DNA of 64,000 nucleotides from Acidobacteriota bacterium (lineage in GTDB: Bacteria > Acidobacteriota > Thermoanaerobaculia > Gp7-AA8): positions 78,976 to 142,975 of the forward strand of contig JAJPHC010000030.1 of NCBI GenBank assembly GCA_021325515.1, in the 5' to 3' direction. The translations under genes and the position numbers were made by a program. Below, piece after piece: positions 1-64,000 of the stretch. The notes beneath the pieces were generated by a model that was not told the DNA's origin, ran no database searches, and worked only from the letters and a program-made list of their open reading frames with translations. Position 1 is the first letter of the stretch. Every line of letters begins with the position of its first letter.

Positions 1-2405
1 CCGATGAGATCGCGGAGATCGCGATCGACGACTTCACTCTGCCGGGACCGCCGCGCACTCTCAAGCGCGCGGTTCCTGCGCGGCGCGTCATGACCGTCAA
101 CGGCCCGCGGCTCGTCACGACGTCGTTCGATCTACTGCTCGCGCAATACGGCGTCGATCGTGGCCTCGGCAAAGGCGAATGGCCGCAGAGCTACGACGAT
201 GCCAGCCAGCCCTTCACTCCCGCATGGCAGGAACAGTTCACCGGCGTCAGCGCAGCGGACGTCATTCGCTTCGCCCGCGAGTGGGGCGATACCGCGGAGA
301 CGACGCAAGGGCGCTGCTCGATCATCATCGGCGCCGGCGTCAATCACTGGTACCACAACAATCTGATCTATCGCGCCTGCATCACCGCGCTGATGATCAC
401 CGGCTGTATTGGGCGCAGCGGCGGCGGCTGGAATCACTACGTCGGCCAGGAGAAGCTCGCGCCGCAGGGCTCATGGGCGCCGATCGCGTTCGCACTCGAC
501 TGGGGCGGACCGGCGAGGCTGCAGAACGCTCCGTCGTTTCACTACATGCACACCGATCAGTGGCGTTACGACCGTGCGTTCAAGGATCTCTGTCCGGTGA
601 CCGACGAGAAGCATCCGATGGCGACGGGCCACACCGCGGACCGGCAGGCGATGGCCGTGCGCAACGGCTGGCTCCCCTGCTTCCCGCAATTCGATCAGCC
701 GAATCGCAGTGTGCTGGAAGGCGCGCGGAAGAGCGGCACGGAAGACATCGGTGCCTACGTCGCCGCCCAGTTGCGCGAGCGCAAGCTCCGCTTCTCGATG
801 GAGGATCCCGACAACCCGCAATCGTGGCCGCGCGTCTTCTACATCTGGCGCGGCAATGCGCTGCAGGCCTCGGCCAAAGGTCACGAGTATTTCCTCAGGC
901 ACTACCTCGGCGTCGACAGCGCGGTGATCGCCGAGGAGCAGGCGAAGGACGACATCCGCGACGTCACCTGGCGCGACGAAGCGCCGCGCGGAAAGATGGA
1001 TCTGATCGTCGACATCAACTTCCGCATGGACACCTCGGCGCTCTACTCCGATGTCGTACTCCCGTCGGCGTCGTGGTACGAGAAGGACGATCTCAGCTCC
1101 ACCGACATGCACACGTACATTCACCCGCTGCAGAAGGCGGTGAATCCATGCTGGGAGTCGAAGAGCGACTGGCAGATCTTCCGCGACCTGGCGAAGCACA
1201 CACAGGATCTCGCGCGCGCGGCGAAGATACCGGCGTTCGACGATCTCGTCGTCACGCCGCTGATGCACGACACTCCGGCGGAGATCGCGCAGCCGGCGGT
1301 GCGCGACTGGACGCGCGGCGAATGCGAGCCGATCCCCGGCCGCACCATGCCCAACGTCACGATCGTCTCCCGCGACTACGCGAACATCTACAACCGTTTC
1401 ATCTCTGTCGGCCCGAAGTTCCGCGACATGGGCCTCGGCGTACATGGGACGAAGTACGCCGTCGACGATGTCTATGACGAGTGGCTGCGGAGCGAGCCGG
1501 TCGAGACGTGGGATGGCCGGAGCTATCCCTCGCTGCGCGAAGACAGAACGGCATGCGATGTCATCCTCCGTTTCGCGGCGGAAACGAATGGCGAGCTCGC
1601 CTGGCGCGCATTTCAAAATGAATCGGAGAAGAGCGGGCGCGATCATTCGCATCTCGCCGCCGACACGCGCGGTGTGCGCTACAGCTTCGATGATCTGATC
1701 CAGCAGCCGCGGCGCGTGTTCACGACGCCGTTTTGGACCGGGATCACGACCGGGGGCCGCACCTACGCAGGCTTCGCGCAGAACATCGAGGAGCTGCTGC
1801 CGTGGCGCACGCTGAGCGGACGCCAGCATCTCTACCTCGATCACGAGGTCTATCGCGCGTACGGCGAGCATCTGCCGACGTACAAACCGCGGCCGGATCA
1901 GGAGGCGATCGGCGATCTCGCCGTCATGCAACCGCAGGACGGCCTCGTCCTCAACTACCTCACGCCGCACGGCAAATGGCACATCCACTCGACCTACGGC
2001 GACACGCTGCGCATGCTCACGCTCTCGCGCGGCACGGAGCCGGCGTGGATGAACGACAAGGACGCGGCCTCCGCCGGCATCAAAGACAACGACTGGGTCG
2101 AGATCGTCAACGATCACGGCGTCGTGGTCACGCGCGCCTGTATCAGCGCGCGCATCCCGCGCGGCATGTGCCTCATCTATCACGCGACGGAGCGAACGAC
2201 CGGCACGCCGAAGACCACCGCGCGTGAAGGCAAGCCGATGCGCGGCGGCGCACACAACAGTCTGACGCGCGCGCGGCTGAAACCGCTCTTCATGATCGGC
2301 GGCTACGCGCAATTCACCTGGGCCTTCAACTACTGGGGGCCGCAGGGCATCAACCGCGACACGTATGTGGTCGTCCGCAGAATGAAGGGAGCCCCGCAAT
2401 GGTGA
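1..2405 (+). CDS. narG: Respiratory nitrate reductase alpha subunit, copy 1; 5'-truncated at the window edge (reading frame runs from nt 3)
   Basis: The C-terminal ~800 aa align colinearly with the full-length NarG at 13131-16805 (e.g. [20 protein letters not shown]). The open frame continues upstream of the first Met to the window start. It is followed by narH, narJ and narI. Confidence 0.9.
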   Translation, partial: DEIAEIAIDDFTLPGPPRTLKRAVPARRVMTVNGPRLVTTSFDLLLAQYGVDRGLGKGEWPQSYDDASQPFTPAWQEQFTGVSAADVIRFAREWGDTAETTQGRCSIIIGAGVNHWYHNNLIYRACITALMITGCIGRSGGGWNHYVGQEKLAPQGSWAPIAFALDWGGPARLQNAPSFHYMHTDQWRYDRAFKDLCPVTDEKHPMATGHTADRQAMAVRNGWLPCFPQFDQPNRSVLEGARKSGTEDIGAYVAAQLRERKLRFSMEDPDNPQSWPRVFYIWRGNALQASAKGHEYFLRHYLGVDSAVIAEEQAKDDIRDVTWRDEAPRGKMDLIVDINFRMDTSALYSDVVLPSASWYEKDDLSSTDMHTYIHPLQKAVNPCWESKSDWQIFRDLAKHTQDLARAAKIPAFDDLVVTPLMHDTPAEIAQPAVRDWTRGECEPIPGRTMPNVTIVSRDYANIYNRFISVGPKFRDMGLGVHGTKYAVDDVYDEWLRSEPVETWDGRSYPSLREDRTACDVILRFAAETNGELAWRAFQNESEKSGRDHSHLAADTRGVRYSFDDLIQQPRRVFTTPFWTGITTGGRTYAGFAQNIEELLPWRTLSGRQHLYLDHEVYRAYGEHLPTYKPRPDQEAIGDLAVMQPQDGLVLNYLTPHGKWHIHSTYGDTLRMLTLSRGTEPAWMNDKDAASAGIKDNDWVEIVNDHGVVVTRACISARIPRGMCLIYHATERTTGTPKTTAREGKPMRGGAHNSLTRARLKPLFMIGGYAQFTWAFNYWGPQGINRDTYVVVRRMKGAPQW

Positions 2406-3886
2406 AGCTCGACGTACGCGCTCAGGTGTCGATGGTGTTTCACCTCGACAAGTGCATCGGCTGCCACACCTGCAGCCTCGCCTGCAAGAACCTCTGGACC
2501 GAGCGGCCCGGCGCCGAGTACATGTGGTGGAACAACGTCGAGACGAAGCCGGGCACGGGATATCCGAGCAACTGGGAAGATCAGGATCGGTGGCAGGGCG
2601 GCTGGAGTGTAGGACAGGCGCCCTCGCCCGTCCTCCGTTCCCAGGGAAAACTCACGGGACTGCTCAAGCTCTTCTACAACGCGAATCAGCCCGGCCTCGA
2701 CGACTATTACGAGCCATGGACCTATCGCTACAGCGATCTGTTCGATGCGCCACAGGGCGATGTCCAACCATCCGCTGCACCCATTTCGCAAATCACGGGA
2801 AAGCCGATCGACATCAAGCGCGGGCCGAACTGGGATGACGATCTCGGCGGCTCGCCGCTCTATGCGGAGAACGATCCGAATCTCGCGTCGCTGACGGAAG
2901 ACGAGCGGAAGTCGCTGTTCGAAGTCGAGCGGATGACGATGATGTACCTCCCGCGCATCTGCAATCACTGCACGAATCCGGCGTGCGTCGCAGCATGTCC
3001 GTCCGGTGCGCTCTACAAGCGCGGCGAAGACGGCATCGTGCTCGTCAATCAGGATGCCTGCCGCGGCTGGCGTGCGTGCGTCGCCGCCTGCCCGTACAAG
3101 AAAGTCTTCTACAACTGGAAAACGGGCAAGTCGGAGAAGTGCATCCTCTGCTATCCGCGTCTCGAGACGGGACAGCCGCCGGCCTGCTTCCACTCCTGCG
3201 TGGGCCGCATCCGGTACATGGGAGTCATCCTCTACGACGCAAGCCGCATCGCGGAGGTCGCGAACGCGCCGGTCGAGAAGCTGATCGACCTGCAGCGCTC
3301 GATGCTCCTCGACCCGAATGATCCTGTGGTCATCGCCGCCGCGGAAGAGAACGGAGTGAGCGCCCAACTACTCGCTGCAGCAAAGCAGTCGCCGGTCTGG
3401 AAATTCGTACGCGAGTGGGAGCTCGCGCTGCCGCTGCATCCGGAGTACCGCACGCTGCCGATGCTTTTCTACGTGCCGCCTCTCGTACCGGTGATGGGGC
3501 ATCGCGAGGAGGGCCTCTACACACGCGCCGGCGATCGCGAATCGATCTTCAATGCAATCGACGAAGCGCGGCTGCCGGTCAAGTACCTCGCGTCGCTCTT
3601 CTCCGCCGGCGATCCCGAGCCCGTCAAAGCGGCGTTGCGCAAGCTGATGGCGGTGCGCTGGCACCGCCGCTCGCTCGAGTTCAAGACCATCGACCCGCAG
3701 CAGATCCTCGCCGACGCCGGCCTCACCGTCGAACAGGCCAACGCGATCTATCGCCTCACCGCGCTGTCGACGCTCGAAGAGCGCTTCGTCCTGCCGCCGC
3801 TGCAGCGCGAGGAAGCGCTCAGCACATTCGGCGACACCGCTGCCGAAGACTGCCGCCAGAGCTGCGGCCTCGGGAGGACGATGTGA
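2399..3886 (+). CDS. narH: Respiratory nitrate reductase beta subunit (Fe-S), copy 1
   Basis: N-terminus is MVKLDVRAQVSMVFHLDKCIGCHTCSLACKN. Several Cys clusters (CNHCTNPACVAACP, CRGWRACVAACPY) are present. Its ATG overlaps the narG stop. Confidence 0.92.
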   Translation: MVKLDVRAQVSMVFHLDKCIGCHTCSLACKNLWTERPGAEYMWWNNVETKPGTGYPSNWEDQDRWQGGWSVGQAPSPVLRSQGKLTGLLKLFYNANQPGLDDYYEPWTYRYSDLFDAPQGDVQPSAAPISQITGKPIDIKRGPNWDDDLGGSPLYAENDPNLASLTEDERKSLFEVERMTMMYLPRICNHCTNPACVAACPSGALYKRGEDGIVLVNQDACRGWRACVAACPYKKVFYNWKTGKSEKCILCYPRLETGQPPACFHSCVGRIRYMGVILYDASRIAEVANAPVEKLIDLQRSMLLDPNDPVVIAAAEENGVSAQLLAAAKQSPVWKFVREWELALPLHPEYRTLPMLFYVPPLVPVMGHREEGLYTRAGDRESIFNAIDEARLPVKYLASLFSAGDPEPVKAALRKLMAVRWHRRSLEFKTIDPQQILADAGLTVEQANAIYRLTALSTLEERFVLPPLQREEALSTFGDTAAEDCRQSCGLGRTM

Positions 3887-4332
3887 CCCTGTCAGCGCTG
3901 TTTCGTTATCCCGAGCGGCCGGTGGCCGCCGGCGAGCACGATCTCGAGCGTTTCGACGCCGAGATGTCCGCGCTCGACCTGCAGACGCAGCAATCGCTCT
4001 ACACCTCGACGTTCGATCTCGCGCCGTCGTGCACGCCGTACCTCGGCGTGCATCTCTTCGGCGATGAGAATGCCGATCGCGCGCGGCTCATGGTCGGTCT
4101 GCGCCTCGCCTACAAGCGAGCCGGCATGAGTGAAGGCGGAGAGCTGCCCGATCACATCGCCGAGGTGCTCGACTTCGACGCACGCGGCGTGGAGGAGAAG
4201 GAGGAGCTGCGCCGGCTCATCCTCGTCCCCGCGTTGACGAAGATGAATGAGCTGCTCCAGCCGACGTCGAATCCCTACAGACATCTCGTCGCGGCAACGC
4301 TGCACCGAATGGAGGAATCCCGTGAGTCGTGA
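3883..4332 (+). CDS. narJ: Nitrate reductase assembly chaperone (delta subunit), copy 1
   Basis: A GTG start lies in-frame after a GGGAGGA ribosome-binding site. The protein is ~150 aa with the NarJ motifs TSTFDL and NPYRHL. Its position between narH and narI fits. Confidence 0.8.
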   Translation: MTLSALFRYPERPVAAGEHDLERFDAEMSALDLQTQQSLYTSTFDLAPSCTPYLGVHLFGDENADRARLMVGLRLAYKRAGMSEGGELPDHIAEVLDFDARGVEEKEELRRLILVPALTKMNELLQPTSNPYRHLVAATLHRMEESRES

Positions 4333-4981
4333 TCTGCTGCTCGTCGCACTCCCCTACGCGTCGGTCGCGATCTTCCTCGCGGGGACGATCTGGCGCTTCC
4401 GCTCCGCGCGGACGATCTCGTCGCAGTCGTCGCAGTTCCTCGAGCGCCGCTGGCTGGCGTGGGGCACGATTCCCTTTCACTTCGGGATCTTCGTCGTGCT
4501 CGCCGATCATCTCGTGCCGCTCGTCGCGCCGGACATGTGGCGCGTCCTCGTATCGAAGCCGTGGGGCCTCCTCGCGGTCGAGAGCCTCGGCGCGGGCGGG
4601 GCGATGCTCGCGCTGCTGGGGCTGACGATTCTCCTGCTTCGCCGCCTCGGCACAGGCGTGGTCCGCGCGTCGTCGAGCTTCGGCGACATCGCGGTCGTCG
4701 TGCTGCTGATCGCTCAGGCCGCACTCGGCTTCGCGGTCGCGTCGCTGCATCGCTGGGGATCGGTGTGGTCCGTAGGCACGACCGTTCCGTACCTGCGCAG
4801 CCTGCTCGCATTCAACCCTGATGTGACGTATGTCGCCGGCGTGCCGCCGCTGATGCAGTGGCATCTCGCCGGAGCATGGATCATCCTCGCGCTGCTCCCC
4901 TTCACGCGATTGGTCCACATGTTGACCTTCCCGCTGGGATATCTGTTCCGCAGACCGCAAAAGGTGGTCTGGACGACGTAA
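4322..4981 (+). CDS. narI: Respiratory nitrate reductase gamma subunit (haem b, membrane), copy 1
   Basis: A GTG start overlaps the narJ stop. The protein is hydrophobic, with a LLLVALPYASVAIFLAGTIWRFRS N-terminus and conserved His-containing helices, colinear with the second narI. Confidence 0.8.
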   Translation: MSRDLLLVALPYASVAIFLAGTIWRFRSARTISSQSSQFLERRWLAWGTIPFHFGIFVVLADHLVPLVAPDMWRVLVSKPWGLLAVESLGAGGAMLALLGLTILLLRRLGTGVVRASSSFGDIAVVVLLIAQAALGFAVASLHRWGSVWSVGTTVPYLRSLLAFNPDVTYVAGVPPLMQWHLAGAWIILALLPFTRLVHMLTFPLGYLFRRPQKVVWTT

Positions 4982-4990
4982 GGTAAGGTG

Positions 4991-5017
4991 CCTTCTCCCC
5001 TCCACGAGGGGAGAAGG
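4991..5017. terminator. Perfect 12-bp stem hairpin (CCTTCTCCCCTC cac GAGGGGAGAAGG) between the convergent narI and M4 peptidase genes; likely a bidirectional terminator
   Basis: The inverted repeat was read directly. It sits 10 nt after the narI stop in a convergent intergenic gap. Confidence 0.5.
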
Positions 5018-5046
5018 TGGCCGCACGGCCGGATGAGGGGCGGTAC

Positions 5047-8000
5047 TCAGTGCGATGGGCGCCGTCTTGCGCGCGTCGTCGTCGTACCGGTCACATTCGC
5101 GATGTTCAACGTTGCCGTCGACGGACTCCCCAGAGTCGCGCCGTTCGTCGGCGATGACAGCCGCAGCGACACCGTCTCCGTTCCTTCGCTCTGCGTATCC
5201 GAGAGCAGCGTCACGCGGAATGTCTTCGGGTCGGAGTCGCCGTCGGCCCACGTCAGAGTGCCGCTCGCCGGCGCGTAATCGGAGCTCGTCGCGCTGCCAT
5301 TCGCGGTCGAGTACGACACCGACACCGTCCCCTTGTTCCCGCCGAGGCGGACGACGGTGATCGTCGCCGCGGAGCCTTCGTTGCCATTGAACGCCGCGCC
5401 GCTGAAGGACAGCGATCCCGGCTGCGTCGTCGGCCCGGAATACGTACCGCGGCGATAGATCACCGGATACGCCGCGCCGCTCAACCACTGCGCGGGATTG
5501 CCGGAGGGCGTCAGATGATCCGCCGCGAGCTGCTGGATCGCGACGCTCGAGCCACTCGCGTTCGACGCGCCGTAGCCGTACACGATCGCGCGATCGTCAC
5601 CGGTATACGACGGCGCCGCGAATGCCCCCGTTTCCTGTCCCACGAACTGCAGATCGCCATTGTCGAGATTCGTCGCGATCACGTACGTCTTCGCGGCGCC
5701 CGCGTCGTAGGCCTCGAACGTCAGCAGGTCGTCGCTCGTGTGGCCGAGCGCCGGGAAACCGAAATCGTAACCGCCGTCCGGAGGGATGACGCCGTACGTC
5801 GTCGCGTCATCGAGCGCGATGGCGTAGATGCTCCACGCGCCCCATAGCTGTCCGTTCGTCGTCAGCTCGTTGAACGCATCGAACAACAGGAACTGTCCGT
5901 CGTGCGTGAACGCCATCGCGTCGGCGTAGTCGATCGTCGTCACCGAGGTTCCGTCGTAGGTCGGCGTATCGACCTGATACGACGTCTGCTGATTCGTCCC
6001 GAGGTCGACGACGATGATCTTGTTGTCGGGGTTCTTCTGCGCATCCATCAGCACGAAGGCGAACTTGTTTCCATCCGGCGACATCGCGGTCGACGAAACA
6101 CGGATGCCGCTCTTCGGCAGATCGAGACAGACTTCCGCCGCGCTGCCGTCGGTACGGATCAGGCACATGTCGTTGATCGAATCGACGAACGCTGCGAGCG
6201 TTCCGTCCGCCGATACGGAAGGGCGCGACTGCGCCACATCGAAGTGGCTCAGGTACGCGCCGGCCGTACCGTCGCTCGGGAGCTCTTTGCGTCCGAGGAA
6301 CCACGACGCGTTGTCCTTGAAGACGAAGAGCGTGCTGTCGGTTCCGCTGATCACCGGAATCGACGGCTGATCCGGCACCGGCGGCGCGGCGAAGATCTCG
6401 ACGGCATCGAACGCCTCGCCCGTCTTCGCGGCCTGCACGGAATTCGTCCCGAATAATTCCTGCGCGGACGTGACCGCGGCGATGCGTGCGTCGATGAACT
6501 GCGAGTCCTTCGTGAGGTGCTGCGTCAGCGCGCGATAAAAAATCTTCTCCGCGTCGCGATTGCCGATCGCTCCCGGCAGCCCCGCCGCGAGCAGGTAGTA
6601 CGCGCGGTTGATGATGCCGCTGTTCGTGTGCACACCGCCGTTGTCCTGCGTGGTCACGAGGAACTGGCTCATCTTCGCCGGATCGCCGAACTGCGCAGGA
6701 TTCGCCATGTTGCGGATCTTCCCGCGGAGCTGCGAGCCGATGATCCAGTCGTTGCTGCCGAACGTCCTCGCCTCGGCCATCTCGCCGAAGATGTCGGACA
6801 TCGCTTCGTTCAACGCTCCCGATTGATCCTTGTAGACGAGTTTCGCCGTGTGCGACGTCACGCCATGCGTCATCTCGTGCGCGATGACATCGAGCGAGCC
6901 CGCGTAGGAGTCGTCGTCGCCGAAGACCATGAACTGCTGCTCGTCATCCCAGAACGCGTTGGGAAAACGCTGGCCGAGGCGAACGATGCCGGTGAGTGAG
7001 CCGCCGTTGCCGTCGATCGAATTGCGATTGTGACGTTCGAGGTAGTAGTCGTACGTCTCGCCGATCCAGACCGCGGCGCTGACCGTATCGGGGACATTCC
7101 AACTGTTCGCGCTGCCCGACGTTGCGACGGCCAGTCCCGGCGGAAAATTCTTCGGCTCGGATGATGCCGGCTGATTGCCGGCGTCCGCGACGAAGATGCC
7201 GCCGCGCGTCTTCTGCGGGCTCGGAGCCTGCGACGTTGTATCGAACATCTTCTTCGTCGCGTTGAGCATGTAGTACGTCGGGCCTTCGAGCCAGAGGTCG
7301 AGCGTGCGCGTCGTGCCGCCGAGGTCGCGGCCGGAACCGCGCGCGGTGGAGGTTTCGACGGTGTTGTAGCGAGTCAGTTCCGCGCCGGTCGCAGCGTCGA
7401 TGAAGACCAGCCATCTCGCGGCGAGTGACTGAAAGACGCTGACCTTCCATGCGAGACGCGGGCGGCTGCCGGCGCGCGCGTAGATGAGCAGCTCGGCCTC
7501 GCCGGCGAGTGCATCGTTCGCCGCACGCTGCTTCGCGCTGTCCGCGGTGATCTGCGGCTTGTTCACGACACGCCGCGGCGTGGGCACGTACGCACCTTCG
7601 ACGAGGTCGATGTCACCGCGAGGATTCGTGTGCACGAGCAATTCAGACGGCCAGACTTCGAGTCCGCGATAGCGCTGTGAGAAGCGCAGCAGCGCGCGGC
7701 CGTCGTCATCAACGCTCGCCGTGGACGCAACGAGCTCGGTATCGGGATCGTTGAGGCGTAACGCACGGCGATTCTCGCGGAAGAACGTACGCGCGGTCTC
7801 GAGATCATCGCGCACTGCGTCCGCCGCGAACTTGTGGACCGCGGGCTGCAGTTGTTCGCCGCGGATCTGCCGCGGCGTGCCGTTCGTGCGATAGAGGCCG
7901 TCGAAGTCGCGGCCTGCGGGCGCGGCCTTGAGAGCCGGCGTTTGCGCCGGATGACCGCTCAATGCTTTCTGAAGCCGCTGGCTGATGTCGATGGCGATGG

Positions 8001-8085
8001 GGTCGTTGGTGGAGAGAGTGGCAGCGAGAATCAGCGTCCCGAGCATGAAATAAATCTTAAGACCGTGCGGCGATTCCTGCCACAC
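5047..8085 (-). CDS. Secreted M4 (thermolysin-like) zinc metalloprotease with a beta-propeller (TolB-like) region and a C-terminal Calx-beta-like domain
   Basis: An HEMTHGV zinc motif and a downstream EAMSDIFGE glutamate are present. Repeated SPDG/PDGN propeller-like segments follow. The C-terminus (GTVSVSYSTANGSATSSDYAPASGTLTWADGD...KTF.VTLLSD) looks like Calx-beta. The signal-like N-terminus is MLGTLILAATLS. The start is either GTG at 8085 or the ATG at 8046. Confidence 0.7.
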   Translation of the reverse strand: MWQESPHGLKIYFMLGTLILAATLSTNDPIAIDISQRLQKALSGHPAQTPALKAAPAGRDFDGLYRTNGTPRQIRGEQLQPAVHKFAADAVRDDLETARTFFRENRRALRLNDPDTELVASTASVDDDGRALLRFSQRYRGLEVWPSELLVHTNPRGDIDLVEGAYVPTPRRVVNKPQITADSAKQRAANDALAGEAELLIYARAGSRPRLAWKVSVFQSLAARWLVFIDAATGAELTRYNTVETSTARGSGRDLGGTTRTLDLWLEGPTYYMLNATKKMFDTTSQAPSPQKTRGGIFVADAGNQPASSEPKNFPPGLAVATSGSANSWNVPDTVSAAVWIGETYDYYLERHNRNSIDGNGGSLTGIVRLGQRFPNAFWDDEQQFMVFGDDDSYAGSLDVIAHEMTHGVTSHTAKLVYKDQSGALNEAMSDIFGEMAEARTFGSNDWIIGSQLRGKIRNMANPAQFGDPAKMSQFLVTTQDNGGVHTNSGIINRAYYLLAAGLPGAIGNRDAEKIFYRALTQHLTKDSQFIDARIAAVTSAQELFGTNSVQAAKTGEAFDAVEIFAAPPVPDQPSIPVISGTDSTLFVFKDNASWFLGRKELPSDGTAGAYLSHFDVAQSRPSVSADGTLAAFVDSINDMCLIRTDGSAAEVCLDLPKSGIRVSSTAMSPDGNKFAFVLMDAQKNPDNKIIVVDLGTNQQTSYQVDTPTYDGTSVTTIDYADAMAFTHDGQFLLFDAFNELTTNGQLWGAWSIYAIALDDATTYGVIPPDGGYDFGFPALGHTSDDLLTFEAYDAGAAKTYVIATNLDNGDLQFVGQETGAFAAPSYTGDDRAIVYGYGASNASGSSVAIQQLAADHLTPSGNPAQWLSGAAYPVIYRRGTYSGPTTQPGSLSFSGAAFNGNEGSAATITVVRLGGNKGTVSVSYSTANGSATSSDYAPASGTLTWADGDSDPKTFRVTLLSDTQSEGTETVSLRLSSPTNGATLGSPSTATLNIANVTGTTTTRARRRPSH

Positions 8086-8095
8086 TCTCCATGCG

Positions 8096-8602
8096 ATGAA
8101 GCGCCGCTGGATCGAAGTGTCGGACCTGATGCAGGACCAGTACGTCTACGCGCTGACCGAACCTGAAGGACGCAATTTTCATCCCGATTTCAAACCGCAG
8201 CTCACACCGCGCGAGCTCCTCGCGCTCGGGATCTTCGGCGGCCGCTACATGACGGACTGCGGCGCGGAGTTTCCCGCGAGCTGGTACGAGAACGCGAAGC
8301 TCTGCTCCGAGCGCCACGACCCCGCGCTGAATTTCTTCGGGGTCAATGCCTCGCAGCCGCTTGCCGAATGGCAGCGGAAAGGATGGATTCGCGATCAGGA
8401 TCCGCGCGGATGGTTCCAGTGGTACTGCCGTTATTTCCTCGGCCGCCGCAGCGACGATGACGAGCGGCAGATCAAGCGATGGAAGGCGATGACGCGCCAC
8501 ATCGCACAGATTCGCCAGGGTTGTCCCGACGGCAATCTGGAGTGCCATCGCAAGCAGCGCCAGGCGCTGCTGCACTGGGCGTACGACTCACGAAAGATAT
8601 GA
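8096..8602 (+). CDS. Hypothetical conserved protein (168 aa, Trp/Arg-rich; no family recognised)
   Basis: A clean ORF lies in the gap between flanking genes. No motif was recognised. Confidence 0.4.
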   Translation: MKRRWIEVSDLMQDQYVYALTEPEGRNFHPDFKPQLTPRELLALGIFGGRYMTDCGAEFPASWYENAKLCSERHDPALNFFGVNASQPLAEWQRKGWIRDQDPRGWFQWYCRYFLGRRSDDDERQIKRWKAMTRHIAQIRQGCPDGNLECHRKQRQALLHWAYDSRKI

Positions 8603-9969
8603 CTGCGCCGCCGTATTGCGCACGGACATCGGCGTCACGTGATTTGAAACCTTCCCGCTCGCCTTTCGTTCATCGCTGCGTGCGTTTCTGCCTGTTGTTT
8701 CTCCTCAGCCTTCTCGCGCTTGCGTCATTCGCGGCCGAGCCACCGAGCGCATTGCCGTCGCCGATTCCGGTCCCCGCTGCCGCCCAGCAATCCGCGCACT
8801 TCGATCCCGAAGCGGCGACGACGGCCTATCTCGCCGTGATGCCTCCCGCGGCGAAGGCGCGCTCCGATGCGTACTTCGAGGGAGGCTACTGGCTGATCCT
8901 CTGGGATTTCCTCTACGGCGCGGCGATCTCGATCGCGCTGCTCGCATTCGGCTGGTCCGCGCGCATGCGCAATCGCGCGGAGCGCATCACAGGCAACGTC
9001 ACCCTGCAGACCATCTTGTATCTCCTGCAGTATTTCGCGGCCGTTGCGATCGCCACCTTTCCGCTCGCGCTTTACGAGACCTTCTTTCGCGAACATCAGT
9101 ACGGGCTCTCCACGCAGACGTTCGCCCAGTGGCTGCGCGACTCGAGCGTCGAGCTCGCGGTCGATGTCGTCATGGGGGCGATCGTCGCGTCGGTTCTCTA
9201 CGCAATCGTGCGCAGGCTGCAGCGCACGTGGTGGATCTGGGGCGCGGCGGCAACGTCGGCCTTCGTGATCGTTCTGCAGCTCGTCTGGCCGGTCTTCATC
9301 TCACCGCTGTTCAACAAGCGCATCCCGTTGCGAGACCGGCGAGTGACGGAGCCGATCCTGCGCATGGCGAGAGCGAATGGCATCCCGGCCGATGACGTCT
9401 ATCAGATCGATGCATCGCGGCAGACGACGCGCATGAGCGCGAATGTCTCCGGCTTCGGCAGCACGATGCGCATCACGATCAATGACAATCTCCTCCGCCG
9501 CGGTTCACCCGAAGAGATTCAGGCGGTGATGGGCCACGAGATCGGGCACTACGTGCTCAATCATTCCTATGACCGCGCATTCAAGTTCACGATCATCATC
9601 GTCTTCTGGTTCATTGCGCTGCGCCTCTCTCTCGGTTGGGCGCTCGAACGCTGGGGCGGACGCCTCGGCCTGCGCGGCATCAGCGATCCTGCCGCGCTGC
9701 CGCTCGTCGTCCTGTTGTCCTCGCTCTTCTTCTTCGTTCTCACTCCGGTCATCAACACGATCATCCGGATGCAGGAAGCGGAGGCGGACATGTATGGGCT
9801 CAATGCCGCACACGAGCCGGACGGATTTGCGCAGGCCGCGCTGCACCTCGGCGAATACCGCAAGATGAGTCCCGGGCCGGTGGAGGAGATCCTCTTCTTC
9901 GATCATCCAAGCGGCCGCGAACGCATCTTCGCCTCGATGCGTTGGAAGGCGGAGCATCTGCAGGAGTGA
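8599..9969 (+). CDS. Membrane-bound M48-family zinc metallopeptidase (Ste24/HtpX-like)
   Basis: An HEIGHYVLNH zinc motif follows several hydrophobic helices. The N-terminus has a signal or TM segment. The start was chosen at ATG 8599 to avoid overlap with the upstream gene. Confidence 0.6.
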   Translation: MTAPPYCARTSASRDLKPSRSPFVHRCVRFCLLFLLSLLALASFAAEPPSALPSPIPVPAAAQQSAHFDPEAATTAYLAVMPPAAKARSDAYFEGGYWLILWDFLYGAAISIALLAFGWSARMRNRAERITGNVTLQTILYLLQYFAAVAIATFPLALYETFFREHQYGLSTQTFAQWLRDSSVELAVDVVMGAIVASVLYAIVRRLQRTWWIWGAAATSAFVIVLQLVWPVFISPLFNKRIPLRDRRVTEPILRMARANGIPADDVYQIDASRQTTRMSANVSGFGSTMRITINDNLLRRGSPEEIQAVMGHEIGHYVLNHSYDRAFKFTIIIVFWFIALRLSLGWALERWGGRLGLRGISDPAALPLVVLLSSLFFFVLTPVINTIIRMQEAEADMYGLNAAHEPDGFAQAALHLGEYRKMSPGPVEEILFFDHPSGRERIFASMRWKAEHLQE

Positions 9970-10105
9970 GAGCGCCCGTTTGGGGACGCAGCTCGCCGCC
10001 TGCCATTCCCGAACGTTCGCGGGAGCTCGACCGATGACGACGCTCCGCGGAGTCCCGGCCATTCGGACTTACTGCCCCTGACGAAGTAGGGTCAGCGGCA
10101 GCAGC

Positions 10106-10792
10106 TCAACCGACGTCGGCGTGCCGCATCAGCTCTTCTACATCCGGCACGATGCACAGCTTGCCATCGAGCCGGATCAATCCCTCGACCTGCAATCTGC
10201 CGAGGTTGCGCGAGACGAGCTCGCGCACGGTGCCGATCGTTGCCGCGATTTCCTGATTCGACGGCAGCGTCACTTCGGTGCCTCGCTGCGTGTGCTCGCC
10301 TGCCGTCTGCGCCAGGCGCACAATCATCATCGCCAGCCTGCTGCGCACGGTCGTGAACGACAACTCCTCGATGAGTGCCACGAGTCTGCGCAGCCGGCCG
10401 CCGACATTCTTCAGCACCTTCAACGCCACTTCGGGATGCTCGAGAATCAACGCGCGAAACTCCCGCTTGCTCAGAAACAGCAGCACGCTGTCGACCGTGG
10501 CCACGGCCGACGCCGGATACGGCCCGCCATCGAATACCGGAATTTCCGCGATGGAGTTTCCCGCGCGGTCGATCGTCAGCACCTGTTCGCGCCCCGAGGC
10601 CGAGGTCTTGAAGATCTTCATCTCGCCCGATTCGACGACGAAGAAGCCCTGGCACGGATCTCCTTCATTGAAGAGGATCTCCCCCTCGTGCACATGCTGC
10701 TTCGCGACGCGATGCGCGAGCGCGTGCAGTTCCTCCTCCGACAGCTCTGCGAAGAGCGCGACGTTCGAGAGAACGGTGTACGGATCGAACAC
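10106..10792 (-). CDS. Crp/Fnr-family transcriptional regulator (cNMP-binding domain plus C-terminal HTH); plausibly NnrR/Dnr-like given neighbours
   Basis: The cNMP-binding fold is indicated by EGEILFNEGDPCQGFFVVESGEMKIF. A C-terminal HTH (SNQEIAATIGTVRELVSRNL) is present. The GTG start after a GGAGG RBS overlaps the nnrS-like stop by 1 nt. Confidence 0.8.
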   Translation of the reverse strand: MFDPYTVLSNVALFAELSEEELHALAHRVAKQHVHEGEILFNEGDPCQGFFVVESGEMKIFKTSASGREQVLTIDRAGNSIAEIPVFDGGPYPASAVATVDSVLLFLSKREFRALILEHPEVALKVLKNVGGRLRRLVALIEELSFTTVRSRLAMMIVRLAQTAGEHTQRGTEVTLPSNQEIAATIGTVRELVSRNLGRLQVEGLIRLDGKLCIVPDVEELMRHADVG

Positions 10793-12090
10793 TACGCCTC
10801 CTGTGCCCGGCGGGCCTCCAGGTATGCCTCGAGAGGTGACCCGGTCGTCAGGGTCATCAACAGGTTCACAGCGAAGAGCGTGACCGCGGTCATTTCGATG
10901 ATCGCAGAAAGTGCGAGCGCGCTCCACGCATGCTCCGAGATGTGCTGATACGCGAGGATCTGTCCGCCAACACGCAGCGTGCAGCCGATGTTGATCAGTC
11001 CCAGCACGACTGCCATGAGTCTCGTGCTCCAGAGCCGCCGCACGTTGAAGAACGCCGGCAGCACGCGCGGCCCGATCGTGAACACCGCCGCCGCGAAGAA
11101 TCCGACCGTGAGCGCGTGGCGCGACGCGCCCGCGTAGCCATTCGGCGCCGGCACGGACGCGGCGACGATCGCCAGCGCGCCTGCGACCACCGACCAGAGA
11201 AACGCGATGCGGATGAACAGCGGCGTCGATTCATGCACACCGCGCAGCTTCGGCTCGCGCTCGCTCCTCTCGAATGTGCGCAGCGCGATTCCAAACATCA
11301 ACGCCGCAATCGTCAGAATGACCGCACCGGCGATCAGCGAGAAGAACGACGTCGCGACGCCCGCGAAGAGTATCGCCATCACCGGGATCAGCATCGTCTT
11401 GCGCGTTTTCTTCAAGCCGAGCAGCGGCGGAAGCCATCGCGAGGCAAAGCCCCAGATGAACGGCACGACGAAGCCCCACGTGATCAGCACCAGATAGCGC
11501 TGGTTGAATGCGGCCGGGAATCGGGGCGCACTGCCGGTGAGCGCGACTCGCAGCGATTCCGCGGCGTTAACGGCGATTGCAACGACCATCGACGCGCCGG
11601 CGCCGCTGATCAGCAGCACCGACTTCCGCCACGAGTCATCCAACGCACGCGGCCGCGCGAGATAGACAGAGACGGCGAAGATGCACACCGCGATCAGCTC
11701 CAGCGCGCCCGACAACGGCAGCAGCACGCGCCATTGCCACGGCCACGTACCGATCGCCCAGCGCATCGCGACGCCCGCGGTCCACAACGGGTACGTCGTC
11801 CATGCCGCGAGGTGCGAGAACGGACTGAGACGCAGGCGCGGAATCGTGTAGTAGCCGATGCCGAGGATGAAGGTGCCGAGCCAGCCGAAAAGCTGGGCAT
11901 GACCGTGGGCCTGCACCCACGCCGCGTCGGCGGCGGACGAGGTGTGTGCGCTCGCGATCTTCAGCAGGGTCATCACGCCGGCGAACGTGCCCGGCAGCAG
12001 CATGAACGCGAGCCCGGTCGCGATGTAGACCTTGAGCATCCGCGAAAGATCAGGATCGTGCGGCTGGCTGAGAGAACGGCAACGCGGCAT
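10792..12090 (-). CDS. nnrS: NnrS-family haem-copper membrane protein (NO-stress associated); start may be the internal ATG at 12039
   Basis: About 12 predicted TM helices with conserved His residues (HGHAQLFGW). It is co-located with a Crp/Fnr regulator and the nar operon. The family assignment comes from memory of the NnrS architecture. Confidence 0.45.
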   Translation of the reverse strand: MPRCRSLSQPHDPDLSRMLKVYIATGLAFMLLPGTFAGVMTLLKIASAHTSSAADAAWVQAHGHAQLFGWLGTFILGIGYYTIPRLRLSPFSHLAAWTTYPLWTAGVAMRWAIGTWPWQWRVLLPLSGALELIAVCIFAVSVYLARPRALDDSWRKSVLLISGAGASMVVAIAVNAAESLRVALTGSAPRFPAAFNQRYLVLITWGFVVPFIWGFASRWLPPLLGLKKTRKTMLIPVMAILFAGVATSFFSLIAGAVILTIAALMFGIALRTFERSEREPKLRGVHESTPLFIRIAFLWSVVAGALAIVAASVPAPNGYAGASRHALTVGFFAAAVFTIGPRVLPAFFNVRRLWSTRLMAVVLGLINIGCTLRVGGQILAYQHISEHAWSALALSAIIEMTAVTLFAVNLLMTLTTGSPLEAYLEARRAQEA

Positions 12091-12137
12091 CGGGCGGGCC
12101 TCCGATGCGTAACGTACCGCGCGCCGTGCAGCGGCGG

Positions 12138-12153
12138 CATGACGGATGTCATG
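12138..12153. promoter_or_regulatory. Candidate Crp/Fnr-family operator: perfect palindrome CATGAC-ggat-GTCATG in the divergent nnrS / cytochrome c-nar promoter region
   Basis: The sequence TGAC-N4-GTCA resembles the FNR/Dnr TTGAT-N4-ATCAA box geometry. It lies ~130 nt upstream of the cytochrome c start and ~50-100 nt upstream of nnrS. Confidence 0.3.
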
Positions 12154-12282
12154 TCGAAGCGGGCAGCAGCAGGATCGGCCACGTTGCTTCCCGCGAAGCC
12201 CTGCCTCTCGCCCGCTTCGTCACATCCCCCCCGGGACCAAAGTCATCGCACCTTGCGTAGCCGATGTCTTCCAATGCGTCAC

Positions 12283-13134
12283 ATGATGTCCAACACCTAT
12301 CGACGCGCTCTCCTGGTGGCGGCGACGGTGACTCTCATCACCGCATCGGCCCGCGCCGCCGACGAAGCGGCCACGTACTTCCGGCAGAACTGCATGAGCT
12401 GCCACACGATCGGAGGCGGCCGTCTCGTCGGCCCTGATCTCAAGGACGTCACGCAACGGCGCGACAAAGGCTGGCTGCAGAAATTCGTCGCCAATCCGAA
12501 GTCGTATCTCGACGGCGGCGATCCCTACGTCGCGAAACTGAAAGAAGACGCACGGGGCGCCGTGATGCCGAACATCGCCGGCATCGACGAAGCCCGAGCG
12601 CTCGCGCTGCTGGAGATGATCGAGCGCGAGTCGAAGCTTCCCAAATCGCAATTCGCCGGTCTCAATATCGGAGACCAGCCATTTACTCCATCCGACATCG
12701 CAAATGGACGGGCCATCATCCTCGGCGAAAAGCATCTGGCCAACGGCGGCCCGGCCTGCGTCTCCTGCCACTCCGTCGACAACATCTCCATCCTCGGCGG
12801 CGGCAAGCTCGCGCCCGATCTGACGAAAGTCTTCGAACGAATGCGCGGCCGGAAGAATCTCGCGTCATGGCTGCAGGCGCCGGCGACGCCGACCATGCGC
12901 CCTCTCTTCGCCAATCAGTCGATGACCAACGACGAGATCACGCAACTCGTCGCTTATCTCGAAACGACCGCACGCAAGCCGCAACAGACCGGCGACACCG
13001 CAACGCTCTCCTTCTTCTTCCTCGGCCTTGGCGGCTGTGTGCTGGGCTTCATCGGCGCCGACACCGTCTGGCGCAAGCGGCTGCGCGGCGTTCGCAAACC
13101 ACTCATTGAAGAAGCTCGGCGAGGTGACCGATGA
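12283..13134 (+). CDS. Dihaem c-type cytochrome with signal peptide and C-terminal TM anchor
   Basis: Two CXXCH motifs (CMSCH, CVSCH) are present. The N-terminus is a signal peptide ([25 protein letters not shown]). There is a C-terminal hydrophobic stretch. Its stop overlaps the narG start (ATGA). The upstream part of the 734-aa track ORF is spurious. Confidence 0.75.
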
Positions 13135-16100
13135 GCATCGGCTGGATTCAGGACGAAGCAACGCCCAACGGGCGCTCCTGGGAAGAGTTCTATAGAAACC
13201 GCTGGCAGCACGACAAGGTCGTCCGCTCGACCCACGGCGTGAATTGCACCGGCTCCTGCACGTGGCAGATCTACGTCAAGAACGGGATCGTCACCTGGGA
13301 GATGCAGGGACTCGATTATCCCGCGCTCGAGAACGGCCTCCCGCCTTATGAGCCGCGCGGCTGCCAGCGCGGCATCTCCTACTCCTGGTACCTCTATTCG
13401 CCATTGCGCGTGAAGTATCCGTACATGCGCGGCGCACTGATCGATCTCTGGAAGAGCGCGCGCAGTGCACACGAGGATCCCGTCGAGGCCTGGGCCTCCA
13501 TCATGGACGACCCCGAAAAGCGCCGGCGCTTTCAGAAAGCGCGCGGCAAAGGGGGATTCCGCCGCGCGTCGTGGGACGACGCGCTGGAATTGATGGCCGC
13601 CGCCAATCTGCACACGATCAGGAAATACGGGCCGGACCGCATCAATGGCTTCTCGCCGATTCCGGCGATGTCGATGATCAGCTACGCATCCGGCGCCCGG
13701 CTGATGCAGCTCATGGGCGGCGTCTCACTGTCGTTCTATGACTGGTATTGCGATCTCCCCAATGCGTCGCCGGAAGTATGGGGCGAACAGACGGACGTTC
13801 AGGAGTCGGCTGACTGGTACAACGCCAAGATGCTCGCCGTCATGGGGTCGAACCTCAACATGACGCGCACGCCCGATTGTCATTTTGCAGCCGAGGCGCG
13901 GCACAACGGTTCGAAGATGTGGGTCTTCGCGCCCGATTTCAATCAGGTCGCGAAATACGCAGACGAGTGGGCCGCCATCAATGCCGGACAGGATGGCGCG
14001 TGGTGGATGGCGGTCAATCACGTCATTCTCAAGGAAGCGCATTACGAGAAACAGACACCGTACTTCATCGATTACGCGAAGAAGTACAGCGACAGTCCTT
14101 ATCTCGTCGAGCTGATCCCAAGTGCAGGACAGGCGTTCAAGGCCGGCCGCCTCCTCCGCGCCAATCGCCTCAAGGCCTACCAGAACGTCGAGCACGGCGA
14201 CTGGAAGTTCCTCATGTGGGACGACACATCCGATCAGCCGAAGATGCCGATGGGCTCCGCGGGCTTTCGCTGGGGGCGTGAAAAGGGCAAGTGGAACCTG
14301 CTGCTCGAGGATGGTCTCTATGGCGACAAGATCGAGCCGGCGCTCACCTTCCTCGGCCGCGGCGACGTCGCGGTCAACGTCGAGTTCGACGATTTCGGCG
14401 CCGATCGCCGCTCGTTCCGCGGCGTGCCCGCGCGGTCCGTCGAGCTTGCGGACGGCTCGCGAGTGCTCGTCGCCACTGTTTATGACCTGCTCATGGCGCA
14501 ATACGGCGTCGACCGCGGTCTGGGCGGCGATTATGCGGGCTCTTATGACGACGACGGGCCGTTCACTCCCGCATGGCAGGAGAAATACACCGGCCTCTCG
14601 CGCGACATGGTCATCAAGTTCGCGCGCGAATGGGCGCGCACGGCGGAACTGACACAGGGGAAGTGCACCGTCATCATCGGCGCCGGCATCAATCACTGGT
14701 ACCACGCCAATCTGATGTACCGCGCGGCGATCCACGCGCTGATCTTCTGCGGCTGCATCGGCGTCAATGGCGGCGGACTCGCCCACTATGTCGGCCAGGA
14801 GAAGCTCGCGCCCGGCGAGCCGTGGGGCGCAGTCGCCTTCGGCAAGGACTGGATCCCCTCCTCGCGCCAACAGAACGCGCCGAGCTGGCACTACGTCCAT
14901 TCCGACCAGTGGCGTTATGAGCGATCGTTCACGGAATACCACCGTCTGCCGCGCGAGGCGAACGACTCGACGAAAGATCACACGATCGATCATCAGGTTC
15001 GCGCCGTCCGGCGTGGCTGGCTCCCCTTCTATCCACAGTTCAACAAGAGCTCGATCGAGATCGTGGCCGAGGCCGAGAAGGCGGGCTGCAGAAGCGATCA
15101 GGAGATCATTGATTACGTCGTCGCGCGCCTGAAATCGAGCGAATTGAAATTCGCGGTGGAAGATCCCGACGCGGAAGAGAACTGGCCGCGCGTTTTCTAC
15201 ATCTGGCGCGGTAACGCACTCATGTCGTCGGCCAAGGGCCACGAATATTTCCTCAAGCATTATCTCGGCACGCACAACAACTCCGTCTCACAGGATCTCG
15301 CCGGAGATTCCGTGAAGGAAGTCGTGTGGCGGGAGCAGGCACCGGAAGGAAAGATGGACCTCATCGTCGATCTCAACTTCCGCATGGACACCTCGGCGCT
15401 CTACTCCGACATCGTTCTGCCCGCCGCCACCTGGTACGAGAAGGCCGACATCAACTCGACCGACATGCACAGCTTCATTCATCCGCTGTCGAAGGCGGTG
15501 CCGCCGTGCTGGGAGTCGAAGAGCGACTGGCAGATCTTCCGCGCGCTGGCAAAGAAGTTCTCGGAGCTTGCGGCGAAGCACTTCCAGGCACCGGTCCGCG
15601 ATCTCGTCGCGACGCCTCTGGCACACGACAGCGCCGCGGAGATCGCACAGAGCGAACCACGTGACTGGTTCCGCGGCGAGTGCGAGGCGATTCCCGGCAA
15701 GACCATGCCCGGCCTCAAGATCGTCACGCGCGATTTTCGCGATGTCTACAAGCAGTACATCTCCTTCGGACCAGAAGCGCGCAAGAACGGACTCGGCGCA
15801 CATGGGACGCACTATGCGATCGACGACTTCTATGACGCCATGCTCACCGAGAAACCGACGGTGTGCTGGAATCACGAAGGCTCGTCGAAGCCCTGCTTCG
15901 CAATCAATGGCACGTCGGGCTGCAAGCGCTATCCCTCGCTCCGTGAAGATGAACATGCCGTCGATTTGATCCTCCACCTCGCCACAGTGACGAACGGCGA
16001 GCTCGCCTGGCGCAGCTACAAGGAGATGGAAGCCAAGGTCGGCCTTCCGCTGACGCACCTCGTCGAGAAACAGCGCGGCGTCAGGGTCTCTTACGCGGAT

Positions 16101-16805
16101 CTGCAATCCAGGCCGCATCGCTTCGTGAATTCGCCGATGTGGTCCGGCCTCATCGAAAACGGCCGCGTCTATTCGCCGTTCACCTACAACGTCGAATGCC
16201 TCGTGCCGTGGCGCACGCTCACCGGCCGCCAGCACCTCTATCTCGATCATCCGACCTACATCGAGTTCGGCGAGCATCTGCCCACATACAAGCCCAAGCC
16301 CCTCCCTGCCGAATATGCCGACCTCCGCTTCGCGGAGCAGAACACGAACGCGAAGATGCTCAATTACCTGACGCCCCACGGCAAGTGGCACATCCACTCG
16401 ACGTACGGCGACAACCAGCGCATGACGACGCTGTCGCGCGGCGTCGAGCCGTTCTGGATGAACGACAGCGATGCCGACGAGCTGGGCATTCAGGACAACG
16501 ACTGGGTGGAAGTCTTCAATGACCACGGCGTCGTGGTGACGAGAGCCGCGGTGTCGGCGCGCATCCCGCGCGGCATCTGCATCCAGTACCACTCGCCGGA
16601 ACGGACGTACTCCGTGCCCAAGTCGCCGCTGCGCGGCAACAAGCGCGCCGGCGGCCACAACTCGCTGACCAGAACACGCCTCAAGCCAAACCTGATGATC
16701 GGCGGCTACGGCCAGTTCACCTTCCACTTCAACTACTGGGGACCGACAGGCTGTAACCGCGACACACATGTACTGGTGAGGAAACTGCCCGAATTGAATT
16801 GGTGA
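13131..16805 (+). CDS. narG: Respiratory nitrate reductase alpha subunit, copy 2 (full length)
   Basis: The N-terminus carries the H/C-x3-C-x3-C Fe-S motif ([12 protein letters not shown]). The protein is 1224 aa with Mo-bisMGD family blocks along its full length. No twin-arginine signal is present. Confidence 0.95.
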
Positions 16806-16823
16806 TGAAAGGGCATGAGACAG

Positions 16824-16903
16824 ATAGGACCTATGGGACCTATGGGACCTATAGGGAGCCACCCATAGGTCCTATAGGTCCCATAAGGTCCCATAAGTCC
16901 CAT
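16824..16903. repeat. 80-bp imperfect palindrome built from tandem octamers (GGACCTAT x3 ... ATAGGTCC-like x4) in the narG2-narH2 spacer
   Basis: Read directly: ataggacctatgggacctatgggacctataggga gccacc cataggtcctataggtcccataaggtcccataagtcccat. It is absent from operon copy 1, where narG and narH overlap. Confidence 0.6.
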
Positions 16904-16925
16904 CGCTGCCACGAGGAGCCAATTA

Positions 16926-18415
16926 TGGATGTCCGATCCCAAATCTCCATGGTCTTCCACCTCGATAAATGCATCGGGTGCCACACCTGCTCCATTGCGT
17001 GCAAGAACATCTGGACCGACCGCAAAGGCACGGAGTACATGTGGTGGAACAACGTCGAGACCAAGCCGGGCACCGGCTATCCGACGCGCTGGGAAGATCA
17101 GGAAAAGTACAGCGGCGGCTGGGAGCTGAAAGGCGGGCGGCTGGAGCTGCGCTCGACGTCGAAGTCGAAGATCGTCTTCAACATCTTTCACAACCCGCAC
17201 ATGCCGTCCATGGACGACTACTACGAGCCATGGACCTATGACTACGGCAATCTCTTCAATGCGCCGGAGGGATGCGACCAGCCGACGGCGAAACCGATCT
17301 CGCTGGTCAACGGCAAGTACCTCGACATCGACGCCGGGCCGAACTGGGACGACGATCTCGGCGGCTCACGCGTCTATGCAGCGAACGATCCCAATCTGGA
17401 AGGGATGAATGAAGAGCAGCGCGCGCAGCTCGCGGCGGTCGAGCGGCTCGTGATGTTCTATTTCCCGCGCATCTGCAATCACTGCCTCAATCCGGCGTGC
17501 GTGGCCGCCTGCCCCTCGGGGGCGATGTACAAGCGCGGCGAGGACGGCATCGTGCTCGTCGATCAGAAGCGCTGCCGTGCCTGGCGCGCCTGTGTGGCCG
17601 CCTGCCCCTACAAGAAAGTCTTCTATAACTGGCAGACAGGCAAGTCGGAAAAGTGCATCCTCTGCTTCCCGCGGCTGGAGACCGGACAGGCGCCGGCGTG
17701 CTTCCACTCCTGCGTCGGCCGCATCCGCTACCTCGGCATCCTGCTCTATGACGCGGAACGGATCGAGGAGATCGCGAAGAGCTCCGACGAGAATCTGATC
17801 GACGCCCATCGCTCGATCATTCTCGATCCGTACGATCCGCAGGTCATCGAAGGCGCGCGTGCCAATGGAATCCACGATTCCGTCATCGAGGCCGCACAGA
17901 AGTCGCCGGTCTATCTCTGGGTGAAGCTCTGGAAGCTCGCCCTGCCTCCGCACATAGAGTTCCGCACACTGCCGATGCTCTTCTACGTTCCGCCGATGTC
18001 TCCGGTGATGGCGCAGAAGGATGGTGACATCATCTCCCACACCAGCGACGATCTCTTCCACGACATCGATCAGGCACGCCTGCCGATGCAGTACCTGGCC
18101 AGGCTGTTCGGCGCCGGGCACGACGGCAAGGTTCGCTACGCACTGCGCAAGCAGAAGGCCGTCCGCGCATACCGGCGCTGGCTAACCGTCGGCGACATCA
18201 GCGAGGCCACGGTCGACCGCATGCTCCGCGAGGCGGATACGACTCGCGACGAAGTCGAGGCCATCTACAGGCTAACGTCTCTCTGCACCTTCGAAGACCG
18301 CTTCGTGATCCCGCCGATGTACCGCGAAGAAGCGATCGAGATGCTGCAGGATCCGATGGAGGCGAAGCAGTCCGCCGGCTTCGGCTTCATGGAAGGCCCG
18401 TCGAGGGGGTTGTAA
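16926..18415 (+). CDS. narH: Respiratory nitrate reductase beta subunit, copy 2
   Basis: N-terminus MDVRSQISMVFHLDKCIGCHTCSIACKN with a GAGGAG RBS 7 nt upstream. The N-terminal extension in the track ORF (YGTYGTY...PIGPIGPI) is a translation of the palindrome, not protein. Confidence 0.92.
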
Positions 18416-18864
18416 TGAACGCAGGATCGCTCATCCGCCTCTCGTCGCTGCTTTCCTATCCGCACGGGCAGCTCGTCCGTCGTCCCGATGATTGCGGCCC
18501 CATCTCCGACTTCTTCGACGAGATCGAGTCCGTCGAGCCGTCCGGTCTCGAAGAGCTCTATACGACGACGTTCGATCTCAATCCGGTGGCGACGCTCGAG
18601 GTCGGGTGGCACCTGTGGGGCGAGCAATACGAGCGGGGGCGATTCCTCGCCGATTTGCGCGGGCTGCAGGCCGAGCACGGCATTCCCAATGACGTCGAGC
18701 TGCCTGACCACCTGACCGTGCTGCTGCCGACCCTCGCTGCCGCCGGCACCCCGGAGCTCCGCGCGCAGTGCGCCAAAGCCATCGAAAAAATCCTGCAGCC
18801 GCTCGAGGAGCATGGCAACCCCTATCGCCATCTGCTTCGCGCGGCAATGGAGGCGGCACAATGA
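18415..18864 (+). CDS. narJ: Nitrate reductase assembly chaperone, copy 2
   Basis: ATG overlaps the narH stop (TAATG). The protein is 149 aa with TTFDLNP and NPYRHL motifs. Confidence 0.85.
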   Translation: MNAGSLIRLSSLLSYPHGQLVRRPDDCGPISDFFDEIESVEPSGLEELYTTTFDLNPVATLEVGWHLWGEQYERGRFLADLRGLQAEHGIPNDVELPDHLTVLLPTLAAAGTPELRAQCAKAIEKILQPLEEHGNPYRHLLRAAMEAAQ

Positions 18865-19562
18865 CGACCTTCGCGAATTACCTCGACACCGTACTGTTCG
18901 CCGTCTTCCCCTATGTGGCGATGGTGCTGTTCCTGGTTGGGACCATCCACCGGTATCGCAGCGAATCGTTCACCTACTCCAGCCTTTCGTCCCAGCTCCT
19001 GGAGAACAAACAGCACTTCTGGGCCGTCGTGCCGTTTCACTACGGCATCATTACGGTACTGACGGGGCACATCGTCGCCTTTCTCATTCCGCGGCAGTTC
19101 CTGCTCTTCAACAGCAAGCCGCTGCGGCTCTACATTCTCGAAGTCTCGGCGTTGATCTTCGGCATCACTACGCTCGTCTCGCTGCTGGCGATCATCGCCC
19201 GCCGCTTCACAGACCCGCGGGTACGCGTGGTCACGACGAAGGCCGACTGGTTCCTTTATGGGATGCTGCTCCTGCAGGTCTTCTGCGGCGTCTATGTGGC
19301 CATCTTCTACCGCTGGGGCTCGGCGTGGTTCGCGGCATCGGCATCGCCTTATCTCTGGTCCCTCCTCAAGCTTCGGCCGGAAATCGCCGTCATTGCCGCC
19401 ATGCCCTTCGCAGTGAAGCTGCACATCGTCAATGCCTGGCTCGTGATTGCCTTCTTCCCGTTCACGCGCCTGGTTCACATCCTCGTCGTTCCGAATCAGT
19501 ACCTCTTCAGAAAACGGCAGGTCGTCCGGTGGTACCGCCGGCCGCAAATGGCGCGGAGCTGA
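18861..19562 (+). CDS. narI: Respiratory nitrate reductase gamma subunit, copy 2
   Basis: ATG overlaps the narJ stop. The protein is hydrophobic (MTTFANYLDTVLFAVFPYVAMVLFLVGTIHRYRS) and colinear with copy 1. Confidence 0.85.
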   Translation: MTTFANYLDTVLFAVFPYVAMVLFLVGTIHRYRSESFTYSSLSSQLLENKQHFWAVVPFHYGIITVLTGHIVAFLIPRQFLLFNSKPLRLYILEVSALIFGITTLVSLLAIIARRFTDPRVRVVTTKADWFLYGMLLLQVFCGVYVAIFYRWGSAWFAASASPYLWSLLKLRPEIAVIAAMPFAVKLHIVNAWLVIAFFPFTRLVHILVVPNQYLFRKRQVVRWYRRPQMARS

Positions 19563-19566
19563 TGCG

Positions 19567-20187
19567 ATGAATGGCCGGATCCTCACGATCATCCTGTCGG
19601 TGGCCGTGGTCTTCTCGGCCATTGCACTCGTGCCGCGCCTCATCGCCATGCGGCTGCCCGGCGATCACTCCGGCTTCGAACCGGAGCAGCCGATCGCCTT
19701 CTCGCACCGTCTTCACGCCGGTGAGCTGAACATCAACTGCCAATACTGTCACGCGACGGCACAGCGGAGCCGCTATGCGGGGATTCCTTCCGCATCGGCC
19801 TGCATGAACTGCCACAAGTTCATCACCTCGCGCCGCGCCGGCATCCGCGCCGAAGAAGAGCAGGCCAAAAAAGAGCACCGCAAGCCGAATCAGGTCATCG
19901 CACCCGAGCTCAACAAGCTTTATCTCGCGATCAAGACCTCGACACCTGTGCGCTGGAACCGCATTCATCAGGTTCCCGACTTCGTCTACTTCGACCACCG
20001 GCCGCACATCGCCGCGGGGCTCGATTGCCAGCGCTGCCACGGCCCGGTGGAGACGATGGAGCGTGTGCGCCAGGTCGAAACGCTCAACATGGGCTTCTGC
20101 GTCAATTGTCATCGCGGACGCGATGGGACGACGCTCAATGGACATCCGGTCAAGGCCACGAGCGATTGCAGCGCGTGCCACTTCTAA
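19567..20187 (+). CDS. actA: Pentahaem c-type cytochrome, alternative complex III subunit ActA-like
   Basis: Five CXXCH motifs (CQYCH, CMNCH, CQRCH, CVNCH, CSACH). An N-terminal TM or signal segment is present. The gene starts 4 nt after the narI stop. Confidence 0.75.
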   Translation: MNGRILTIILSVAVVFSAIALVPRLIAMRLPGDHSGFEPEQPIAFSHRLHAGELNINCQYCHATAQRSRYAGIPSASACMNCHKFITSRRAGIRAEEEQAKKEHRKPNQVIAPELNKLYLAIKTSTPVRWNRIHQVPDFVYFDHRPHIAAGLDCQRCHGPVETMERVRQVETLNMGFCVNCHRGRDGTTLNGHPVKATSDCSACHF

Positions 20188-20192
20188 ACGCC

Positions 20193-22976
20193 ATGAAGAC
20201 TTATTACAGAAGCATCGAAGAGCTCGAGACGCCGGTTGCGCCACGCGATGCGAATGACGACGGCCGCAATGAGGTCGATCGCCGCGACTTCCTGAAGCTC
20301 GCCGGATTCTCCGTCGCCGCTGTTGCTGCAACGGCTTGTCAGAGATCCTCCGTAGAGAAGGCGATTCCGTATCTCACTGCGCCGGAGGAGATCGTCCCCG
20401 GCCGCGCCTACTACGTTGCATCGACGTGCCACGGCTGTCCCGCGCGTTGCGGAATTCTCGTCAAGTGCCGCGACGGCCGGCCGATCAAGATCGAAGGGAA
20501 TCCCGATCATCCGCTCTCCCGCGGAGGCCTCTGCGCCATCGGCCAGGCCACGGTTCTCGGTCTCTATGATTCGCTGCGCCTTTCCGGCCCGATGCTCGGC
20601 GGCAAACCTTCGGACTGGCAGCAGGTCGATGCACTCATCGCACAGAAGCTCTCTTCTGCACGCCGGGTGCGCGTGCTGACATCGACGATTCCCAGCCCTG
20701 CCACCAAACGGTCGATCGATGCCTTCCTGGCCCGCTTCGCCGACGGAAAGCATGTCGTCTACGACACTCTCTCCTGCAGCGCGATTGCAGACGCGCACGA
20801 GGAAACGCACGGCGTCCGCGCGGTTCCGCACTATCGCTTCGACAAAGCCTCCGTCGTTCTCAGCCTCGACGCCGACTTTCTCGGCACATGGCTCTCGCCG
20901 GTCGAATTCACGAAACAATGGAGCGCGCGCCGGCCGTGGCATATCCAGCTCGAGCCTCGCATGTCGCTCACCGGATCCAACGCCAGCCAGCGGCTGCGGA
21001 TGCATCCGGCGGAGGCGGGCCTCGTGCTCGCCCATCTCGCAGCCGCGTTCGGGGCACCGTTTTCGAACCTGCCCCCGCTGCCCTTCAAGCAGGTCGTCTT
21101 CGATCGGATCGTCGAGCGGCTGCGCGCGGCGAAAGGAGAGTCGCTCGTCGTCGCCGGCGGCAATGACATCGAGGTGCAGCGGCTTGTTAACTTCGTCAAT
21201 GAGGCGCTGGGCAACTATGGAGCGGCCGTCGAGATCGGAGCTCCCTCGCTGCAGAGGCAGGGAAACGAGCGGGATCTGGCGGCGCTCGCCGATGCGGACG
21301 CGCTCTTCATCGCCGGCTGCAATCCCGTCTATGACCTGCCGCAGGGCAGCGAGCTCGCAAAGCAGCTTGCGGCGATTCCCCTCGTCGTCTCGTTCGCAAC
21401 GCACGCCGACGAGACGTCGAAGTACGCGCATGCCATCTGTCCCGACCATCATTTCCTCGAGTCGTGGGACGACAACGAGCCTGTGGCCGGCGTCTACTCG
21501 GTGACCCAACCAGCGATTGCACCTCTGCGCAACACGCGCGGAGTCATGGAGAGCTTCGCCACATGGAGCGGAGCACCGGCGAGCGCGTATCAGCAGATCA
21601 AGTCGCAGTTCACCGGCGACTGGGACAAGACCCTGCAGACCGGCGCCGTTGTCCGTGAAGTGCGGACGTCCTCGCCCGCACGTACGAATTTCAAGCCCGA
21701 ATATGGCCCACGAAGTGCGGATGAGACGTCCGCATCCCACTACACCCTTGTCCTCTATCCGGCCGTTGCCATGCTCGACGGCCGCCACGCACACAATGCC
21801 TGGCTTCACGAGCTGCCCGATCCGGTCACAAAGGTCACCTGGGACAATTACGCCTCCGTCTCCCCTGCCACGGCCACGAAGCACGCGCTCAAGGACGGCG
21901 ATATCGTCCGTATCGGCGACGTCGAGCTCCCGGCGTTCGTCCAGCCCGGCCAGCACGACGGCGTCGTCGCCATCGCGATCGGTTACGGTCGCATCGGTAC
22001 CGACCGCTTCGCGAAGAGCGGGCCGAAGTGGCTCCTCGGCCGCACATGGCTGCATCGCGGGGAGACCGTCGGCAAGCGGGTGATCCAACTGGCGAATCAG
22101 CCGGCCGTCACGATCACGAAGACGGGACGGAGCACAGCACTCGCCTCGACGCAGCTTCACAACAAGGCAGAGGGCCGGCCGCTGTTCGGCCCTGAAGAGA
22201 AGAGCACAGCCGGCAATGGACTCTGGCCCGTCAAGAACAAGGGCCAGCATCAGTGGGCAATGGCGATCGATCTCGCCAGATGCACCGGCTGCTCGGCATG
22301 CGTCATCGCCTGCCAGGCCGAGAACAACGTCCCGGTCGTCGGGAAGGACGAAGTCGTGCGCGAGCGCGAGATGCACTGGATCCGCATCGACCGCTATTAC
22401 GCCGGCGAAGGCGATGACCTCGAAACCGTGCATCAGCCGGTCATGTGCATGCATTGTGGCAACGCGCCGTGCGAGACCGTCTGCCCGGTGCTGGCTACAG
22501 TGCATTCATCGGACGGACTCAACCAGCAGGTCTACAACCGCTGCGTCGGAACGCGCTACTGCGCGAACAACTGCCCCTATAAGGCGCGCCGCTTCAACTG
22601 GTTCGACTATCCGCACGACGACCGTTTCGCGAATCTCGTTCTCAATCCCGACGTCACCGTGCGCAGCCGGGGCGTGATGGAGAAGTGCTCGATGTGCGTG
22701 CAGCGCATCGAAGAGGCGCGCATCGAAGCGAAGCAGAAGGGCATCGCGATTCCCGACGGCGCCATTCGAATGGCGTGCGAGCAGTCGTGTGCCGCCGACG
22801 CGATCGTCTTCGGCGATCTCAATGACCCGGCGAGCAGGATCAGCGCCGCGCGCAGGAGCAACCGCCACTTCCGCCTTCTCGAAGAGCTGAACGTGCAGCC
22901 GGCGGTGGGCTATTTGGCTCTCACTTCATCCCGAGCCGAAGGCGAGGGATCAACGACGGCGCCGCGCGAATCATGA
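20193..22976 (+). CDS. actB: Alternative complex III subunit ActB-like: Tat-exported molybdopterin-oxidoreductase-like domain fused to a 4x[4Fe-4S] ferredoxin domain
   Basis: Twin-arginine motif RRDFLKLAGFSVAAVAATA. A CHGCPARCG cluster sits in the N-domain. The C-terminal CTGCSACVIAC...CMHCGNAPCETVCP...CVGTRYCANNCPY is a PsrB/NrfC-like Fe-S domain. Confidence 0.8.
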   Translation: MKTYYRSIEELETPVAPRDANDDGRNEVDRRDFLKLAGFSVAAVAATACQRSSVEKAIPYLTAPEEIVPGRAYYVASTCHGCPARCGILVKCRDGRPIKIEGNPDHPLSRGGLCAIGQATVLGLYDSLRLSGPMLGGKPSDWQQVDALIAQKLSSARRVRVLTSTIPSPATKRSIDAFLARFADGKHVVYDTLSCSAIADAHEETHGVRAVPHYRFDKASVVLSLDADFLGTWLSPVEFTKQWSARRPWHIQLEPRMSLTGSNASQRLRMHPAEAGLVLAHLAAAFGAPFSNLPPLPFKQVVFDRIVERLRAAKGESLVVAGGNDIEVQRLVNFVNEALGNYGAAVEIGAPSLQRQGNERDLAALADADALFIAGCNPVYDLPQGSELAKQLAAIPLVVSFATHADETSKYAHAICPDHHFLESWDDNEPVAGVYSVTQPAIAPLRNTRGVMESFATWSGAPASAYQQIKSQFTGDWDKTLQTGAVVREVRTSSPARTNFKPEYGPRSADETSASHYTLVLYPAVAMLDGRHAHNAWLHELPDPVTKVTWDNYASVSPATATKHALKDGDIVRIGDVELPAFVQPGQHDGVVAIAIGYGRIGTDRFAKSGPKWLLGRTWLHRGETVGKRVIQLANQPAVTITKTGRSTALASTQLHNKAEGRPLFGPEEKSTAGNGLWPVKNKGQHQWAMAIDLARCTGCSACVIACQAENNVPVVGKDEVVREREMHWIRIDRYYAGEGDDLETVHQPVMCMHCGNAPCETVCPVLATVHSSDGLNQQVYNRCVGTRYCANNCPYKARRFNWFDYPHDDRFANLVLNPDVTVRSRGVMEKCSMCVQRIEEARIEAKQKGIAIPDGAIRMACEQSCAADAIVFGDLNDPASRISAARRSNRHFRLLEELNVQPAVGYLALTSSRAEGEGSTTAPRES

Positions 22977-22983
22977 TCGGAGG

Positions 22984-24849
22984 ATGCACGTGACCGCTAC
23001 CACAATCGACTCCAGCGCGGCTGCTCCGTTGATGCCTCACTCCGTTCGGCATGAACTTGTAGAGCCCCTAATCCTCGGCAAAAAATCGGCTGCGGATGTC
23101 ACGAACGACATCTGCGCTCCGCTCGAGCGCCGGGCCACACCGCTCTGGTGGATCGCGTTCCTCGCATCGACGGCATTGATGATCACCGGCCTCATCGCGA
23201 TCGCTTACGAGATCAGCACAGGCATCGGCACATGGGGCCTCAATAAGACCGTCGGATGGGCGTTCGACATCACAAACTTCGTCTTCTGGGTCGGCATCGG
23301 TCATGCCGGCACGCTCATCTCCGCGGTTCTCTTCCTCGTCCGGCAGAAGTGGCGCACCTCGGTGAATCGAAGCGCCGAGGCGATGACGCTGTTCGCGGTG
23401 ATCTGCGCGGCGATCTTCCCGCTCATTCACATGGGCCGCCCGTGGCTCGCATTCTGGGTCTTCCCTTATCCCAATACACGCGGCTCCCTCTGGGTGAACT
23501 TCCGCTCGCCGCTGTTGTGGGACGTCTTCGCAATCAGCGTGTACTTCACGGTGTCCGCGGTGTTCTGGTTCATCGGGCTGATTCCCGATCTCGCGTCGAT
23601 CCGCGACCGTTCGCGAGGTTTGCGCAAAGCGATTTTCGGCGCGCTCTCCTGCGGCTGGAACGGATCGCTGAAGACATGGACGCGCTACGAGAAGATGTAT
23701 CTGCTGCTCGCCGGTCTTGCGACGCCGCTCGTCCTCTCGGTGCATTCAATCGTTAGCTTCGATTTCGCCACGTCGCTGCTTCCGGGCTGGCATGCGACGA
23801 TTTTTCCGCCTTACTTCGTCGCCGGCGCGATCTTTTCCGGAATGGCGATGGTCCTGACGCTGATGCTGATCGCCCGCGCCGTCATGCCCGCCCTGCGCGA
23901 CTACCTGACACACAACCACATCGACGCGATGACCAGGCTCGTCCTGCTCACCTCCGGCTTCGTGGCACTCGCTTACAGCACGGAGTTCTTCACGGCGATG
24001 TACAGCGGCAACCGGTACGAGCGCTATGTCTTCATCAACCGCGCGCTCGGCCCCTTCGCGTGGGGCTACTGGACGATGGTCACCTGCAATGTCGTCATCC
24101 CGCAGCTCTACTGGTTCCGCCGCGTGCGCCGGAATCTCCTCGCCGTCTTCGCCATCTCGATTTTCGTGAACATCGGGATGTGGTTCGAGCGCTTCATCAT
24201 CATCGTCACGTCGCTGCACCGCGACTACCTCCCGTCGAGCTGGGCGAACTATTCGCCGACCATCATCGAGATCCTCACGTTTGCCGGAACATTCGGCCTC
24301 TTCTTCACTGCATTTCTTCTCTTCTGCCGGTTCCTGCCGATGGTCGCCATGGCGGAAGTGAAGGGCGTGCTGCACCGTCCGGAAGAGGCGGAGCTGGCCC
24401 GCGCGGTGCGCGACCTCAAGAGGAACGGCTATGACATCGAGGATGTCCGGACGCCCTATGCGGTGCATGGCCTGGAGAAGGTCGCGGGCATTCCACCGAG
24501 CCGTCTAGGATGGGCGTGCGCGATCGGCGGCTTCAGCGGCGCGGCTCTGATTCTTCTCTTCGAGTCATGGACGTCGGCATCGAGCTGGGCGCTGGATGTC
24601 GGCGGCAAGCCGTTCAACTCGATCCCCGCCTTCATCCCCGTCACCTTCGAGGTCGGCGTTCTCCTCGGCGCCTTCGCGACCGTGCTGGCGTTCTTCGTCC
24701 GCAGCCGCCTCTGGCCCGGCCGCAGGGGCGAGGCGGTCAACGAAGACTTCACGATCGTCGTGCGTGCGCACAATGCCGCGTTCGACCGCAGCGAGGCCGA
24801 GCGGATCACCACGGCCACCCAGACCCTGCTCGTGGTGCAGGAGGACTAA
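22984..24849 (+). CDS. actC-actD: Alternative complex III membrane subunit ActC (NrfD/PsrC family) fused in one ORF to an ActD-like (DUF3341) C-terminal domain
   Basis: An ~450-aa polytopic NrfD-like part is followed, without a stop, by an ~170-aa segment (GYDIEDVRTPYAVHGLEKVAGIPPSRLGWACAIGGFSG...GGKPFNSIPAFIPVTFEVGVLLGAF) that resembles ActD. The start is ATG 22984 or GTG 22990. Confidence 0.75.
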   Translation: MHVTATTIDSSAAAPLMPHSVRHELVEPLILGKKSAADVTNDICAPLERRATPLWWIAFLASTALMITGLIAIAYEISTGIGTWGLNKTVGWAFDITNFVFWVGIGHAGTLISAVLFLVRQKWRTSVNRSAEAMTLFAVICAAIFPLIHMGRPWLAFWVFPYPNTRGSLWVNFRSPLLWDVFAISVYFTVSAVFWFIGLIPDLASIRDRSRGLRKAIFGALSCGWNGSLKTWTRYEKMYLLLAGLATPLVLSVHSIVSFDFATSLLPGWHATIFPPYFVAGAIFSGMAMVLTLMLIARAVMPALRDYLTHNHIDAMTRLVLLTSGFVALAYSTEFFTAMYSGNRYERYVFINRALGPFAWGYWTMVTCNVVIPQLYWFRRVRRNLLAVFAISIFVNIGMWFERFIIIVTSLHRDYLPSSWANYSPTIIEILTFAGTFGLFFTAFLLFCRFLPMVAMAEVKGVLHRPEEAELARAVRDLKRNGYDIEDVRTPYAVHGLEKVAGIPPSRLGWACAIGGFSGAALILLFESWTSASSWALDVGGKPFNSIPAFIPVTFEVGVLLGAFATVLAFFVRSRLWPGRRGEAVNEDFTIVVRAHNAAFDRSEAERITTATQTLLVVQED

Positions 24850-24851
24850 CC

Positions 24852-25421
24852 ATGCGCCGCACCATCATCAATTCACTGCTGCTGGCCGCGACTGCCGCCT
24901 TCCTGTCGCTCAACTGGATTCTTCAGGCCGATCCCAATCAGCGGAATTTCGAGGTCCTGCCCGACATGGCGCACTCGATTCCTTATGACTCGTATGCGTC
25001 GAATCCGAATTTTCGGGATGGCATGACGCTGCGCCTGCCCGTCGCCGGTACTGTGATCCGCGGCATCACGCCTCTGCACTATGCTGCGACGCCCGCCGAT
25101 GCGGAGCGGGCCGGGCGCGTGCTCGTCAATCCTTATCCGGCGACGGATGCCGCGGCACGCACGCGCGGCGCCGCCATCTACAACACCTATTGCGAGATCT
25201 GCCACGGCGTCAGCGGCAAGGGCGACGGAATCGTCGCGCAGAGAGGCTTCCCCACACCCCCGTCACTGCTCGCGCCCAATGCCCTCGGACTGCCCGACGG
25301 GCGCATCTTTCACATCATCACTTACGGCCAGAAGAACATGCCTTCTTACGCATCGCAGATCGATCGCGATGACCGCTGGAAAGCGATTCTCTACGTGCGC
25401 TCGCTGCAGAGAGGCAAATGA
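24852..25421 (+). CDS. actE: Monohaem cytochrome c, ActE-like
   Basis: A single CEICHG motif. The N-terminus is a signal or TM segment. A CAGGAGGA RBS lies 6 nt upstream. Confidence 0.7.
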   Translation: MRRTIINSLLLAATAAFLSLNWILQADPNQRNFEVLPDMAHSIPYDSYASNPNFRDGMTLRLPVAGTVIRGITPLHYAATPADAERAGRVLVNPYPATDAAARTRGAAIYNTYCEICHGVSGKGDGIVAQRGFPTPPSLLAPNALGLPDGRIFHIITYGQKNMPSYASQIDRDDRWKAILYVRSLQRGK

Positions 25422-26470
25422 TGAATTCGCGCATTCTCTTTCCCGTTCTCACACTGATCGCGTTCGCGACAGGAATGGCCGTCACCGGCGCCGTGCTCGC
25501 ACCGGACGATGTGTGGCCGAACGTGCTCGTATCGGGATTGTTCCTGACGGGAATCGGACTCGCCGGCGGATTCGTCGTCGCGGTCCACGATCTCAGCGGC
25601 GCGCACTGGCTGGGGCCGCTGCGCCGCATCGCCTGCTCGTTCACGCGGCTCGTTCTCCCCGGCGCGGCGGTCGTGCTCGTCGCGATCCTCTTCGGAGGCT
25701 CGCATCTCTATCCCGCATTTCATGAGCACCTGCCGGGCTTCAAAGGCGTGTGGCTCGGACGGACCTTCTTCACACTGCGCGCATTCGGATACGCAGCCGC
25801 GTGGGCCGTGGCGCTCCGTCTGCTGCACAAGAAGCGCGCTTCCGCGTTCTATATCGTCGTCTTCGGATTCACGGTGTGGCTGTCGGGCGTTGACTGGGTC
25901 ATGTCGCTCGAGCCCCACTGGTCGAGCACGATCTTCGGCGTCTATCACTTCGCCGGACTCGTGACGGCGGGTCTCGCCGCGATCATCATCGTCGCCGTCC
26001 ATCGCTCACGGACTGATTCCGCGATCACCTCAGACCATCTGCACGATCTGGCGAAGCTGCTCTTCGCGTTCAGCACATTCTGGATGTACATCTGGTTCAG
26101 CCAGAGCATGTTGATCTGGTACGGCAACATGCACGAAGAGACCGGCTATTACCTGCTGCGCGCCTATGGCAACTGGGGCGTGCTGTTCTGGACGACCGTC
26201 GCTCTGATGTGGGTGATCCCGTTCTTCGTCCTGCTGCCGGAGACGACGAAACGCAATCGGACGATTCTCACGCGCATCGCCATCGTCATCCTCGTAGGGC
26301 ACTGGCTGGATCTGTATGTGTCGGTCGTGCCGGCAATCTCACCCGACGCCCGATTGACGGGATGGGAGCTCGCGCTGGCACTGGGTACGTTTGCCGCCGT
26401 CGGCCTCGCGGCAACACGGCGGGAGCGCGACCTGGAGGAAGCCGTCGTCGTGCTGGACCTCGCACGTTGA
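25418..26470 (+). CDS. actF: Alternative complex III membrane subunit ActF-like (NrfD-like polytopic protein)
   Basis: About 10 TM helices. The ATG overlaps the actE stop. It is the last gene of the co-directional array. Confidence 0.7.
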   Translation: MMNSRILFPVLTLIAFATGMAVTGAVLAPDDVWPNVLVSGLFLTGIGLAGGFVVAVHDLSGAHWLGPLRRIACSFTRLVLPGAAVVLVAILFGGSHLYPAFHEHLPGFKGVWLGRTFFTLRAFGYAAAWAVALRLLHKKRASAFYIVVFGFTVWLSGVDWVMSLEPHWSSTIFGVYHFAGLVTAGLAAIIIVAVHRSRTDSAITSDHLHDLAKLLFAFSTFWMYIWFSQSMLIWYGNMHEETGYYLLRAYGNWGVLFWTTVALMWVIPFFVLLPETTKRNRTILTRIAIVILVGHWLDLYVSVVPAISPDARLTGWELALALGTFAAVGLAATRRERDLEEAVVVLDLAR

Positions 26471-26503
26471 GAGTGGAGAGCGGACGCCTCGTCCGCACAT
26501 GGA

Positions 26504-27277
26504 TCACGCGATGCAGACGCGGTTTCTGCCTGCGCGCTTGGCTTGATAGAGCTGCGCATCCGCTCGCTCAACCAGCGACTGCACCGTGTCGCCTTTGCGC
26601 AGCGATGTGGCGCCGAGGCTGATGGTGGCGCGCATCTGGTGATCGTCGAACTCGAAGATCGCGCCGTCGATCATCGCCCGGATTCTCTCGCAGAATCCCG
26701 CCGCTTCGTCGAGGCCAGTCTCCGGCAGCACGACCGCGAACTCCTCGCCGCCGTAGCGCGAGAAGAGCTCGTCGCGCCGCACCGACGCGGCCACATATTG
26801 CGCGATGCCCACCAGCATGCGGTCTCCTGCAAGGTGGCCGAACGAGTCGTTGATCCGCTTGAAGTGGTCGATGTCGAACATCACCAGCGACAACGGCCGT
26901 TCGTGGCGCACCGCGCGCGCGATCTCGCGCTCGAGAAAATCGAGCAGATGCCGCTTGTTCGCCGCCTGCGTCAATCCGTCGGTGATCGCGAGGTGGTAGA
27001 TCTCCTCGTGGTACATCGCCTCGACATTTCCGCCGGCGATGAACTTCAGCACCGAGCCGCCGCAGCGGATCAGATCCCCGTTCTCCAGCCGCCGCGGCCC
27101 TTCGATCGGGGCATCGTTGACGAATGTGCCATTCGTGCTGCCGAGATCCTCGATGCGATAGACGTTGCCGGCGAGAAAAATCCGCGCGTTCGCGGCGTGC
27201 ATCGCGCTCTGGTTCATGGTCGCGTCCTTTCTCGCGTTCCACGCGATGTTCGACGCATCCGAGTTGCTGCGTGGCAC
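26504..27277 (-). CDS. FHA-domain / GGDEF diguanylate cyclase
   Basis: The N-terminus has an FHA core (YRIEDLGSTNGTFVND...GDLIRCG). The C-terminus has GGDEF signatures (RYGGEEFAVVL, DHFKRINDSFGH). Confidence 0.75.
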   Translation of the reverse strand: MPRSNSDASNIAWNARKDATMNQSAMHAANARIFLAGNVYRIEDLGSTNGTFVNDAPIEGPRRLENGDLIRCGGSVLKFIAGGNVEAMYHEEIYHLAITDGLTQAANKRHLLDFLEREIARAVRHERPLSLVMFDIDHFKRINDSFGHLAGDRMLVGIAQYVAASVRRDELFSRYGGEEFAVVLPETGLDEAAGFCERIRAMIDGAIFEFDDHQMRATISLGATSLRKGDTVQSLVERADAQLYQAKRAGRNRVCIA

Positions 27278-27479
27278 GTGGATGATGGAACGTTGTCATG
27301 TTTCGCCGCGGCGATGGGTGCAGATCACGACGTGCCTCGAGCAAACCATGCTGCCGCTCGAGTCGCTCTTTCCGGCAGCCACGGGATGCGTGATCGATGT
27401 CTTCGATCCGCTGGTAACGACGGAACCGGCACTCGCGAGGGCGCGTCAAAGCACTCGAGCTGGACGTCGACCATCAACG

Positions 27480-27778
27480 CCGTCGAAGATGGCTCCGCAG
27501 ACCTCGTGCTGATCATCCTGTCCGCGCACGAGATCCGCGATCGGCGCGAGCGCGAGCGCCTCTTTCACGAGAGCGCGAGAATGCTCGCGGACTCGGGGCG
27601 GATCGTTCTCGTCGAGCATCTGCGTGATGTCGCCGCGGCGCTCGCATTTGGACCGGGGCTGTTTCACTTTTACCCGCGCAGCATCTGGCTGAAGCAGGTT
27701 GCGTCGGCGCGGCTCGCGATTCGCGATGAGCTCGCGATCACGCCGTTCGTGCGGGTGTTCGTTCTGGAGCGAGTGTGA
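27480..27778 (+). pseudogene. C-terminal remnant of a class I SAM-dependent methyltransferase (no N-terminal SAM-binding motif upstream)
   Basis: Only the methyltransferase post-motif region is recognisable (DLVLIILSAHEIRD...RIVLVEH...FHFY). The upstream in-frame sequence lacks a GxGxG motif. Confidence 0.3.
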
Positions 27779-27834
27779 CGAATGAGATTCAACTTTTTTC
27801 GCCAGGGGCACGCCGACGGCGGACGGCGCTGCGC

Positions 27835-28248
27835 TCACCAATACGCCTCGAGGCTGAAGCTTTCGAGACGGTTCGAGAGCTTGCGGTCGAAGGTCGCTAC
27901 AGCGTCGTATCCGTTGGTGGTGGCGAGCGCGACGATCACGGCATCGGTCAGGCCTGCAAGAGATTCAGGCCAGATCTCCAGCACGCGCCGCCACGCGCAG
28001 TCATCGACGATCTGCATGCCGGGAAATTCGGTGATGGCCTGGACGACGGTTGCCACTTGTCTCGACGTCAGCCCGTACTGGCTTTGCAGGACGTACACAA
28101 TCTCGAAGATAACGGACTGCGGAATCATGCCGGCGATCTCGCCTTCTTCCGCGGCGGCCAGCAGAGCCTGCGCGGCGTCTTGCTGCGCCTTGTTACGCTC
28201 GACGAAAAATGAGACGAAAACGTTCGCGTCGGCGACTACGCTGCGCAC
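27835..28248 (-). CDS. vapC: PIN-domain ribonuclease toxin VapC
   Basis: A 137-aa protein whose N-terminus (VVADANVFVSFF) is typical of PIN domains. The vapB-like gene is immediately upstream, with a 2-nt gap. Confidence 0.75.
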   Translation of the reverse strand: MRSVVADANVFVSFFVERNKAQQDAAQALLAAAEEGEIAGMIPQSVIFEIVYVLQSQYGLTSRQVATVVQAITEFPGMQIVDDCAWRRVLEIWPESLAGLTDAVIVALATTNGYDAVATFDRKLSNRLESFSLEAYW

Positions 28249-28249
28249 G

Positions 28250-28477
28250 TCAGACGCGACCTCGCGTCTTGCGAGCCTGTGCGACGGCGGTCAATGCGTC
28301 GGGGCCATGTTTGATGAAGCCACGCAATGAGTAGAGCGCCGGACGCTCGGTGGTAATGGCGACGCGGCCGCCTTTGATCTCCCACGTCAGTTTGTCGCCG
28401 GCGCCGATGTTGAGCGCTTCTCGAACTTCCTTCGGGACCGTCGTCTGGCCTTTGCTGGTGATTGTCGAGGTGGGCAT
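28250..28477 (-). CDS. vapB: AbrB/MazE/SpoVT-family antitoxin VapB
   Basis: SpoVT/AbrB swapped-hairpin signature STITSKGQTTVPKEVREAL. The start was set at the internal ATG. Confidence 0.65.
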   Translation of the reverse strand: MPTSTITSKGQTTVPKEVREALNIGAGDKLTWEIKGGRVAITTERPALYSLRGFIKHGPDALTAVAQARKTRGRV

Positions 28478-28549
28478 GGCACGCTTCTCCTTACATATCG
28501 TAACGCAAGTAAGGACACGGCGAAGGCCGCAGAGAACTTTCACGAGGGT

Positions 28550-28626
28550 TGGTGCGCCCAGCAGGATTCGAACCTGCGACCTTTAGCTCCGGAGGCTAAC
28601 GCTCTATCCAGCTGAGCTATGGGCGC
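28550..28626 (-). tRNA. tRNA-Arg (anticodon CCG)
   Basis: The reverse complement folds as a canonical cloverleaf. The acceptor stem is GCGCCCA/UGGGCGC, the D-arm GCUC-AGCUGGAUA-GAGC, the anticodon loop CUCCGGA (CCG) and the T-arm GCAGG-UUCGAAU-CCUGC. A 3' CCA is encoded. Confidence 0.85.
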
Positions 28627-28686
28627 ATCGAGGAGGTGCGGATTGTACGGGGTGCAACGTCCCCGGGCAACCATGCATTTCCGCGC

Positions 28687-31248
28687 CTACTTCGCCAGAT
28701 AGCGCGCGAGGGCCGGAGCCTGCATCTCGCGATACGCGGTACAGATCTCGATCTGCTCCTTCGCCGCGCGGAGGCGCCTCTCCGCGCCCGGTGCGGAATG
28801 CGCGGCGAAAAACTCGTCGATCTCCTTCTCCGTCTTCGCGTCGCACGCCGCGGAGAGCCCGCCGACCGCCGACTCCAGTGCCCAGTACGGGAAGTGTTTC
28901 GACACCTCGCTCCACTTCGTCCGCATCCACTCCCATGTCGCGGCGCGCGTTGCGGGATTCTCGAGCAAAGCGCCGAGGTAGCGCGGCGAATCCTGCGAGC
29001 GGACCTCGCTGCCGGTCACGAACTCGAGCTCGCGATTCGCGAGCGCGGGATCGCGAAAGCCCATCAGCGCAAAGCTCCAGCGCGCATGGCCCTCGGGCGT
29101 CTTCGCCTTGCGCCGCGCCTCGACCATCCGCTCGAAGAGCGCCGCATCGCCATGACGCGCCGCGATGCGAATGGCGGCGCTGGCCATCGTCGGATCGAAC
29201 GCGCGCGGATCCTCCAGCAGCTTCGCCGTCATCTCCTTCGCCGTCGCGATCACCGCGGCATCTTCCGCGCCATTGCCGAGCATCGTCAGCACCGCGGCGC
29301 GCGCCTCGCGCTGTTCGTCACTCTCGTTCGCCTTCGGCGTCCAGCCGCCCTCCGGCAGCCATCGCTTCGCCGTGGCGCTCACCCACTGCCGCCATGCGGC
29401 GCGCTGCGCATCGCTCACGAGCTCGTTGCCGATCGACTCGATTCGCTCCGCGACCGCGACGATCTCGCTGCGCGAGGCGTTGGCCGGCAGTGCAGCGACC
29501 AGCGCGAGATCGTCTCCGATCTCGCGCCGCCGTGCACGGACGAGCATCCAGTCGTCGCCGAGGAGAGCGATGCGCTCCGGAGCGGAGAGTTGAGAGAGAT
29601 GCTCGCGCAGCCGGGCGAGATCGCCCTTCGAATACTGCGTGACGTAGAAGCCGGTGCCTTTGGCGTTCAGCAGGAGCGGCGAGCCGCAGCCCTGGAACGT
29701 GAACTTCTGTACAGGCTTGTCGATGAGGGTGCAGCGCTCGGTCAGGCTTCCGGTGCTCCTGACACAAACCGGAATCTGCCAGACCGCCGCCTGTCCATCC
29801 GGCGCACCCGCCATCAGGAAGCGCTCCTGCTTCACCTCGACGACCCGCGCATCCCGTTCGCAGGATTCGCTCGCGGTGATCACCGGAACGCCGGGCTGCG
29901 TCACGAACGACACCATCACGCGGTCGACGGGCTGCTTCACCGTCGCCGCCATCGTGTTCCAGAAGTCCTCGCCTGCCGCATTGCTCCACGAATACTTCTT
30001 CAGGTAGGCGCTGATGCCGTCGCGGAACGGGTCCTCTCCCACCCAGTGCTCAACCATCCGCAGCACCGCGGCCGTCTTGCCATACGCGATGCCGTCGAAC
30101 AGCTCGTTGATCTCGGAGCTCTTCGTGGCGTCGGTGCGGATCGCTCGCGTCGCACGCATCGAATCGATCTCGACCGAGTGCCTCGACGACGCAGCGTTGG
30201 CCGCGTCCTGATTCCAGTCGGGATGTGCGGCGGCCAGCGCCTTGGGCGTCATGAACGTGGCGAAGCCCTCGTTGAGCCAGATGTCGTTCCACCACTTCAT
30301 GGTCACGAGATCGCCGAACCACTGATGCGCGATCTCGTGTCCGATCGTCCCTCCGATACGCCGCTTCATCTCCGGCGATGCCGAGGGCGAGGCGAGCAGC
30401 GCGACTTCGCGATAGGTGATCGCGCCTGCGTTCTCCATCGCGCCTGCCTGAAAGTCGGGAATGCCGATGTTGTCGAGCTTCGCGAACGGATACCTGATGC
30501 CGTAGTAGGACTCGTAATAGCCGAGCGAGTCCTTTGCCGTCTGCACCGCCCACTGCGTCAGCGCCGCATTCTCCGGCGTCGCGCAGACGCGGATCGGCAC
30601 TCCGTTCTGTGCGCCATCCGTACATTGGAAGTCGCCAACCAGCATCGCGACGAGATACGTCGAGATGCGCGGCGTGGTGGCGAAGCGCACTTCGTGGCGG
30701 CCATCCGGCAGATTCGTATCCGACACCACCGGCATGTTCGAGATCGCGTTGTCGCCCTTCGGCACAACGATCGTGATGTCGAACACCGCCTTCATCGCCG
30801 GCTCGTCGAACGAAGGGAACGCGCGGCGCGCGTCCGTCGCCTCGAACTGCGTGACCGCGTATTTCCTCCGCGAAGTCGTGCTCAGGTAGAACCCGCGGAG
30901 CTGCTGTTTCAGCGTTCCATCGAAGGCGATGGAGATCGAGGCTTTGCCCGGGCCGGCCGGCGAGGCGAGATCGAGCGTGGCCGTCTCGGCCTTCGGATCC
31001 ATCGTCACCTTCGCCGCGATGCCGTTCACGCTCACATCATGCAGATCGAGCGTCAGCGCATTCAGCACGATCGACTGCACGCGCTCCTTCAGCTCGACGT
31101 CGATCGTCTCCTCTCCCTTGAACGATTCGTGCTCGAGATCCGGCTCCATCCGGATCGCGTAATGGACCGGCACGACATTGCCCGGCAGCCGCTGCGCGCC
31201 GGCCGTGGCTGCGAGGAGGAATGAGGCGAGGATCAGAATCTTCTTCAA
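28687..31248 (-). CDS. pepN: Secreted M1-family aminopeptidase N-like zinc metallopeptidase
   Basis: GAMEN exopeptidase motif plus HEIAHQWFGDLVTMKWWNDIWLNEGFA (HEXXH-18-E). A TTG start with an AAGGAG RBS gives a signal peptide MKKILILASFLLAATAGA. Confidence 0.85.
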   Translation of the reverse strand: MKKILILASFLLAATAGAQRLPGNVVPVHYAIRMEPDLEHESFKGEETIDVELKERVQSIVLNALTLDLHDVSVNGIAAKVTMDPKAETATLDLASPAGPGKASISIAFDGTLKQQLRGFYLSTTSRRKYAVTQFEATDARRAFPSFDEPAMKAVFDITIVVPKGDNAISNMPVVSDTNLPDGRHEVRFATTPRISTYLVAMLVGDFQCTDGAQNGVPIRVCATPENAALTQWAVQTAKDSLGYYESYYGIRYPFAKLDNIGIPDFQAGAMENAGAITYREVALLASPSASPEMKRRIGGTIGHEIAHQWFGDLVTMKWWNDIWLNEGFATFMTPKALAAAHPDWNQDAANAASSRHSVEIDSMRATRAIRTDATKSSEINELFDGIAYGKTAAVLRMVEHWVGEDPFRDGISAYLKKYSWSNAAGEDFWNTMAATVKQPVDRVMVSFVTQPGVPVITASESCERDARVVEVKQERFLMAGAPDGQAAVWQIPVCVRSTGSLTERCTLIDKPVQKFTFQGCGSPLLLNAKGTGFYVTQYSKGDLARLREHLSQLSAPERIALLGDDWMLVRARRREIGDDLALVAALPANASRSEIVAVAERIESIGNELVSDAQRAAWRQWVSATAKRWLPEGGWTPKANESDEQREARAAVLTMLGNGAEDAAVIATAKEMTAKLLEDPRAFDPTMASAAIRIAARHGDAALFERMVEARRKAKTPEGHARWSFALMGFRDPALANRELEFVTGSEVRSQDSPRYLGALLENPATRAATWEWMRTKWSEVSKHFPYWALESAVGGLSAACDAKTEKEIDEFFAAHSAPGAERRLRAAKEQIEICTAYREMQAPALARYLAK

Positions 31249-31859
31249 CGTGTCTCCTTCTGTTCGAGGATGAATGACGCCACCAGTTCGATCGCCGACT
31301 TCATGTGTTGTGCGTGGGTGAATCCCGACTGCTTGCGCGGCTTGAAGGAGTGATCGCCATCGGCGAGCCACTCGATGTGAATCGACTTCGACAGTTTGTA
31401 CTTCGCGACCTCCTCGGGAGTGCCGAAGGGATCGCGCTCGCCCTGCACGATGAGCGCCCGCGTCTGCAGCGATTCGAGATGCTTCGTGCGCGTCTTCTCC
31501 GGCGCGCCGGGCGGATGAAAGGGATAGCCGAGGCATGCCAGGCCGCGGACGGAGAGCTCGTCGGCGACCATGCTCGCCATGCGGCCGCCCATCGACTTGC
31601 CGCCGATGAAGACGTCGCTGCCCATCGTACGCACGACTTCACGCCAGCAGTCGAGCAGCACATCCTGACGATCCGGTGCACCTGCCTTTTTTCCCTCGCG
31701 GCGCGCAGCCATGTAGGGAAATTCGAACCGAACCACGCGAACGCCGCGCGCAGCGAGCCCGCGCGCGATGTCGTTCATCCACGCCGAATCCATCGCGCCG
31801 CCGGCGCCATGCGCGAGGATGAGAGCCGGTCCGTCATCAGGGCCGTCGATCAGAAACAT
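31245..31859 (-). CDS. Alpha/beta-hydrolase fold protein (dienelactone-hydrolase-like predicted esterase)
   Basis: A nucleophile-elbow-like GGKSMGG motif is present. The protein is ~200 aa, the right size for this fold. Confidence 0.55.
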   Translation of the reverse strand: MFLIDGPDDGPALILAHGAGGAMDSAWMNDIARGLAARGVRVVRFEFPYMAARREGKKAGAPDRQDVLLDCWREVVRTMGSDVFIGGKSMGGRMASMVADELSVRGLACLGYPFHPPGAPEKTRTKHLESLQTRALIVQGERDPFGTPEEVAKYKLSKSIHIEWLADGDHSFKPRKQSGFTHAQHMKSAIELVASFILEQKETR

Positions 31860-31979
31860 GGAGCCGGCATTTTAGGGCAGGCCGCAGGCAGCAGAGCGCG
31901 CGGGAGGAAAAGGAACGATGACAGTTTTTCCTGCTGCCCGCTGCCTGAATCGGGCACAAGTTGAGCAACAACCACGGCC

Positions 31980-33986
31980 ATGATCTCCGGCTGGCGGCGG
32001 GGTGATCCAGAGGAAGCGCTCCTCAGACGCGAATGGCTCGTGACCAACGGTCTCGGCGGCTATGCGAGCGGCACGATCGGTGGTGCGTGCACGCGCCGCT
32101 TCCACGGCTTTCTCATCGCGGCAATGCCCGCGCCTCTCGGCCGCGTGATGATGTTCAATCACCTCGAAGAGCATCTCGTCATCAACGGAGAGACCACCTA
32201 CCGGCTGAGCGCGGACGAGCACAACACGCCGTCGCCGATCCGCTATCCGACGTCCGACATCCTCGAACAGCTCGTGCTCGAGAACGGGTTGCCCGTCTGG
32301 CACTACGCACGCGACGGCGTGCACATCGAGAAGCGCGTCGTGATGCCGCACCTGCAGAACACGACGTACATCATCTACAGACTCGTGACCGCGCCGCACG
32401 CAGTCACTCTCGAGCTGCGGCCCTCGCTGCACTTCCGCCCGCACGAAGGTCTTCTGACGGAGGAGGTTTCGCAGAAGTGGACGATCACGCCGCATGAGAA
32501 CGGAGTCGAGATCAGCGACGGCCGTCCCTACCCTCCACTCCGCCTCCAATTCCTGGGGCGCGGCGAGTTGCATCGCGAGCAGATCGTGCACAACGGCGTG
32601 ATCTATCGCATCGAGCGCGCCCGCGGCTATGAGTTCGAAGGCGGGCTGTGGAGTCCCGGCGTGATTCGCTTCACGATCGAGCCGGGGCATGAAGTGGGTC
32701 TGATCGCCTCCGTGGAACCGTGGGATGCGATTCGCGCCATGGACGCCGGCGATGCCTGCGTCGCCGAACACGCGCGTCGCGGCAAACTGAAGACGATCGC
32801 GAAGAGTGCGAACGGCGACGAGTTTCGCAGCCAGCTCGTGCTCGCCGCGGACCAGTTCCTCATCTCACCCCGCACGCGTGCCGCCGATGAAGCGCGCGCG
32901 CACGCCACGGGCGACGACCCGCGGACGGTGATCGCCGGCTATCACTGGTTCACCGACTGGGGCCGCGACACGATGATCAGCCTCGAGGGACTCACGCTCG
33001 TCACGGGACGCCATCGCGAAGCCGGCAACATCCTCCGCACGTTCGCCTCCTACATCCGCGACGGCCTCATTCCCAACATGTTCCCCGAAGGTGAGCATGA
33101 AGGTCTGTACCACACCGCCGACGCCACGATGTGGTTCTTCCACGCCGTGGCGCGCTACATCCGCTACACGAACGACCGCGACACACTGCGGCAACTCCTG
33201 CCGAAGATGGTCGAGATCATCGACCATCACATTCGCGGCACGCGCTTCAACATCCATGTCGATCCCGAGGATGGGCTGCTGTCGCAGGGGGCGGAGGGAT
33301 ATCAACTGACGTGGATGGATGCGAAGGTCGGCGACTGGGTCGTCACGCCGCGGCGCGGCAAGGCGGTGGAGATCAACGCGCTGTATTACAACGCCCTCTG
33401 CATCCTGGAGGGGTTTCTGCGCGAGGAGGGCGATGAGGCCAACGCCGCACGCATGCAGCAATACGCGGCGAAGGCCCGCGCGTCGTTCAATCAGCGCTTC
33501 TGGAACGAAGAAGGTCAATATCTTTACGATGTGGTCGATCCGAACGACCCCGCCTGCCGTCCCAATCAGATCTTCGCCATCTCACTCGACCATCCCGTGC
33601 TGAATGAATCGAGGTGGAAGCGCGTGATCGGCGTCGTCGAGGAGCGGCTGCTCACGCCGTACGGGCTTCGCTCGCTGAGCCGCGATCATCCCGATTACAA
33701 GAAGGCCTACGACGGCGATCTGCGCGCCCGCGATGCGGCGTATCACCAGGGGACGGTGTGGGGCTGGCTCATCGGCCCCTTCATCGATGCCTGGCGGAAG
33801 GTGCATCCCGGCGAGGATGCGAGCCGGTTTCTCGCAGCATTTCCGAAGCATATGGAAGAAGCCTGCATCGGCACGATCGCCGAGATCTTCGACGCCGAGC
33901 CGCCGTATCACCCCAGAGGATGCGCAGCGCAGGCGTGGAGTGTGGCGGAAGTGTTGCGGTGTGCTGGTGAGTCGGTCACGCGGTAG
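31980..33986 (+). CDS. Glycogen-debranching-enzyme-type glycoside hydrolase (amylo-alpha-1,6-glucosidase GDE_C family with N-terminal GDE_N domain)
   Basis: The N-terminus (LVTNGLGGYASGTIGGACTRRFHGFLIA) and C-terminus (YHQGTVWGWLIGPFIDAW) are typical of archaeal-type GDE proteins. Confidence 0.65.
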   Translation: MISGWRRGDPEEALLRREWLVTNGLGGYASGTIGGACTRRFHGFLIAAMPAPLGRVMMFNHLEEHLVINGETTYRLSADEHNTPSPIRYPTSDILEQLVLENGLPVWHYARDGVHIEKRVVMPHLQNTTYIIYRLVTAPHAVTLELRPSLHFRPHEGLLTEEVSQKWTITPHENGVEISDGRPYPPLRLQFLGRGELHREQIVHNGVIYRIERARGYEFEGGLWSPGVIRFTIEPGHEVGLIASVEPWDAIRAMDAGDACVAEHARRGKLKTIAKSANGDEFRSQLVLAADQFLISPRTRAADEARAHATGDDPRTVIAGYHWFTDWGRDTMISLEGLTLVTGRHREAGNILRTFASYIRDGLIPNMFPEGEHEGLYHTADATMWFFHAVARYIRYTNDRDTLRQLLPKMVEIIDHHIRGTRFNIHVDPEDGLLSQGAEGYQLTWMDAKVGDWVVTPRRGKAVEINALYYNALCILEGFLREEGDEANAARMQQYAAKARASFNQRFWNEEGQYLYDVVDPNDPACRPNQIFAISLDHPVLNESRWKRVIGVVEERLLTPYGLRSLSRDHPDYKKAYDGDLRARDAAYHQGTVWGWLIGPFIDAWRKVHPGEDASRFLAAFPKHMEEACIGTIAEIFDAEPPYHPRGCAAQAWSVAEVLRCAGESVTR

Positions 33987-34099
33987 CGCGGGCCCGCGGG
34001 CTCGCGGTGGAAACGGCGACGAAGAACTCGAAATCGCTTAAACCGCGTACCCGCGTAACCGCGAGCCCGCGCAACCACCTACGAGCCCGCGCAACCACA
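33986..34099. repeat. GC-rich intergenic repeat cluster: palindrome GCGGGCCCGC, then two direct copies of CGAGCCCGCGCAACCAC
   Basis: Read directly. The same 17-mer family recurs (reverse-complemented) at 51553-51620 and in a related form at 53886-53947. Confidence 0.5.
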
Positions 34100-34462
34100 T
34101 TACTTCTTCTCCGCCGCCCACTTCATCCAGAGATCGGTGATGTCGAAGTAGACCGTGTGCTGCGAATGATCCGGCAGCTCGACGGTGATGATGTCGTAGT
34201 GGCGGTCGTTCTGATGAGCGACGGCGAACTTCAGGCGCCGGAAACGGCCGAAGCGGTCGTAGATCCAGTTGTTCTCGAACTTGACTTCGTCCCCTTCCAC
34301 GGGAACCGGGACGGCGGTCGTCGTGGAATCGCCGTACGTATCCTTCAGCGCTTCGGCGGAGACGGCCGGAGGTGCAGCGGCTGGTTGGGGCTTCGGCGCC
34401 GGAGCCGGTTTCGGCGTGGCGCAGGCGATGGTGAGGAGGATGAGGATCAGAGCGCGCTTCAT
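34100..34462 (-). CDS. Small Pro/Ala-rich lipoprotein (hypothetical)
   Basis: Lipoprotein signal MKRALILILLTIAC. The start was taken at the internal ATG. Confidence 0.4.
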   Translation of the reverse strand: MKRALILILLTIACATPKPAPAPKPQPAAAPPAVSAEALKDTYGDSTTTAVPVPVEGDEVKFENNWIYDRFGRFRRLKFAVAHQNDRHYDIITVELPDHSQHTVYFDITDLWMKWAAEKK

Positions 34463-34506
34463 GGTTGTCCTTCTCAGTGTAACGCGCGAGCTGCACGAGG
34501 TGAGCA

Positions 34507-35505
34507 CTAGGCGAGATCCTCGTACAGGCGCAGATAGGTCTCGTATCTCGCGGCATTGATTTCCCGCCGCTCCAGCCGTTCCTTCACCTCGCAATCCGGC
34601 TCGTGGACGTGCGTGCAGTCGGTGAACCTGCAGTACTCCGCGGGCTCCTCGAACTCCGGGAAGTAGTCGCGCAGCGACGCGCGATCGAGATCCCACAATC
34701 CGAACTCGCGGATGCCGGGCGTGTCGATGAGATACGTCCCGCCGCCGAAGTCATACAGCGTCGATGCCGTCGTCGTATGCCGTCCGGTACCCCGCCGGTG
34801 CAGCGTGTTCGTCGCGAGCTGCAGGCGCTGATCGATCGCGTTGAGAATCGACGACTTCCCCACCCCGCTATGTCCCACCAGCGCCGTCGTCATCCCCTCT
34901 GCCTCGGCCCGCAGTGCGTCGAGACCCTCTCCCGTCCGGGTCGAGCAGGCGATGACAGGAACCTCCAGCGCGCGATAAACGTCGAGCCGCGCAAGCTCTT
35001 CGCGCCGGTCCTCGTCATCGAGGAGATCGATCTTGTTCACGCAGATCACCGGCCGCGCGCCGCCGCGCATGATCGCGATGAGGTAGCGGTCGATGAGCCG
35101 CGGCCGCAACGGCGGCGCCTTGACCGACACGACGTGCACGACGACGTCGATGTTCGCGGCGATGAGGCGCTGCATGTGCGGGCGCAGCGGATCGGGCCGC
35201 GCCAGCGCGCTGCGGCGCGGCAGGATCGACTCCAGCCGCCACGCGCCGGCCTCGCCCGCGACCACGATGCGGTCGCCGACGGCGAGCATGCTCTTCTGCT
35301 TCACGGCGATGCCGGAGGGAACGACGACGTCGATCTCCTCCCCGCGATACACCGCGCGGCAGCGCGCGCTGCCGACATAGATCACGATCGCCGTCTCGCC
35401 GCGGGGTGCATCCACAGCTCCGCCGGGGGCGAGGAGCTCGTCCCAGCTTCCCTCCGGCCGCTCATGCTGATGCCGGAGCTCTCCGCTCTTTCTGCCTCTT
35501 TTCAT
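34507..35505 (-). CDS. rsgA: Ribosome small-subunit-dependent GTPase A
   Basis: Circularly permuted GTPase motifs (LVGHSGVGKSSILNAI) and the C-terminal zinc-finger CRFTDCTHVHEPDC. Confidence 0.85.
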   Translation of the reverse strand: MKRGRKSGELRHQHERPEGSWDELLAPGGAVDAPRGETAIVIYVGSARCRAVYRGEEIDVVVPSGIAVKQKSMLAVGDRIVVAGEAGAWRLESILPRRSALARPDPLRPHMQRLIAANIDVVVHVVSVKAPPLRPRLIDRYLIAIMRGGARPVICVNKIDLLDDEDRREELARLDVYRALEVPVIACSTRTGEGLDALRAEAEGMTTALVGHSGVGKSSILNAIDQRLQLATNTLHRRGTGRHTTTASTLYDFGGGTYLIDTPGIREFGLWDLDRASLRDYFPEFEEPAEYCRFTDCTHVHEPDCEVKERLERREINAARYETYLRLYEDLA

Positions 35506-35546
35506 CTGGAAAAATTCTTCTGTGTAGAATACCGTCCGTTCAATTC

Positions 35547-36002
35547 ATGACAACGAACGAGAAACCCGTCGTCCTTCTCATCGACGATAACGAGGCGACC
35601 TGCACGCTCATTACGGCCGTGTTGCAGCGCGAGTTCGTAACGGATGCCGTACCTGACGGGGCCGACGCGATCGAACGGCTGAAGACGAGGCGGTATGCGG
35701 CGATTCTGCTCGACCTCCGCATGCCGAACATCGACGGGTACGCCGTGCTCGAGCATCTGAAGAGCACGCGTCCGGATCTGCTTCCATCCGTCCTCGTCGT
35801 CACCGCCTCCCTCACGCAGCGAGAGTTGTCGCGCGTGCATGGCTACGATGTACACGGCATCGTCGCGAAGCCGTTCGACGTCGAGGAACTGCTCGCCGCG
35901 GTCAAGCGCTGCGCGAACCCCGCACCGCCTCCCGGCGGTGCGATTCTCAACGGCGCGATGCTGCTGTTTCTCGCGGATCTCATTCAGAAGCGATTGATGT
36001 AG
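35547..36002 (+). CDS. Stand-alone response-regulator receiver domain protein (CheY-like)
   Basis: Receiver-domain signature (VVLLIDDNEA...ILLDLRMPNIDG...VVTAS...KPF). There is no output domain. Confidence 0.7.
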   Translation: MTTNEKPVVLLIDDNEATCTLITAVLQREFVTDAVPDGADAIERLKTRRYAAILLDLRMPNIDGYAVLEHLKSTRPDLLPSVLVVTASLTQRELSRVHGYDVHGIVAKPFDVEELLAAVKRCANPAPPPGGAILNGAMLLFLADLIQKRLM

Positions 36003-36028
36003 CGGAGCGGAGACATCCGCGCTCCTTC

Positions 36029-36457
36029 TCACATCTTCGCCAGCATCGCGATCAACGGGCCGCCCGCGATCATCGATGCGATGGCCATTGCGCCCAGCGG
36101 GCCGCGCCCGCGGATCTCAACGCAGGCGCGCACCAGCGTCGCGACATCGCGCGGATCGAACGGCTTGCGGATGATGCCGTGCACCAGCCTCGCGTCGAGC
36201 TCGTTCACCATCGACTGATCAGCGCCCGTCACCACCAGCACGACCGGCGAATCCTTGCGAACGGCTTCCAGGAGCTGGAAGCCGTTCATGGCCGGCATCA
36301 TCAGATCCATCAGCATCACCGCGTAGCGGTTCGCATTCAGAAGCTCGAGCGCGTCCAGACCATTTTCCGCGGTGTCGGCTTCGATGCCTTCCTGCGCGAG
36401 AGTCGAACGGAGCAGCCCACGGATCTCTGCATCGTCATCGACGATGAGCACACGCAT
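36029..36457 (-). CDS. Stand-alone response-regulator receiver domain protein (CheY-like)
   Basis: Receiver-domain signature (MRVLIVDDDAEIR...MLMDLMMPAMNG...VVTG...KPFD). The ATG overlaps the stop of the upstream peptidase gene (ATGA). Confidence 0.7.
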   Translation of the reverse strand: MRVLIVDDDAEIRGLLRSTLAQEGIEADTAENGLDALELLNANRYAVMLMDLMMPAMNGFQLLEAVRKDSPVVLVVTGADQSMVNELDARLVHGIIRKPFDPRDVATLVRACVEIRGRGPLGAMAIASMIAGGPLIAMLAKM

Positions 36458-38172
36458 CACCGTACCCCCTCCGGGAAGGGAATGATGGGATCGACGTCGA
36501 CCGGCAGGTCCTTCGCCGCTTCGAGCGCCCCCTTCAACTCCTCCGGCATCCTGTCGTACTTCGCAAACCACGCCTCGGCCCGCGCGCGGTCGCCCGCGGC
36601 CTCGATCTCCAGCAGCTCTTTCGTCAGCGCGGCGATCGAGTCCGGCATCTTCTCGAGCGCCATTTCATATCGCCCGCTGCTGTTGCGCGTGATCGCGCCC
36701 CGTTCACGCAGGAAGTTGAACTCCATCATCTCTGCGCGGCCATGCGCCTCGCCGACGCCAAAGCGAACCGTGCGGAAGATGCCGGCAACGTACGACGCGT
36801 AGTACTCGTTGAGGCGCTCCTGCGGCAGCGCGCCATGCTCGACGAGCCACTTCAGACCGTACATGCCGGTGATGTCGGCCTTGGCCTCTTCCAGCGCGGA
36901 GTAGATCGGGCCGACGGCGGCGCGAATGTCAACCTGTTGACCATTCTGGCGCGCGAAAGCCGGGCCCAGCCCGTGACAGATCTCGTGCATCATCACCACG
37001 GTCAGCGTCCCCTCGGCCGACGCCATCGCGGCCTGGTCCTGCCGCATCACCCGCTTCGCGACGGGCAAGATCACATCGTTCACGCGCGCATCCATGTAGT
37101 TCTTGAAGAAGATCTTCTTGCTGCCCGCCTGCTGGTGGATCTTCGGATCATTCGGCAGATTGTCGGCAACCGCCTGGTAGCCGTGCCGCAGATCGCCGGC
37201 GCGGAACGGCGTATCCATCACTTCCATCGGCGACGCGTGGCCATGTTTCGACGGCCGGTCCTCGGCGGGCAGCGGAAGCGCGTCCTGAATGTCCGGAACG
37301 TACTTCTGAAACACGGCGAGCTTCCGGCTCTCCGGCTCGTTGCGGATCATCACCGCCGCGCCGTACGAGGTCTTCACGCCGAGGAGGCCGTCGAGGTAGG
37401 TTTCGTAGGGAGCGAAGATGACATCGATCTTCGGGTCTTTCATCTCCGCGACCCACACCAGATCGCTCGGATAGTAGTTGTCGTCGAGCAGCGCCTTGGC
37501 GCGGAGGCGGAGGAACCTGGCGAACGTCCTGTCCGGCGTGGCCGCAGCGGCGTTGCGCAAGTGCGAGGCCGCGCTGACGAGCCACTTGTGGTACTTCACG
37601 TGATAGGGCGTCGTCTTGAGCTTCAGCGGATCGCGGCTCACTAGTTCGACGACGGTGCGTTCGTCGTAGATCGCCTTCTTCTGTTCCGGATGTGCGGCGA
37701 CGTACTTCTCGATGTCCTCGCGGGTGAGCCCTTCGGGATAGAGGCTGCGGCCGGGCGGCATCGGCTCGCTGCCGTAGAACGGGCGATTCTCGTCGATCTG
37801 ATCGTAGTGGCTGCCCTGAATCCAGAGGTAGTGGTGCAGCGCCGGGTTAGCCTTGGCCGTCGCGTGATAGAGCTCGATGTCCGAGGGGGTCGCCTGCCGC
37901 CAGTAGATCTCTTCCAGATCGCGGCTTGCGGCAATCAGCTCCTGAACGGCCTTCCGTTCACCGGCAGAAAGATCGGAGCCGGTGAAGGTCATCTCCACCT
38001 TCTGAAACTTCTGCAGACGTTGTTCGATGTCGGGAGCAACCTTCGACGGATCGTAAGGCGCCGCGGCGAGCAGCAGGACCGCTGATAGGGCGAGAAGGCC
38101 AAATTGAAACTTGAACATTGAAAATTGAAAATTGGCCAGCGACTTCTTCATGCGCGAGATTGTAGTCCGCAC
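36457..38172 (-). CDS. Secreted zinc metallopeptidase, M49 (dipeptidyl-peptidase III)-like with an HEXXH variant
   Basis: An HEICHG motif and a downstream EEAKAD motif match the two DPP3 zinc-ligand blocks (HEXXGH / EECRAE). The signal peptide is partly encoded by heptamer-repeat DNA (FQFSMFKFQF). Confidence 0.5.
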   Translation of the reverse strand: MRTTISRMKKSLANFQFSMFKFQFGLLALSAVLLLAAAPYDPSKVAPDIEQRLQKFQKVEMTFTGSDLSAGERKAVQELIAASRDLEEIYWRQATPSDIELYHATAKANPALHHYLWIQGSHYDQIDENRPFYGSEPMPPGRSLYPEGLTREDIEKYVAAHPEQKKAIYDERTVVELVSRDPLKLKTTPYHVKYHKWLVSAASHLRNAAAATPDRTFARFLRLRAKALLDDNYYPSDLVWVAEMKDPKIDVIFAPYETYLDGLLGVKTSYGAAVMIRNEPESRKLAVFQKYVPDIQDALPLPAEDRPSKHGHASPMEVMDTPFRAGDLRHGYQAVADNLPNDPKIHQQAGSKKIFFKNYMDARVNDVILPVAKRVMRQDQAAMASAEGTLTVVMMHEICHGLGPAFARQNGQQVDIRAAVGPIYSALEEAKADITGMYGLKWLVEHGALPQERLNEYYASYVAGIFRTVRFGVGEAHGRAEMMEFNFLRERGAITRNSSGRYEMALEKMPDSIAALTKELLEIEAAGDRARAEAWFAKYDRMPEELKGALEAAKDLPVDVDPIIPFPEGVR

Positions 38173-38192
38173 ACTGGCATTTTCAATTTTGC

Positions 38193-38320
38193 TCCACGCT
38201 CGTGCTCGCTAGTGCGAAATTGAAAATTGAAAATTGAAAATTGAAAACGAAAGGCGGATCTTGCTTCGTTTTTCAATTTTCAATTTTCAATTTTCAATTT
38301 CGAAGCTCCACGCTCGTGCC
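38193..38320. repeat. MITE-like element. A near-perfect ~38-bp-arm hairpin built from tandem AATTGAA heptamers, flanked by 15-bp direct repeats GCTCCACGCTCGTGC
   Basis: Read directly: gaaattgaaaattgaaaattgaaaattgaaaacgaaag gcggatcttg cttcgtttttcaattttcaattttcaattttcaatttcg. The direct repeats lie at 38193-38207 and 38306-38320. The element overlaps the stop codon of the PAS-GGDEF-EAL gene. Confidence 0.6.
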
Positions 38321-41300
38321 CGCCTGCAGCAGTGTCTCGAAAGCTTCGGCCGACACCGGCCTGCTGATCAGGAAGCCCTGCGCTGCCGTGCACTGTTCGC
38401 GCTGAAGGAACGCGAGCTGCTCCTGCGTCTCCACTCCTTCCGCCACCACGCGCAGCCGCAGCGCCCGCGCCATCGAGATCACGGCCGAGATGATCGCGCC
38501 GTCGCTGGAATCGGCGGAGAGATCGCGCACGAAGTCCTGATCGATCTTCACAGTGTCGATCGGGAAGCGCTTGAGATAGTTCAGCGAGGAGTAGCCGGTG
38601 CCGAAGTCATCAATGGAGATGCGGATGCCCATCTCCTTCAACCGCTTCATGATGGCCAGCGACAGATCGGCGTTCTGCATCGCGGTCGACTCGGTGATCT
38701 CGAGGTCGAGCAGCTCCGGCGGGAAACCGGTCTCTTCGATGACGCGCTCCACCATGCGCGTGAGATCGCGCTGCTGGAACTGGCGCGGCGAGAGGTTCAC
38801 CGCGATGCGCAGCCCGCCGTGCCCGGCGTCATGCCACTGCTTCATCTGCGCGCAGGCGGTGCGCAATACCCACTCCCCGATCGGAATGATGAGCCGCGTC
38901 TCCTCGGCGATGGGGATGAACTCGTCGGGCGGCATCATTCCGAATTCCGGATGGCTCCAGCGGATCAGCGCCTCGGCTCCCGAGATCGTGCCGGTGGCAA
39001 GATCGATCATCGGCTGGTAGTGCACGATGAACTCCTTGCGGTCGAATGCGTGATGCAGGCTGTTCTCGAGCGTCAGCCGCTCCGCCCCTTCCATCACCGT
39101 CACGAACTGGAAATTGTTGCGCCCCATCTCCTTGGCGCGATACATCGCGCGATCGGCGTTCTTGAGGAGCGCTTCCGCATCCTCTCCATCGTCGGGAAAC
39201 AGCGCGATGCCGAGCGAGGTGGTGACGAAGAGCTCGTGGCGCTCGACGACGAACGGCTGGCCGATCGAATCGAGCACTTTCTGCGCGACTCCGATCGCCG
39301 CGCGCCGGTCGGCAACATCGCTGAGCAGCACGGTGAACTCGTCTCCCCCCATCCGCGCGACCGTATCCTCGGCCCGCACGCAGTTGACGAGGCGATCCGC
39401 CACCGCCTGCAGCAGCCCGTCGCCCACCGTGTGGCCGAGTGTGTCGTTCACGAGCTTGAACTGATCGAGATCGAGGAACATGACCGCGGCGACGCGTCCG
39501 CTGCGCCGGGCGCGCGCCAGTGCGACCGTGATGCGGTCGCGGAACAGCAGGCGGTTCGGCAGGCTGGTCAGAGCATCGTGATACGCCTGCCACTCCATCT
39601 TTTCCTGCGCGGTCTTGCGATCGGTGATGTCGATGATCGTCCCTTCGATCACATTCCCATCGAGCACCGCGACGTTCTCGAGAACCCACACGGGAGAGCC
39701 GTCCCGCCGCTTCATCCGCCTCTCGACGTTGGTCAGCGACCCCTGCTCCTGCAGCGCCTGCAAGTACCTCTTCCGGTCATCCGGCTCGAAGTAAAGATCG
39801 AGTGCGGATGCCACGCGCATCAGCTCTTCATTCGAGTCGTAGCCGAAGATGCGCGCCATCGCGTCATTGCATTCGAGCATGCGCCCTTCGACGGTGCTGC
39901 GGAAGACGCCTGCGAGATTGCGCTCGAAAAGGAGCCGGAAGCGCGCCTCGTTCGATTTGCGCTCCGTCACATCGCGCGCGATGCCCTGCACTCCGATGCT
40001 CTTGCCGTCGCGGAACACGAGGCGTGTATTGACCTCGACCGGAATGCGCCGGCCGTCCTTGGCCTGCAGATCGATCTCGTACGATGTGGTGTGGGTTTCG
40101 TCGGCGACCTTGCGCCGGAAATTCGAAGCCGCACGCTCGACGTCATCGGGTGCAATGAACTGTTGGATCGTCATCGAGAGCGCTTCGTCGAGCGTGTAGC
40201 CGGTCGTGCGAAGACCGGCCAGATTCATCGACGTGATGCGTCCCTCGAGGTCGTGCGTGTAGACGATGTCGTTCGCGTTCTCGAAAAGATCGCGGTAGCG
40301 CGTCTCGCTCTGCCGCAGCGAAGCCTCGATCGCTTTTCGTTCAGAGATGTCGCGGGCCACGACCTGAATGGCCGGCTTCCCATCGATCTGAAAGGAGATC
40401 GCTGCGACTTCGACATCGACGGCGGTGCCATCGCGCTTGAGGAACTTCTCTTCGATCAGCGGCACCTCGCGTCCTCGCGACAGCACGCGCAGCCGGCTTC
40501 GCACCGTCGTGCGATAGTCGGGATGCACGAGCGTCATGATGTCGCGGCCCACGAGCTCTTCCGCTGACGCGGCTCCAATCAGCCTCACCGCGGCGGTGTT
40601 GACGAACGTCAGCTTGCCTTCCTGATGCACGAAGATCGCATCAGGGCTCAGCTCCACCACGTTCCGATACCGCTCCTCGCTCTCGCGCAGTCTCTCTTCG
40701 GCGCCCCTCCGCTCGGTGACGTCCTGCGCGATGACGAGCCGCGAGCGCTTTTCACCGAAGAGGAACTCGAACGAGGTGATCTCGACGTCGATGATCTTTC
40801 CGCTGCGGATGCGATGGCGGAAGAGCGCGCGATCGCGCTTCTCCGGCGGATTACGCAATGCCTCTTCCATCTGCGGCAGATCTTCCTGCGGGCGGATGTC
40901 GAGGATCGTCATCTCCATGAATTCTTCGCGGAGGTAGCCGTAGTGTGCGATCGCCGCATCGTTCACTGCGATGAACCGCAAGGTGTCGAAGTCGTAGACC
41001 CACATCGGCAGCGGATTCGCGTCGAAGAGCGTGCGGTAGCGCGTCTCGCTTTCGCGCAGCGCTTCTTCCGCCCGCTTGCGCTCCGTGTAGTCCGTCGCGA
41101 CGTAGATCGCGGCGACGGGAGTGCCATCCGCCTGGCGCACGAATGACGACTGCGCGAGCACGTCGAGCGCCGAGCCGTCCGCCGTCCGCCAGAGCATCGT
41201 CTGCTCCAGCACGCCGGTGCTCTCCAGAATCTGCGCGGTGCTCGTCGCTTCGTTGCGCTGGATGATGTTGCGGATGTGGAGGCCGACCATCGTCGGCGCG

Positions 41301-42091
41301 TCGAAGCCGAGCATCGCGCCGGCCGCGCGGTTCACGACGCGGATCTTGCCATCCATGTCGACGACGAGCACCGCCCCCTTCATCGTCTCGAGGATCTGTC
41401 CCGCCGCGAACTCCGGGGTGAGGTCGATGACTTCGTAATTCCAGACCGCGCGCGCCGCGACGATGGAGAACGCGAGCACGGCCATGTAGCCGACCGGGTA
41501 CATGTCGATCCCCATCGAAGGGAAGACATCGACGAGCGCGAGACTGCCGACGGCGAGCGCGAGCAGCATGAGCCCCGTTCGCTCGCGCGTCTGCCCCTCC
41601 GATTGCTGATGCGCATTCCAGAGAAGGCGCATTGCATAAAGGAGGATGAGGCCGTAGGTCGCCGCCCAGATGAAATTCAAGGGCGAGCCGTTGGCGTACC
41701 AGCCCCAGGAGTAGTGGCGCACGGCCGGGATGAGAATCGGCGACGCTGCGCCGATGAGCGCCACCGTGATGCAGAAGAACCAGGAGAGGCCGAGGCGGAC
41801 TCGCAGGCGCTGGCGGGTGCCGGTGTAGACCGAGACGAAATTCAGAATGATCGCCGGAATGAGCGCGGCTGCCACATGGCCGGCACGCGCCCACAACAGA
41901 GCGACATGCGGCGAGAGCGACGAATACATCAGCGCGAAACAGCCAAGCCACGCCGCGGCACTCGCTGTGATTAATGAGAAGAGGATGCTGCCGCGCGCGC
42001 CGCGCCCCCGGAGGGCGACACCAGCGCCGAGACAGAAGGCGACGGCTGCCGTGATCGCAGTCGCAAGCGCCAGAGGGTTCGCCGCGTACAT
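38294..42091 (-). CDS. Membrane-anchored multi-PAS / GGDEF / EAL c-di-GMP signalling protein
   Basis: An N-terminal polytopic segment is followed by at least four PAS-like repeats. A GGDEF domain (RMGGDEFTVLL) and an EAL domain (EALIRW...DDFGTGYSSL...KIDQ) follow. The protein is 1265 aa. Confidence 0.85.
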   Translation of the reverse strand: MYAANPLALATAITAAVAFCLGAGVALRGRGARGSILFSLITASAAAWLGCFALMYSSLSPHVALLWARAGHVAAALIPAIILNFVSVYTGTRQRLRVRLGLSWFFCITVALIGAASPILIPAVRHYSWGWYANGSPLNFIWAATYGLILLYAMRLLWNAHQQSEGQTRERTGLMLLALAVGSLALVDVFPSMGIDMYPVGYMAVLAFSIVAARAVWNYEVIDLTPEFAAGQILETMKGAVLVVDMDGKIRVVNRAAGAMLGFDAPTMVGLHIRNIIQRNEATSTAQILESTGVLEQTMLWRTADGSALDVLAQSSFVRQADGTPVAAIYVATDYTERKRAEEALRESETRYRTLFDANPLPMWVYDFDTLRFIAVNDAAIAHYGYLREEFMEMTILDIRPQEDLPQMEEALRNPPEKRDRALFRHRIRSGKIIDVEITSFEFLFGEKRSRLVIAQDVTERRGAEERLRESEERYRNVVELSPDAIFVHQEGKLTFVNTAAVRLIGAASAEELVGRDIMTLVHPDYRTTVRSRLRVLSRGREVPLIEEKFLKRDGTAVDVEVAAISFQIDGKPAIQVVARDISERKAIEASLRQSETRYRDLFENANDIVYTHDLEGRITSMNLAGLRTTGYTLDEALSMTIQQFIAPDDVERAASNFRRKVADETHTTSYEIDLQAKDGRRIPVEVNTRLVFRDGKSIGVQGIARDVTERKSNEARFRLLFERNLAGVFRSTVEGRMLECNDAMARIFGYDSNEELMRVASALDLYFEPDDRKRYLQALQEQGSLTNVERRMKRRDGSPVWVLENVAVLDGNVIEGTIIDITDRKTAQEKMEWQAYHDALTSLPNRLLFRDRITVALARARRSGRVAAVMFLDLDQFKLVNDTLGHTVGDGLLQAVADRLVNCVRAEDTVARMGGDEFTVLLSDVADRRAAIGVAQKVLDSIGQPFVVERHELFVTTSLGIALFPDDGEDAEALLKNADRAMYRAKEMGRNNFQFVTVMEGAERLTLENSLHHAFDRKEFIVHYQPMIDLATGTISGAEALIRWSHPEFGMMPPDEFIPIAEETRLIIPIGEWVLRTACAQMKQWHDAGHGGLRIAVNLSPRQFQQRDLTRMVERVIEETGFPPELLDLEITESTAMQNADLSLAIMKRLKEMGIRISIDDFGTGYSSLNYLKRFPIDTVKIDQDFVRDLSADSSDGAIISAVISMARALRLRVVAEGVETQEQLAFLQREQCTAAQGFLISRPVSAEAFETLLQAGTSVELRN

Positions 42092-42124
42092 GCCACGCGA
42101 ATCATCGCACGGCGGCGCGCGCGC

Positions 42125-42388
42125 CTACTCGTAATCTCTCTCCCTGAAAAATCCTCCGCGCTTCGCTCCGCCCGGCGTACCGGTCACCTTCCGCGCCGGC
42201 TGCTCGGAATCGGGAATCGGTTCGGCGCGTCCCGGCGGATCCGTGTCGCCCGGCTGCTTTGCGATCGCATCGACCTCAACTGGGGCCGGTGCAGGACGAT
42301 TCACCGTCTGTCCCGTCTTTCCAGTGAGCCACTCGTCCTGACTGCCGTAGCTCTGCGGTTCGTTCTTCATGAGAGGGATGGAGTGCAA
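42125..42388 (-). CDS. Small Pro-rich hypothetical protein
   Basis: An ORF in a gap. Its composition is low-complexity, so it may not be expressed. Confidence 0.2.
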   Translation of the reverse strand: MHSIPLMKNEPQSYGSQDEWLTGKTGQTVNRPAPAPVEVDAIAKQPGDTDPPGRAEPIPDSEQPARKVTGTPGGAKRGGFFRERDYE

Positions 42389-42420
42389 GTCTCATCCCGT
42401 CTTTGGCCCGAAGCTGCGAA

Positions 42421-43539
42421 TCACCAGCCTCGCGTGGGCTTCCATTCGGCGACGCATTCGTTGTTCTCGATCACGTGATAGCGATCGAACATCGCTGCGG
42501 TCAGGCAGGAGTGATTCGGGATGATCCGCACCTTCGTGCCGACGGGAAGATGGGCGATGCCCTCGAGCTTGCCATGCTCCTGCGACAGCGACGTCAGCCG
42601 CACAGGCAGCGGCTCGAGATCGAGATCGCAGACGATTCCGAAGCTCACATCCGGATCGATGTGATCGGGCCCGAGGTCTTTGGAGAGAGCGAGCGCACCG
42701 GCGTCGATGATCGCGCAGCGCCGTTCCGGATAGGAGCCGATCACCGTCGCCAGCACGGACACCGCGACATCCTCGGCACGGCACGAGCCGATCGCCGTCT
42801 GGAATGCGTCATAGAAAATGTAGTTGCCGGGCCGCACCTCATCGACTTCCGTGAAGCGCTCGACGACGGAGGCCGTCGGCGTCGAGCCGGCGCTGCGGAC
42901 GAGAAAGCCGAGCTCTTCGTCGAGCGCGCGAAAGCGCGTGAGGCAGCCTGCCTCCTCCGCCGCGATGCGCCGCACGTCATCGGTATTGCGCGCGTGATAC
43001 GAGTGTCCGGCGTGAGTCAGGATTCCGTGAAACCGGATCGTCGGCGAGCGCATCATCGCGCGGGCGAGCGCGAGGCTGTCGGGACTGTCGGGACTTACAC
43101 CGGCGCGGTGATACCCGCAATCGATCTTGAGAAAGACTTCGAAGGGATAGCCGCGCTGCTCCATCGCACGCAGCGCCATCTCGGAATCGATCAGGAGATT
43201 CAGACGATCGATCCGCGAGGCGAGCGCCGCGGCGCGGTCGAGTTTCTCCGGGGCGATCGGAACCGCATAGGTTATGTCCCTGAACCCGCCGCCGGCGAAA
43301 AACTCCGCCTCCGCGAGAGTGGAGACCGTGATCGGCCCGAAATTTCCTCCATGCTGTAGACGCGCACCTTCGATGGTCTTGTGCGTTTTCACATGAGGCC
43401 GGAACACAACCGCTGATGCGCGGGCCTTTTCCTGCATGCGGAGGCAATTGGCCCGCGCGCGCCGGATGTCGACGAGAAACGAAGGTGTCGGAAGCTCGGT
43501 TACGATCGGCAAGGTGCGCAAGATTATCCACATCGACAT
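42421..43539 (-). CDS. PLP-dependent enzyme of the alanine-racemase-N-terminal / DSD1 family (D-serine dehydratase or D-threonine aldolase-like)
   Basis: A FRPHVKTHKT motif, matching the xHxKT PLP-lysine block of this family. The protein is ~370 aa. Confidence 0.6.
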   Translation of the reverse strand: MSMWIILRTLPIVTELPTPSFLVDIRRARANCLRMQEKARASAVVFRPHVKTHKTIEGARLQHGGNFGPITVSTLAEAEFFAGGGFRDITYAVPIAPEKLDRAAALASRIDRLNLLIDSEMALRAMEQRGYPFEVFLKIDCGYHRAGVSPDSPDSLALARAMMRSPTIRFHGILTHAGHSYHARNTDDVRRIAAEEAGCLTRFRALDEELGFLVRSAGSTPTASVVERFTEVDEVRPGNYIFYDAFQTAIGSCRAEDVAVSVLATVIGSYPERRCAIIDAGALALSKDLGPDHIDPDVSFGIVCDLDLEPLPVRLTSLSQEHGKLEGIAHLPVGTKVRIIPNHSCLTAAMFDRYHVIENNECVAEWKPTRGW

Positions 43540-44587
43540 GGATGCGTTCTACGCCTCTGTCGAACAGCGCGATGAACCCTCGCTGAAGGGAAAGCCGGTG
43601 ATCGTCGGATGGCCGGGCGAACGGAGCGTGGTCTGCGCTGCGTCCTACGAAGCGCGCAAATTCGGCGTGCACTCGGCGATGCCGGCGACGCGCGCGCGCC
43701 GTCTCTGTCCGTCGGCCGTCTTCATCCATCCGAACTTCGACAAATACCGCGCGGTATCGCGCGAGATCCGCGAGATTTTCGAGCGGCATACGCCGCTGGT
43801 CGAGCCGCTCTCGCTCGATGAGGCGTACCTTGATGTCACGCACGAGCTGACCGGGATTCCCACGGCGACCGAAACCGCGGAGTGCATCCGCCGCGAGATC
43901 CGCGAGCGGACGCAGCTCACGGCATCCGCCGGCGTCGCGCCGAACAAATTCCTCGCGAAAATCGCATCGGACTGGCGGAAGCCGGACGGCATGTTCGTCA
44001 TCCGGCCGCATCAGGTGGAGCGATTCCTGATGCCGCTGCCGGTGCGCAAGATTCCGGGCGTCGGCAAGGCGACGGAGAAGATCCTGCTCGAGATGAAGAT
44101 CGAGACCGTCGGCGATCTTCATCGCTTCACGCAGGAAGAGCTCGTGGCGCGATTCGGAAAGTGGGGCACGCGCCTGTGGGAACTGGCGCGCGGCATCGAC
44201 GAGTCGCCGGTCGAGCCTTCGCGTCCGCGCAAGTCGTGGTCGAGTGAGACGACGTTTCCGAAGGACATCCCGTTGAATGAAGTCGCGGAATGGATCGGGA
44301 GCGAGGCGCGCCATCTCTGGGAGACGCTGCAGTCGAAGGGAATGCACGGCCGCACGGTGACGGTGAAACTGCGCACCGGCGATTTCAAGACGGCGACGCG
44401 GCAGATCACGCCCGAGTCGCCGCCGGCATCAGGCGATGACCTCGCAGGAATCGGAGTCGAGCTCCTGTCGCGATTCACGTTCGCGGCGGAGGCGAAGTAC
44501 AGGCTCGCAGGCATCGGCGTTTCGAATTTCGTGGAGGAGGAGACCGAAGACTCCGAGCCCGAAGAAGTCCCGCTGTTTCATTCCTGA
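43514..44587 (+). CDS. dinB: DNA polymerase IV (Y-family translesion polymerase)
   Basis: VRKIIHIDMDAFYASVEQRD ... SLDEAYLDVT, with little-finger region motifs. The GTG start was chosen by alignment to the canonical MRKIIHVDMD N-terminus. The ATG at 43466 is an alternative. Confidence 0.85.
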   Translation: MRKIIHIDMDAFYASVEQRDEPSLKGKPVIVGWPGERSVVCAASYEARKFGVHSAMPATRARRLCPSAVFIHPNFDKYRAVSREIREIFERHTPLVEPLSLDEAYLDVTHELTGIPTATETAECIRREIRERTQLTASAGVAPNKFLAKIASDWRKPDGMFVIRPHQVERFLMPLPVRKIPGVGKATEKILLEMKIETVGDLHRFTQEELVARFGKWGTRLWELARGIDESPVEPSRPRKSWSSETTFPKDIPLNEVAEWIGSEARHLWETLQSKGMHGRTVTVKLRTGDFKTATRQITPESPPASGDDLAGIGVELLSRFTFAAEAKYRLAGIGVSNFVEEETEDSEPEEVPLFHS

Positions 44588-44670
44588 CGCGGGGTCTGCA
44601 TTCGCACGTTAGCCTCCGGCACGAATCGATCAGCAACGGCGGCGGCAGCGGTGCTATCTTTCCCGCCGCC

Positions 44671-45648
44671 ATGAACAGACAGCCCATTACCGTCGCGCAA
44701 TTCGGCATCGGGCCGATCGGCGCGGAGATCGCCCGCCTCCTTCTCACCAAGCCGTGGATCAAGCTCGTTGCCGCGGTCGACATCGATCCGAACAAGATCG
44801 GGCGCGATGTCGGCGAAGTCATCGGACTCGGCAAAGAGACAGGCATCAGAGTCACGCGTGATCTCGAAGTGAAGGCCGATGTCATCTGCCACTCCACCGG
44901 GTCGCGGCTGGCCGACGTCGCAGCGCAGCTCAGGATGCTGCTGGAGCGCGAGGCTCACGTCGTCTCCACCTGCGAAGAGCTCTCGTTCCCGCTCGACGCC
45001 GGCATCCGTGCCGAACTGCAGCACGTGGCGCGCGCGCACAACGTCACGCTCCTCGGCACGGGGGTGAATCCCGGCTTCGTGATGGACAAGCTGCCGCTCA
45101 CCGTCACCTCGGTCTGCCAGCGCGTCGACTCGATTCAGATCATTCGCATCCAGAACGCATCGACGCGTCGCGAGCCGCTGCAGCGAAAAGTTGGGGCCGG
45201 AATGACCGTCGCCGATTTCCGCAGCGCCGTCGATGCCGGGCGCATCAAGCACATGGGTCTCAAAGAGTCCCTCCTGATGGTCGGCAACGGCCTCGGCATC
45301 GATTTCGAGAGCGTGAGTGAAGAGCGGATCGAGCCGATCGTCGCCGGACGCGAGATCGTCACCGAGTACCTGCGCGTCGAGCCCGGCCAGGTGGCCGGCG
45401 TGCATCAGACGATCGAAGGCCGCGGCAGGATCAACGTGTCGCTCGATCTGCGCATGTACGTCGGCGCCGAAGACATCGCCGCAGACCGCGTGATCGTGAA
45501 AGGCATTCCCGATGTCGAGATGGAGATCAAAGGCGGCGTCCACGGCGATCGCGCGACAGCCGCGATGGTGGTGAACTCGATCCCGCGCGTCGTGAGCGCG
45601 CGGCCGGGATTGCTGACGATGGACGATATCCCGGTCAGCTTCCGATAA
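44671..45648 (+). CDS. NAD(P)-dependent oxidoreductase of the dihydrodipicolinate-reductase-like family (e.g. 2,4-diaminopentanoate dehydrogenase-type)
   Basis: N-terminal Rossmann motif VAQFGIGPIGAEI. The protein is ~325 aa. Confidence 0.45.
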   Translation: MNRQPITVAQFGIGPIGAEIARLLLTKPWIKLVAAVDIDPNKIGRDVGEVIGLGKETGIRVTRDLEVKADVICHSTGSRLADVAAQLRMLLEREAHVVSTCEELSFPLDAGIRAELQHVARAHNVTLLGTGVNPGFVMDKLPLTVTSVCQRVDSIQIIRIQNASTRREPLQRKVGAGMTVADFRSAVDAGRIKHMGLKESLLMVGNGLGIDFESVSEERIEPIVAGREIVTEYLRVEPGQVAGVHQTIEGRGRINVSLDLRMYVGAEDIAADRVIVKGIPDVEMEIKGGVHGDRATAAMVVNSIPRVVSARPGLLTMDDIPVSFR

Positions 45649-45697
45649 GGAGAGCGGGCGTCGCGGCCCGGCGAGAACGCCGAGGTAGAATCTCGAC

Positions 45698-45916
45698 ATG
45701 GGCAAATTACTCGATCGTGCCATCGCGGAAATGAACAGCCTGCCGGAGCCCGAGCAGGAGGCCATCGCGGCATGGCTTCTCGCCGAGATCGAATCGGAGA
45801 AGAAGTGGGACGAGCTCTTCGCAAAACCTTCCTCTGTTATCGAACGAATGGCGGACGAGGCGATTCGTGAGCACGAAGCCGGTCTGACAGAGCCATTGGA
45901 TCCCGAGAAGCTGTGA
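45698..45916 (+). CDS. Putative addiction-module antitoxin (small acidic protein, TIGR02574-like)
   Basis: A 72-aa protein with a LPEPEQEAIAAWLL helical motif. It lies directly upstream of, and overlaps, the RelE/ParE-like ORF. Confidence 0.5.
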   Translation: MGKLLDRAIAEMNSLPEPEQEAIAAWLLAEIESEKKWDELFAKPSSVIERMADEAIREHEAGLTEPLDPEKL

Positions 45917-46184
45917 AATCCTTCACAACGCCGGGGTTTCGAAAGCTGTTCGATAAGCTCCCCCGGAAATCAGAGATCAGGCGCGCTCGGCCTACCGGCT
46001 GTTCCGGGCAAACCCACGACATCCGAGTCTCAACTTCAAGCATGTTCACGGTTCGACACGCTTGGTCTCAGCACGAGTTGGTCTCCACTACCGAGTCGTC
46101 GGGACCGAGCGAACCGCAGGCGAGATTGTGTGGTTCTGGATCGGACCCCATGAGGCCTACGAAAAGCTGATCTACCAAGTGTAG
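45913..46184 (+). pseudogene. RelE/ParE-family toxin gene interrupted by a -1 frameshift in a C5 homopolymer (~nt 45958-45962)
   Basis: Frame 1 gives MKSFTTPGFRKLFDKLP, which then runs into nonsense. Frame 0, starting at the C-run, gives PEIRDQARSAYRLFRANPRHPSLNFKHVHG...GEIVWFWIGPHEAYEKLI, a canonical RelE/ParE core and C-terminus. One extra C would restore a ~90-aa toxin. Confidence 0.55.
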
Positions 46185-46200
46185 AAACCGCGCCCGCTCC

Positions 46201-46440
46201 TCACCTTCTCCGCATCAGCGCGACCAACAGCGCCACGGCACCGGCCGCGCCCCACAACGCGATCCACCCCGCGGGCCACGAGCGCATCCAGTTCCACATC
46301 GCGAGCGTGAGCGCCCACAGTCCATAGACCAGCGCGAACATCGTCCGATGGCGGCGGTCATCGTCGATCCCCGCTGCGATCGAGCCGCCGAGGATGAGGA
46401 GCGGAAGGAAGCCGAGAACGATGTTGATGGCAGTGGTCAT
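46201..46440 (-). CDS. Small two-TM membrane protein (hypothetical)
   Basis: A 79-aa hydrophobic ORF in a gap. Confidence 0.3.
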   Translation of the reverse strand: MTTAINIVLGFLPLLILGGSIAAGIDDDRRHRTMFALVYGLWALTLAMWNWMRSWPAGWIALWGAAGAVALLVALMRRR

Positions 46441-46457
46441 GGGTCTATGATTTTCGG

Positions 46458-47534
46458 ATGCGCACTCTCGTGCTCGTTGCGCTTCTCTCCGCTCCCCTTG
46501 CGCTCGCGCAGAACGTTCCGTGCGAGTCGATCGACGGAAGCTATCGCGAATGCCGCGTCAGTTCGAGCGGGATCATACGGCTGACGTACGAAATGAGCGA
46601 TGCGCGCTGCTACGAAGGTGTGACGTGGGGAACGAAAGAAGGCGGCGTCGTCTGGGTGAGCCGCGGATGCCGTGCGATGTTCATCGCCGATCGCGAAAAG
46701 AGCACGCTGCCTCCCGATCGCATCGTCTGTGAGTCGGAAAACGGCGGCCGCAAGGTCTGTCCCGCGAACACGCGCAACGGCATCCGCATCGCGCGCCAGC
46801 TCAGCGCGAAGCCGTGCAATCCGGAAGTATCGTGGGGCTACGACAAGAGTCACGTCTGGGTGGATGACGGCTGCCGCGCGGAATTCGTCCTCGGCCCTGA
46901 GCACGTGCAGGAACCGCAGCCCGCACTGGAAGGCGTCACGACATGCCAGTCGCTCGATGGCCGCCGCGTCGAGTGCAGGGCAGACACCTCTGCCGGAGTC
47001 CAATTGATCCGGACGTTCACGGCGGACAAGTGCTCCTTCGGCACCGACTGGGGCTACGACCGCAAAGGCATATGGGTCGCGAACCTCTGCCGCGCGGCGT
47101 TCGCGGTGAAGCGCACAGGGGCGGCGCGCGCATCATCCATCGTCTGCGAGTCGAGCAGCACGCGCAGCAACTGCGCGGCGGACACCATGTTCGGCGTCGC
47201 GCTCGCGCGGCAACTCAGCGAGAAAGCGTGCGTGCTCGACGAGACGTGGGGCTTCGACGCGACCGGCGTCTGGGTGACCGGCGGATGCAGCGCGCAGTTC
47301 GCGCTCGGCGGCTATCGCCTGCCGCCGGATGCCGTGCCGCCCGGAGCACAAAAAGTGATCTGCGACTCGCTCGACGGCAGCAGGAACGTATGCGCCGCGG
47401 ACACCACGCGCGGCGTCGGCCTCGTGCGCCAGCTCGGCGACATCGAGTGCGTGCTCAATCGCACCTGGGGCTACGAGCGCGATGCGATCTGGGTCTCCGG
47501 CGGCTGCAACGCCGAGTTTGCGGTGGGTCACTGA
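46458..47534 (+). CDS. Secreted protein made of five tandem ~70-aa Cys-rich repeats (CxS...C...WG...GC.A.F; DUF3011-like)
   Basis: A signal peptide is followed by five repeats. Each carries the conserved C-E/D-S, a W-G-Y/F-D dipeptide block and a GC-A-F ending. Assignment to DUF3011 is from memory. Confidence 0.5.
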   Translation: MRTLVLVALLSAPLALAQNVPCESIDGSYRECRVSSSGIIRLTYEMSDARCYEGVTWGTKEGGVVWVSRGCRAMFIADREKSTLPPDRIVCESENGGRKVCPANTRNGIRIARQLSAKPCNPEVSWGYDKSHVWVDDGCRAEFVLGPEHVQEPQPALEGVTTCQSLDGRRVECRADTSAGVQLIRTFTADKCSFGTDWGYDRKGIWVANLCRAAFAVKRTGAARASSIVCESSSTRSNCAADTMFGVALARQLSEKACVLDETWGFDATGVWVTGGCSAQFALGGYRLPPDAVPPGAQKVICDSLDGSRNVCAADTTRGVGLVRQLGDIECVLNRTWGYERDAIWVSGGCNAEFAVGH

Positions 47535-47536
47535 GC

Positions 47537-47623
47537 ATGTGTGCAGGACAGGCGCCCTCGCCTGTCAACAGCGGCAGCCCTACCTGAACAAAGCCGACAG
47601 GCGGGGGCGCCTGTCGTACACAC
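47537..47623. repeat. Composite palindromic element containing two GACAGGCG-N4-CGCCTGTC hairpin units in inverted orientation
   Basis: Read directly: tgtgtgcaggacaggcgccctcgcctgtc ...29 nt... gacaggcgggggcgcctgtcgtacacaca. A near-identical element lies at 61014-61080. Confidence 0.55.
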
Positions 47624-47655
47624 AGCGGGCAGATGAGTTGCAAAGCGCCGGAGCA

Positions 47656-48663
47656 ATGAATGCATTCGCCGCAGTCCTTCTCTCACTGACCCTGCTCAAG
47701 GATCCCGGCGCAAAAGCGCCGCGCATCATCAGTCACGATTCCTGGTCGTCGTTCCTCGCTGGTGCGGTCTTCGCGACTTCGGTCACGGAAACGGGTCCGG
47801 CCACCACGCGCAATGAAGTGTTCTCGACGAACTGGATCGATGCCGGCGCGGCGCGCGACTTCGGCGGCCGCGGAGTCATCGTCGCACGCGTCAAAGGTTC
47901 GCTCGAGCCGCTGACGATCAAGGACAGCGGCTATCCCCAACTGCTCCAGTACGTCTCGGAGCACCATGGCGGGCCGCTACTCGACTCGATGCCCGCGCAC
48001 GATGCGCTGGAGGAGGCTTCGCTCGATGCGGGCGTCGGGATCGGCGGCGCCATTGCGCACGTGATGCTCGCTCCGGTTGCGGAGGCACCGCTCGGGCCCG
48101 CACCGTTCCAGCGCCGGGAATCCTCCGTCGATTTCGCCGAGGCGCCGTTCACGTACGAAACGGCGGAGAGCTGGCGGCGCGTGAAACGTCTCGTGGGTGC
48201 CGGTGTCGCCGCGGACTCCTTCCGCATCGATGCCGCGAGGTTCGACCACGATGCCTGGTCGGTGCGCACGGTCATCGCGCCGGTGTCTAACGTTTCGCTG
48301 CAGCTCTCTCGCGGACGGCTGGAAGACAAACGGACGATCAGCAGCGCGTCGCTCTCGTTCAGCGGCCGTGCAATCGCGGCGACGGCGCATTGGATCGAGA
48401 ACGGCGGCGTGACGGCGTACGGCGTCGAGACCACGCTTCGAATCGCACGCAACACGCTGCTGGCCCGCGCCGAGTCCGCGCCGCTTCCCGAGCGGCGGAA
48501 GCACGTCACGCTCGGCTACCTCTTCGATTTCATCCAGCGCGAAACGTGGCGGACCGGCGCCGGCGTGAATGTCGATTACCACTCCGACACACATGCCATC
48601 AGCGACCGCTACGGGCACAAGCCGCAGAGCATCTACCTCTTCCTCCGCGCCCGCACGTCGTGA
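47656..48663 (+). CDS. Hypothetical secreted protein
   Basis: Signal peptide MNAFAAVLLSLTLL. No family was recognised. The start was taken at the internal ATG after the palindromic element. Confidence 0.4.
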   Translation: MNAFAAVLLSLTLLKDPGAKAPRIISHDSWSSFLAGAVFATSVTETGPATTRNEVFSTNWIDAGAARDFGGRGVIVARVKGSLEPLTIKDSGYPQLLQYVSEHHGGPLLDSMPAHDALEEASLDAGVGIGGAIAHVMLAPVAEAPLGPAPFQRRESSVDFAEAPFTYETAESWRRVKRLVGAGVAADSFRIDAARFDHDAWSVRTVIAPVSNVSLQLSRGRLEDKRTISSASLSFSGRAIAATAHWIENGGVTAYGVETTLRIARNTLLARAESAPLPERRKHVTLGYLFDFIQRETWRTGAGVNVDYHSDTHAISDRYGHKPQSIYLFLRARTS

Positions 48664-48715
48664 ATGTTCGGTGACGGCGGTTGCACGGAGGATCAGGCGA
48701 TCTCATATTCCTGAC

Positions 48716-49192
48716 ATGAGTCTGGCTGCCGTGCTCCTCTTCGCCGCCTCGCAGAACATCGCGAATCCGAACATCGACATGGCTGCCTATCTGCGCGCCG
48801 CATCCGAAGCGGCCGCCGAGCGGCAGACGCATCGCCTCACCGAGGATGAATTCATCGCGATGAGCCGGATGCCGGGGACGGTGATCCTCGATGCGCGCAG
48901 CGCTGAGATGTACCGGCTGCGCCACGTGCGCGGCGCGATCAATCTCAGCTTTCCCGACATCGCGATCGCAAGCCTCGCGAAGCTCCTGCCGGACAAGAAC
49001 ACGCGCATCCTCATCTACTGCAACAACAACTTCCGAGGCGATGAGATCGCGTTCGCGTCGAAGATCGCGCGCGCGTCGCTGAATCTCTCGACTTACATCG
49101 CGCTCTACAGCTACGGCTACAGGAATGTGTGGGAGCTCGGCCCGCTGCTGGATGTGAAGACAACGAAGATCGAGCTCGAGGGGACTCACTAG
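48716..49192 (+). CDS. Rhodanese-domain sulfurtransferase-like protein
   Basis: Rhodanese active-site loop context ILIYCNNNFRG. The protein is ~158 aa with an N-terminal signal-like segment. Confidence 0.55.
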   Translation: MSLAAVLLFAASQNIANPNIDMAAYLRAASEAAAERQTHRLTEDEFIAMSRMPGTVILDARSAEMYRLRHVRGAINLSFPDIAIASLAKLLPDKNTRILIYCNNNFRGDEIAFASKIARASLNLSTYIALYSYGYRNVWELGPLLDVKTTKIELEGTH

Positions 49193-49206
49193 GGAACGAC
49201 GAGCTC

Positions 49207-49947
49207 TCAGCTTGTCCTTCTCGCGACGAGCAGCAGGCCCGGCCCGAACGGCACCCACGAGAACAGCTCGTCGATCGTGAAGAGCGCGCGCACGAACGCC
49301 ACGAGCATGCGCGACTTCCCTGCCCTGCGCACCGTGCCCAGCATCGCATCGTCATCGATCCGATGCTTCGCGCGGCGGCGGTTCATCGGCCGCAGCAGCA
49401 CATAGTCATAGATCAGCGCGAGCGGGAAACCCCAGTAGCTCGCCTTGGCAACCCGCATCCCAGCCGATTGAAACAACGCGCGCAACTGTTCGCGCGAGTA
49501 GCGCCGGCGATGTTCGTAATAGACGTCCGACGTGCTCCAGAGACTCATCAGCGCGGGGACAGTCGTGACGCAGAGGCCATCCTCGCGCAGGACGCGGCGG
49601 ATCTCACCAGCGGCTGCACCATCGTGCTCGAGATGCTCGAGCGTCTCGCCCGAGGTCACGCCGTCGAAGGCGCCGTCGCGAAAGGGCATGCGCGTCATGT
49701 CGCCGACGACCACGGGAATCGAGCTCGTCCGTTTCACGTGCAGCGCGGCCTCGAACGAATAGTCGATGCCGGTGACGCGGAAGCCGCGGCCCTGCAATTG
49801 CGCCGCGAGAGTCCCGAGTCCGACCGCGCCGTCGAGCACGCGGGAGCCGTCCGGCAGGCGCTCGACCTCACGCACGATGCGGCCGAGCCGGTGCGCGTGA
49901 AGCGGGCCAAACATCTCGGGCTGCGTGCCCCATTCGTGAGTCGGCAT
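49207..49947 (-). CDS. Class I SAM-dependent methyltransferase
   Basis: Motif I VLDGAVGLGTL and post-motif DGVTSGETLEHLEHD. Confidence 0.7.
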   Translation of the reverse strand: MPTHEWGTQPEMFGPLHAHRLGRIVREVERLPDGSRVLDGAVGLGTLAAQLQGRGFRVTGIDYSFEAALHVKRTSSIPVVVGDMTRMPFRDGAFDGVTSGETLEHLEHDGAAAGEIRRVLREDGLCVTTVPALMSLWSTSDVYYEHRRRYSREQLRALFQSAGMRVAKASYWGFPLALIYDYVLLRPMNRRRAKHRIDDDAMLGTVRRAGKSRMLVAFVRALFTIDELFSWVPFGPGLLLVARRTS

Positions 49948-50016
49948 GATGCGCTACCGTATCGCTCGGGGCGCCGTCAGGAATTCCCGCGCGACCCTTC
50001 GTGTAGACTACGCGAA

Positions 50017-51549
50017 ATGTCTCAACGCGTTCTTCTGATTGGCCCGCCCTGGGGCGATGTCTACGGCAACTTCAAACATGTGGCGAAAGTCGGCGTCTTC
50101 TACCCGCCGCTCGGCCTCTGCTATCTGAAAAGTCCCCTCGTCGCAGCAGGTTACGACGTCAAAGTCGTCGATGCCGAGGCGTCGGGCTTCTCGATGTCCG
50201 ACATCCTCTCCGTCGTCGGCGACTACAACCCGGACATCATCGGCATTCAGGTCGTCTCGCCTCTGTGGGAAACGGCGAAGAGCATCGCCGCCGCAGTCCG
50301 GGAGCGCTTCCCGAAGATCATCAATGTCTGCGGTGGCCCGCACGTCACGCTGACACATGTCGATGCGATGAAAGAGGCGCCGCAGTTCGACTACGCCGTG
50401 CTCTCCGAATCCGAGGATGGATTTACGGAGCTCGTCGAAGCGATCACGAAGGGCGACTCGAACGATCTCGACAAAGTCGGCGGCATTCTCTATCGCCGCA
50501 ACGGCGAGATCCGCAGGACGCAGCCGCGCACACTGCGCCCCGATGTCGACAATCTCCACTTCCCCGACCGCCGCGATCTCGATCACAGCAAGTACCTCTT
50601 CAGCGTTCCCGGCGCAGGCATCCGCCGCTTCACCACGATCATCACGTCGCGCGGCTGCCCCTACAACTGCACGTTCTGCACGGAGCCGCTGATGTACGGC
50701 CGCACGACGCGCTTCCGCTCCGCGCGGAACGTCGTCGATGAAGTGCAGGACTTTCACGACCGGCACAACATCAATCACTTCATCTTCGTCGACGACACGC
50801 TCACCACGCGCAAAGAGCGGATCATGGAGATGTGCTCCCTTCTGCGCGAGCGCAAGCTCGACATCACGTGGGAGGGGTGGACGCACGTCAACACCGTCGA
50901 TCAGGATCTGCTGCACGAAATGCATGCGGCGGGACTGCGCCGCCTTTCGTTCGGCATCGAGTCCGGCAACGCGGAAGTGCTGCAGTCTCTCAAGAAGAAC
51001 TCGACGCTGCCGCGCATTCGCGAGGCCTATCGCTGGGCCAAGAACGCCGGCATCGAGACCCGCGGCTCCGTCATCCTCGGCCTCCCCGGCGACACGCGGA
51101 AGTCGGCGCAGGAGACGATCGACTTCGTCGTCGGCCTCAAGGAATGCGATCACGCTTACTTCAACATCGCGATGCCGTATCCCGGCACCGAGATCCGCCG
51201 CCAGGCGCTCGCAGGTGAAGCAGGCGTTCGCCTGCTGACCGAGGAGTATTCGGAGCTGCGGAGACAGGGGCAGAAGGTCGTGATGGAGGTCAATGACCTC
51301 GACACGAAGGCGCTGCTCCAACTGCAGCGCCAGGCCTATCTCCGTTTCTGGCTGACACCGCGGCGCATCTGGTACAACGTCGTCCGCTCCGGCTTCAAGG
51401 CAGCGCTGCAGAATGGATGGGCGTTCTTCCGCTCATTCGTGATGCCGACGCGCAACGGCCGCATCCGCTTCATCTCCGAGATCACCGATATTTACGAGGC
51501 GGTGTCGGGCCGTGCGTGGAGCGCGCAGGAGAAGGATAAGGCGGCGTAG
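50017..51549 (+). CDS. B12-binding-domain radical SAM protein (class B radical SAM)
   Basis: An N-terminal cobalamin-binding-like domain (VLLIGPP...GLCYLKSPLVAAGYDVKVVD). Radical SAM Cys triad CPYNCTFC. The protein is 510 aa. Confidence 0.8.
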   Translation: MSQRVLLIGPPWGDVYGNFKHVAKVGVFYPPLGLCYLKSPLVAAGYDVKVVDAEASGFSMSDILSVVGDYNPDIIGIQVVSPLWETAKSIAAAVRERFPKIINVCGGPHVTLTHVDAMKEAPQFDYAVLSESEDGFTELVEAITKGDSNDLDKVGGILYRRNGEIRRTQPRTLRPDVDNLHFPDRRDLDHSKYLFSVPGAGIRRFTTIITSRGCPYNCTFCTEPLMYGRTTRFRSARNVVDEVQDFHDRHNINHFIFVDDTLTTRKERIMEMCSLLRERKLDITWEGWTHVNTVDQDLLHEMHAAGLRRLSFGIESGNAEVLQSLKKNSTLPRIREAYRWAKNAGIETRGSVILGLPGDTRKSAQETIDFVVGLKECDHAYFNIAMPYPGTEIRRQALAGEAGVRLLTEEYSELRRQGQKVVMEVNDLDTKALLQLQRQAYLRFWLTPRRIWYNVVRSGFKAALQNGWAFFRSFVMPTRNGRIRFISEITDIYEAVSGRAWSAQEKDKAA

Positions 51550-51552
51550 TTT

Positions 51553-51620
51553 TTGTCGCGGTTGCGGGGGCTCGCGGGCTCTGGGTTGCGCGGGCTCGCG
51601 GGTGCGCGGCGTCAACTACC
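51553..51620. repeat. GC-rich intergenic repeats: two direct copies of GGTTGCG(C/G)GGGCTCGCGGG (reverse complement of the 34062-34099 repeat)
   Basis: Read directly. Confidence 0.5.
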
Positions 51621-51626
51621 AAGTAA

Positions 51627-51689
51627 GCCTAGCGCCTAGCGCCTAGCGCCTAGCGCCCAGCGCCCAGCGCCTAGCGCCCAGCGCCCAGA
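51627..51689. repeat. Perfect tandem heptanucleotide microsatellite (GCCYAGC)9
   Basis: gcctagc x4, gcccagc x2, gcctagc, gcccagc, gcccaga. In total 63 nt between convergent genes. Confidence 0.7.
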
Positions 51690-51690
51690 C

Positions 51691-52629
51691 TCACAGATCC
51701 ACCCCGCTCCCCGCGACCACCTGCGCGTGATTGAGTGCAGCGACGAGCAGCACACCTCCGATCACGTTTCCTGTCAGCGCGGGCAGCAGGAATCCCATCG
51801 CGAACTCGCTCCATGAGCTGCCGCCCACGAGCACGAGGAACGCGGTCTCGACGGCTCCTGCGATGACGTGGCTGAACTGCGCGAGTGCGATCACGTAAGT
51901 GATCACGCCGATCACCCAGACACGTGCGGCCTCTGCGAACGGCAGCAGCCAGACGGTCAATGCGATCAGCCAGCCCGCGAAGATGCCGCGCAGCAAGGTC
52001 GCCGCGAATCCCGAGGTCTGCGCGTGACGCGCCAGCTCCACCATGCTGCGGAAGGCTTCCTCATCGACGATTTGCGTCCGCGCCAGCACGAAGGCCATGA
52101 CGAGACTGCCGGCAAGATTCGCTGCGAAGACGACGCACCAGAGCCGCACGACGTTGATGAACGTCGCGCGATTGCGATGCTGCAGGAGTGGAAGAATCAC
52201 AGTCAGCGTGTTCTCGGTGAAGAGCTGCTGTCTGCCGAGAATCACGATCAGGAAGCCGACGGGATAACCGAGGGCGACGAGGAGCGGGCGCCATTGGGAA
52301 TCGGGAAGGTGGGCGTGGATCAGCGCGGGCGTGATGAACGAGAAGCTCATCGACAGACCGGCGGCGAGACCCGACCACGCCAGCGCCTGCGATGGGCGCT
52401 GCAGCTCGCTCTCCCCTTCGCTGAAGATCGCCCGGTACACCACTTCGCCGGTCGGTGCACTTCGTTCTTCCGCTTCGTCCAGCGCTGCCTGATCGGTCAC
52501 GCCGCGCTGGTTGTGCAAGAGGCGGCCCAGCCATCCCCAACTCGCCGCTGCACCCACCAATTTTGTATCCCAATTATGTATCATCGATCTCATGCGCAGA
52601 CTGCTGATCGTTCTCTCGTTCCTGGCCAT
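51691..52629 (-). CDS. Formate/nitrite transporter (FNT) family channel; possibly nitrite-related given context. Start uncertain
   Basis: FNT signatures LFTENT and GNVIGG with a 6-TM core. The longest ORF (to 52737) and the ATG at 52629 both overlap the divergent lipoprotein gene start at 52592. A GTG at 52500 gives an FocA-like N-terminus. Confidence 0.65.
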   Translation of the reverse strand: MARNERTISSLRMRSMIHNWDTKLVGAAASWGWLGRLLHNQRGVTDQAALDEAEERSAPTGEVVYRAIFSEGESELQRPSQALAWSGLAAGLSMSFSFITPALIHAHLPDSQWRPLLVALGYPVGFLIVILGRQQLFTENTLTVILPLLQHRNRATFINVVRLWCVVFAANLAGSLVMAFVLARTQIVDEEAFRSMVELARHAQTSGFAATLLRGIFAGWLIALTVWLLPFAEAARVWVIGVITYVIALAQFSHVIAGAVETAFLVLVGGSSWSEFAMGFLLPALTGNVIGGVLLVAALNHAQVVAGSGVDL

Positions 52630-53881
52630 CCTCGCCGCATGCAGGAAGAAGGAAGCTGCCGCGACCGCGACGGCATCCTCCGCCGCTGCGACCGCAACTT
52701 CGCCGGCATTCACGCAGAAGACGCTTCCCGTGCACAACGGTGAAAACCTCGTGGCGCTCGCATCCGGTGCGATGCCTGTGATTCGCGCCGGCGCGCCCGA
52801 GCAGGGAGGCGAGGCGTACTACATGTTCGACGAAGATCCGCTGACGGGATGGGCCAGCAACGACGGCAAGTACAACGAGCCGACCGTCGTCGAGCTCGCG
52901 GATCGAAGCATCATCCACTCCGTCGAGTTCGACGAAAAGAACATCGCGTACGACGGCCGCTTGCCGCAGGGAGTGCTGATCGAAGTCTCCGACACGAGCG
53001 CCACCGACGGCTTCAAGCCGATCGCGAACGTGACGATGACCGAGATGAAGGACGGGCAGACCTTTCCCGTCTCCGCCGAAGTGCCCGGCCGCTGGGTGCG
53101 AATCTCCGTCAAGAAGGCCGCATCCGATGCCGCGATCGCGCAGATCATGGAGTTCCGCGCGTTTGGCGAGCGGCTCACGCACAATCCCGTGCCCGACATC
53201 ACCGGCACGTACGAAACCAACGCAGGCAAATTCCATCTCAAGCAGCAGGGCACTTCGGTCACCGGCTGCTACGACAACGGCAGCGAGCCGCTGATCGGCG
53301 GGATGGAGGGACGCATCCTGAAGTTCCGCTACGCAGTCGGAGAAAACGGCAGCGGCCCTGCGCTTCTCGTCACGTCGAGCACCGGCGATGTTTTCGGCGG
53401 ATGGTGGCGAACGGACAGCAAGGTGGTCGAGCATCCCACGCTCGATCCGATCGAAGGAAAGCGGATCAGCACCGACCCGGGCAACACCGCATGCCCGCAA
53501 TGGGCAGCGCCGGAAGCGCAGATGGCGTCGGAGCTGAAGCAGAAGGGACGCGTGCAGCTCTACGGCATCAACTTCGACAGCGATTCGGATGTCATCCGCG
53601 ACGAATCGAAGCCGGCACTCGATCAGGTCGTGGCGATGTTGAAAGCGGACGCAGGCCTGAAGCTGACAATCGAAGGCCACACCGATTCGACCGCAACGCC
53701 GGAGCACAATCTGGAGCTGTCGACGAAGCGCGCAAACGCGGTGAAGCAATACCTCACCGCCGCAGGCATCGACAGCGCCCGTCTCGACGCAGCCGGCCGC
53801 GGCGCCACGCAACCGGTGGCCACGAATGACACGCCGCTGGGACGCGCTGCGAATCGGAGAGTGGAATTGGTGAAGCGCTGA
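52592..53881 (+). CDS. OmpA-family lipoprotein with an N-terminal discoidin-like domain
   Basis: Lipobox LAILAAC. C-terminal OmpA/MotB peptidoglycan-binding domain (LYGINFDSDSDVIRDESKPALDQVVAML...TIEGHTDSTATPEHNLELSTKRANAV). Confidence 0.65.
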   Translation: MRRLLIVLSFLAILAACRKKEAAATATASSAAATATSPAFTQKTLPVHNGENLVALASGAMPVIRAGAPEQGGEAYYMFDEDPLTGWASNDGKYNEPTVVELADRSIIHSVEFDEKNIAYDGRLPQGVLIEVSDTSATDGFKPIANVTMTEMKDGQTFPVSAEVPGRWVRISVKKAASDAAIAQIMEFRAFGERLTHNPVPDITGTYETNAGKFHLKQQGTSVTGCYDNGSEPLIGGMEGRILKFRYAVGENGSGPALLVTSSTGDVFGGWWRTDSKVVEHPTLDPIEGKRISTDPGNTACPQWAAPEAQMASELKQKGRVQLYGINFDSDSDVIRDESKPALDQVVAMLKADAGLKLTIEGHTDSTATPEHNLELSTKRANAVKQYLTAAGIDSARLDAAGRGATQPVATNDTPLGRAANRRVELVKR

Positions 53882-53885
53882 GGGT

Positions 53886-53947
53886 CTCGCGGGCCCGCGG
53901 TCGTTCACTGGATGACCGCGAGCCCGCGAGCCCGCGCATCCGCGTGA
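53886..53947. repeat. GC-rich 3' intergenic repeat (CGCGGGCCCGCG palindrome plus CGCGAGCCCGCGAGCCCGCGCATCC)
   Basis: Read directly. Related to the 33986-34099 and 51553-51620 repeats. Confidence 0.4.
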
Positions 53948-53956
53948 CCAACAACG

Positions 53957-54883
53957 TCACCGATACCGAATATCCAACACCTTCCTCACGACGTCCTTCG
54001 CGACGCCGGGAAGGTTCTGCACTCGCGTCAGCACGTCGTTGAACGCGTGCGACTCGCCGCCGTGCTTGAAGCATTCGCCGCAGCGCGGGAGTTGCGAGAA
54101 GTCGCGCGCCTCGAACGCTGCCTTCATCTGCAGCATGCGATCGCTCTTCACGATCTCTTCCAGCGTCTGCGTCTTCAGATCGCCCATGACCTGATCGCCA
54201 TGCGCGTCGTAGCAGCAGTGCGTGACGCGGCCATCGGCGAAGATCACGACCCAGGTGAAGAACGCCCCCTGCACGCAGCCGTAGAACTTTCCGTGGAGGT
54301 CCGTCTCCTCGTTGACATCGAGCGCCTCGCACGTCCGTTCGATCACGCGCGCATTCCTGTACTGCTTCAGATCGAAGAGGCGCCTGAAGTCATCCACCGA
54401 CTCATCGAGCGTGAGCCGCGACCGCATCTTCTGAATCTCGATGCGGAGCGGATGTCCTTTCGCCTGCCTGAGAAACTTCCGCGTCAGGTCAACGAGCTGT
54501 TCGAAGTCGCCGCCGGTGCGGATGTGCGGATACACATCGGGATTGATCGAGTCGACGCAGATGCGCAGCCGCTTGAGCGGCGACGCGAGGAGCTTCGCTC
54601 CCACCGCCTCCGTCAGCACCAGCCCGTTGGTCGACACACTCGCCTCGGGGAACAGCCGGATCGCATCGTCGATGCGGGAGTAGAGCAGCGGCTCGCCCAT
54701 CTCGTGCAGCCACTTCAGCTTCAGCCCGAGCCCGTGGATCTCGCGCTCCGCTTTCTCGACGAGCGGCCAGGCCATGTCTTCGTAGGGACGCCGCAGCACC
54801 GGCAGGGGGCACATGCCGCACCGCAGGTTGCACTTCGAGGTCAGCTCAAGGCCGACTTTGATCCGTCGCGGAATGACGCTCAT
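53957..54883 (-). CDS. Radical SAM / SPASM-domain protein
   Basis: CNLRCGMC (CX3CX2C) at residues 18-25. A C-terminal Cys-rich auxiliary cluster region (CCYDAHGDQ...CGEC). The ATG overlaps the stop of the upstream GT4 gene. Confidence 0.75.
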   Translation of the reverse strand: MSVIPRRIKVGLELTSKCNLRCGMCPLPVLRRPYEDMAWPLVEKAEREIHGLGLKLKWLHEMGEPLLYSRIDDAIRLFPEASVSTNGLVLTEAVGAKLLASPLKRLRICVDSINPDVYPHIRTGGDFEQLVDLTRKFLRQAKGHPLRIEIQKMRSRLTLDESVDDFRRLFDLKQYRNARVIERTCEALDVNEETDLHGKFYGCVQGAFFTWVVIFADGRVTHCCYDAHGDQVMGDLKTQTLEEIVKSDRMLQMKAAFEARDFSQLPRCGECFKHGGESHAFNDVLTRVQNLPGVAKDVVRKVLDIRYR

Positions 54884-55980
54884 CGGCTCACCAAGCGCGC
54901 AAACACGTTCGCGTATTCCTTCCACGAATACTTGCGCGCCGACTCGGCGGCGGCCTGCTCCATCGCCGCGCGATCGCGCGAGGTGCAGAACTCGTCCACC
55001 GCGCGCGCGAGTCCCGCTGGGTCTTCCGTGTCGATGAGCATGCCGTTCCTGCCGTCGATGATCTCCGGAAGCCCGCCGACGCGGCTGGCGATCACCGGCC
55101 GTGCGAAGTGGAACGCCGTCAGCGCGACGCCGCTCTGCGCCTCGGCGCGATAGGGCGCGAGGACGACGTCCGCGGCCGCGAAGTACGTCGCGATCTCGGA
55201 GTCGGGGATGTAGCGGTACTCGAGGCGCACGCGATCCGCGACGCCCATCTCCTTCGCCAGCGCGCTGTACTCCTCGTCCGCGCCCCACCACGCCTCCCCT
55301 GCCGCGAGCAGCAGCACGTCGGACTTCACCTCGCGCCAGGCGCGCAGCGCGATGTCGACGCCCTTGAATGGACGCATGTGGCCGAACGAGAGTGCAACGA
55401 ATGGTTGGGAAATGCCGAGCTTCTGCCTCGCATCTTCGCGCGAAGGCATCTCGCCTCCCAGCTCATGCACGGGGAGGAACGTCTTGATCACATGGCGCCC
55501 CCGCGAGCGCCGCCAGGCCTCATCCGCTTCGGTCCGCGCATGGGTCACCAGCACGTCGCCGCGCCGCAGCACCGGATTCGTCATCGCACGCTTCCACCAC
55601 GCCGGCTCCTTGTCGCCGACGTTGTGGCACTGCAGGATCACGCGCGTGCGGCGCCGCAGCATCGCCATCATCACGCGATACGGCAGCTTCCACACCCAGA
55701 TGTAGAGGACGAAGATGACGTGGTCGTACTGGCGCAGCCGCCATCCCGCGCGCACCCAGGTGAAGGGATTCAGCAGGTCGACGATGAAGTCGGCCTTCGC
55801 ACGCGGCAGCGTCGCGTCCATGTCGCTCGCCCCGCCGGGATAGAGGCTGCGCGGATACTGCCTCGAGAACGAGATCACATCCGCCGGCTGCAGCTCCTCG
55901 GCTAACCGAGTGGTGCAGTACGCGACCCCCGAGCGGTAGGGAAAGACGGGACCGACGATGGCGAGGTTGTTGTCGTTCAT
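54880..55980 (-). CDS. Family 4 glycosyltransferase (GT-B, GT4)
   Basis: C-terminal GT4 block GGLPEIIDGRNGMLID plus an EX7E-like region. The protein is 366 aa. Confidence 0.75.
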   Translation of the reverse strand: MNDNNLAIVGPVFPYRSGVAYCTTRLAEELQPADVISFSRQYPRSLYPGGASDMDATLPRAKADFIVDLLNPFTWVRAGWRLRQYDHVIFVLYIWVWKLPYRVMMAMLRRRTRVILQCHNVGDKEPAWWKRAMTNPVLRRGDVLVTHARTEADEAWRRSRGRHVIKTFLPVHELGGEMPSREDARQKLGISQPFVALSFGHMRPFKGVDIALRAWREVKSDVLLLAAGEAWWGADEEYSALAKEMGVADRVRLEYRYIPDSEIATYFAAADVVLAPYRAEAQSGVALTAFHFARPVIASRVGGLPEIIDGRNGMLIDTEDPAGLARAVDEFCTSRDRAAMEQAAAESARKYSWKEYANVFARLVSR

Positions 55981-55998
55981 CCTGAGCGCAGCGATGGA

Positions 55999-57147
55999 TC
56001 AGCCAAGGCGCAGAGAAGACGACGCCGATTCGCGCGGCGCCTTGATTGACTCTTCGCTGCGCTCAGAGTGACCGGACAGGAAATTCACCACGGTCGATGC
56101 GAAGTACGCTCCCCACGTCCGCACGTCGAAGACGAGCGACGACGACATGAAGCAGGAGTGCGTGCAGTGGCACTCTTTCGCCCGGATCGCGGCGCGCTGG
56201 GCGTCGGCCGCCTCGGAATACCAGAGCTTGTTGAAGTCGAAGCCATGCTCGCGCACGTTGCCGACCGCATCGCGAAGCTCGCACATCCGCACCTCGCCGC
56301 GCGCATCGAGCACGCCCGACACACGGCCGGCGTGACAGGGGCGCACCTGCGTCTCCTGCTCCAGCACCGCCAGCTCCATCCGCCGCGAGTAGATCTTCAC
56401 GAACTTCAGGAAGCTGTCGTAATGCGGATAGGAGTCCCAGTACGCCTCGAGCTTCGGCAGCAGCTCGCGATAGCGCTGCGTGGTGATCGGCTGGATGTTC
56501 TTGTCCGGCTGGTCGCCGCGCAGCATCTCGAACGAATGAAAGGAGACGGCCGGGAAATCGCGCTTCACTCCGGCACACAGCTCATCGAGATCCTCCGCGT
56601 TGTACGTGCACAAGCAGGTGTGCACGTTGACGGTGAGGTTCTCGTACTTGTCGCGCAGCGCGATCAGCGCGGCGTAGGTCTTCTTCGCTTTCTCGTAGTT
56701 ACCCGGCACGCCGCGGATCCAGTCGTGCTTCTCGCCGATGTGATCGATCGAGAGATTGACGACGATCTGCGTGTCCGGGCAGCGCTTCAGCGTCTCCTCG
56801 GTGTTGCGCGCGATGAGATCGCTCGCGATCGCGCCGGTCGGGATCGTGATCTGCTTCACATGATTCTTCTTCGACAGCGTCTCGCAGACCTCCGGCAGAT
56901 CGCGGCGCAGGAACGGCTCGCCGCCACTCATCACGATGAAGAGGAGATCGCCGAGGGAGGCGAAGGTCTTCTGAAGCTCCTCGAGGGAGAGCTCGTGCTC
57001 CTTGTTTTTCCGCAACTGCTCCCAGTTGAAACAGGTGCGGCAGAACGAGTTGCAGTCGTACGTCAGCCCGATGATGAGGTAGACGGGTTTCATCCCCCGC
57101 TTGTCGACGAGGAAACGCAGATACTGCAGTTTGTCGGTGAACTTCAT
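55999..57147 (-). CDS. Radical SAM / SPASM-domain protein
   Basis: CNSFCRTC Cys triad. C-terminal SPASM-like cysteines (CHAGRVSG...RMCE...CHCTHSC). The protein is 382 aa. Confidence 0.75.
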   Translation of the reverse strand: MKFTDKLQYLRFLVDKRGMKPVYLIIGLTYDCNSFCRTCFNWEQLRKNKEHELSLEELQKTFASLGDLLFIVMSGGEPFLRRDLPEVCETLSKKNHVKQITIPTGAIASDLIARNTEETLKRCPDTQIVVNLSIDHIGEKHDWIRGVPGNYEKAKKTYAALIALRDKYENLTVNVHTCLCTYNAEDLDELCAGVKRDFPAVSFHSFEMLRGDQPDKNIQPITTQRYRELLPKLEAYWDSYPHYDSFLKFVKIYSRRMELAVLEQETQVRPCHAGRVSGVLDARGEVRMCELRDAVGNVREHGFDFNKLWYSEAADAQRAAIRAKECHCTHSCFMSSSLVFDVRTWGAYFASTVVNFLSGHSERSEESIKAPRESASSSLRLG

Positions 57148-57190
57148 GTGCGCTAACGAAACGGCCGGGACGGATCATACAATCCCGACG

Positions 57191-57958
57191 ATGTCCGTAC
57201 GTGCCGCTCAGGCGCTTTATCACCGGTTGATTCCCGCCTCGATCCGCAATCCGATCGGCGCATTCCGGCGCCGCCTCGGCGATCGTGTGCGCCGGGCGAG
57301 CGTGCCGTATCCGCTTCCCCCTGCGCGGCTTCTGCGCAATGTGCAGCTCACGCCCTACGTCAAGGAGTACCTCTCGGTGGGCCGCAAGTCGGCCGAATCG
57401 ATCATCGCCGCGCTCGCTTCGCGGAGCCCGGCTCGCGTGCTCGATTTCGGATGCGGCTCGGCACGCACGCTGCGGCATCTGCGCAACACGGGATGGGAGC
57501 TATACGGCTGCGACATCGACGCGGACGCGATCGCGTGGTCGCGCAGCGCACTTCCCTTCGCGCGCTTCGATGTCAACGGCGCGGAACCGCCACTCCCCTA
57601 CGCCGGCGCGTTGTTCGACGCCGTCTACACGATCTCCGTCTTCACGCATTTCCCGCCGGGACAGCAGGAGCGCTGGGCTGCCGAGATGGCGCGCGTGCTG
57701 CGCACCGGCGGAACGCTCGTCGTCTCGAGCGTTGGCTTCACGGCACTCCAGGCATTCGCGGGCAGCGCGGAGAATCTCGCGCAACTGGAGGCGGAGGGAA
57801 CCTTGTTCATCCGCGGCACCGAGGAGTTCAACGCGAGCGGCATGTACCACGCGCGGGCCGGACTCGAGCGGCTCTTCGGCCCTCACTTCACGATGGATGT
57901 CCACGAGGAGCGCGGGCTGGATGGCTTTCAGGATCTGACGATCTTCACGCGCCGGTAG
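57191..57958 (+). CDS. Class I SAM-dependent methyltransferase
   Basis: Motif I VLDFGCGSARTL. The start was set at the internal ATG. The 3' end overlaps the convergent GT2 gene by 14 nt. Confidence 0.65.
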   Translation: MSVRAAQALYHRLIPASIRNPIGAFRRRLGDRVRRASVPYPLPPARLLRNVQLTPYVKEYLSVGRKSAESIIAALASRSPARVLDFGCGSARTLRHLRNTGWELYGCDIDADAIAWSRSALPFARFDVNGAEPPLPYAGALFDAVYTISVFTHFPPGQQERWAAEMARVLRTGGTLVVSSVGFTALQAFAGSAENLAQLEAEGTLFIRGTEEFNASGMYHARAGLERLFGPHFTMDVHEERGLDGFQDLTIFTRR

Positions 57959-58844
57959 TGCTCTCTCCTCGAATCAGTCCCCAGACGATTCCGCAGAAAT
58001 ACGTCGCGTGATGTGCCGCGAAGGCGGCCGGGATCACCGGCCAGTAGCGCAGCGGCAGGCGCGTATGGCGTGCGCCGAGAATGAGCGTGGCGATGACGTA
58101 GAGCGGCAGGGACACGGGAAGGGCGAGCAATCCGATCAGACCCAGCAGCAGGAACGCGCGCACTTTCGGCGGTCTGATTCCGCGCTCGCGCATCATCCGT
58201 CCGGTCTTCACGCGATAACGCCAGCGCTGCGCGAGATACGCGCCGGGAAACGCGCGGCGGCGATGGAAGACTCGCACCGTGTCGCTGTAGACGGCGTGCG
58301 GCAGCAGTTGCGTGAGCAATGCGGTGTCCTCGCCGATGTAGCCGATCGATTCGTCGAAGCCGGTGAATGCCGAGCGGCGCACGAAGAGATTCACCAGCGC
58401 GATATCGCTGGGATGCTGCAGAGGGAACGTTCCGCGCCGGTTCTCATGCGCCGCGACGCCGCTGCCGATGAGCGGCGTGGCGAGGAGCGTGTCGGAGATC
58501 AATTCGGCAATCGACGAGTCCGGCGGCGCGGGATCGGGACCGCCCAGCGCGAGCACGTCGGGATGCTCGTCGAGATACCGCACGGCATTCGCCAGCCAGT
58601 GCGGATCGGCGATCGCATCGTCGTCGATGAACGCCAGCAGCTCCCCCTCGGCGACGGAAGCTGCTCGATTTCTTCGAGTTGCGGGATTACGATTCGCCTC
58701 GACGACGTTTCGTACGCCGGTTCGTGCACACTCGGGAAGAGGCGCCGCCGACACGACGATCAACTCGTACGGAAATGCGGCTTCCTGATTGAGTACCGAC
58801 GCGATGGCTCGTTCCGCGTCGCCGCCGACCCGCTCCACTGGCAT
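57945..58844 (-). CDS. Family 2 glycosyltransferase (GT-A); N-terminus abuts or overlaps the heptamer-repeat element
   Basis: VSVIMPV(E)R...LNQ...ELIVVSAA...FIDDDA (DxD). The only in-frame ATG is the M in VSVIMPV. Upstream in-frame sequence is the repeat translated as FNFQFSIS. Confidence 0.65.
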   Translation of the reverse strand: MPVERVGGDAERAIASVLNQEAAFPYELIVVSAAPLPECARTGVRNVVEANRNPATRRNRAASVAEGELLAFIDDDAIADPHWLANAVRYLDEHPDVLALGGPDPAPPDSSIAELISDTLLATPLIGSGVAAHENRRGTFPLQHPSDIALVNLFVRRSAFTGFDESIGYIGEDTALLTQLLPHAVYSDTVRVFHRRRAFPGAYLAQRWRYRVKTGRMMRERGIRPPKVRAFLLLGLIGLLALPVSLPLYVIATLILGARHTRLPLRYWPVIPAAFAAHHATYFCGIVWGLIRGESTTGA

Positions 58845-58864
58845 GATGACGGAGACTCGAAGAG

Positions 58865-58941
58865 TCGAAATTGAAAATTGAAAATTGAAAATTGAAAATT
58901 CGCTCCGTCCCCCATTTTCAATTTTCAATTTCCAATTTTCA
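58865..58941. repeat. Heptamer (GAAAATT)n palindromic hairpin, second copy of the 38216-38302 element family, filling the divergent GT2/GT2 intergenic region
   Basis: Read directly: tcgaaattgaaaattgaaaattgaaaat tcgctccgtccccc attttcaattttcaatttccaattttcaatttcga. Confidence 0.6.
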
Positions 58942-58968
58942 ATTTCGATTCGCGAAGAACTGAGAAAA

Positions 58969-60192
58969 ATGAAGCTCATTGTTCAAATCCCTGCTTTCAA
59001 TGAAGAGGGCACGATCGCGGCCACGCTCCGCGACATCCCGAAGAAGATCGACGGCATCACCTCGATCGAAACGCTGGTCATCGATGATGGCAGCAGCGAC
59101 AAGACGGTGGACGCAGCGCGCAAGGCCGGCGCGAATCACGTCGTGCAGCTGAAGACGCATCGCGGACTCTCCTCCGCCTTCGTCGCCGGCATCGACGCCG
59201 CGCTTCGCCTCGGCGCCGACGTCATCGTCAACACCGACGCCGACAATCAGTACGCCGCCGCCGACATCGCCAAGCTCGTCGCGCCGATCGTCAAGGGCAC
59301 GGCGGAAGTCGTCGTCGGCGATCGCGAGGTGGCGAATTCGCCGCACATGTCCGGATTCAAGCGCATGCTGCAGCGCCTTGGAAGCTGGACCGTGAGCCTC
59401 GCCTCCGGCATCGACGTCGCCGACGTCACCAGCGGCTTCCGCGCCTTCTCGCGCGAAGCGGCGATGCGGATCAACGTCTTCAACCCATTCACCTACACGC
59501 TCGAGACCATCATTCAATCCGGCAACCACAACCTCGGCGTGCAATCGGTCGCGGTGCGGACGAACGCGCCGACGCGTCCCTCGCGTCTCTATCGCGGCAT
59601 CGGGACGTACCTGCGCAAGTCGGTCGCGACGATCTTCCGCATCTCCACCGTCTATCGCCCCCTCAAGACGTTTGCCTGGCTCGGCTTCGCACTCGTCTTC
59701 GCCGGCGTTCTCCTCGGAATGCGCTTCGTCTGGGCATTCTTCTACGGAAATCGCGCCGGCCATGTGCAGTCGCTCATCCTCTGCGCCGTCTTTCTCGTCA
59801 CCGGATTCCAGACGTGGCTCATCGCGCTCGTCGCGGACCTCATCGCCGTGAATCGACGGATCAGCGAAGACGTGCTGCTGCGGTTGAAGCGGATGGAGAT
59901 GGCGCAGGAGCAGCGGAGGCCGCGGCGCGATCGCGATCGCGATCGAGACCGCGACAGGGAGCGCGAGCAGCGACCGCGTCCCCAACCAGCCGTTGCACCT
60001 CCGCCCCCGAAGGAGCCGGAGACGCAGTGGGTCTGGCTGCACGAGCCGGAGCAGGCGGAAGAGATTCCGGCCGTCGAAGAGAGTCCGGCGCCGGGCGGAG
60101 CACCCAGCGGAGGACGCAGGCGCCGCAGACGGCGCGGTGGTCCGCGCAATCATCCGGAGCTGCCGGGCAATCGCGGCAAGCACCTCGAGTAG
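58969..60192 (+). CDS. GT2 polyprenyl-phosphate sugar synthase-like glycosyltransferase (DPM1/GtrB-like) with C-terminal TM helices and an Arg/Asp-rich disordered tail
   Basis: MKLIVQIPAFNEEGTIAATL...LVIDDGSSDKT...VNTDADNQY (DPM1-like blocks). The tail is RRPRRDRDRDRDRDREREQRPRP...GGRRRRRRRGGPR. Confidence 0.75.
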   Translation: MKLIVQIPAFNEEGTIAATLRDIPKKIDGITSIETLVIDDGSSDKTVDAARKAGANHVVQLKTHRGLSSAFVAGIDAALRLGADVIVNTDADNQYAAADIAKLVAPIVKGTAEVVVGDREVANSPHMSGFKRMLQRLGSWTVSLASGIDVADVTSGFRAFSREAAMRINVFNPFTYTLETIIQSGNHNLGVQSVAVRTNAPTRPSRLYRGIGTYLRKSVATIFRISTVYRPLKTFAWLGFALVFAGVLLGMRFVWAFFYGNRAGHVQSLILCAVFLVTGFQTWLIALVADLIAVNRRISEDVLLRLKRMEMAQEQRRPRRDRDRDRDRDREREQRPRPQPAVAPPPPKEPETQWVWLHEPEQAEEIPAVEESPAPGGAPSGGRRRRRRRGGPRNHPELPGNRGKHLE

Positions 60193-60211
60193 AGATCGGA
60201 GCGCGGCGCGC

Positions 60212-61009
60212 TTACGCGTACGCGTTGCAGAAGTGTGCGGCGAGCTCGCCCGCCAGCGACAGCTCCTTCGGCACCGTGATCAGCGGATGAATCGCGTTGA
60301 AGGTGTGCGTGCCGTTGCCGATGATCATCTTCGATACATCGATGGCGCGCGCCGCGATCCGATCCGCTTCCGCGACCGGCACGCTCTCATCGCGCCCGCC
60401 GTGGACGACGAACAGCGGCACGTGCAGGCGCGACACGGCGGCACCGATGTCGAGCCGCGCGCCGTTCGCTTCGACGTCGTCGAGCATCCGCGTCGACATC
60501 CGCATCACCTGCTTCGTCCTCGCGTTCACGACGTCCAGGAACCCTTCGCGGCGCCACTGCGCGATCGTCGGGGCGTCCCAGCGATCGACGTGTGAGATCG
60601 CGTTCCAGGTGATCACGCCCGCCAGCTCTTCAATCTCCCCGGCCGCGAGCAGCGCGACGCCGCCCCCGCGCGAATGGCCGAGGAGGAAGGTGGGGAGCGT
60701 CGGGAACTGCGAGCGGCAATAGCGCGCCACCGTGCGGAGGTCGGCAACCTGCGCGGAGTACGTGTCGCCGGCGAAGAGATCGAGTCGATCGAATTCATCG
60801 CCACGGCCGCCGATGCCGCAGCGCGACATGTTGAAGCGGCAGACCGCGAGCTCATGCTTCGCGAGATGCTCCGCGAGCCAGGGAAAGAAGCCCCAGTCCA
60901 TGAAGCCCTTGAATCCATGAACGACGATGACCAGCGACCGCGGATGCAGCGGAAGCGTCAGCTCGCCGTGGATCTCGAGCCCCTCGTCGGATTGAAGAAC
61001 GAATTTCAT
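60212..61009 (-). CDS. Alpha/beta hydrolase
   Basis: Nucleophile elbow GHSRGG. The start was set at the internal ATG (MKFVLQSDEG), downstream of the palindromic element. Confidence 0.6.
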   Translation of the reverse strand: MKFVLQSDEGLEIHGELTLPLHPRSLVIVVHGFKGFMDWGFFPWLAEHLAKHELAVCRFNMSRCGIGGRGDEFDRLDLFAGDTYSAQVADLRTVARYCRSQFPTLPTFLLGHSRGGGVALLAAGEIEELAGVITWNAISHVDRWDAPTIAQWRREGFLDVVNARTKQVMRMSTRMLDDVEANGARLDIGAAVSRLHVPLFVVHGGRDESVPVAEADRIAARAIDVSKMIIGNGTHTFNAIHPLITVPKELSLAGELAAHFCNAYA

Positions 61010-61013
61010 CAGG

Positions 61014-61080
61014 TGTGCGTGTAGGACAGGCGCCCTCGCCTGTCGGTCCCATGGACAGGCGAGGGCGCCTGTCCTACACG
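61014..61080. repeat. Composite palindromic element with two GACAGGCG-N4-CGCCTGTC units (copy of the 47537-47623 family), immediately 3' of the ychF stop
   Basis: Read directly: gtgtgcgtgtaggacaggcgccctcgcctgtc ggtcccatg gacaggcgagggcgcctgtcctacacg. Confidence 0.55.
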
Positions 61081-62168
61081 TTGAATCGGAACAGGATGAC
61101 GTCGCCGTCCTGCACCTCGTAGTCCTTCCCTTCGCTGCGCATCTTACCCGCGGCCTTCGCACCCTGCTCCCCGCCGAACGCGACGTAATCGTCGTAGGCG
61201 ATGGTCTCCGCGCGAATGAAGCCCCGCTCGAAATCGCTGTGGATCACGCCGGCCGCCTGCGGCGCCTTGTCGCCGCGATGAATCGTCCAGGCGCGCGCCT
61301 CTTTCGGCCCCGCGGTGAAGTAGGTCTCGAGATTCAGCAGCTTGTAGGCGGCGCGCACGAGAAGGTCGAGGCCCGGTTCCGGCAGCCCCATTTCCGTCAG
61401 GAAATCCTTCCGTTCCTCGGGCGGAAGCTGCGAGATCTGCGCTTCGAGCTCGCCGCAGATCACGACGATCTCGCCGCCCTTCGCCTTCGCCACTGCGCGC
61501 ACCTTCTGCAGGAGCGGAGTCTCGCGGCCGAGATCGCCTTCGGCGACATTCGCGACGTAGAGCACCGGCTTGAGCGTGATGAGATTCAGTTCGCGCAACG
61601 CCTCGCGTTCTTCATCGTTGAATGAGAGCGCGCGCAGCGGAGTGCCTTCGTTGGCGGCAGCGATCGCTTTCGTGAGTGCGTCGGCGGCGGCCTGCGCGTC
61701 CTTCTGTCCGACGCGGGCGAGCCGCACGACCTTGTCGGCGCGCTTCTGCAGCGCGTCGAGGTCGGCGAGCAGCAGCTCGGTCTCGATGATCTCGATGTCA
61801 CGCTCCGGATCGACGGAGGTCTCGACATGCACGACGTTCGGATCTTCGAAGCAGCGGACGACATGCAGGATCGCGTCGGTCTCTCTGATGTTCGCCAGGA
61901 ACTGATTGCCGAGCCCTTCACCTTTGCTCGCGCCGCGAACGAGACCGGCGATGTCGACCACGCGCAGATCGGTGTAGATGGTCTGCCTGCTCTGCGCGAG
62001 CTCGGCGAGCTTGTCGAGGCGCTTGTCGACGACCGGCACGATGCCGACGTTCGGCTCGATCGTGCAGAACGGATAGTTCGCGCTCTGCGCTCCCGCTGCA
62101 GTCAATGCGTTGAAGATGGTTGATTTGCCGACGTTCGGCAGTCCGACGATGCCTACACTGAGTCCCAT
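61074..62168 (-). CDS. ychF: Ribosome-binding ATPase YchF (Obg-family GTPase/ATPase)
   Basis: MGLSVGIVGLPNVGKSTIFNALT P-loop, a TGS domain C-terminus, 364 aa. Confidence 0.9.
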   Translation of the reverse strand: MGLSVGIVGLPNVGKSTIFNALTAAGAQSANYPFCTIEPNVGIVPVVDKRLDKLAELAQSRQTIYTDLRVVDIAGLVRGASKGEGLGNQFLANIRETDAILHVVRCFEDPNVVHVETSVDPERDIEIIETELLLADLDALQKRADKVVRLARVGQKDAQAAADALTKAIAAANEGTPLRALSFNDEEREALRELNLITLKPVLYVANVAEGDLGRETPLLQKVRAVAKAKGGEIVVICGELEAQISQLPPEERKDFLTEMGLPEPGLDLLVRAAYKLLNLETYFTAGPKEARAWTIHRGDKAPQAAGVIHSDFERGFIRAETIAYDDYVAFGGEQGAKAAGKMRSEGKDYEVQDGDVILFRFNV

Positions 62169-62205
62169 GCGAGGCGAACCAACCTCGCGCGGCGCGCCCG
62201 CATTC

Positions 62206-63135
62206 CTACCGCCGCGCCATCTCCGTCGCGCCGATCAATCCGACTCGCGGATTCGCGATGAGATTCACCGGAATCCCGCGCAGGATCTCGCGGAAGCGTC
62301 CCTTGCGCAGGAAGGCTTCCATGAACCGGCCGTCCGTGAACCACTCCACATTGCGCGCCGCGATGCCCCCGGCGAGGAACACCCCTCCGCGCGTCAGCGC
62401 TCTCAGCGCCATGTTCCCCGCCTCCGCACCATAGATGTCGATGAAGATCGCGACCGCGCGGCGCGCGGCATCATCACCGCGCTGATAGGCCGCGGCGATC
62501 TCCGCCGGCAGCACATCGTCATACTCCCGATCGACGCCGTTCACGAAGTTGTGGATGTTCACGAGCCCCATTCCGGAGACCAGCCGCTCCCAGCTCACGT
62601 GTCCGAGCTTCGCATGCAGATAGAGGAAGAGGCGCGCCTGCTCTTCGTCCTGCGGCGCGAAGTCGGCATGGCCGCCTTCCGATGCCAGCACGTTCCAACG
62701 CGCACCGTCGTGGATCACCACCGCTTCGCCGAGACCGGTGCCGGCGCCGACGATGCCGATCGGCGCGGCCGCCAGGCGCGTTCCCTTCTGAATCGGCGTG
62801 ACGTCGTTCTCGGCGAGAAGCGGCACGCCGAGCGCGACCGCTTCGAAATCGTTGATGAGCGAGACGCGGCCGATCGAGAAGTCGTGCGCGAGCGCATCCG
62901 CGTTCATCGACCAGCGCAGATTCGTCACCGACGCCGTACGGCCGAGGACCGGACCGGCGACGGCAAAGCAGGCGGAATCGACGGGCGAGGCCGCGCGCGA
63001 GAGGAAATCGCGCAGCAGCTCATCGAACGTCGCATACGCTCCGCTCTCGTAACGCCGTTCGATCGAGACCCCATCCTCCCCGACCAGTTGAAGCAGTGTC
63101 TTCGTCCCACCAATATCCCCAGCAATGACGCGCAT
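62206..63135 (-). CDS. glk: Glucokinase (Glk family)
   Basis: RVIAGDIGGTKT N-terminal phosphate-1 motif. The ATG at 63135 is preceded by a GGGAG RBS that lies inside the large palindrome. Confidence 0.7.
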   Translation of the reverse strand: MRVIAGDIGGTKTLLQLVGEDGVSIERRYESGAYATFDELLRDFLSRAASPVDSACFAVAGPVLGRTASVTNLRWSMNADALAHDFSIGRVSLINDFEAVALGVPLLAENDVTPIQKGTRLAAAPIGIVGAGTGLGEAVVIHDGARWNVLASEGGHADFAPQDEEQARLFLYLHAKLGHVSWERLVSGMGLVNIHNFVNGVDREYDDVLPAEIAAAYQRGDDAARRAVAIFIDIYGAEAGNMALRALTRGGVFLAGGIAARNVEWFTDGRFMEAFLRKGRFREILRGIPVNLIANPRVGLIGATEMARR

Positions 63136-63142
63136 CCACACT

Positions 63143-63253
63143 CCCGTTAAGTTGGTTTTCGGGGGTCACACCTGGAAAATCAATTTAACTCGGCACCGGT
63201 GACCGCCGTTAAGTTGATTTTCCAGGTGTGACCCCCGAAAACCAACTTAACGG
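63143..63253. repeat. 111-bp perfect-arm inverted repeat (47-bp arms, one mismatch; 17-nt loop); each arm is itself internally palindromic
   Basis: Left arm cccgttaagttggttttcgggggtcacacctggaaaatcaatttaac. Loop tcggcaccggtgaccgc. Right arm cgttaagttgattttccaggtgtgacccccgaaaaccaacttaacggg. It fills the divergent glk / XRE-regulator intergenic region. Confidence 0.65.
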
Positions 63254-63258
63254 GTTGG

Positions 63259-63744
63259 TTGAACTCAAGAAAGGTGGATGAACGGATTGCTGCCTCGGAG
63301 GAAAAAGTACGTTACACTTCGGCATATTCCATGGTCGGGACCCGAATCCGCGAACTCCGCTCAGCCCGCGGTTTGTCGCTCAGCGAAGTAGCACATCAAG
63401 CCTCAATCAGCGCGGCCACACTCTCCCGGATCGAGACCGGCAAGCAGAACATCGACGTCGGTCTGATGACCCTGATCGCAAAGGTGCTGCACGTCTCTCC
63501 CCACGACTTCCTCGAGAAGCAGGGGCAGGACGAACAGAACCTCGTCGAGAGGATCGCGACGCTCCAGCCGAACGACCGCGCGCGGATCTGGCGTGAAGCC
63601 GGCAGCCGGCGCAAGCGCGACAAGCAGACGCGCGGGTACGAAGAAATCGCGTCGCAGCTGGAGGAAGTCCTGGCGCAAATCGATTTCCTCAGAACCGAGG
63701 TCGAGCGCCTCTGCATCGGATTGCGCACGCAGCGGCGGAAGTAA
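63259..63744 (+). CDS. XRE-family helix-turn-helix transcriptional regulator with a C-terminal coiled-coil-like region
   Basis: HTH_XRE signature IRELRSARGLSLSEVAHQASISAATLSRIETGKQN. An alternative start is the ATG at 63331. Confidence 0.6.
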   Translation: MNSRKVDERIAASEEKVRYTSAYSMVGTRIRELRSARGLSLSEVAHQASISAATLSRIETGKQNIDVGLMTLIAKVLHVSPHDFLEKQGQDEQNLVERIATLQPNDRARIWREAGSRRKRDKQTRGYEEIASQLEEVLAQIDFLRTEVERLCIGLRTQRRK

Positions 63745-63756
63745 GGCCAGTCGAAA

Positions 63757-64000
63757 TCAACGGGATGACGTCTCTCCCGGAGGAAATCCGAAACTGATGC
63801 GCACCGCCGCATACTCGCGATGAACCTTGCCGTCGATGCAGCGAACGGTTAGAGGCGATTCGACCGCCAGCGGCTGACCGACAGCCAGATCTTCCCTCCG
63901 CATCGCGCCGAACAGCGAGATCAGCGGCATCTCCCCTTCCTTGAAGATGATGTCGCGTCTGCGCAGCAGGACCAGCCCGCTGTCCTCCAGCGCGCGATCG
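63757..64000 (-). CDS. Partial CDS (3' end only; gene continues beyond the window); possible PilZ- or cNMP-binding-like fold
   Basis: An open minus-strand frame runs from the window end to a TGA at 63757-63759 (…DIIFKEGEMPLISLFGAMRRED…). Confidence 0.35.
   Translation of the reverse strand, partial: DRALEDSGLVLLRRRDIIFKEGEMPLISLFGAMRREDLAVGQPLAVESPLTVRCIDGKVHREYAAVRISFGFPPGETSSR

What the first reader, a model, noticed from the sequence alone, without database searches (positions are those of the whole stretch)
49207..60192. Radical-SAM-rich glycosyltransferase / methyltransferase cluster with no obvious peptide substrate
Within 11 kb the window holds a B12-binding radical SAM enzyme, two radical SAM/SPASM proteins (309 and 382 aa), a GT4, a GT2, a DPM1-like polyprenyl-phosphate sugar synthase and two class I methyltransferases. 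An FNT channel and an OmpA lipoprotein are interleaved. I found no short precursor-peptide ORF, so a RiPP cluster is less likely. Three radical SAM enzymes plus lipid-linked sugar chemistry suggests radical-mediated tailoring of a glycolipid, lipid or cell-envelope glycan. Examples would be C-methylation by the B12-rSAM, or radical sugar dehydrogenation/epimerisation by SPASM/twitch enzymes of the BtrN or anSME type. B12-rSAM methylases and rSAM lipid-tailoring enzymes are also known for hopanoid and tetraether lipids. That link is speculative here.
Basis: inference. Interest (0 to 1): 0.75.

Follow-up and report, generated by a model that had tools for sequence, protein, structure and literature searches.

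The report
Conserved glycosyltransferase–radical SAM glycan cassette

Summary
They are not one cluster.

**Conserved core (53957-60192).** Five genes are syntenic across roughly 60-75 Thermoanaerobaculia species. They are a DPM1/GtrB-like GT2, divergent from a 2-TM GT2, followed by a 382-aa SPASM-type rSAM, a GT4 and a 308-aa SPASM rSAM.

**Later additions.** The B12-rSAM and its divergent methyltransferase form a separate two-gene module. It lies next to the core only here and in the closest relative. The FNT channel, the OmpA protein and the second methyltransferase were found beside the core in none of 87 related loci.

**Strongest new result.** In other lineages the 2-TM GT2 and the 382-aa-type rSAM are fused into one protein. 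The same parts list recurs there in flippase- and STT3-containing glycan clusters: GT2, two rSAMs, a class I methyltransferase, a B12-rSAM and a GT4.

**What it is not.** No rSAM reaches any curated family cut-off (HpnJ/HpnR, BchE, Tes, MftC). There is no precursor peptide and no room for a peptide-recognition domain.

**Best reading.** This is a lipid-linked glycan pathway with radical-SAM sugar tailoring. The chemistry is unknown. Interest is moderate: an uncharacterised, widespread enzyme pairing.

The parts
58969..60192 (+). GT2_DPM: DPM1/GtrB/AglJ-like polyprenyl-phosphate sugar synthase type GT2 (407 aa). It has a GT-A domain with DDG and DAD motifs, two C-terminal TM helices (231-260, 266-294) and a charged low-complexity tail. 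Core gene.
   Evidence: Pfam Glycos_transf_2, E 7e-20. Best NCBIfam match is AglJ at 121 bits (cut-off 325), followed by PpgS and dolichyl-P hexose transferase. It lies divergent to GT2s in 61/61 relatives that have both genes.
58862..58951 (.). AT-rich hairpin repeat, (GAAAATT)x5 / 14-nt loop / (AATTTTC)x5, inserted between the two divergent GT2 start codons. It is a dispersed REP/MITE-like element and is not specific to the cluster.
   Evidence: Arms are 38 nt and 95% complementary. A second site lies at 38106-38302; 14 matches were found against 0 expected. It also occurs at various places in L061, L071, L073 and L074. In most relatives the two start codons are only a few bp apart.
57945..58844 (-). 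GT2s: MftF/EpsD/AglG-like GT2 (299 aa from ATG 58844; possible TTG start at 58928 inside the repeat). It has a GT-A domain with a DDD motif and a C-terminal hydrophobic membrane anchor (226-259 in the hydropathy scan); the homologous fused proteins carry two TM helices at this position. It is the partner of rSAM360. Core gene.
   Evidence: Pfam Glycos_transf_2. Best NCBIfam match is MftF at 46 bits, cut-off 280. TM segment. It is homologous to the N-terminal GT2 domain of the GT2::rSAM fusion proteins. Present in 65/87 loci.
57191..57958 (+). MT_B: class I SAM methyltransferase (255 aa) on the opposite strand, sitting in the variable slot between GT2s and rSAM360. It is specific to this genome. 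Whether it belongs to the pathway is uncertain.
   Evidence: Pfam Methyltransf_11, E 1e-15. Found in 0/87 related loci. The slot is 6-4344 bp long in relatives and holds unrelated small genes: a lipoprotein, an OsmC-like protein and a protein of about 100 aa.
55999..57147 (-). rSAM360: radical SAM enzyme (382 aa; homologs about 360 aa). It has a CNSFCRTC cluster motif and invariant C-terminal cysteines C271, C289 and C326xC328xxxC332 (partial SPASM). Core gene and signature of the cassette.
54880..55980 (-). GT4 retaining-type glycosyltransferase (366 aa). It starts 18 bp after the rSAM360 stop. Core gene.
   Evidence: Pfam Glyco_trans_1_4 and Glycos_transf_1. Best NCBIfam match is MshA at 95 bits, cut-off 462. 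Present in 74/84 close relatives.
53957..54883 (-). SPASM309: small radical SAM/SPASM protein (308 aa). It has a CNLRCGMC motif and conserved C185, C203, C223-C224 and C268xxC271. Its start overlaps the GT4 stop (ATGA). It is the most conserved gene of the cassette. Core gene.
52592..53881 (+). OmpA-domain lipoprotein with an F5/8 type C domain. It is not part of the cassette; it is an insertion specific to this genome.
   Evidence: Pfam. Lipobox LAAC. Absent from all 87 related loci.
51691..52500 (-). FNT (formate/nitrite) channel; the start codon is uncertain. It is not part of the cassette. It more plausibly relates to the two nitrate reductase operons elsewhere in the window.
   Evidence: Pfam Form_Nir_trans, E 3e-51. 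Absent from all 87 loci. narGHI-like operons were found.
50017..51549 (+). B12-binding radical SAM enzyme (510 aa) of the BchE/HpnJ-like broad group. Together with MT_A it forms an independent, mobile two-gene module.
   Evidence: Pfam. NCBIfam gives BchE 207 bits against 481, HpnJ 200 against 578 and HpnR 94 against 650. Closest PDB match is AprD4, E 5e-26, over the rSAM core only. The pair is conserved in a different neighbourhood in L089. Homologs lie in polysaccharide clusters in L090. A fusion to a methyltransferase exists, P0171.
49207..49947 (-). MT_A: class I SAM methyltransferase (246 aa), the divergent partner of the B12-rSAM.
   Evidence: Pfam Methyltransf_11, E 9e-18. A 76% identical ortholog sits in the same divergent arrangement in L089. 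Methyltransferases about 31% identical lie directly downstream of rSAM360-like genes in L134 and L116.

Best explanation
Window 53957-60192 is a conserved five-gene cassette of class Thermoanaerobaculia (Acidobacteriota). It most likely assembles a short membrane-anchored glycan, most likely carried on polyprenyl phosphate, whose sugars are tailored by two dedicated radical SAM enzymes.

Proposed order of events (steps 1-5 are inferred from family and context, not shown):
1. GT2_DPM has a GtrB/DPM1/AglJ-type GT-A domain and two TM helices. It loads a sugar from an NDP-sugar onto polyprenyl phosphate at the cytoplasmic face.
2. GT2s is a membrane-anchored MftF/AglG/EpsD-like GT2. It adds a sugar to the lipid-bound acceptor.
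3. Its obligate partner rSAM360 is fused to this GT2 in other lineages. It uses a 5'-deoxyadenosyl radical and an auxiliary Fe-S site to abstract a sugar hydrogen. The outcome could be epimerisation, dehydrogenation, decarboxylation or ring rearrangement.
4. GT4 adds a further sugar. Its translationally coupled partner SPASM309 performs a second radical tailoring step.
5. Export and transfer to the final acceptor use unlinked genes. No flippase or GT-C enzyme is in the window.

What is shown: domain content, conserved order and coupling, the gene fusions, and recurrence of the parts list in glycan clusters.

The MT_A/B12-rSAM pair is a separate mobile tailoring module. It landed next to the cassette in this lineage and may or may not decorate the same glycan. 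FNT, OmpA, rhodanese and DUF3011 are unrelated insertions. MT_B is a genome-specific insertion whose role is uncertain.
For: **Synteny.** A species-level genome scan found 276 relatives. In the 80 best plus 7 further loci, the order GT2_DPM (-) / GT2s / rSAM360 / GT4 / SPASM309 recurs. Gene counts out of 87 loci are GT4 75, GT2s 65, GT2_DPM 63 and SPASM309 60; most absences are on short contigs. The GT2 pair is divergent in 61/61 loci and GT4-SPASM309 is adjacent in 57/59.

**Coupling.** There is an 18-bp gap between rSAM360 and GT4 and an ATGA overlap between GT4 and SPASM309.

**Selection.** The two rSAMs are as conserved as YchF: medians 85% and 83% against 83%.

**Rosetta stone.** An rSAM-only profile search found seven GT2(+TM)::rSAM/SPASM fusion proteins among the top 150 representatives. 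The GT2 domain of five of them is detectably homologous to GT2s, and five have TM-like segments between the GT2 and rSAM domains. One fusion cluster is seen on more than 10 independent contigs.

**Context in distant lineages.**
- L005: a DPM-like GT2 (51% identical), LPG_synthase_TM, GT2s and the rSAM lie inside an ArnABC/UbiA envelope-glycan cluster.
- L093: the fusion lies next to STT3, a WecA-like PF00953 transferase, PMT_2, a deacetylase, LPG_synthase_TM and three B12-rSAMs.
- L097: the fusion lies with two GT4s, a methyltransferase, B12-rSAMs, a Wzx-type flippase and LPG_synthase_TM.
- L134: an overlapping operon encodes rSAM, methyltransferase, GT2 and SPASM rSAM.

**GT2_DPM architecture** is.

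**Not a peptide system.** No conserved small ORF was found. Only about 17-30 residues precede the CX3CX2C motif, leaving no room for a peptide-recognition domain.
Against: - No substrate or product is known, and nothing was tested biochemically.
- No flippase, GT-C transferase, initiating phosphoglycosyltransferase or NDP-sugar synthesis gene lies in the Thermoanaerobaculia locus. The lipid carrier and the final acceptor are therefore guesses.
- The fold searches cannot separate sugar-modifying from peptide-modifying SPASM enzymes: BlsE and SkfB score alike.
- In some relatives the GT4-SPASM309 pair lies 9-10 kb from the rest (L001, L002). One relative, L003, lacks SPASM309 nearby.
- The metagenome loci were ranked with a query that included the GT2 domain. 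The 27/59 adjacency count is therefore biased upward.
Confidence: 0.6

Rival explanations
1. The acceptor is a membrane lipid itself (diacylglycerol, ether lipid or hopanoid) and not a polyprenyl-phosphate carrier. In this reading the cassette makes a glycolipid whose sugar head group is remodelled by the rSAMs, for example by ring contraction to a cyclitol. This would parallel HpnI/HpnJ (bacteriohopanetetrol cyclitol ether) or the archaeal calditol synthase Cds.
For: GT2s and the GT2 domains of the fusions are membrane-anchored. They give weak hits to Glyco_transf_21, the ceramide glucosyltransferase-like lipid GT family. There is precedent for rSAM remodelling of lipid-bound hexoses (review PMC13459092). 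The compact L134 operon has no DPM-like GT2. The locus has no flippase or GT-C enzyme.
Against: A GtrB/DPM1-type GT2 is part of the conserved core. In L093, L097 and L005 the module sits with flippases and, variously, STT3, PMT_2 or Arn genes, which are typical of carrier-linked glycans. HpnJ and HpnH scores are far below cut-off. No squalene-hopene cyclase or hpn gene was seen among the window genes scanned.
Confidence: 0.2
2. The whole 49.2-60.2 kb stretch is one functional cluster. In this reading the B12-rSAM, both methyltransferases and the five core genes all act on one product.
For: B12-rSAMs and class I methyltransferases recur next to rSAM360-family genes in distant lineages: L093, L097, L134, L118, L117, L169 and L172. 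The B12-rSAM family sits in polysaccharide clusters in L090. The closest relative, L008, also has the pair near the cassette.
Against: The MT_A/B12-rSAM pair keeps its arrangement in an unrelated neighbourhood of signalling genes, a T2SS ATPase and OmpW, with no GT or rSAM360 nearby. In 43 of 44 relatives, DAPDH follows SPASM309 within 6-3444 bp with no B12-rSAM between them. MT_B, FNT and OmpA were found in 0/87 loci. The intervening genes differ between the window and L008.
Confidence: 0.2
3. A mycofactocin-like or RiPP-type pathway. The SPASM rSAMs would mature a peptide or peptide-derived cofactor, which the MftF-like GT2 then glycosylates and an MftM-like methyltransferase methylates.
Against: All scores are far below the curated cut-offs (280, 265 and 200). 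No MftA, MftB, MftD or MftE was seen in the window or the loci. No conserved small ORF was found. Neither rSAM has an RRE/PqqD domain or room for one. The fusion partner is a membrane GT2, and the contexts are envelope-glycan clusters.
Confidence: 0.07
4. Hopanoid or tetraether (brGDGT-type) lipid-core tailoring by the rSAMs.
Against: Scores are HpnJ 200 against 578, HpnR 94 against 650, Tes 35 against 450 and rSAM_ladder_B12 130 against 360. The conserved partners are glycosyltransferases, not lipid-synthesis genes. The structural matches are generic for the SPASM group.
Confidence: 0.05

Closest known systems
Polyprenyl-phosphate-based glycan pathways (archaeal Agl pathway AglJ/AglG/AglP; bacterial GtrB, ArnC and PpgS systems)
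   Same: GT2_DPM has the GT-A plus two-TM architecture. Its best curated match is AglJ, followed by PpgS and dolichyl-P hexose transferase. GT2s hits AglG. Further GTs and optional methyltransferases follow. Distant relatives of the module sit beside STT3, PMT_2, Wzx and Arn genes.
   Different: All scores are below the equivalog cut-offs. As far as I could find, none of the known pathways contains radical SAM enzymes (literature searches found none). No oligosaccharyltransferase, GT-C enzyme or flippase is linked in Thermoanaerobaculia.
Sugar-modifying twitch/SPASM radical SAM enzymes of antibiotic pathways (BlsE, BtrN, DesII, SpeY, AbmM)
   Different: Sequence identity is 11-18%, and phmmer finds no match to these enzymes in the PDB. 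Peptide maturases (SkfB, PqqE, SuiB, anSME) score equally well. The known enzymes act on soluble nucleotide or aminoglycoside sugars in secondary metabolism. This system is membrane-tethered and conserved like a core function.
HpnI/HpnJ (hopanoid cyclitol ether) and calditol synthase Cds
   Same: The logic is the same: a glycosyltransferase puts a hexose on a membrane lipid, and a radical SAM enzyme then remodels that sugar (PMC13459092). The window's B12-rSAM belongs to the broad BchE/HpnJ-like group.
   Different: HpnJ scores 200 bits against a cut-off of 578. rSAM360 and SPASM309 are not B12-type enzymes. No hopanoid genes were seen. The Cds sequence could not be compared here.
Mycofactocin system (MftC rSAM, MftF GT2, MftM methyltransferase)
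   Same: The closest curated model for the GT2s family is MftF. rSAM360 aligns end to end with MftC at low score. Class I methyltransferases co-occur.
   Different: No MftA, MftB, MftD or MftE is present, and all scores are far below cut-off. The contexts are envelope-glycan clusters.

Membership tests
HpnJ / BchE-type B12-rSAM (hopanoid cyclitol ether; Mg-protoporphyrin cyclase) | Score at or above the curated equivalog cut-off of TIGR03471 (577.6) or TIGR02026 (481.35) | tested here: not met
   The B12-rSAM scores 200.3 and 206.7 bits.
HpnP/HpnR hopanoid C-methylases | Score at or above the cut-off of TIGR04367 (650), plus linkage to hopanoid (shc/hpn) genes | tested here: not met
   HpnR scores 94 bits. 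No hpn or shc gene was found among the window genes scanned.
Tetraether synthase Tes | Score at or above the NF045702 cut-off (450) | tested here: not met
GrsA/B, Mss, Cds (other lipid rSAMs) | Sequence similarity to the characterised proteins | not testable with these tools
   No matches to models for these proteins appeared among the listed NCBIfam hits.
anSME / BtrN (SPASM / twitch dehydrogenases) | Specific sequence relationship, plus the full SPASM 7-Cys motif (anSME) or a single twitch cluster (BtrN) | tested here: inconclusive
RiPP radical SAM maturase system | An adjacent precursor peptide gene and an RRE/PqqD-like recognition domain | tested here: not met
   No conserved small ORF lies in or beside the core. 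The CX3CX2C motif starts at residue 32 in rSAM360 and residue 18 in SPASM309, leaving no room for an RRE. No PqqD hit was found.
Mycofactocin system | MftC, MftF and MftM at equivalog scores, plus MftA, MftB, MftD and MftE | tested here: not met
   Scores against cut-offs are MftC 53.7 / 265, MftF 46.2 / 280 and MftM 34.1 / 200. No other mft genes were found.
GtrB/DPM1-type polyprenyl-phosphate glycosyltransferase | N-terminal GT-A domain with a DXD motif, followed by two C-terminal TM helices | tested here: met
   Glycos_transf_2 covers residues 34-193 of the ORF. The DDG and DAD motifs are present. TM segments lie at 231-260 and 266-294.
GtrB/DPM1-type polyprenyl-phosphate glycosyltransferase | Equivalog-level match to a characterised member (AglJ, PpgS, ArnC) | tested here: not met
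   Scores against cut-offs are AglJ 121 / 325, PpgS 66.5 / 370 and ArnC 36.8 / 529.
Cobalamin-dependent rSAM methylase (class B) | N-terminal B12-binding domain plus rSAM core; methyl transfer activity | tested here: inconclusive
   Both domains are present. The nearest solved relative over the core is the non-methylating dehydratase AprD4 (E 5e-26), followed by TokK. Activity cannot be tested.

The most novel reading that the evidence does not exclude
The membrane GT2 plus SPASM-type rSAM pair is separate here and fused in other lineages. It may be a previously unrecognised bifunctional enzyme type that transfers a sugar to a lipid-bound acceptor and immediately rewrites it by radical chemistry. 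Possible outcomes are ring contraction to a carbocyclic, cyclitol-like unit, decarboxylation of a uronic acid to a pentose, or a C-C or C-O cross-link. This would give Thermoanaerobaculia, and many uncultured lineages, an envelope glycoconjugate with a sugar not made by any known pathway. The second pair, GT4 with SPASM309, would do the same at the next position.
Probability: 0.2. Interest if true: 0.8.

Novelty: new variant of a known kind. Interest (0 to 1): 0.55.

Why it matters
Radical SAM tailoring of sugars is known mainly from antibiotic pathways and from two lipid head-group cases, HpnJ and Cds. Here a radical SAM enzyme is wedded to a membrane glycosyltransferase and is literally fused to it in other lineages. 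The profile search found 1652 cluster representatives at E<=1e-30, although not all need be orthologs. In a whole class of abundant soil Acidobacteriota the enzyme is as conserved as a housekeeping GTPase. This points to an unstudied step in cell-envelope glycan chemistry. It also gives a compact, testable five-gene cassette, or a single fusion protein, for finding the reaction. In addition, the work shows that the eye-catching count of three rSAMs in 11 kb is partly a product of lineage-specific insertions.

Tried and rejected
- **Exact look-up of the 382-aa rSAM.** Nothing was found, because this genome's version has a unique 22-aa C-terminal tail.
- **AFDB fold search.** The library was unavailable.
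- **Literature searches.** Five searches (Thermoanaerobaculia + radical SAM; rSAM + GT + Acidobacteria/brGDGT; rSAM + polyprenyl + twitch; rSAM + SPASM + lipid-linked; rSAM + dolichol phosphate + N-glycosylation) found no description of this cassette.
- **The AT-rich hairpin as a cluster-specific operator.** I first considered this for the hairpin between the divergent GT2 genes. I rejected it because the same element occurs at 38.1-38.3 kb and at unrelated places in relatives.
- **The 525-aa TPR protein as the missing GT-C transferase.** This protein lies next to GT2_DPM in some relatives. I rejected the idea because it has no TM segments, occurs in only 7 loci and is absent from the window.
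- **A riboswitch.** I looked for a cobalamin or other riboswitch. Rfam finds only a tRNA-Arg in the window.
- **The L097 263-aa gene as a DPM-like GT2.** It is not one.
- **Names or taxa for the fusion proteins.** All are unnamed metagenomic sequences.

Full report
**1. What is in the sequence**

The window has 64% G+C, so I chose genes by codon-position G+C bias and then ran Pfam and NCBIfam on them.

| Gene | Coordinates | Strand | Notes |
|---|---|---|---|
| MT_A | 49207-49947 | - | class I methyltransferase |
| B12-rSAM | 50017-51549 | + | 510 aa; exact copy on record, P0121 |
| FNT channel | 51691 to ~52500 | - | |
| OmpA / F5_F8_type_C lipoprotein | 52592-53881 | + | |
| SPASM309 | 53957-54883 | - | 308-aa rSAM/SPASM protein |
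| GT4 | 54880-55980 | - | |
| rSAM360 | 55999-57147 | - | 382-aa rSAM |
| MT_B | 57191-57958 | + | class I methyltransferase |
| GT2s | 57945-58844 | - | GT2 with a C-terminal membrane anchor |
| GT2_DPM | 58969-60192 | + | DPM1/AglJ-like GT2, two C-terminal TM helices |

Homolog names place the window in Acidobacteriota, class Thermoanaerobaculia. No protein reaches the curated cut-off of any NCBIfam family.

**2. The 11 kb is not one unit**

I scanned one genome per species with an rSAM360 alignment. This found 276 relatives, and the 80 best are all Thermoanaerobaculia or Acidobacteriota MAGs. I then searched every window protein against these and seven further loci with tblastn.

- **Conserved order.** The order GT2_DPM (divergent) / GT2s / rSAM360 / GT4 / SPASM309 recurs. 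The GT2 pair is divergent in 61/61 loci. GT4 and SPASM309 are adjacent in 57/59.
- **Flanking genes.** One side carries an alpha/beta hydrolase, YchF and glucokinase. The other carries a DAPDH-like gene and Pol IV (window 43436-45648).
- **An insertion on the SPASM309 side.** In 43 of 44 relatives that have both genes, DAPDH follows SPASM309 within 6-3444 bp. In the window the gap is 8.3 kb.
- **Contents of the insertion.** This gap holds DUF3011, a hypothetical gene, rhodanese, MT_A, the B12-rSAM, FNT and OmpA.
- **How rare the inserted genes are.** Only the closest relative, L008, has the B12-rSAM/MT_A block there, and it has different genes in between. FNT, OmpA and MT_B occur in none of the 87 loci.
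- **MT_B's location.** MT_B sits in a slot between GT2s and rSAM360. In relatives this slot is 6-4344 bp long and holds unrelated small genes.

**3. The B12-rSAM/MT_A pair is its own module**

- A 78%/76% identical pair keeps the same divergent arrangement in L089. There it lies among signalling genes, a T2SS ATPase and OmpW, with no GT or rSAM360 nearby.
- More distant homologs (42-59% identity) occur in Omnitrophota, Phycisphaerae and other groups.
- In L090, five paralogs alternate with class I methyltransferases, a GT2, an asparagine synthase, rml genes and a Wzx-type flippase.
- One homolog, P0171, is fused to a methyltransferase.
- This family is therefore glycan-associated in general, but it moves independently of the five-gene core in Thermoanaerobaculia.
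- Its scores are BchE 207 against 481, HpnJ 200 against 578 and HpnR 94 against 650. The nearest solved relative over the core is the dehydratase AprD4.

**4. The core is a functional unit**

- **Coupling.** The rSAM360 stop lies 18 bp before the GT4 start. The GT4 stop overlaps the SPASM309 start as ATGA.
- **Conservation.** The two rSAMs are the most conserved genes of the region, with median identities of 85% and 83%. YchF is at 83%, while the three GTs are at 64-69%.
- **Family size.** A profile search with rSAM360 alone, against 1.8 billion cluster representatives, found 1652 proteins at E<=1e-30.
- **Gene fusions.** Seven of the top 150 are proteins of 618-719 aa in which an N-terminal GT2 precedes the rSAM/SPASM domain. 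Five of the seven show TM-like segments between the two domains.
- **Homology of the fused GT2.** The GT2 domain of five of these fusions is detectably homologous to GT2s, which carries its own membrane anchor at the same position.
- **The fusions look real.** One fusion cluster is seen on more than ten contigs.
- This Rosetta-stone fusion shows that GT2s and rSAM360 work together at the membrane.

**5. Context elsewhere points to lipid-linked glycans**

- **L005** (rSAM 47% identical). A DPM-like GT2 (51% identical), LPG_synthase_TM, GT2s and the rSAM lie inside a cluster with ArnA/B/C-like genes and a UbiA prenyltransferase.
- **L093** (fusion). It lies with STT3, a WecA-like PF00953 transferase, PMT_2, GT9, a polysaccharide deacetylase, a short GT2 with LPG_synthase_TM, and three B12-rSAMs.
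- **L097** (fusion). It lies with two GT4s, a methyltransferase, two B12-rSAMs, a Wzx-type flippase and LPG_synthase_TM.
- **L134.** An overlapping four-gene operon encodes an rSAM360-like protein, a class I methyltransferase (31% identical to MT_A), a GT2 and a SPASM rSAM (30% identical to SPASM309). A B12-rSAM lies 5.5 kb away.
- **Metagenome loci outside Thermoanaerobaculia.** A GT2s-type GT2 is fused or directly upstream in 27 of 59 loci with enough upstream DNA, and elsewhere in the locus in 13 more. The ranking favoured GT2-containing hits, so this fraction is biased upward.

This keeps open the possibility that the B12-rSAM/MT_A module decorates the same product.

**6. What the rSAMs are not**

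- **Sequence search of the PDB.** phmmer finds only QueE at E 2.5e-4 for rSAM360 and nothing for SPASM309.
- **Models.** The AF2 models have pLDDT 82 and 69.
- **No discrimination.** Sugar-acting and peptide-acting members score alike.
- **Cysteines.** rSAM360 has invariant C271, C289, C326, C328 and C332. SPASM309 has C185, C203, C223, C224, C268 and C271. These are consistent with auxiliary Fe-S clusters in non-canonical spacing.
- **Not a peptide system.** There is no precursor peptide and no room for an RRE domain. Tes, MftC, NirJ and AhbD models all score below 61 bits.

**7. Most likely mechanism (inferred)**

GT2_DPM charges polyprenyl phosphate with a sugar. GT2s adds a sugar, and rSAM360 tailors it by H-atom abstraction. 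GT4 adds another sugar, and SPASM309 tailors it. Export and transfer use unlinked genes.

The alternative with most residual weight is that the acceptor is a membrane lipid and the rSAMs remodel a glycolipid head group, as HpnJ and Cds are proposed to do (PMC13459092).

**8. Verdict**

The real feature is a conserved five-gene GT/rSAM cassette at 53957-60192. It belongs to an uncharacterised and widespread GT2-rSAM partnership. The B12-rSAM/MT_A pair is a neighbouring mobile module. FNT, OmpA and MT_B are insertions. The hopanoid/tetraether link is not supported.

Noticed in passing
window 58862-58951 and 38106-38302; also L061 8607-8674, L073 17118-17189, L071, L074: A dispersed AT-rich palindromic repeat occurs in a 64% G+C genome. 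It is built of tandem heptamers, (GAAAATT)n / loop / (AATTTTC)n, with 38-nt arms that are 95% complementary. It looks like a REP- or MITE-like element. One copy was inserted exactly between the two divergent GT2 start codons. In most relatives those codons are only a few bp apart, so the insertion may have displaced the GT2s start.
   Followed up: partly
window 90-4981 and 13131-19562, plus 19447-24849: There are two separate narGHI-like respiratory nitrate reductase operons (molybdopterin subunit, Fe-S beta subunit, gamma subunit). They are followed by multihaem cytochrome and Alternative Complex III-like genes (ActD/NrfD). The FNT channel at 51.7 kb may serve nitrite or formate transport for this physiology and not the glycan genes.
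   Followed up: no
window 57147-57945 and the equivalent slot in L001-L087: The short interval between GT2s and rSAM360 is an insertion hot spot. In different species it holds a lipoprotein of about 129 aa, an OsmC-like protein, a conserved protein of about 100 aa, a Ser/Thr kinase-TPR gene (L043) or nothing. Toxin-antitoxin pairs sit just downstream of rSAM360 in L001 and L002.
   Followed up: partly
L090 10001-20297 (Omnitrophica MAG JAQURX010000001.1): Five paralogous B12-binding rSAM genes alternate with class I methyltransferases and a GT2 in one polysaccharide cluster. This is an unusually dense array of cobalamin rSAM enzymes. Similar multi-copy arrays were seen in L097, L117, L169 and L172.
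   Followed up: no
window 59930-60192 (C-terminus of GT2_DPM): After its two TM helices the DPM1-like GT2 carries a tail of about 110 aa. The tail is highly charged and of low complexity, with RD/RE repeats, a proline-rich stretch and an R7 run. Relatives have proteins of similar length (411-413 aa). Its function is unknown.
   Followed up: no
window 38294-42091 and 26504-27277: A large 7TM-PAS(x4)-GGDEF-EAL signalling protein and an FHA-GGDEF protein point to c-di-GMP signalling genes in the same window. No link to the cassette was examined.
   Followed up: no

Follow-up and report, generated by a model that had tools for sequence, protein, structure and literature searches.

Bacterial MITEs, such as the Correia elements of Neisseria, are small non-autonomous inverted-repeat elements found at gene junctions, where they can bring in promoters, terminators or coding segments. 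The foldback (FB) transposons of eukaryotes have inverted terminal arms made of short tandem repeats around a heterogeneous centre. Heptamer repeats are dispersed through several bacterial genomes. In Xanthomonas, GGGAATC repeats make up 70-75 pairs in inverted ('convergent') orientation in each genome (Rehm et al. 2015, PLoS One, PMC4692102); G-quadruplex formation was proposed for their preference for four units, their function being left unresolved (PMC4692102). The heptanucleotide STRRs of cyanobacteria (Mazel 1990, as summarized in PMC4692102) are described there as dispersed tandem heptamers, and TAACTGA direct repeats occur in Beggiatoaceae, Cyanobacteria and Bacteroidetes (MacGregor 2015, PMC4679880). 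The GAAAATT repeats of Thermoanaerobaculia analysed here join this already known class, in which the Xanthomonas GGGAATC repeats and the cyanobacterial STRRs are closest to them: they have a 7-nt unit in about four copies, convergent arrays with the G-rich array first, and many intergenic copies.

The copy under study lies between two divergent GT2 glycosyltransferase genes. The window, meaning the whole 64-kb stretch of DNA that was analysed, is about 64% GC throughout, which makes an AT-rich element conspicuous. A first reading of this DNA from its letters alone (the sequence-only reading) had bounded the element at 58865-58941; an inverted-repeat search instead gives 58862-58951, a palindrome of 90 bases with arms of 38 nt each that are 95% complementary and a loop of 14 nt. 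TRF resolves the left array as (AAATTGA)x4.7 at 58868-58900 (100% matches) and the right array as (ATTTTCA)x4.6 at 58914-58945 (92% matches), and the sequence across the element (window 58500-59300) is tcGAAATTGAAAATTGAAAATTGAAAATTGAAAATT-cgctccgtccccc-ATTTTCAATTTTCAATTTCCAATTTTCAATTTCGa. The features of the junction are these:

57945..58844, minus strand: core ORF of the leftward GT2 gene, starting at the Met of IMPV (299 aa; P0001 in the protein collection)
58862..58899, no strand: left arm, GAGTC followed by about 4.7 units of GAAAATT; the G/A-rich arm on the plus strand
58871..58899, plus strand: putative sigma70-like TTGAAA-17-GAAAAT, across the loop toward the plus-strand GT2
58900..58913, no strand: loop TCGCTCCGTCCCCC, unique and GC-rich
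58914..58951, no strand: right arm, about 4.6 units of AATTTTC followed by GATTC; complements the left arm
58914..58942, minus strand: mirror putative sigma70-like TTGAAA-17-GAAAAT, toward the minus-strand GT2
58932, minus strand: lone mismatch in the repeat part of the arms, plus-strand C where T is expected
58969..60192, plus strand: divergent GT2 gene (MKLIVQIPAFNE...), start codon intact, 17 nt from the palindrome

The consensus unit against which 58932 was called a mismatch came from the TRF arrays together with an alignment of orthologous elements. The Met of IMPV is at 58844-58842, and the spacer to the plus-strand ATG (58969) is therefore 124 nt. That repeat fills nearly the whole spacer, as first read, holds in so far as the divergent junction is occupied; the spacer is 124 nt and not 125, of which the palindrome accounts for 90. 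Three units joined as a 21-mer match the window 14 times when up to 3 mismatches are allowed, and match nothing in 100 shuffles. For the 119 nt from 58850 to 58968, which make up most of the 124-nt spacer, the folding energy is -44.7 kcal/mol as RNA (z = -7.05) and -32.7 kcal/mol as DNA (z = -7.55). The loop has no relative elsewhere within the 64-kb window. No Rfam 15 family matches the element (best score 40 bits, against a gathering threshold of 90), the strong hits all being to generic AU-rich miRNA hairpin models, and a literature search with the element's own sequence matched only unrelated eukaryotic work. The palindrome at 58862-58951 is real and highly non-random, yet it is ordinary for its genome.

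The window contains three GAAAATT copies in all, plus mirrored 9-mer and 8-mer arrays. The sequence-only reading had seen the mirrored architecture recur 20 kb away, and it does so at 38215-38302, with perfect 33-nt arms and a third, degenerate copy (38101-38190) adjacent:

38215..38302, no strand: perfect sister copy, 33-nt arms and 22-nt loop, 20.6 kb from the GT2 copy
38101..38134, minus strand: degenerate (AATTTTC)n arm, in frame within the signal peptide of an M49-like peptidase

A GGDEF/EAL gene (38294..42091, minus strand) takes its TGA stop from the outermost unit of the perfect copy. The signal peptide that incorporates the degenerate arm reads MKKSLA-NFQFSMFKFQF-GLLAL..., and a remnant of the partner arm remains at 38176-38190. 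The 9-mer mirrored pair (16824-16904) lies between narG and narH, the 8-mer pair (33966-34103) between convergent genes. Two details are particular to this region: the 38.2-kb copy is flanked by a 15-nt direct repeat that duplicates the 3' end of the neighbouring gene, and the M49-like peptidase locus is the only one at which the loop carries the native start codon of the downstream gene.

The pattern GAAAATTGAAAATT-N5-35-ATTTTCAATTTTC was scanned against public one-genome-per-species contigs, where the GAAAATT element occurs at at least 118 loci; these and the two further copies at 38.1-38.3 kb bear out the claim that the GT2-junction copy belongs to a repeat family. Among the matches listed, about 43 are Acidobacteriota (Thermoanaerobaculia or other), whose MAGs frequently contribute several loci each. 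Bacteroidota account for about 52, among them cultured Parabacteroides, Caecibacteroides and Subsaxibacter, and 8 are Patescibacteria-type genomes. About 10 groups beyond Acidobacteriota and Bacteroidota are represented among the matches listed, cultured isolates included, with single loci in Planctomycetota, Chloroflexota, Desulfobacterales, Nitrospirae, Opitutales, Firmicutes, Melainabacteria and Proteobacteria. Arm length in GC-rich genomes is sharply modal at 30 nt (AATTGAAAATTGAAAATTGAAAATTGAAAA), and the end phase (AATTG...) is identical at unrelated GAAAATT loci. The loops measure 8-30 nt (mode 21), are 67% GC and are unique; the flanks of copies at different loci are unrelated. Thermoanaerobaculia carry roughly one such element per 10 kb, nearly always squeezed against gene ends. 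A scan of 2.9 million viral contigs with either arm order gave 0 matches, and on this result a phage origin was rejected; as neither order matched any viral contig, the swapped-order scan is uninformative on polarity.

The wider class was surveyed by running TRF on 763 kb of GC-rich loci and pairing complementary arrays. This yielded 117 mirrored arrays, of which 100 have a period of 7 and 11 a period of 8; about one real case has a period of 9. They comprise more than 30 distinct repeat units, including GAAGGCA, GAACGAT, GAACGCA, GAGAATT, GAGGATT, GTTGTCG, GTTGCTG, GAGGTTC, GAGGCAT and GGTTGCCC, and several unit families are multi-copy within a single MAG. In this class an arm has about 4 units, the loop is unique and measures about 21 nt, and the G-rich arm comes first: G exceeds C in the first arm of 50 of the 59 non-GAAAATT arrays (50 vs 7), and GAAAATT in swapped arm order was seen at none of the GC-rich loci surveyed. 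Gene context was assigned with a simple codon-usage gene caller that was checked against the window. Nearly all arrays fall in intergenic DNA, with median distances of about 5 nt to the upstream stop and about 20 nt to the next start; the upstream gene's stop is often the first TGA of the array. GAAAATT elements, with the GT2 junction left out, occupy 30 tandem, 10 divergent and 3 convergent junctions and arrays of other units 33, 3 and 3, respectively, against a background of 347 tandem, 76 divergent and 63 convergent junctions. Convergent junctions are not enriched for elements (6/82 vs 13% background), and divergent placement is seen for 10/43 GAAAATT elements vs 3/39 arrays of other units (p = 0.07).

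The GT2 junction itself can be followed through relatives. The leftward protein has its homologs among GT2 glycosyltransferases (PF00535) of Thermoanaerobaculia and Acidobacteriota MAGs, and relatives keep the gene order YchF, hydrolase, GT2, divergent GT2, radical SAM, GT1, radical SAM/SPASM. Scanning metagenomes with the leftward GT2 gave 80 loci, and from each the stretch running from the CAT of the MKLIVQIPAFNE gene to the VSVIMPV block was extracted. About 29 junctions are element-free; 24 of them read CAT-gcg-GTG-AAA, with the start codons 3 nt apart, and 5 have a 6-nt gap. About 29 are filled by a mirrored array of 50-180 nt at the same spot, in which at least 8 different repeat units are found. 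GAAAATT occupies the junction in the window and at L119/L123, L121, L132, L140/141 and L157/183, the variant units GAGAATT and GAGGATT occupy it in L122 and L147, respectively, and the further units are TTGAGCNN, AGTNGATT, GAGGCAT, CGTTGNT, AGCTNNC, CTTAGAG and GAGAGCC. The L132 junction, CAT-ag[GAATTG...CAATTTC]g-GTG-AAG, is a flush insertion in the 3-nt gap that keeps the native start. These alleles show that the window copy, or its ancestor, occupies a junction whose divergent starts are otherwise 3 nt apart. In an NJ tree of the GT2 protein, filled alleles are mixed among element-free ones, a pattern compatible with repeated gain and with precise loss alike, and homology among the loops of GAAAATT copies at the GT2 junction has no statistical support except in close pairs. 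At the next junction (GT2 to radical SAM) the genes overlap by 4 nt in element-free loci, while L119 and L122 have 100-135 nt there with other mirrored arrays. The first reading had also suggested a regulatory cruciform or operator; the same architecture at many unrelated junctions, mostly inside operons, and the filling of the same junction in relatives by other repeat units argue against one specific to this locus.

Displacement of the leftward gene's native start had been proposed from the window, and the ortholog comparison agrees: element-free alleles read CAT-gcg-GTG-AAA-GTC and the window lacks the GTG, the native GTG-Lys start being replaced by CTT CGA (58862-58857). L124, at 87% identity the nearest relative without an element, has CAT gca GTG CGA GTC TCA; at the same place the window reads ...CAATTTCGACT CTT CGA GTC TCC and L119 reads CTT CGG GTG TCG. 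The GTG CGA GTC of L124 stands where the window has CTT CGA GTC, and the window lineage has therefore lost the native GTG start. It had further been claimed that this gene has no in-frame start other than the Met of IMPV. That is wrong, as TTG 58928-58926, which sits in the last units of the far arm, and ATG 58979-58977 are both in the GT2 frame, with no stop before the GT2 core. A start at ATG 58844 gives a truncated form beginning at the Met of IMPV, in which little of the GT-A fold's first beta-strand would remain. On the minus strand, the mismatch at 58932 converts the sole in-frame TGA of that arm to TGG (58934-58932), and for this reason the ORF 57945..58979, beginning at ATG 58979, is open; by our own estimate a random substitution would remove that TGA about 8% of the time.

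Among 120 homologs of the leftward GT2, M/V-K-VSVIMPV is the N-terminus of most, about 40 are called from MPVER, and about 12 have an N-terminal extension that is a translated arm, for example P0099 (MVRLETFSIFNFQFSISLK-ASVIMPV) and P0103 (MTDFSILNSQFSIPTPK-VSVIMPV). The translations confirm that FSIFNFQFSIS is read through the arms in ORFs on both sides, as had been noticed. In 8/8 orthologous elements at the junction, no stop interrupts the GT2 frame downstream of an in-frame TTG that lies in the far arm, which is weak evidence that the arm is sometimes translated, since the lineages are not independent. The open frame in all eight elements and the stop-removing lone mismatch hint at selection on the window copy. 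The loops do not carry the downstream gene's native start in any preferred frame (7/60 vs 7/60 and 6/60).

The arms have been preserved as a pair. Eight orthologous elements align in one register with four units per arm, and 31 pairs are predicted for them by RNAalifold, 8 with an A-U to G-C change on both sides. These compensatory changes, in lineages L122 and L147, hit the identical position in every unit. In L147 one AATTCTC unit persists among AATCCTC units, a leftover that fits a stepwise sweep GAAAATT -> GAGAATT -> GAGGATT. Arms are 92-98% identical between lineages whose flanking genes have a third-codon-position identity of 0.52-0.65, and the 22-nt spacer adjoining the arms is about 30% identical in those lineages. 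Since the arms are far more conserved than their flanks, there is active maintenance of pairing and of uniform units, but not of the promoter-like hexamers, which are absent in the unit variants GAGAATT and GAGGATT. Slippage with hairpin-templated arm correction, or selection on an RNA or DNA hairpin, would either of them yield this pattern. Quasi-palindrome correction is established in E. coli.

These data have led us to favor, as the probable explanation, that the element is a copy of a dispersed non-coding hairpin repeat at a gene junction, in the style of REP, MITE or foldback elements, with a unique loop of 13-22 nt between mirrored arrays of about four heptamers in every copy. The DNA would have arrived as a pre-formed arm-loop-arm cassette, put in place without target duplication by a mechanism that acts in trans or by template switching, and slippage among units together with inter-arm quasi-palindrome correction would keep the arms complementary and uniform, so that no locus-specific function is needed. 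Its local consequences would be side effects. Any transcript crossing the element in either direction should carry a hairpin of -45 kcal/mol, and the leftward GT2 would now start at the Met of IMPV, or at TTG 58928 or ATG 58979. A start within or beyond the element would lead to translation of the arm as ...FSIFNFQFSIS..., and the arms, presumably by chance, carry weak sigma70-like hexamers pointing at both genes. No transposase was found for the element (RAYT was sought in the 64-kb window), there is no excess of direct flank repeats around the copies that would indicate a target-site duplication, and no internal sequence is conserved, the loops at different loci being unrelated.

Several sources for the loops were considered and rejected. 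They show no excess similarity to target or flanks, as copies of these would (the 15-nt repeat at 38.2 kb excepted). None is shared between copies beyond orthologous loci, in a comparison of low power with 2-6 copies sampled per genome. Nor do they behave as relic terminator hairpins whose A- and T-tracts expanded into arms, as self-pairing is not in excess (mean z = -0.08). Since the loops are unrelated and are not flank copies, copy-and-paste of whole elements is not demonstrated.

Maintained pairing would also be expected of an RNA-level hairpin with a selected function, be it an mRNA 3'-end protector, an RNase III processing site, an insulator of transcription or translation or a weak bidirectional terminator, and the compensatory changes that keep it speak for such a role. 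The purine-rich 5' arm would then come before the pyrimidine-rich 3' arm, an order set by the weak RNA-DNA hybrid at hairpin closure. Liang, Rudd and Deutscher in 2015 and Newbury et al. in 1987 reportedly found that in E. coli a REP lying no more than 15 nt from a stop codon influences translation and the stability of the mRNA. The strong polarity of the arrays agrees with this reading, the Xanthomonas pairs being likewise 'always convergent', as does the position of the arms next to upstream stops, which Xanthomonas shares and where its transcripts tend to start or stop at the repeats (PMC4692102). Arm-to-arm templated correction could keep the pairing without selection, however, and the arrays are not enriched between convergent genes, are present inside operons such as narG-narH, and occur between divergent starts as well, where an efficient terminator would silence genes under clear purifying selection. 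A terminator scan of the element finds none; unlike an intrinsic terminator, it has an AT-rich stem of 38 bp, and such elements are mostly inside operons. On balance a selected RNA hairpin is possible but unlikely. A bidirectional promoter cassette specific to this locus is distinctly unlikely. The TTGAAA-17-GAAAAT of each arm would fire across the loop into the far gene, giving both GT2 genes AU-rich, hairpin-free leaders, and the face-to-face overlap would make their expression mutually exclusive. A scan gives exactly two sites, one per arm, each a 9/12 match directed toward the correct gene (shuffles, 0.2); the GT2-directed match is present in 6/6 GAAAATT lineages at the junction, GAAAATT is divergent more often than other units (p = 0.07, above), and the promoters of element-free alleles must lie inside the opposite gene, so that an insertion must bring new ones. 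Elsewhere the complete match is found in only about 27% of GAAAATT arms, most 30-nt arms ending GAAAA+N without the T at position 6 of the second hexamer, and at the GT2 junction the GAGAATT and GAGGATT variants lose the match but keep the pairing, while the other unit families and the element-free alleles have no such hexamers. The match occurs in 12/50 start-directed arms vs 11/36 arms toward gene 3' ends, on which count arms as selected promoters in general were rejected. An operator acting through the hexamers meets the same objections, namely no enrichment toward gene starts and loss in variants that keep base pairing. The hexamers are probably a by-product of the unit sequence, though as predicted sites they may still matter locally; the predicted promoter is incompatible with the TTG 58928 start, because this codon lies upstream of the predicted -10 hexamer.

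Two readings turn on changes in the repeat tract itself. Glycosyltransferases are classic phase-variable genes, and a heptamer tract lies between the candidate starts (arm-loop-junction ATG, TTG 58928, ATG 58979) and the GT2 core, where gain or loss of a 7-nt unit could shift the frame between an element-borne start and a surface-glycan GT2; L121, L122, L140 and L157 have the junction ATG in frame, whereas it is out of frame in the window, L119, L132 and L147. We put the chance of such a switch close to nil. The tract is not hypervariable, as unit number is constant at about 4 per arm across the 8/8 orthologous elements despite 70-87% protein divergence, the family adjoins genes of all kinds, mostly downstream, and Rehm et al. 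also concluded against phase variation for Xanthomonas (PMC4692102). Local polymerase slippage, perhaps favoured for 7-nt units, together with fold-back copying could instead have built an in-situ microsatellite without any mobility, the recurrence of GAAAATT being convergent. Unique loops and the lack of target duplication are consistent with this, units evolve in place from GAAAATT to GAGAATT to GAGGATT with the intermediate left in L147, and heptamers are over-represented in many bacteria, for which slippage has been proposed (Mrazek 2007, as cited in PMC4692102). Such an origin is very unlikely all the same: dozens of unrelated junctions and genomes have the GAAAATT unit, the 30-nt arm and the end phase in common, several unit families are multi-copy within one MAG, element-free alleles are 3-nt spacers or 4-nt overlaps that offer no seed to expand, and arm lengths are tightly clustered, unlike those of slippage-driven tracts. 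The presence of the GAAAATT unit in distant phyla and the strict polarity could, on the other hand, mean function or a dedicated generating mechanism and not neutral hitch-hiking. The mirrored arrays would then be not passive microsatellites but the product of a DNA-installing system that places polar arm-loop-arm cassettes at gene boundaries, which we hold to be rather unlikely. In such products the G-rich strand would run 5' to 3' toward the centre from both sides, the polarity of two fused telomeres, with about 4 units per arm, a fresh loop every time and no target duplication. Candidates for it are a structure-specific transposase and a templated 3'-end-extending polymerase; each unit family would have a template of its own, and GAAAATT across phyla would reflect horizontal spread of the system.

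The dispersed hairpin repeat, our preferred reading, makes the GT2-junction copy one ordinary member, in its genome, of a parent class that is abundant, multi-phylum and unexplained. The junction is an unusually clean natural experiment, combining an element-free 3-nt allele, at least 8 units and compensatory change in two arms. For annotation, such elements move or supply start and stop codons and are sometimes translated (the N-terminal ...FSIFNFQFSI... and the signal-peptide arm), and the starts of nearby genes therefore need checking before they are trusted.

Likeness to FB transposons is one of architecture only, these being kilobase-scale and eukaryotic, some with a transposase, and MITEs have a conserved interior and target-site duplications, neither of which is seen in the GAAAATT copies. 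REP, BIME and REPIN sequences are alike in forming hundreds of short intergenic palindromes per genome (Bertels and Rainey 2011, PMC3116915; PMC3337134; Di Nocera 2013, PMC3733652). REPs and REPINs also share two conserved inverted arms with a less conserved spacer, positions in operons and beside stops, the lack of target duplication and long persistence. REP arms, however, are imperfect palindromes with a GTAG or CGTC tag that are mobilised by a RAYT transposase, whereas GAAAATT arms are pure tandem heptamers with no internal palindrome and no GTAG/CGTC tag. STRR and TAACTGA repeats resemble the GAAAATT class as intergenic tandem heptamers, often a few nt from start codons, with indels in 7-nt steps and relatives that have shorter, repeat-free intergenic regions; here too one unit occurs across distant phyla with no known transfer mechanism (PMC4679880). 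They differ in being nearly all direct, the BOGUAY genome having 169 direct sets vs 1 indirect (PMC4679880), while nearly every array of the GAAAATT class has a mirrored partner about 21 nt away.

The Xanthomonas GGGAATC repeats come closest. They differ from GAAAATT, which is AT-rich in a 64% GC genome and accompanied by dozens of unit families per lineage, and in that the GT2-junction copy sits between divergent start codons. GAAAATT has a single G and so lacks the G-tracts of a G-quadruplex; G4 formation therefore does not define the wider class, and the four-unit preference and arm polarity call for a G4-independent explanation. The two are alike in their heptamer unit, in preferring about four units and in forming inverted pairs with the G-rich array first. 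Like GAAAATT, the Xanthomonas repeats are about 90% intergenic, lie at or overlap the upstream stop codon, are under-represented between divergent genes, have no link to IS elements, and differ in length and sequence between close species (PMC4692102).

At the junction between the two divergent GT2 glycosyltransferase genes, a small separate hairpin, GACTC-TTC-GAGTC (58851-58863 of the window; minus strand GACTCTTCGAGTC), lies between the heptamer palindrome and the conserved VSVIMPV block of the minus-strand GT2, and spans the position of that gene's lost start codon. The equivalent place in the related locus L119 (about 2978-2996) reads GACCC-TTC-GGGTG, which is partly compensatory. On the other side, the start of the plus-strand GT2 (the MKL gene) is separated from the arm by a 21-23 nt spacer in six orthologous elements (window, L119, L121, L122, L140 and L147). 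This spacer is conserved in length but has diverged in sequence (identity about 30%); that of L119 is T-rich and resembles a decayed arm. The elements of L132 and L157 are without it. The window stretches listed for this observation are:

58850-58861, window stretch
58952-58968, window stretch

A second hot spot is the next junction, which runs from the GT2 stop to the start of the radical-SAM gene (L119:3910-4074, L122:3952-4081). Comparison of L119 and L122 with L120, L125, L127, L128, L134 and L173 showed that the two genes overlap by 4 nt in many relatives and are separated by 100-135 nt containing mirrored arrays in others. In L122 (about 3965-4030) the junction is filled by the unit ATGGGACCC, related to a 9-mer found in the window's nitrate reductase operon, where a mirrored array, (GGACCTATG)x3 / (CCCATAGGT)x4.6, fills the narG-narH gap (16824-16904). 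Mirrored 8-mer arrays, CGCGGGNN / NNCCCGCG, G-rich arm first, occupy 33966-34103, between two convergent genes:

31980-33986, plus strand, convergent neighbour
34100-34462, minus strand, convergent neighbour

Also between convergent genes, a G-rich 8-mer array (GGGCTCGC-like, 51560-51609) is followed by (GCCTAGC)x8.4 at 51627-51688; these arrays are non-complementary, yet retain the G-rich-then-C-rich order.

The perfect GAAAATT palindrome at 38.2 kb is flanked by a 15-nt direct repeat, GCTCCACGCTCGTGC (38191-38205 and 38305-38319). Since this repeat duplicates the final codons of the GGDEF/EAL gene plus the start of an arm, it suggests that a local duplication took place beside an older, decayed element. 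The orthologous junction lacking an element (L204) measures only 29 nt.

An (AATTTTC)n arm (38101-38151, minus strand) is read in frame within the signal peptide of the M49-like peptidase, as it is in the 90% identical sister genome (P0121; L203:276-380). The N-termini are MKKSLA-NFQFSMFKFQF-GLLALSAVLLLAAA-PYDP in the window, MKKPR-NFPFSIFNFQF-ALAIAAPLLLAAA-PYDP in the sister genome and MKKLLLALLSLPLLAAA-PYDP in other orthologs. Two substitutions in the window's arm generated an ATG and a Lys codon. Upstream, TACAAT is conserved 8-9 nt 5' of the peptidase ATG (window 38153-38175, minus strand; L203:258-275; L205:1480-1500), and a Shine-Dalgarno sequence is absent. These features suggest that the peptidase mRNA is leaderless or nearly so; if mRNAs of this kind are common in the clade, this would bear on the effect of insertions at start codons. 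In the sister genome, the peptidase upstream region is replaced (L203:1-250) by two CCTTCTCCCC-N-GGGGAGAAGG palindromes, a palindromic repeat of another type, and the 3' end of an ORF, which, judged by eye, we take to resemble the C-terminus of an IS630-type transposase.
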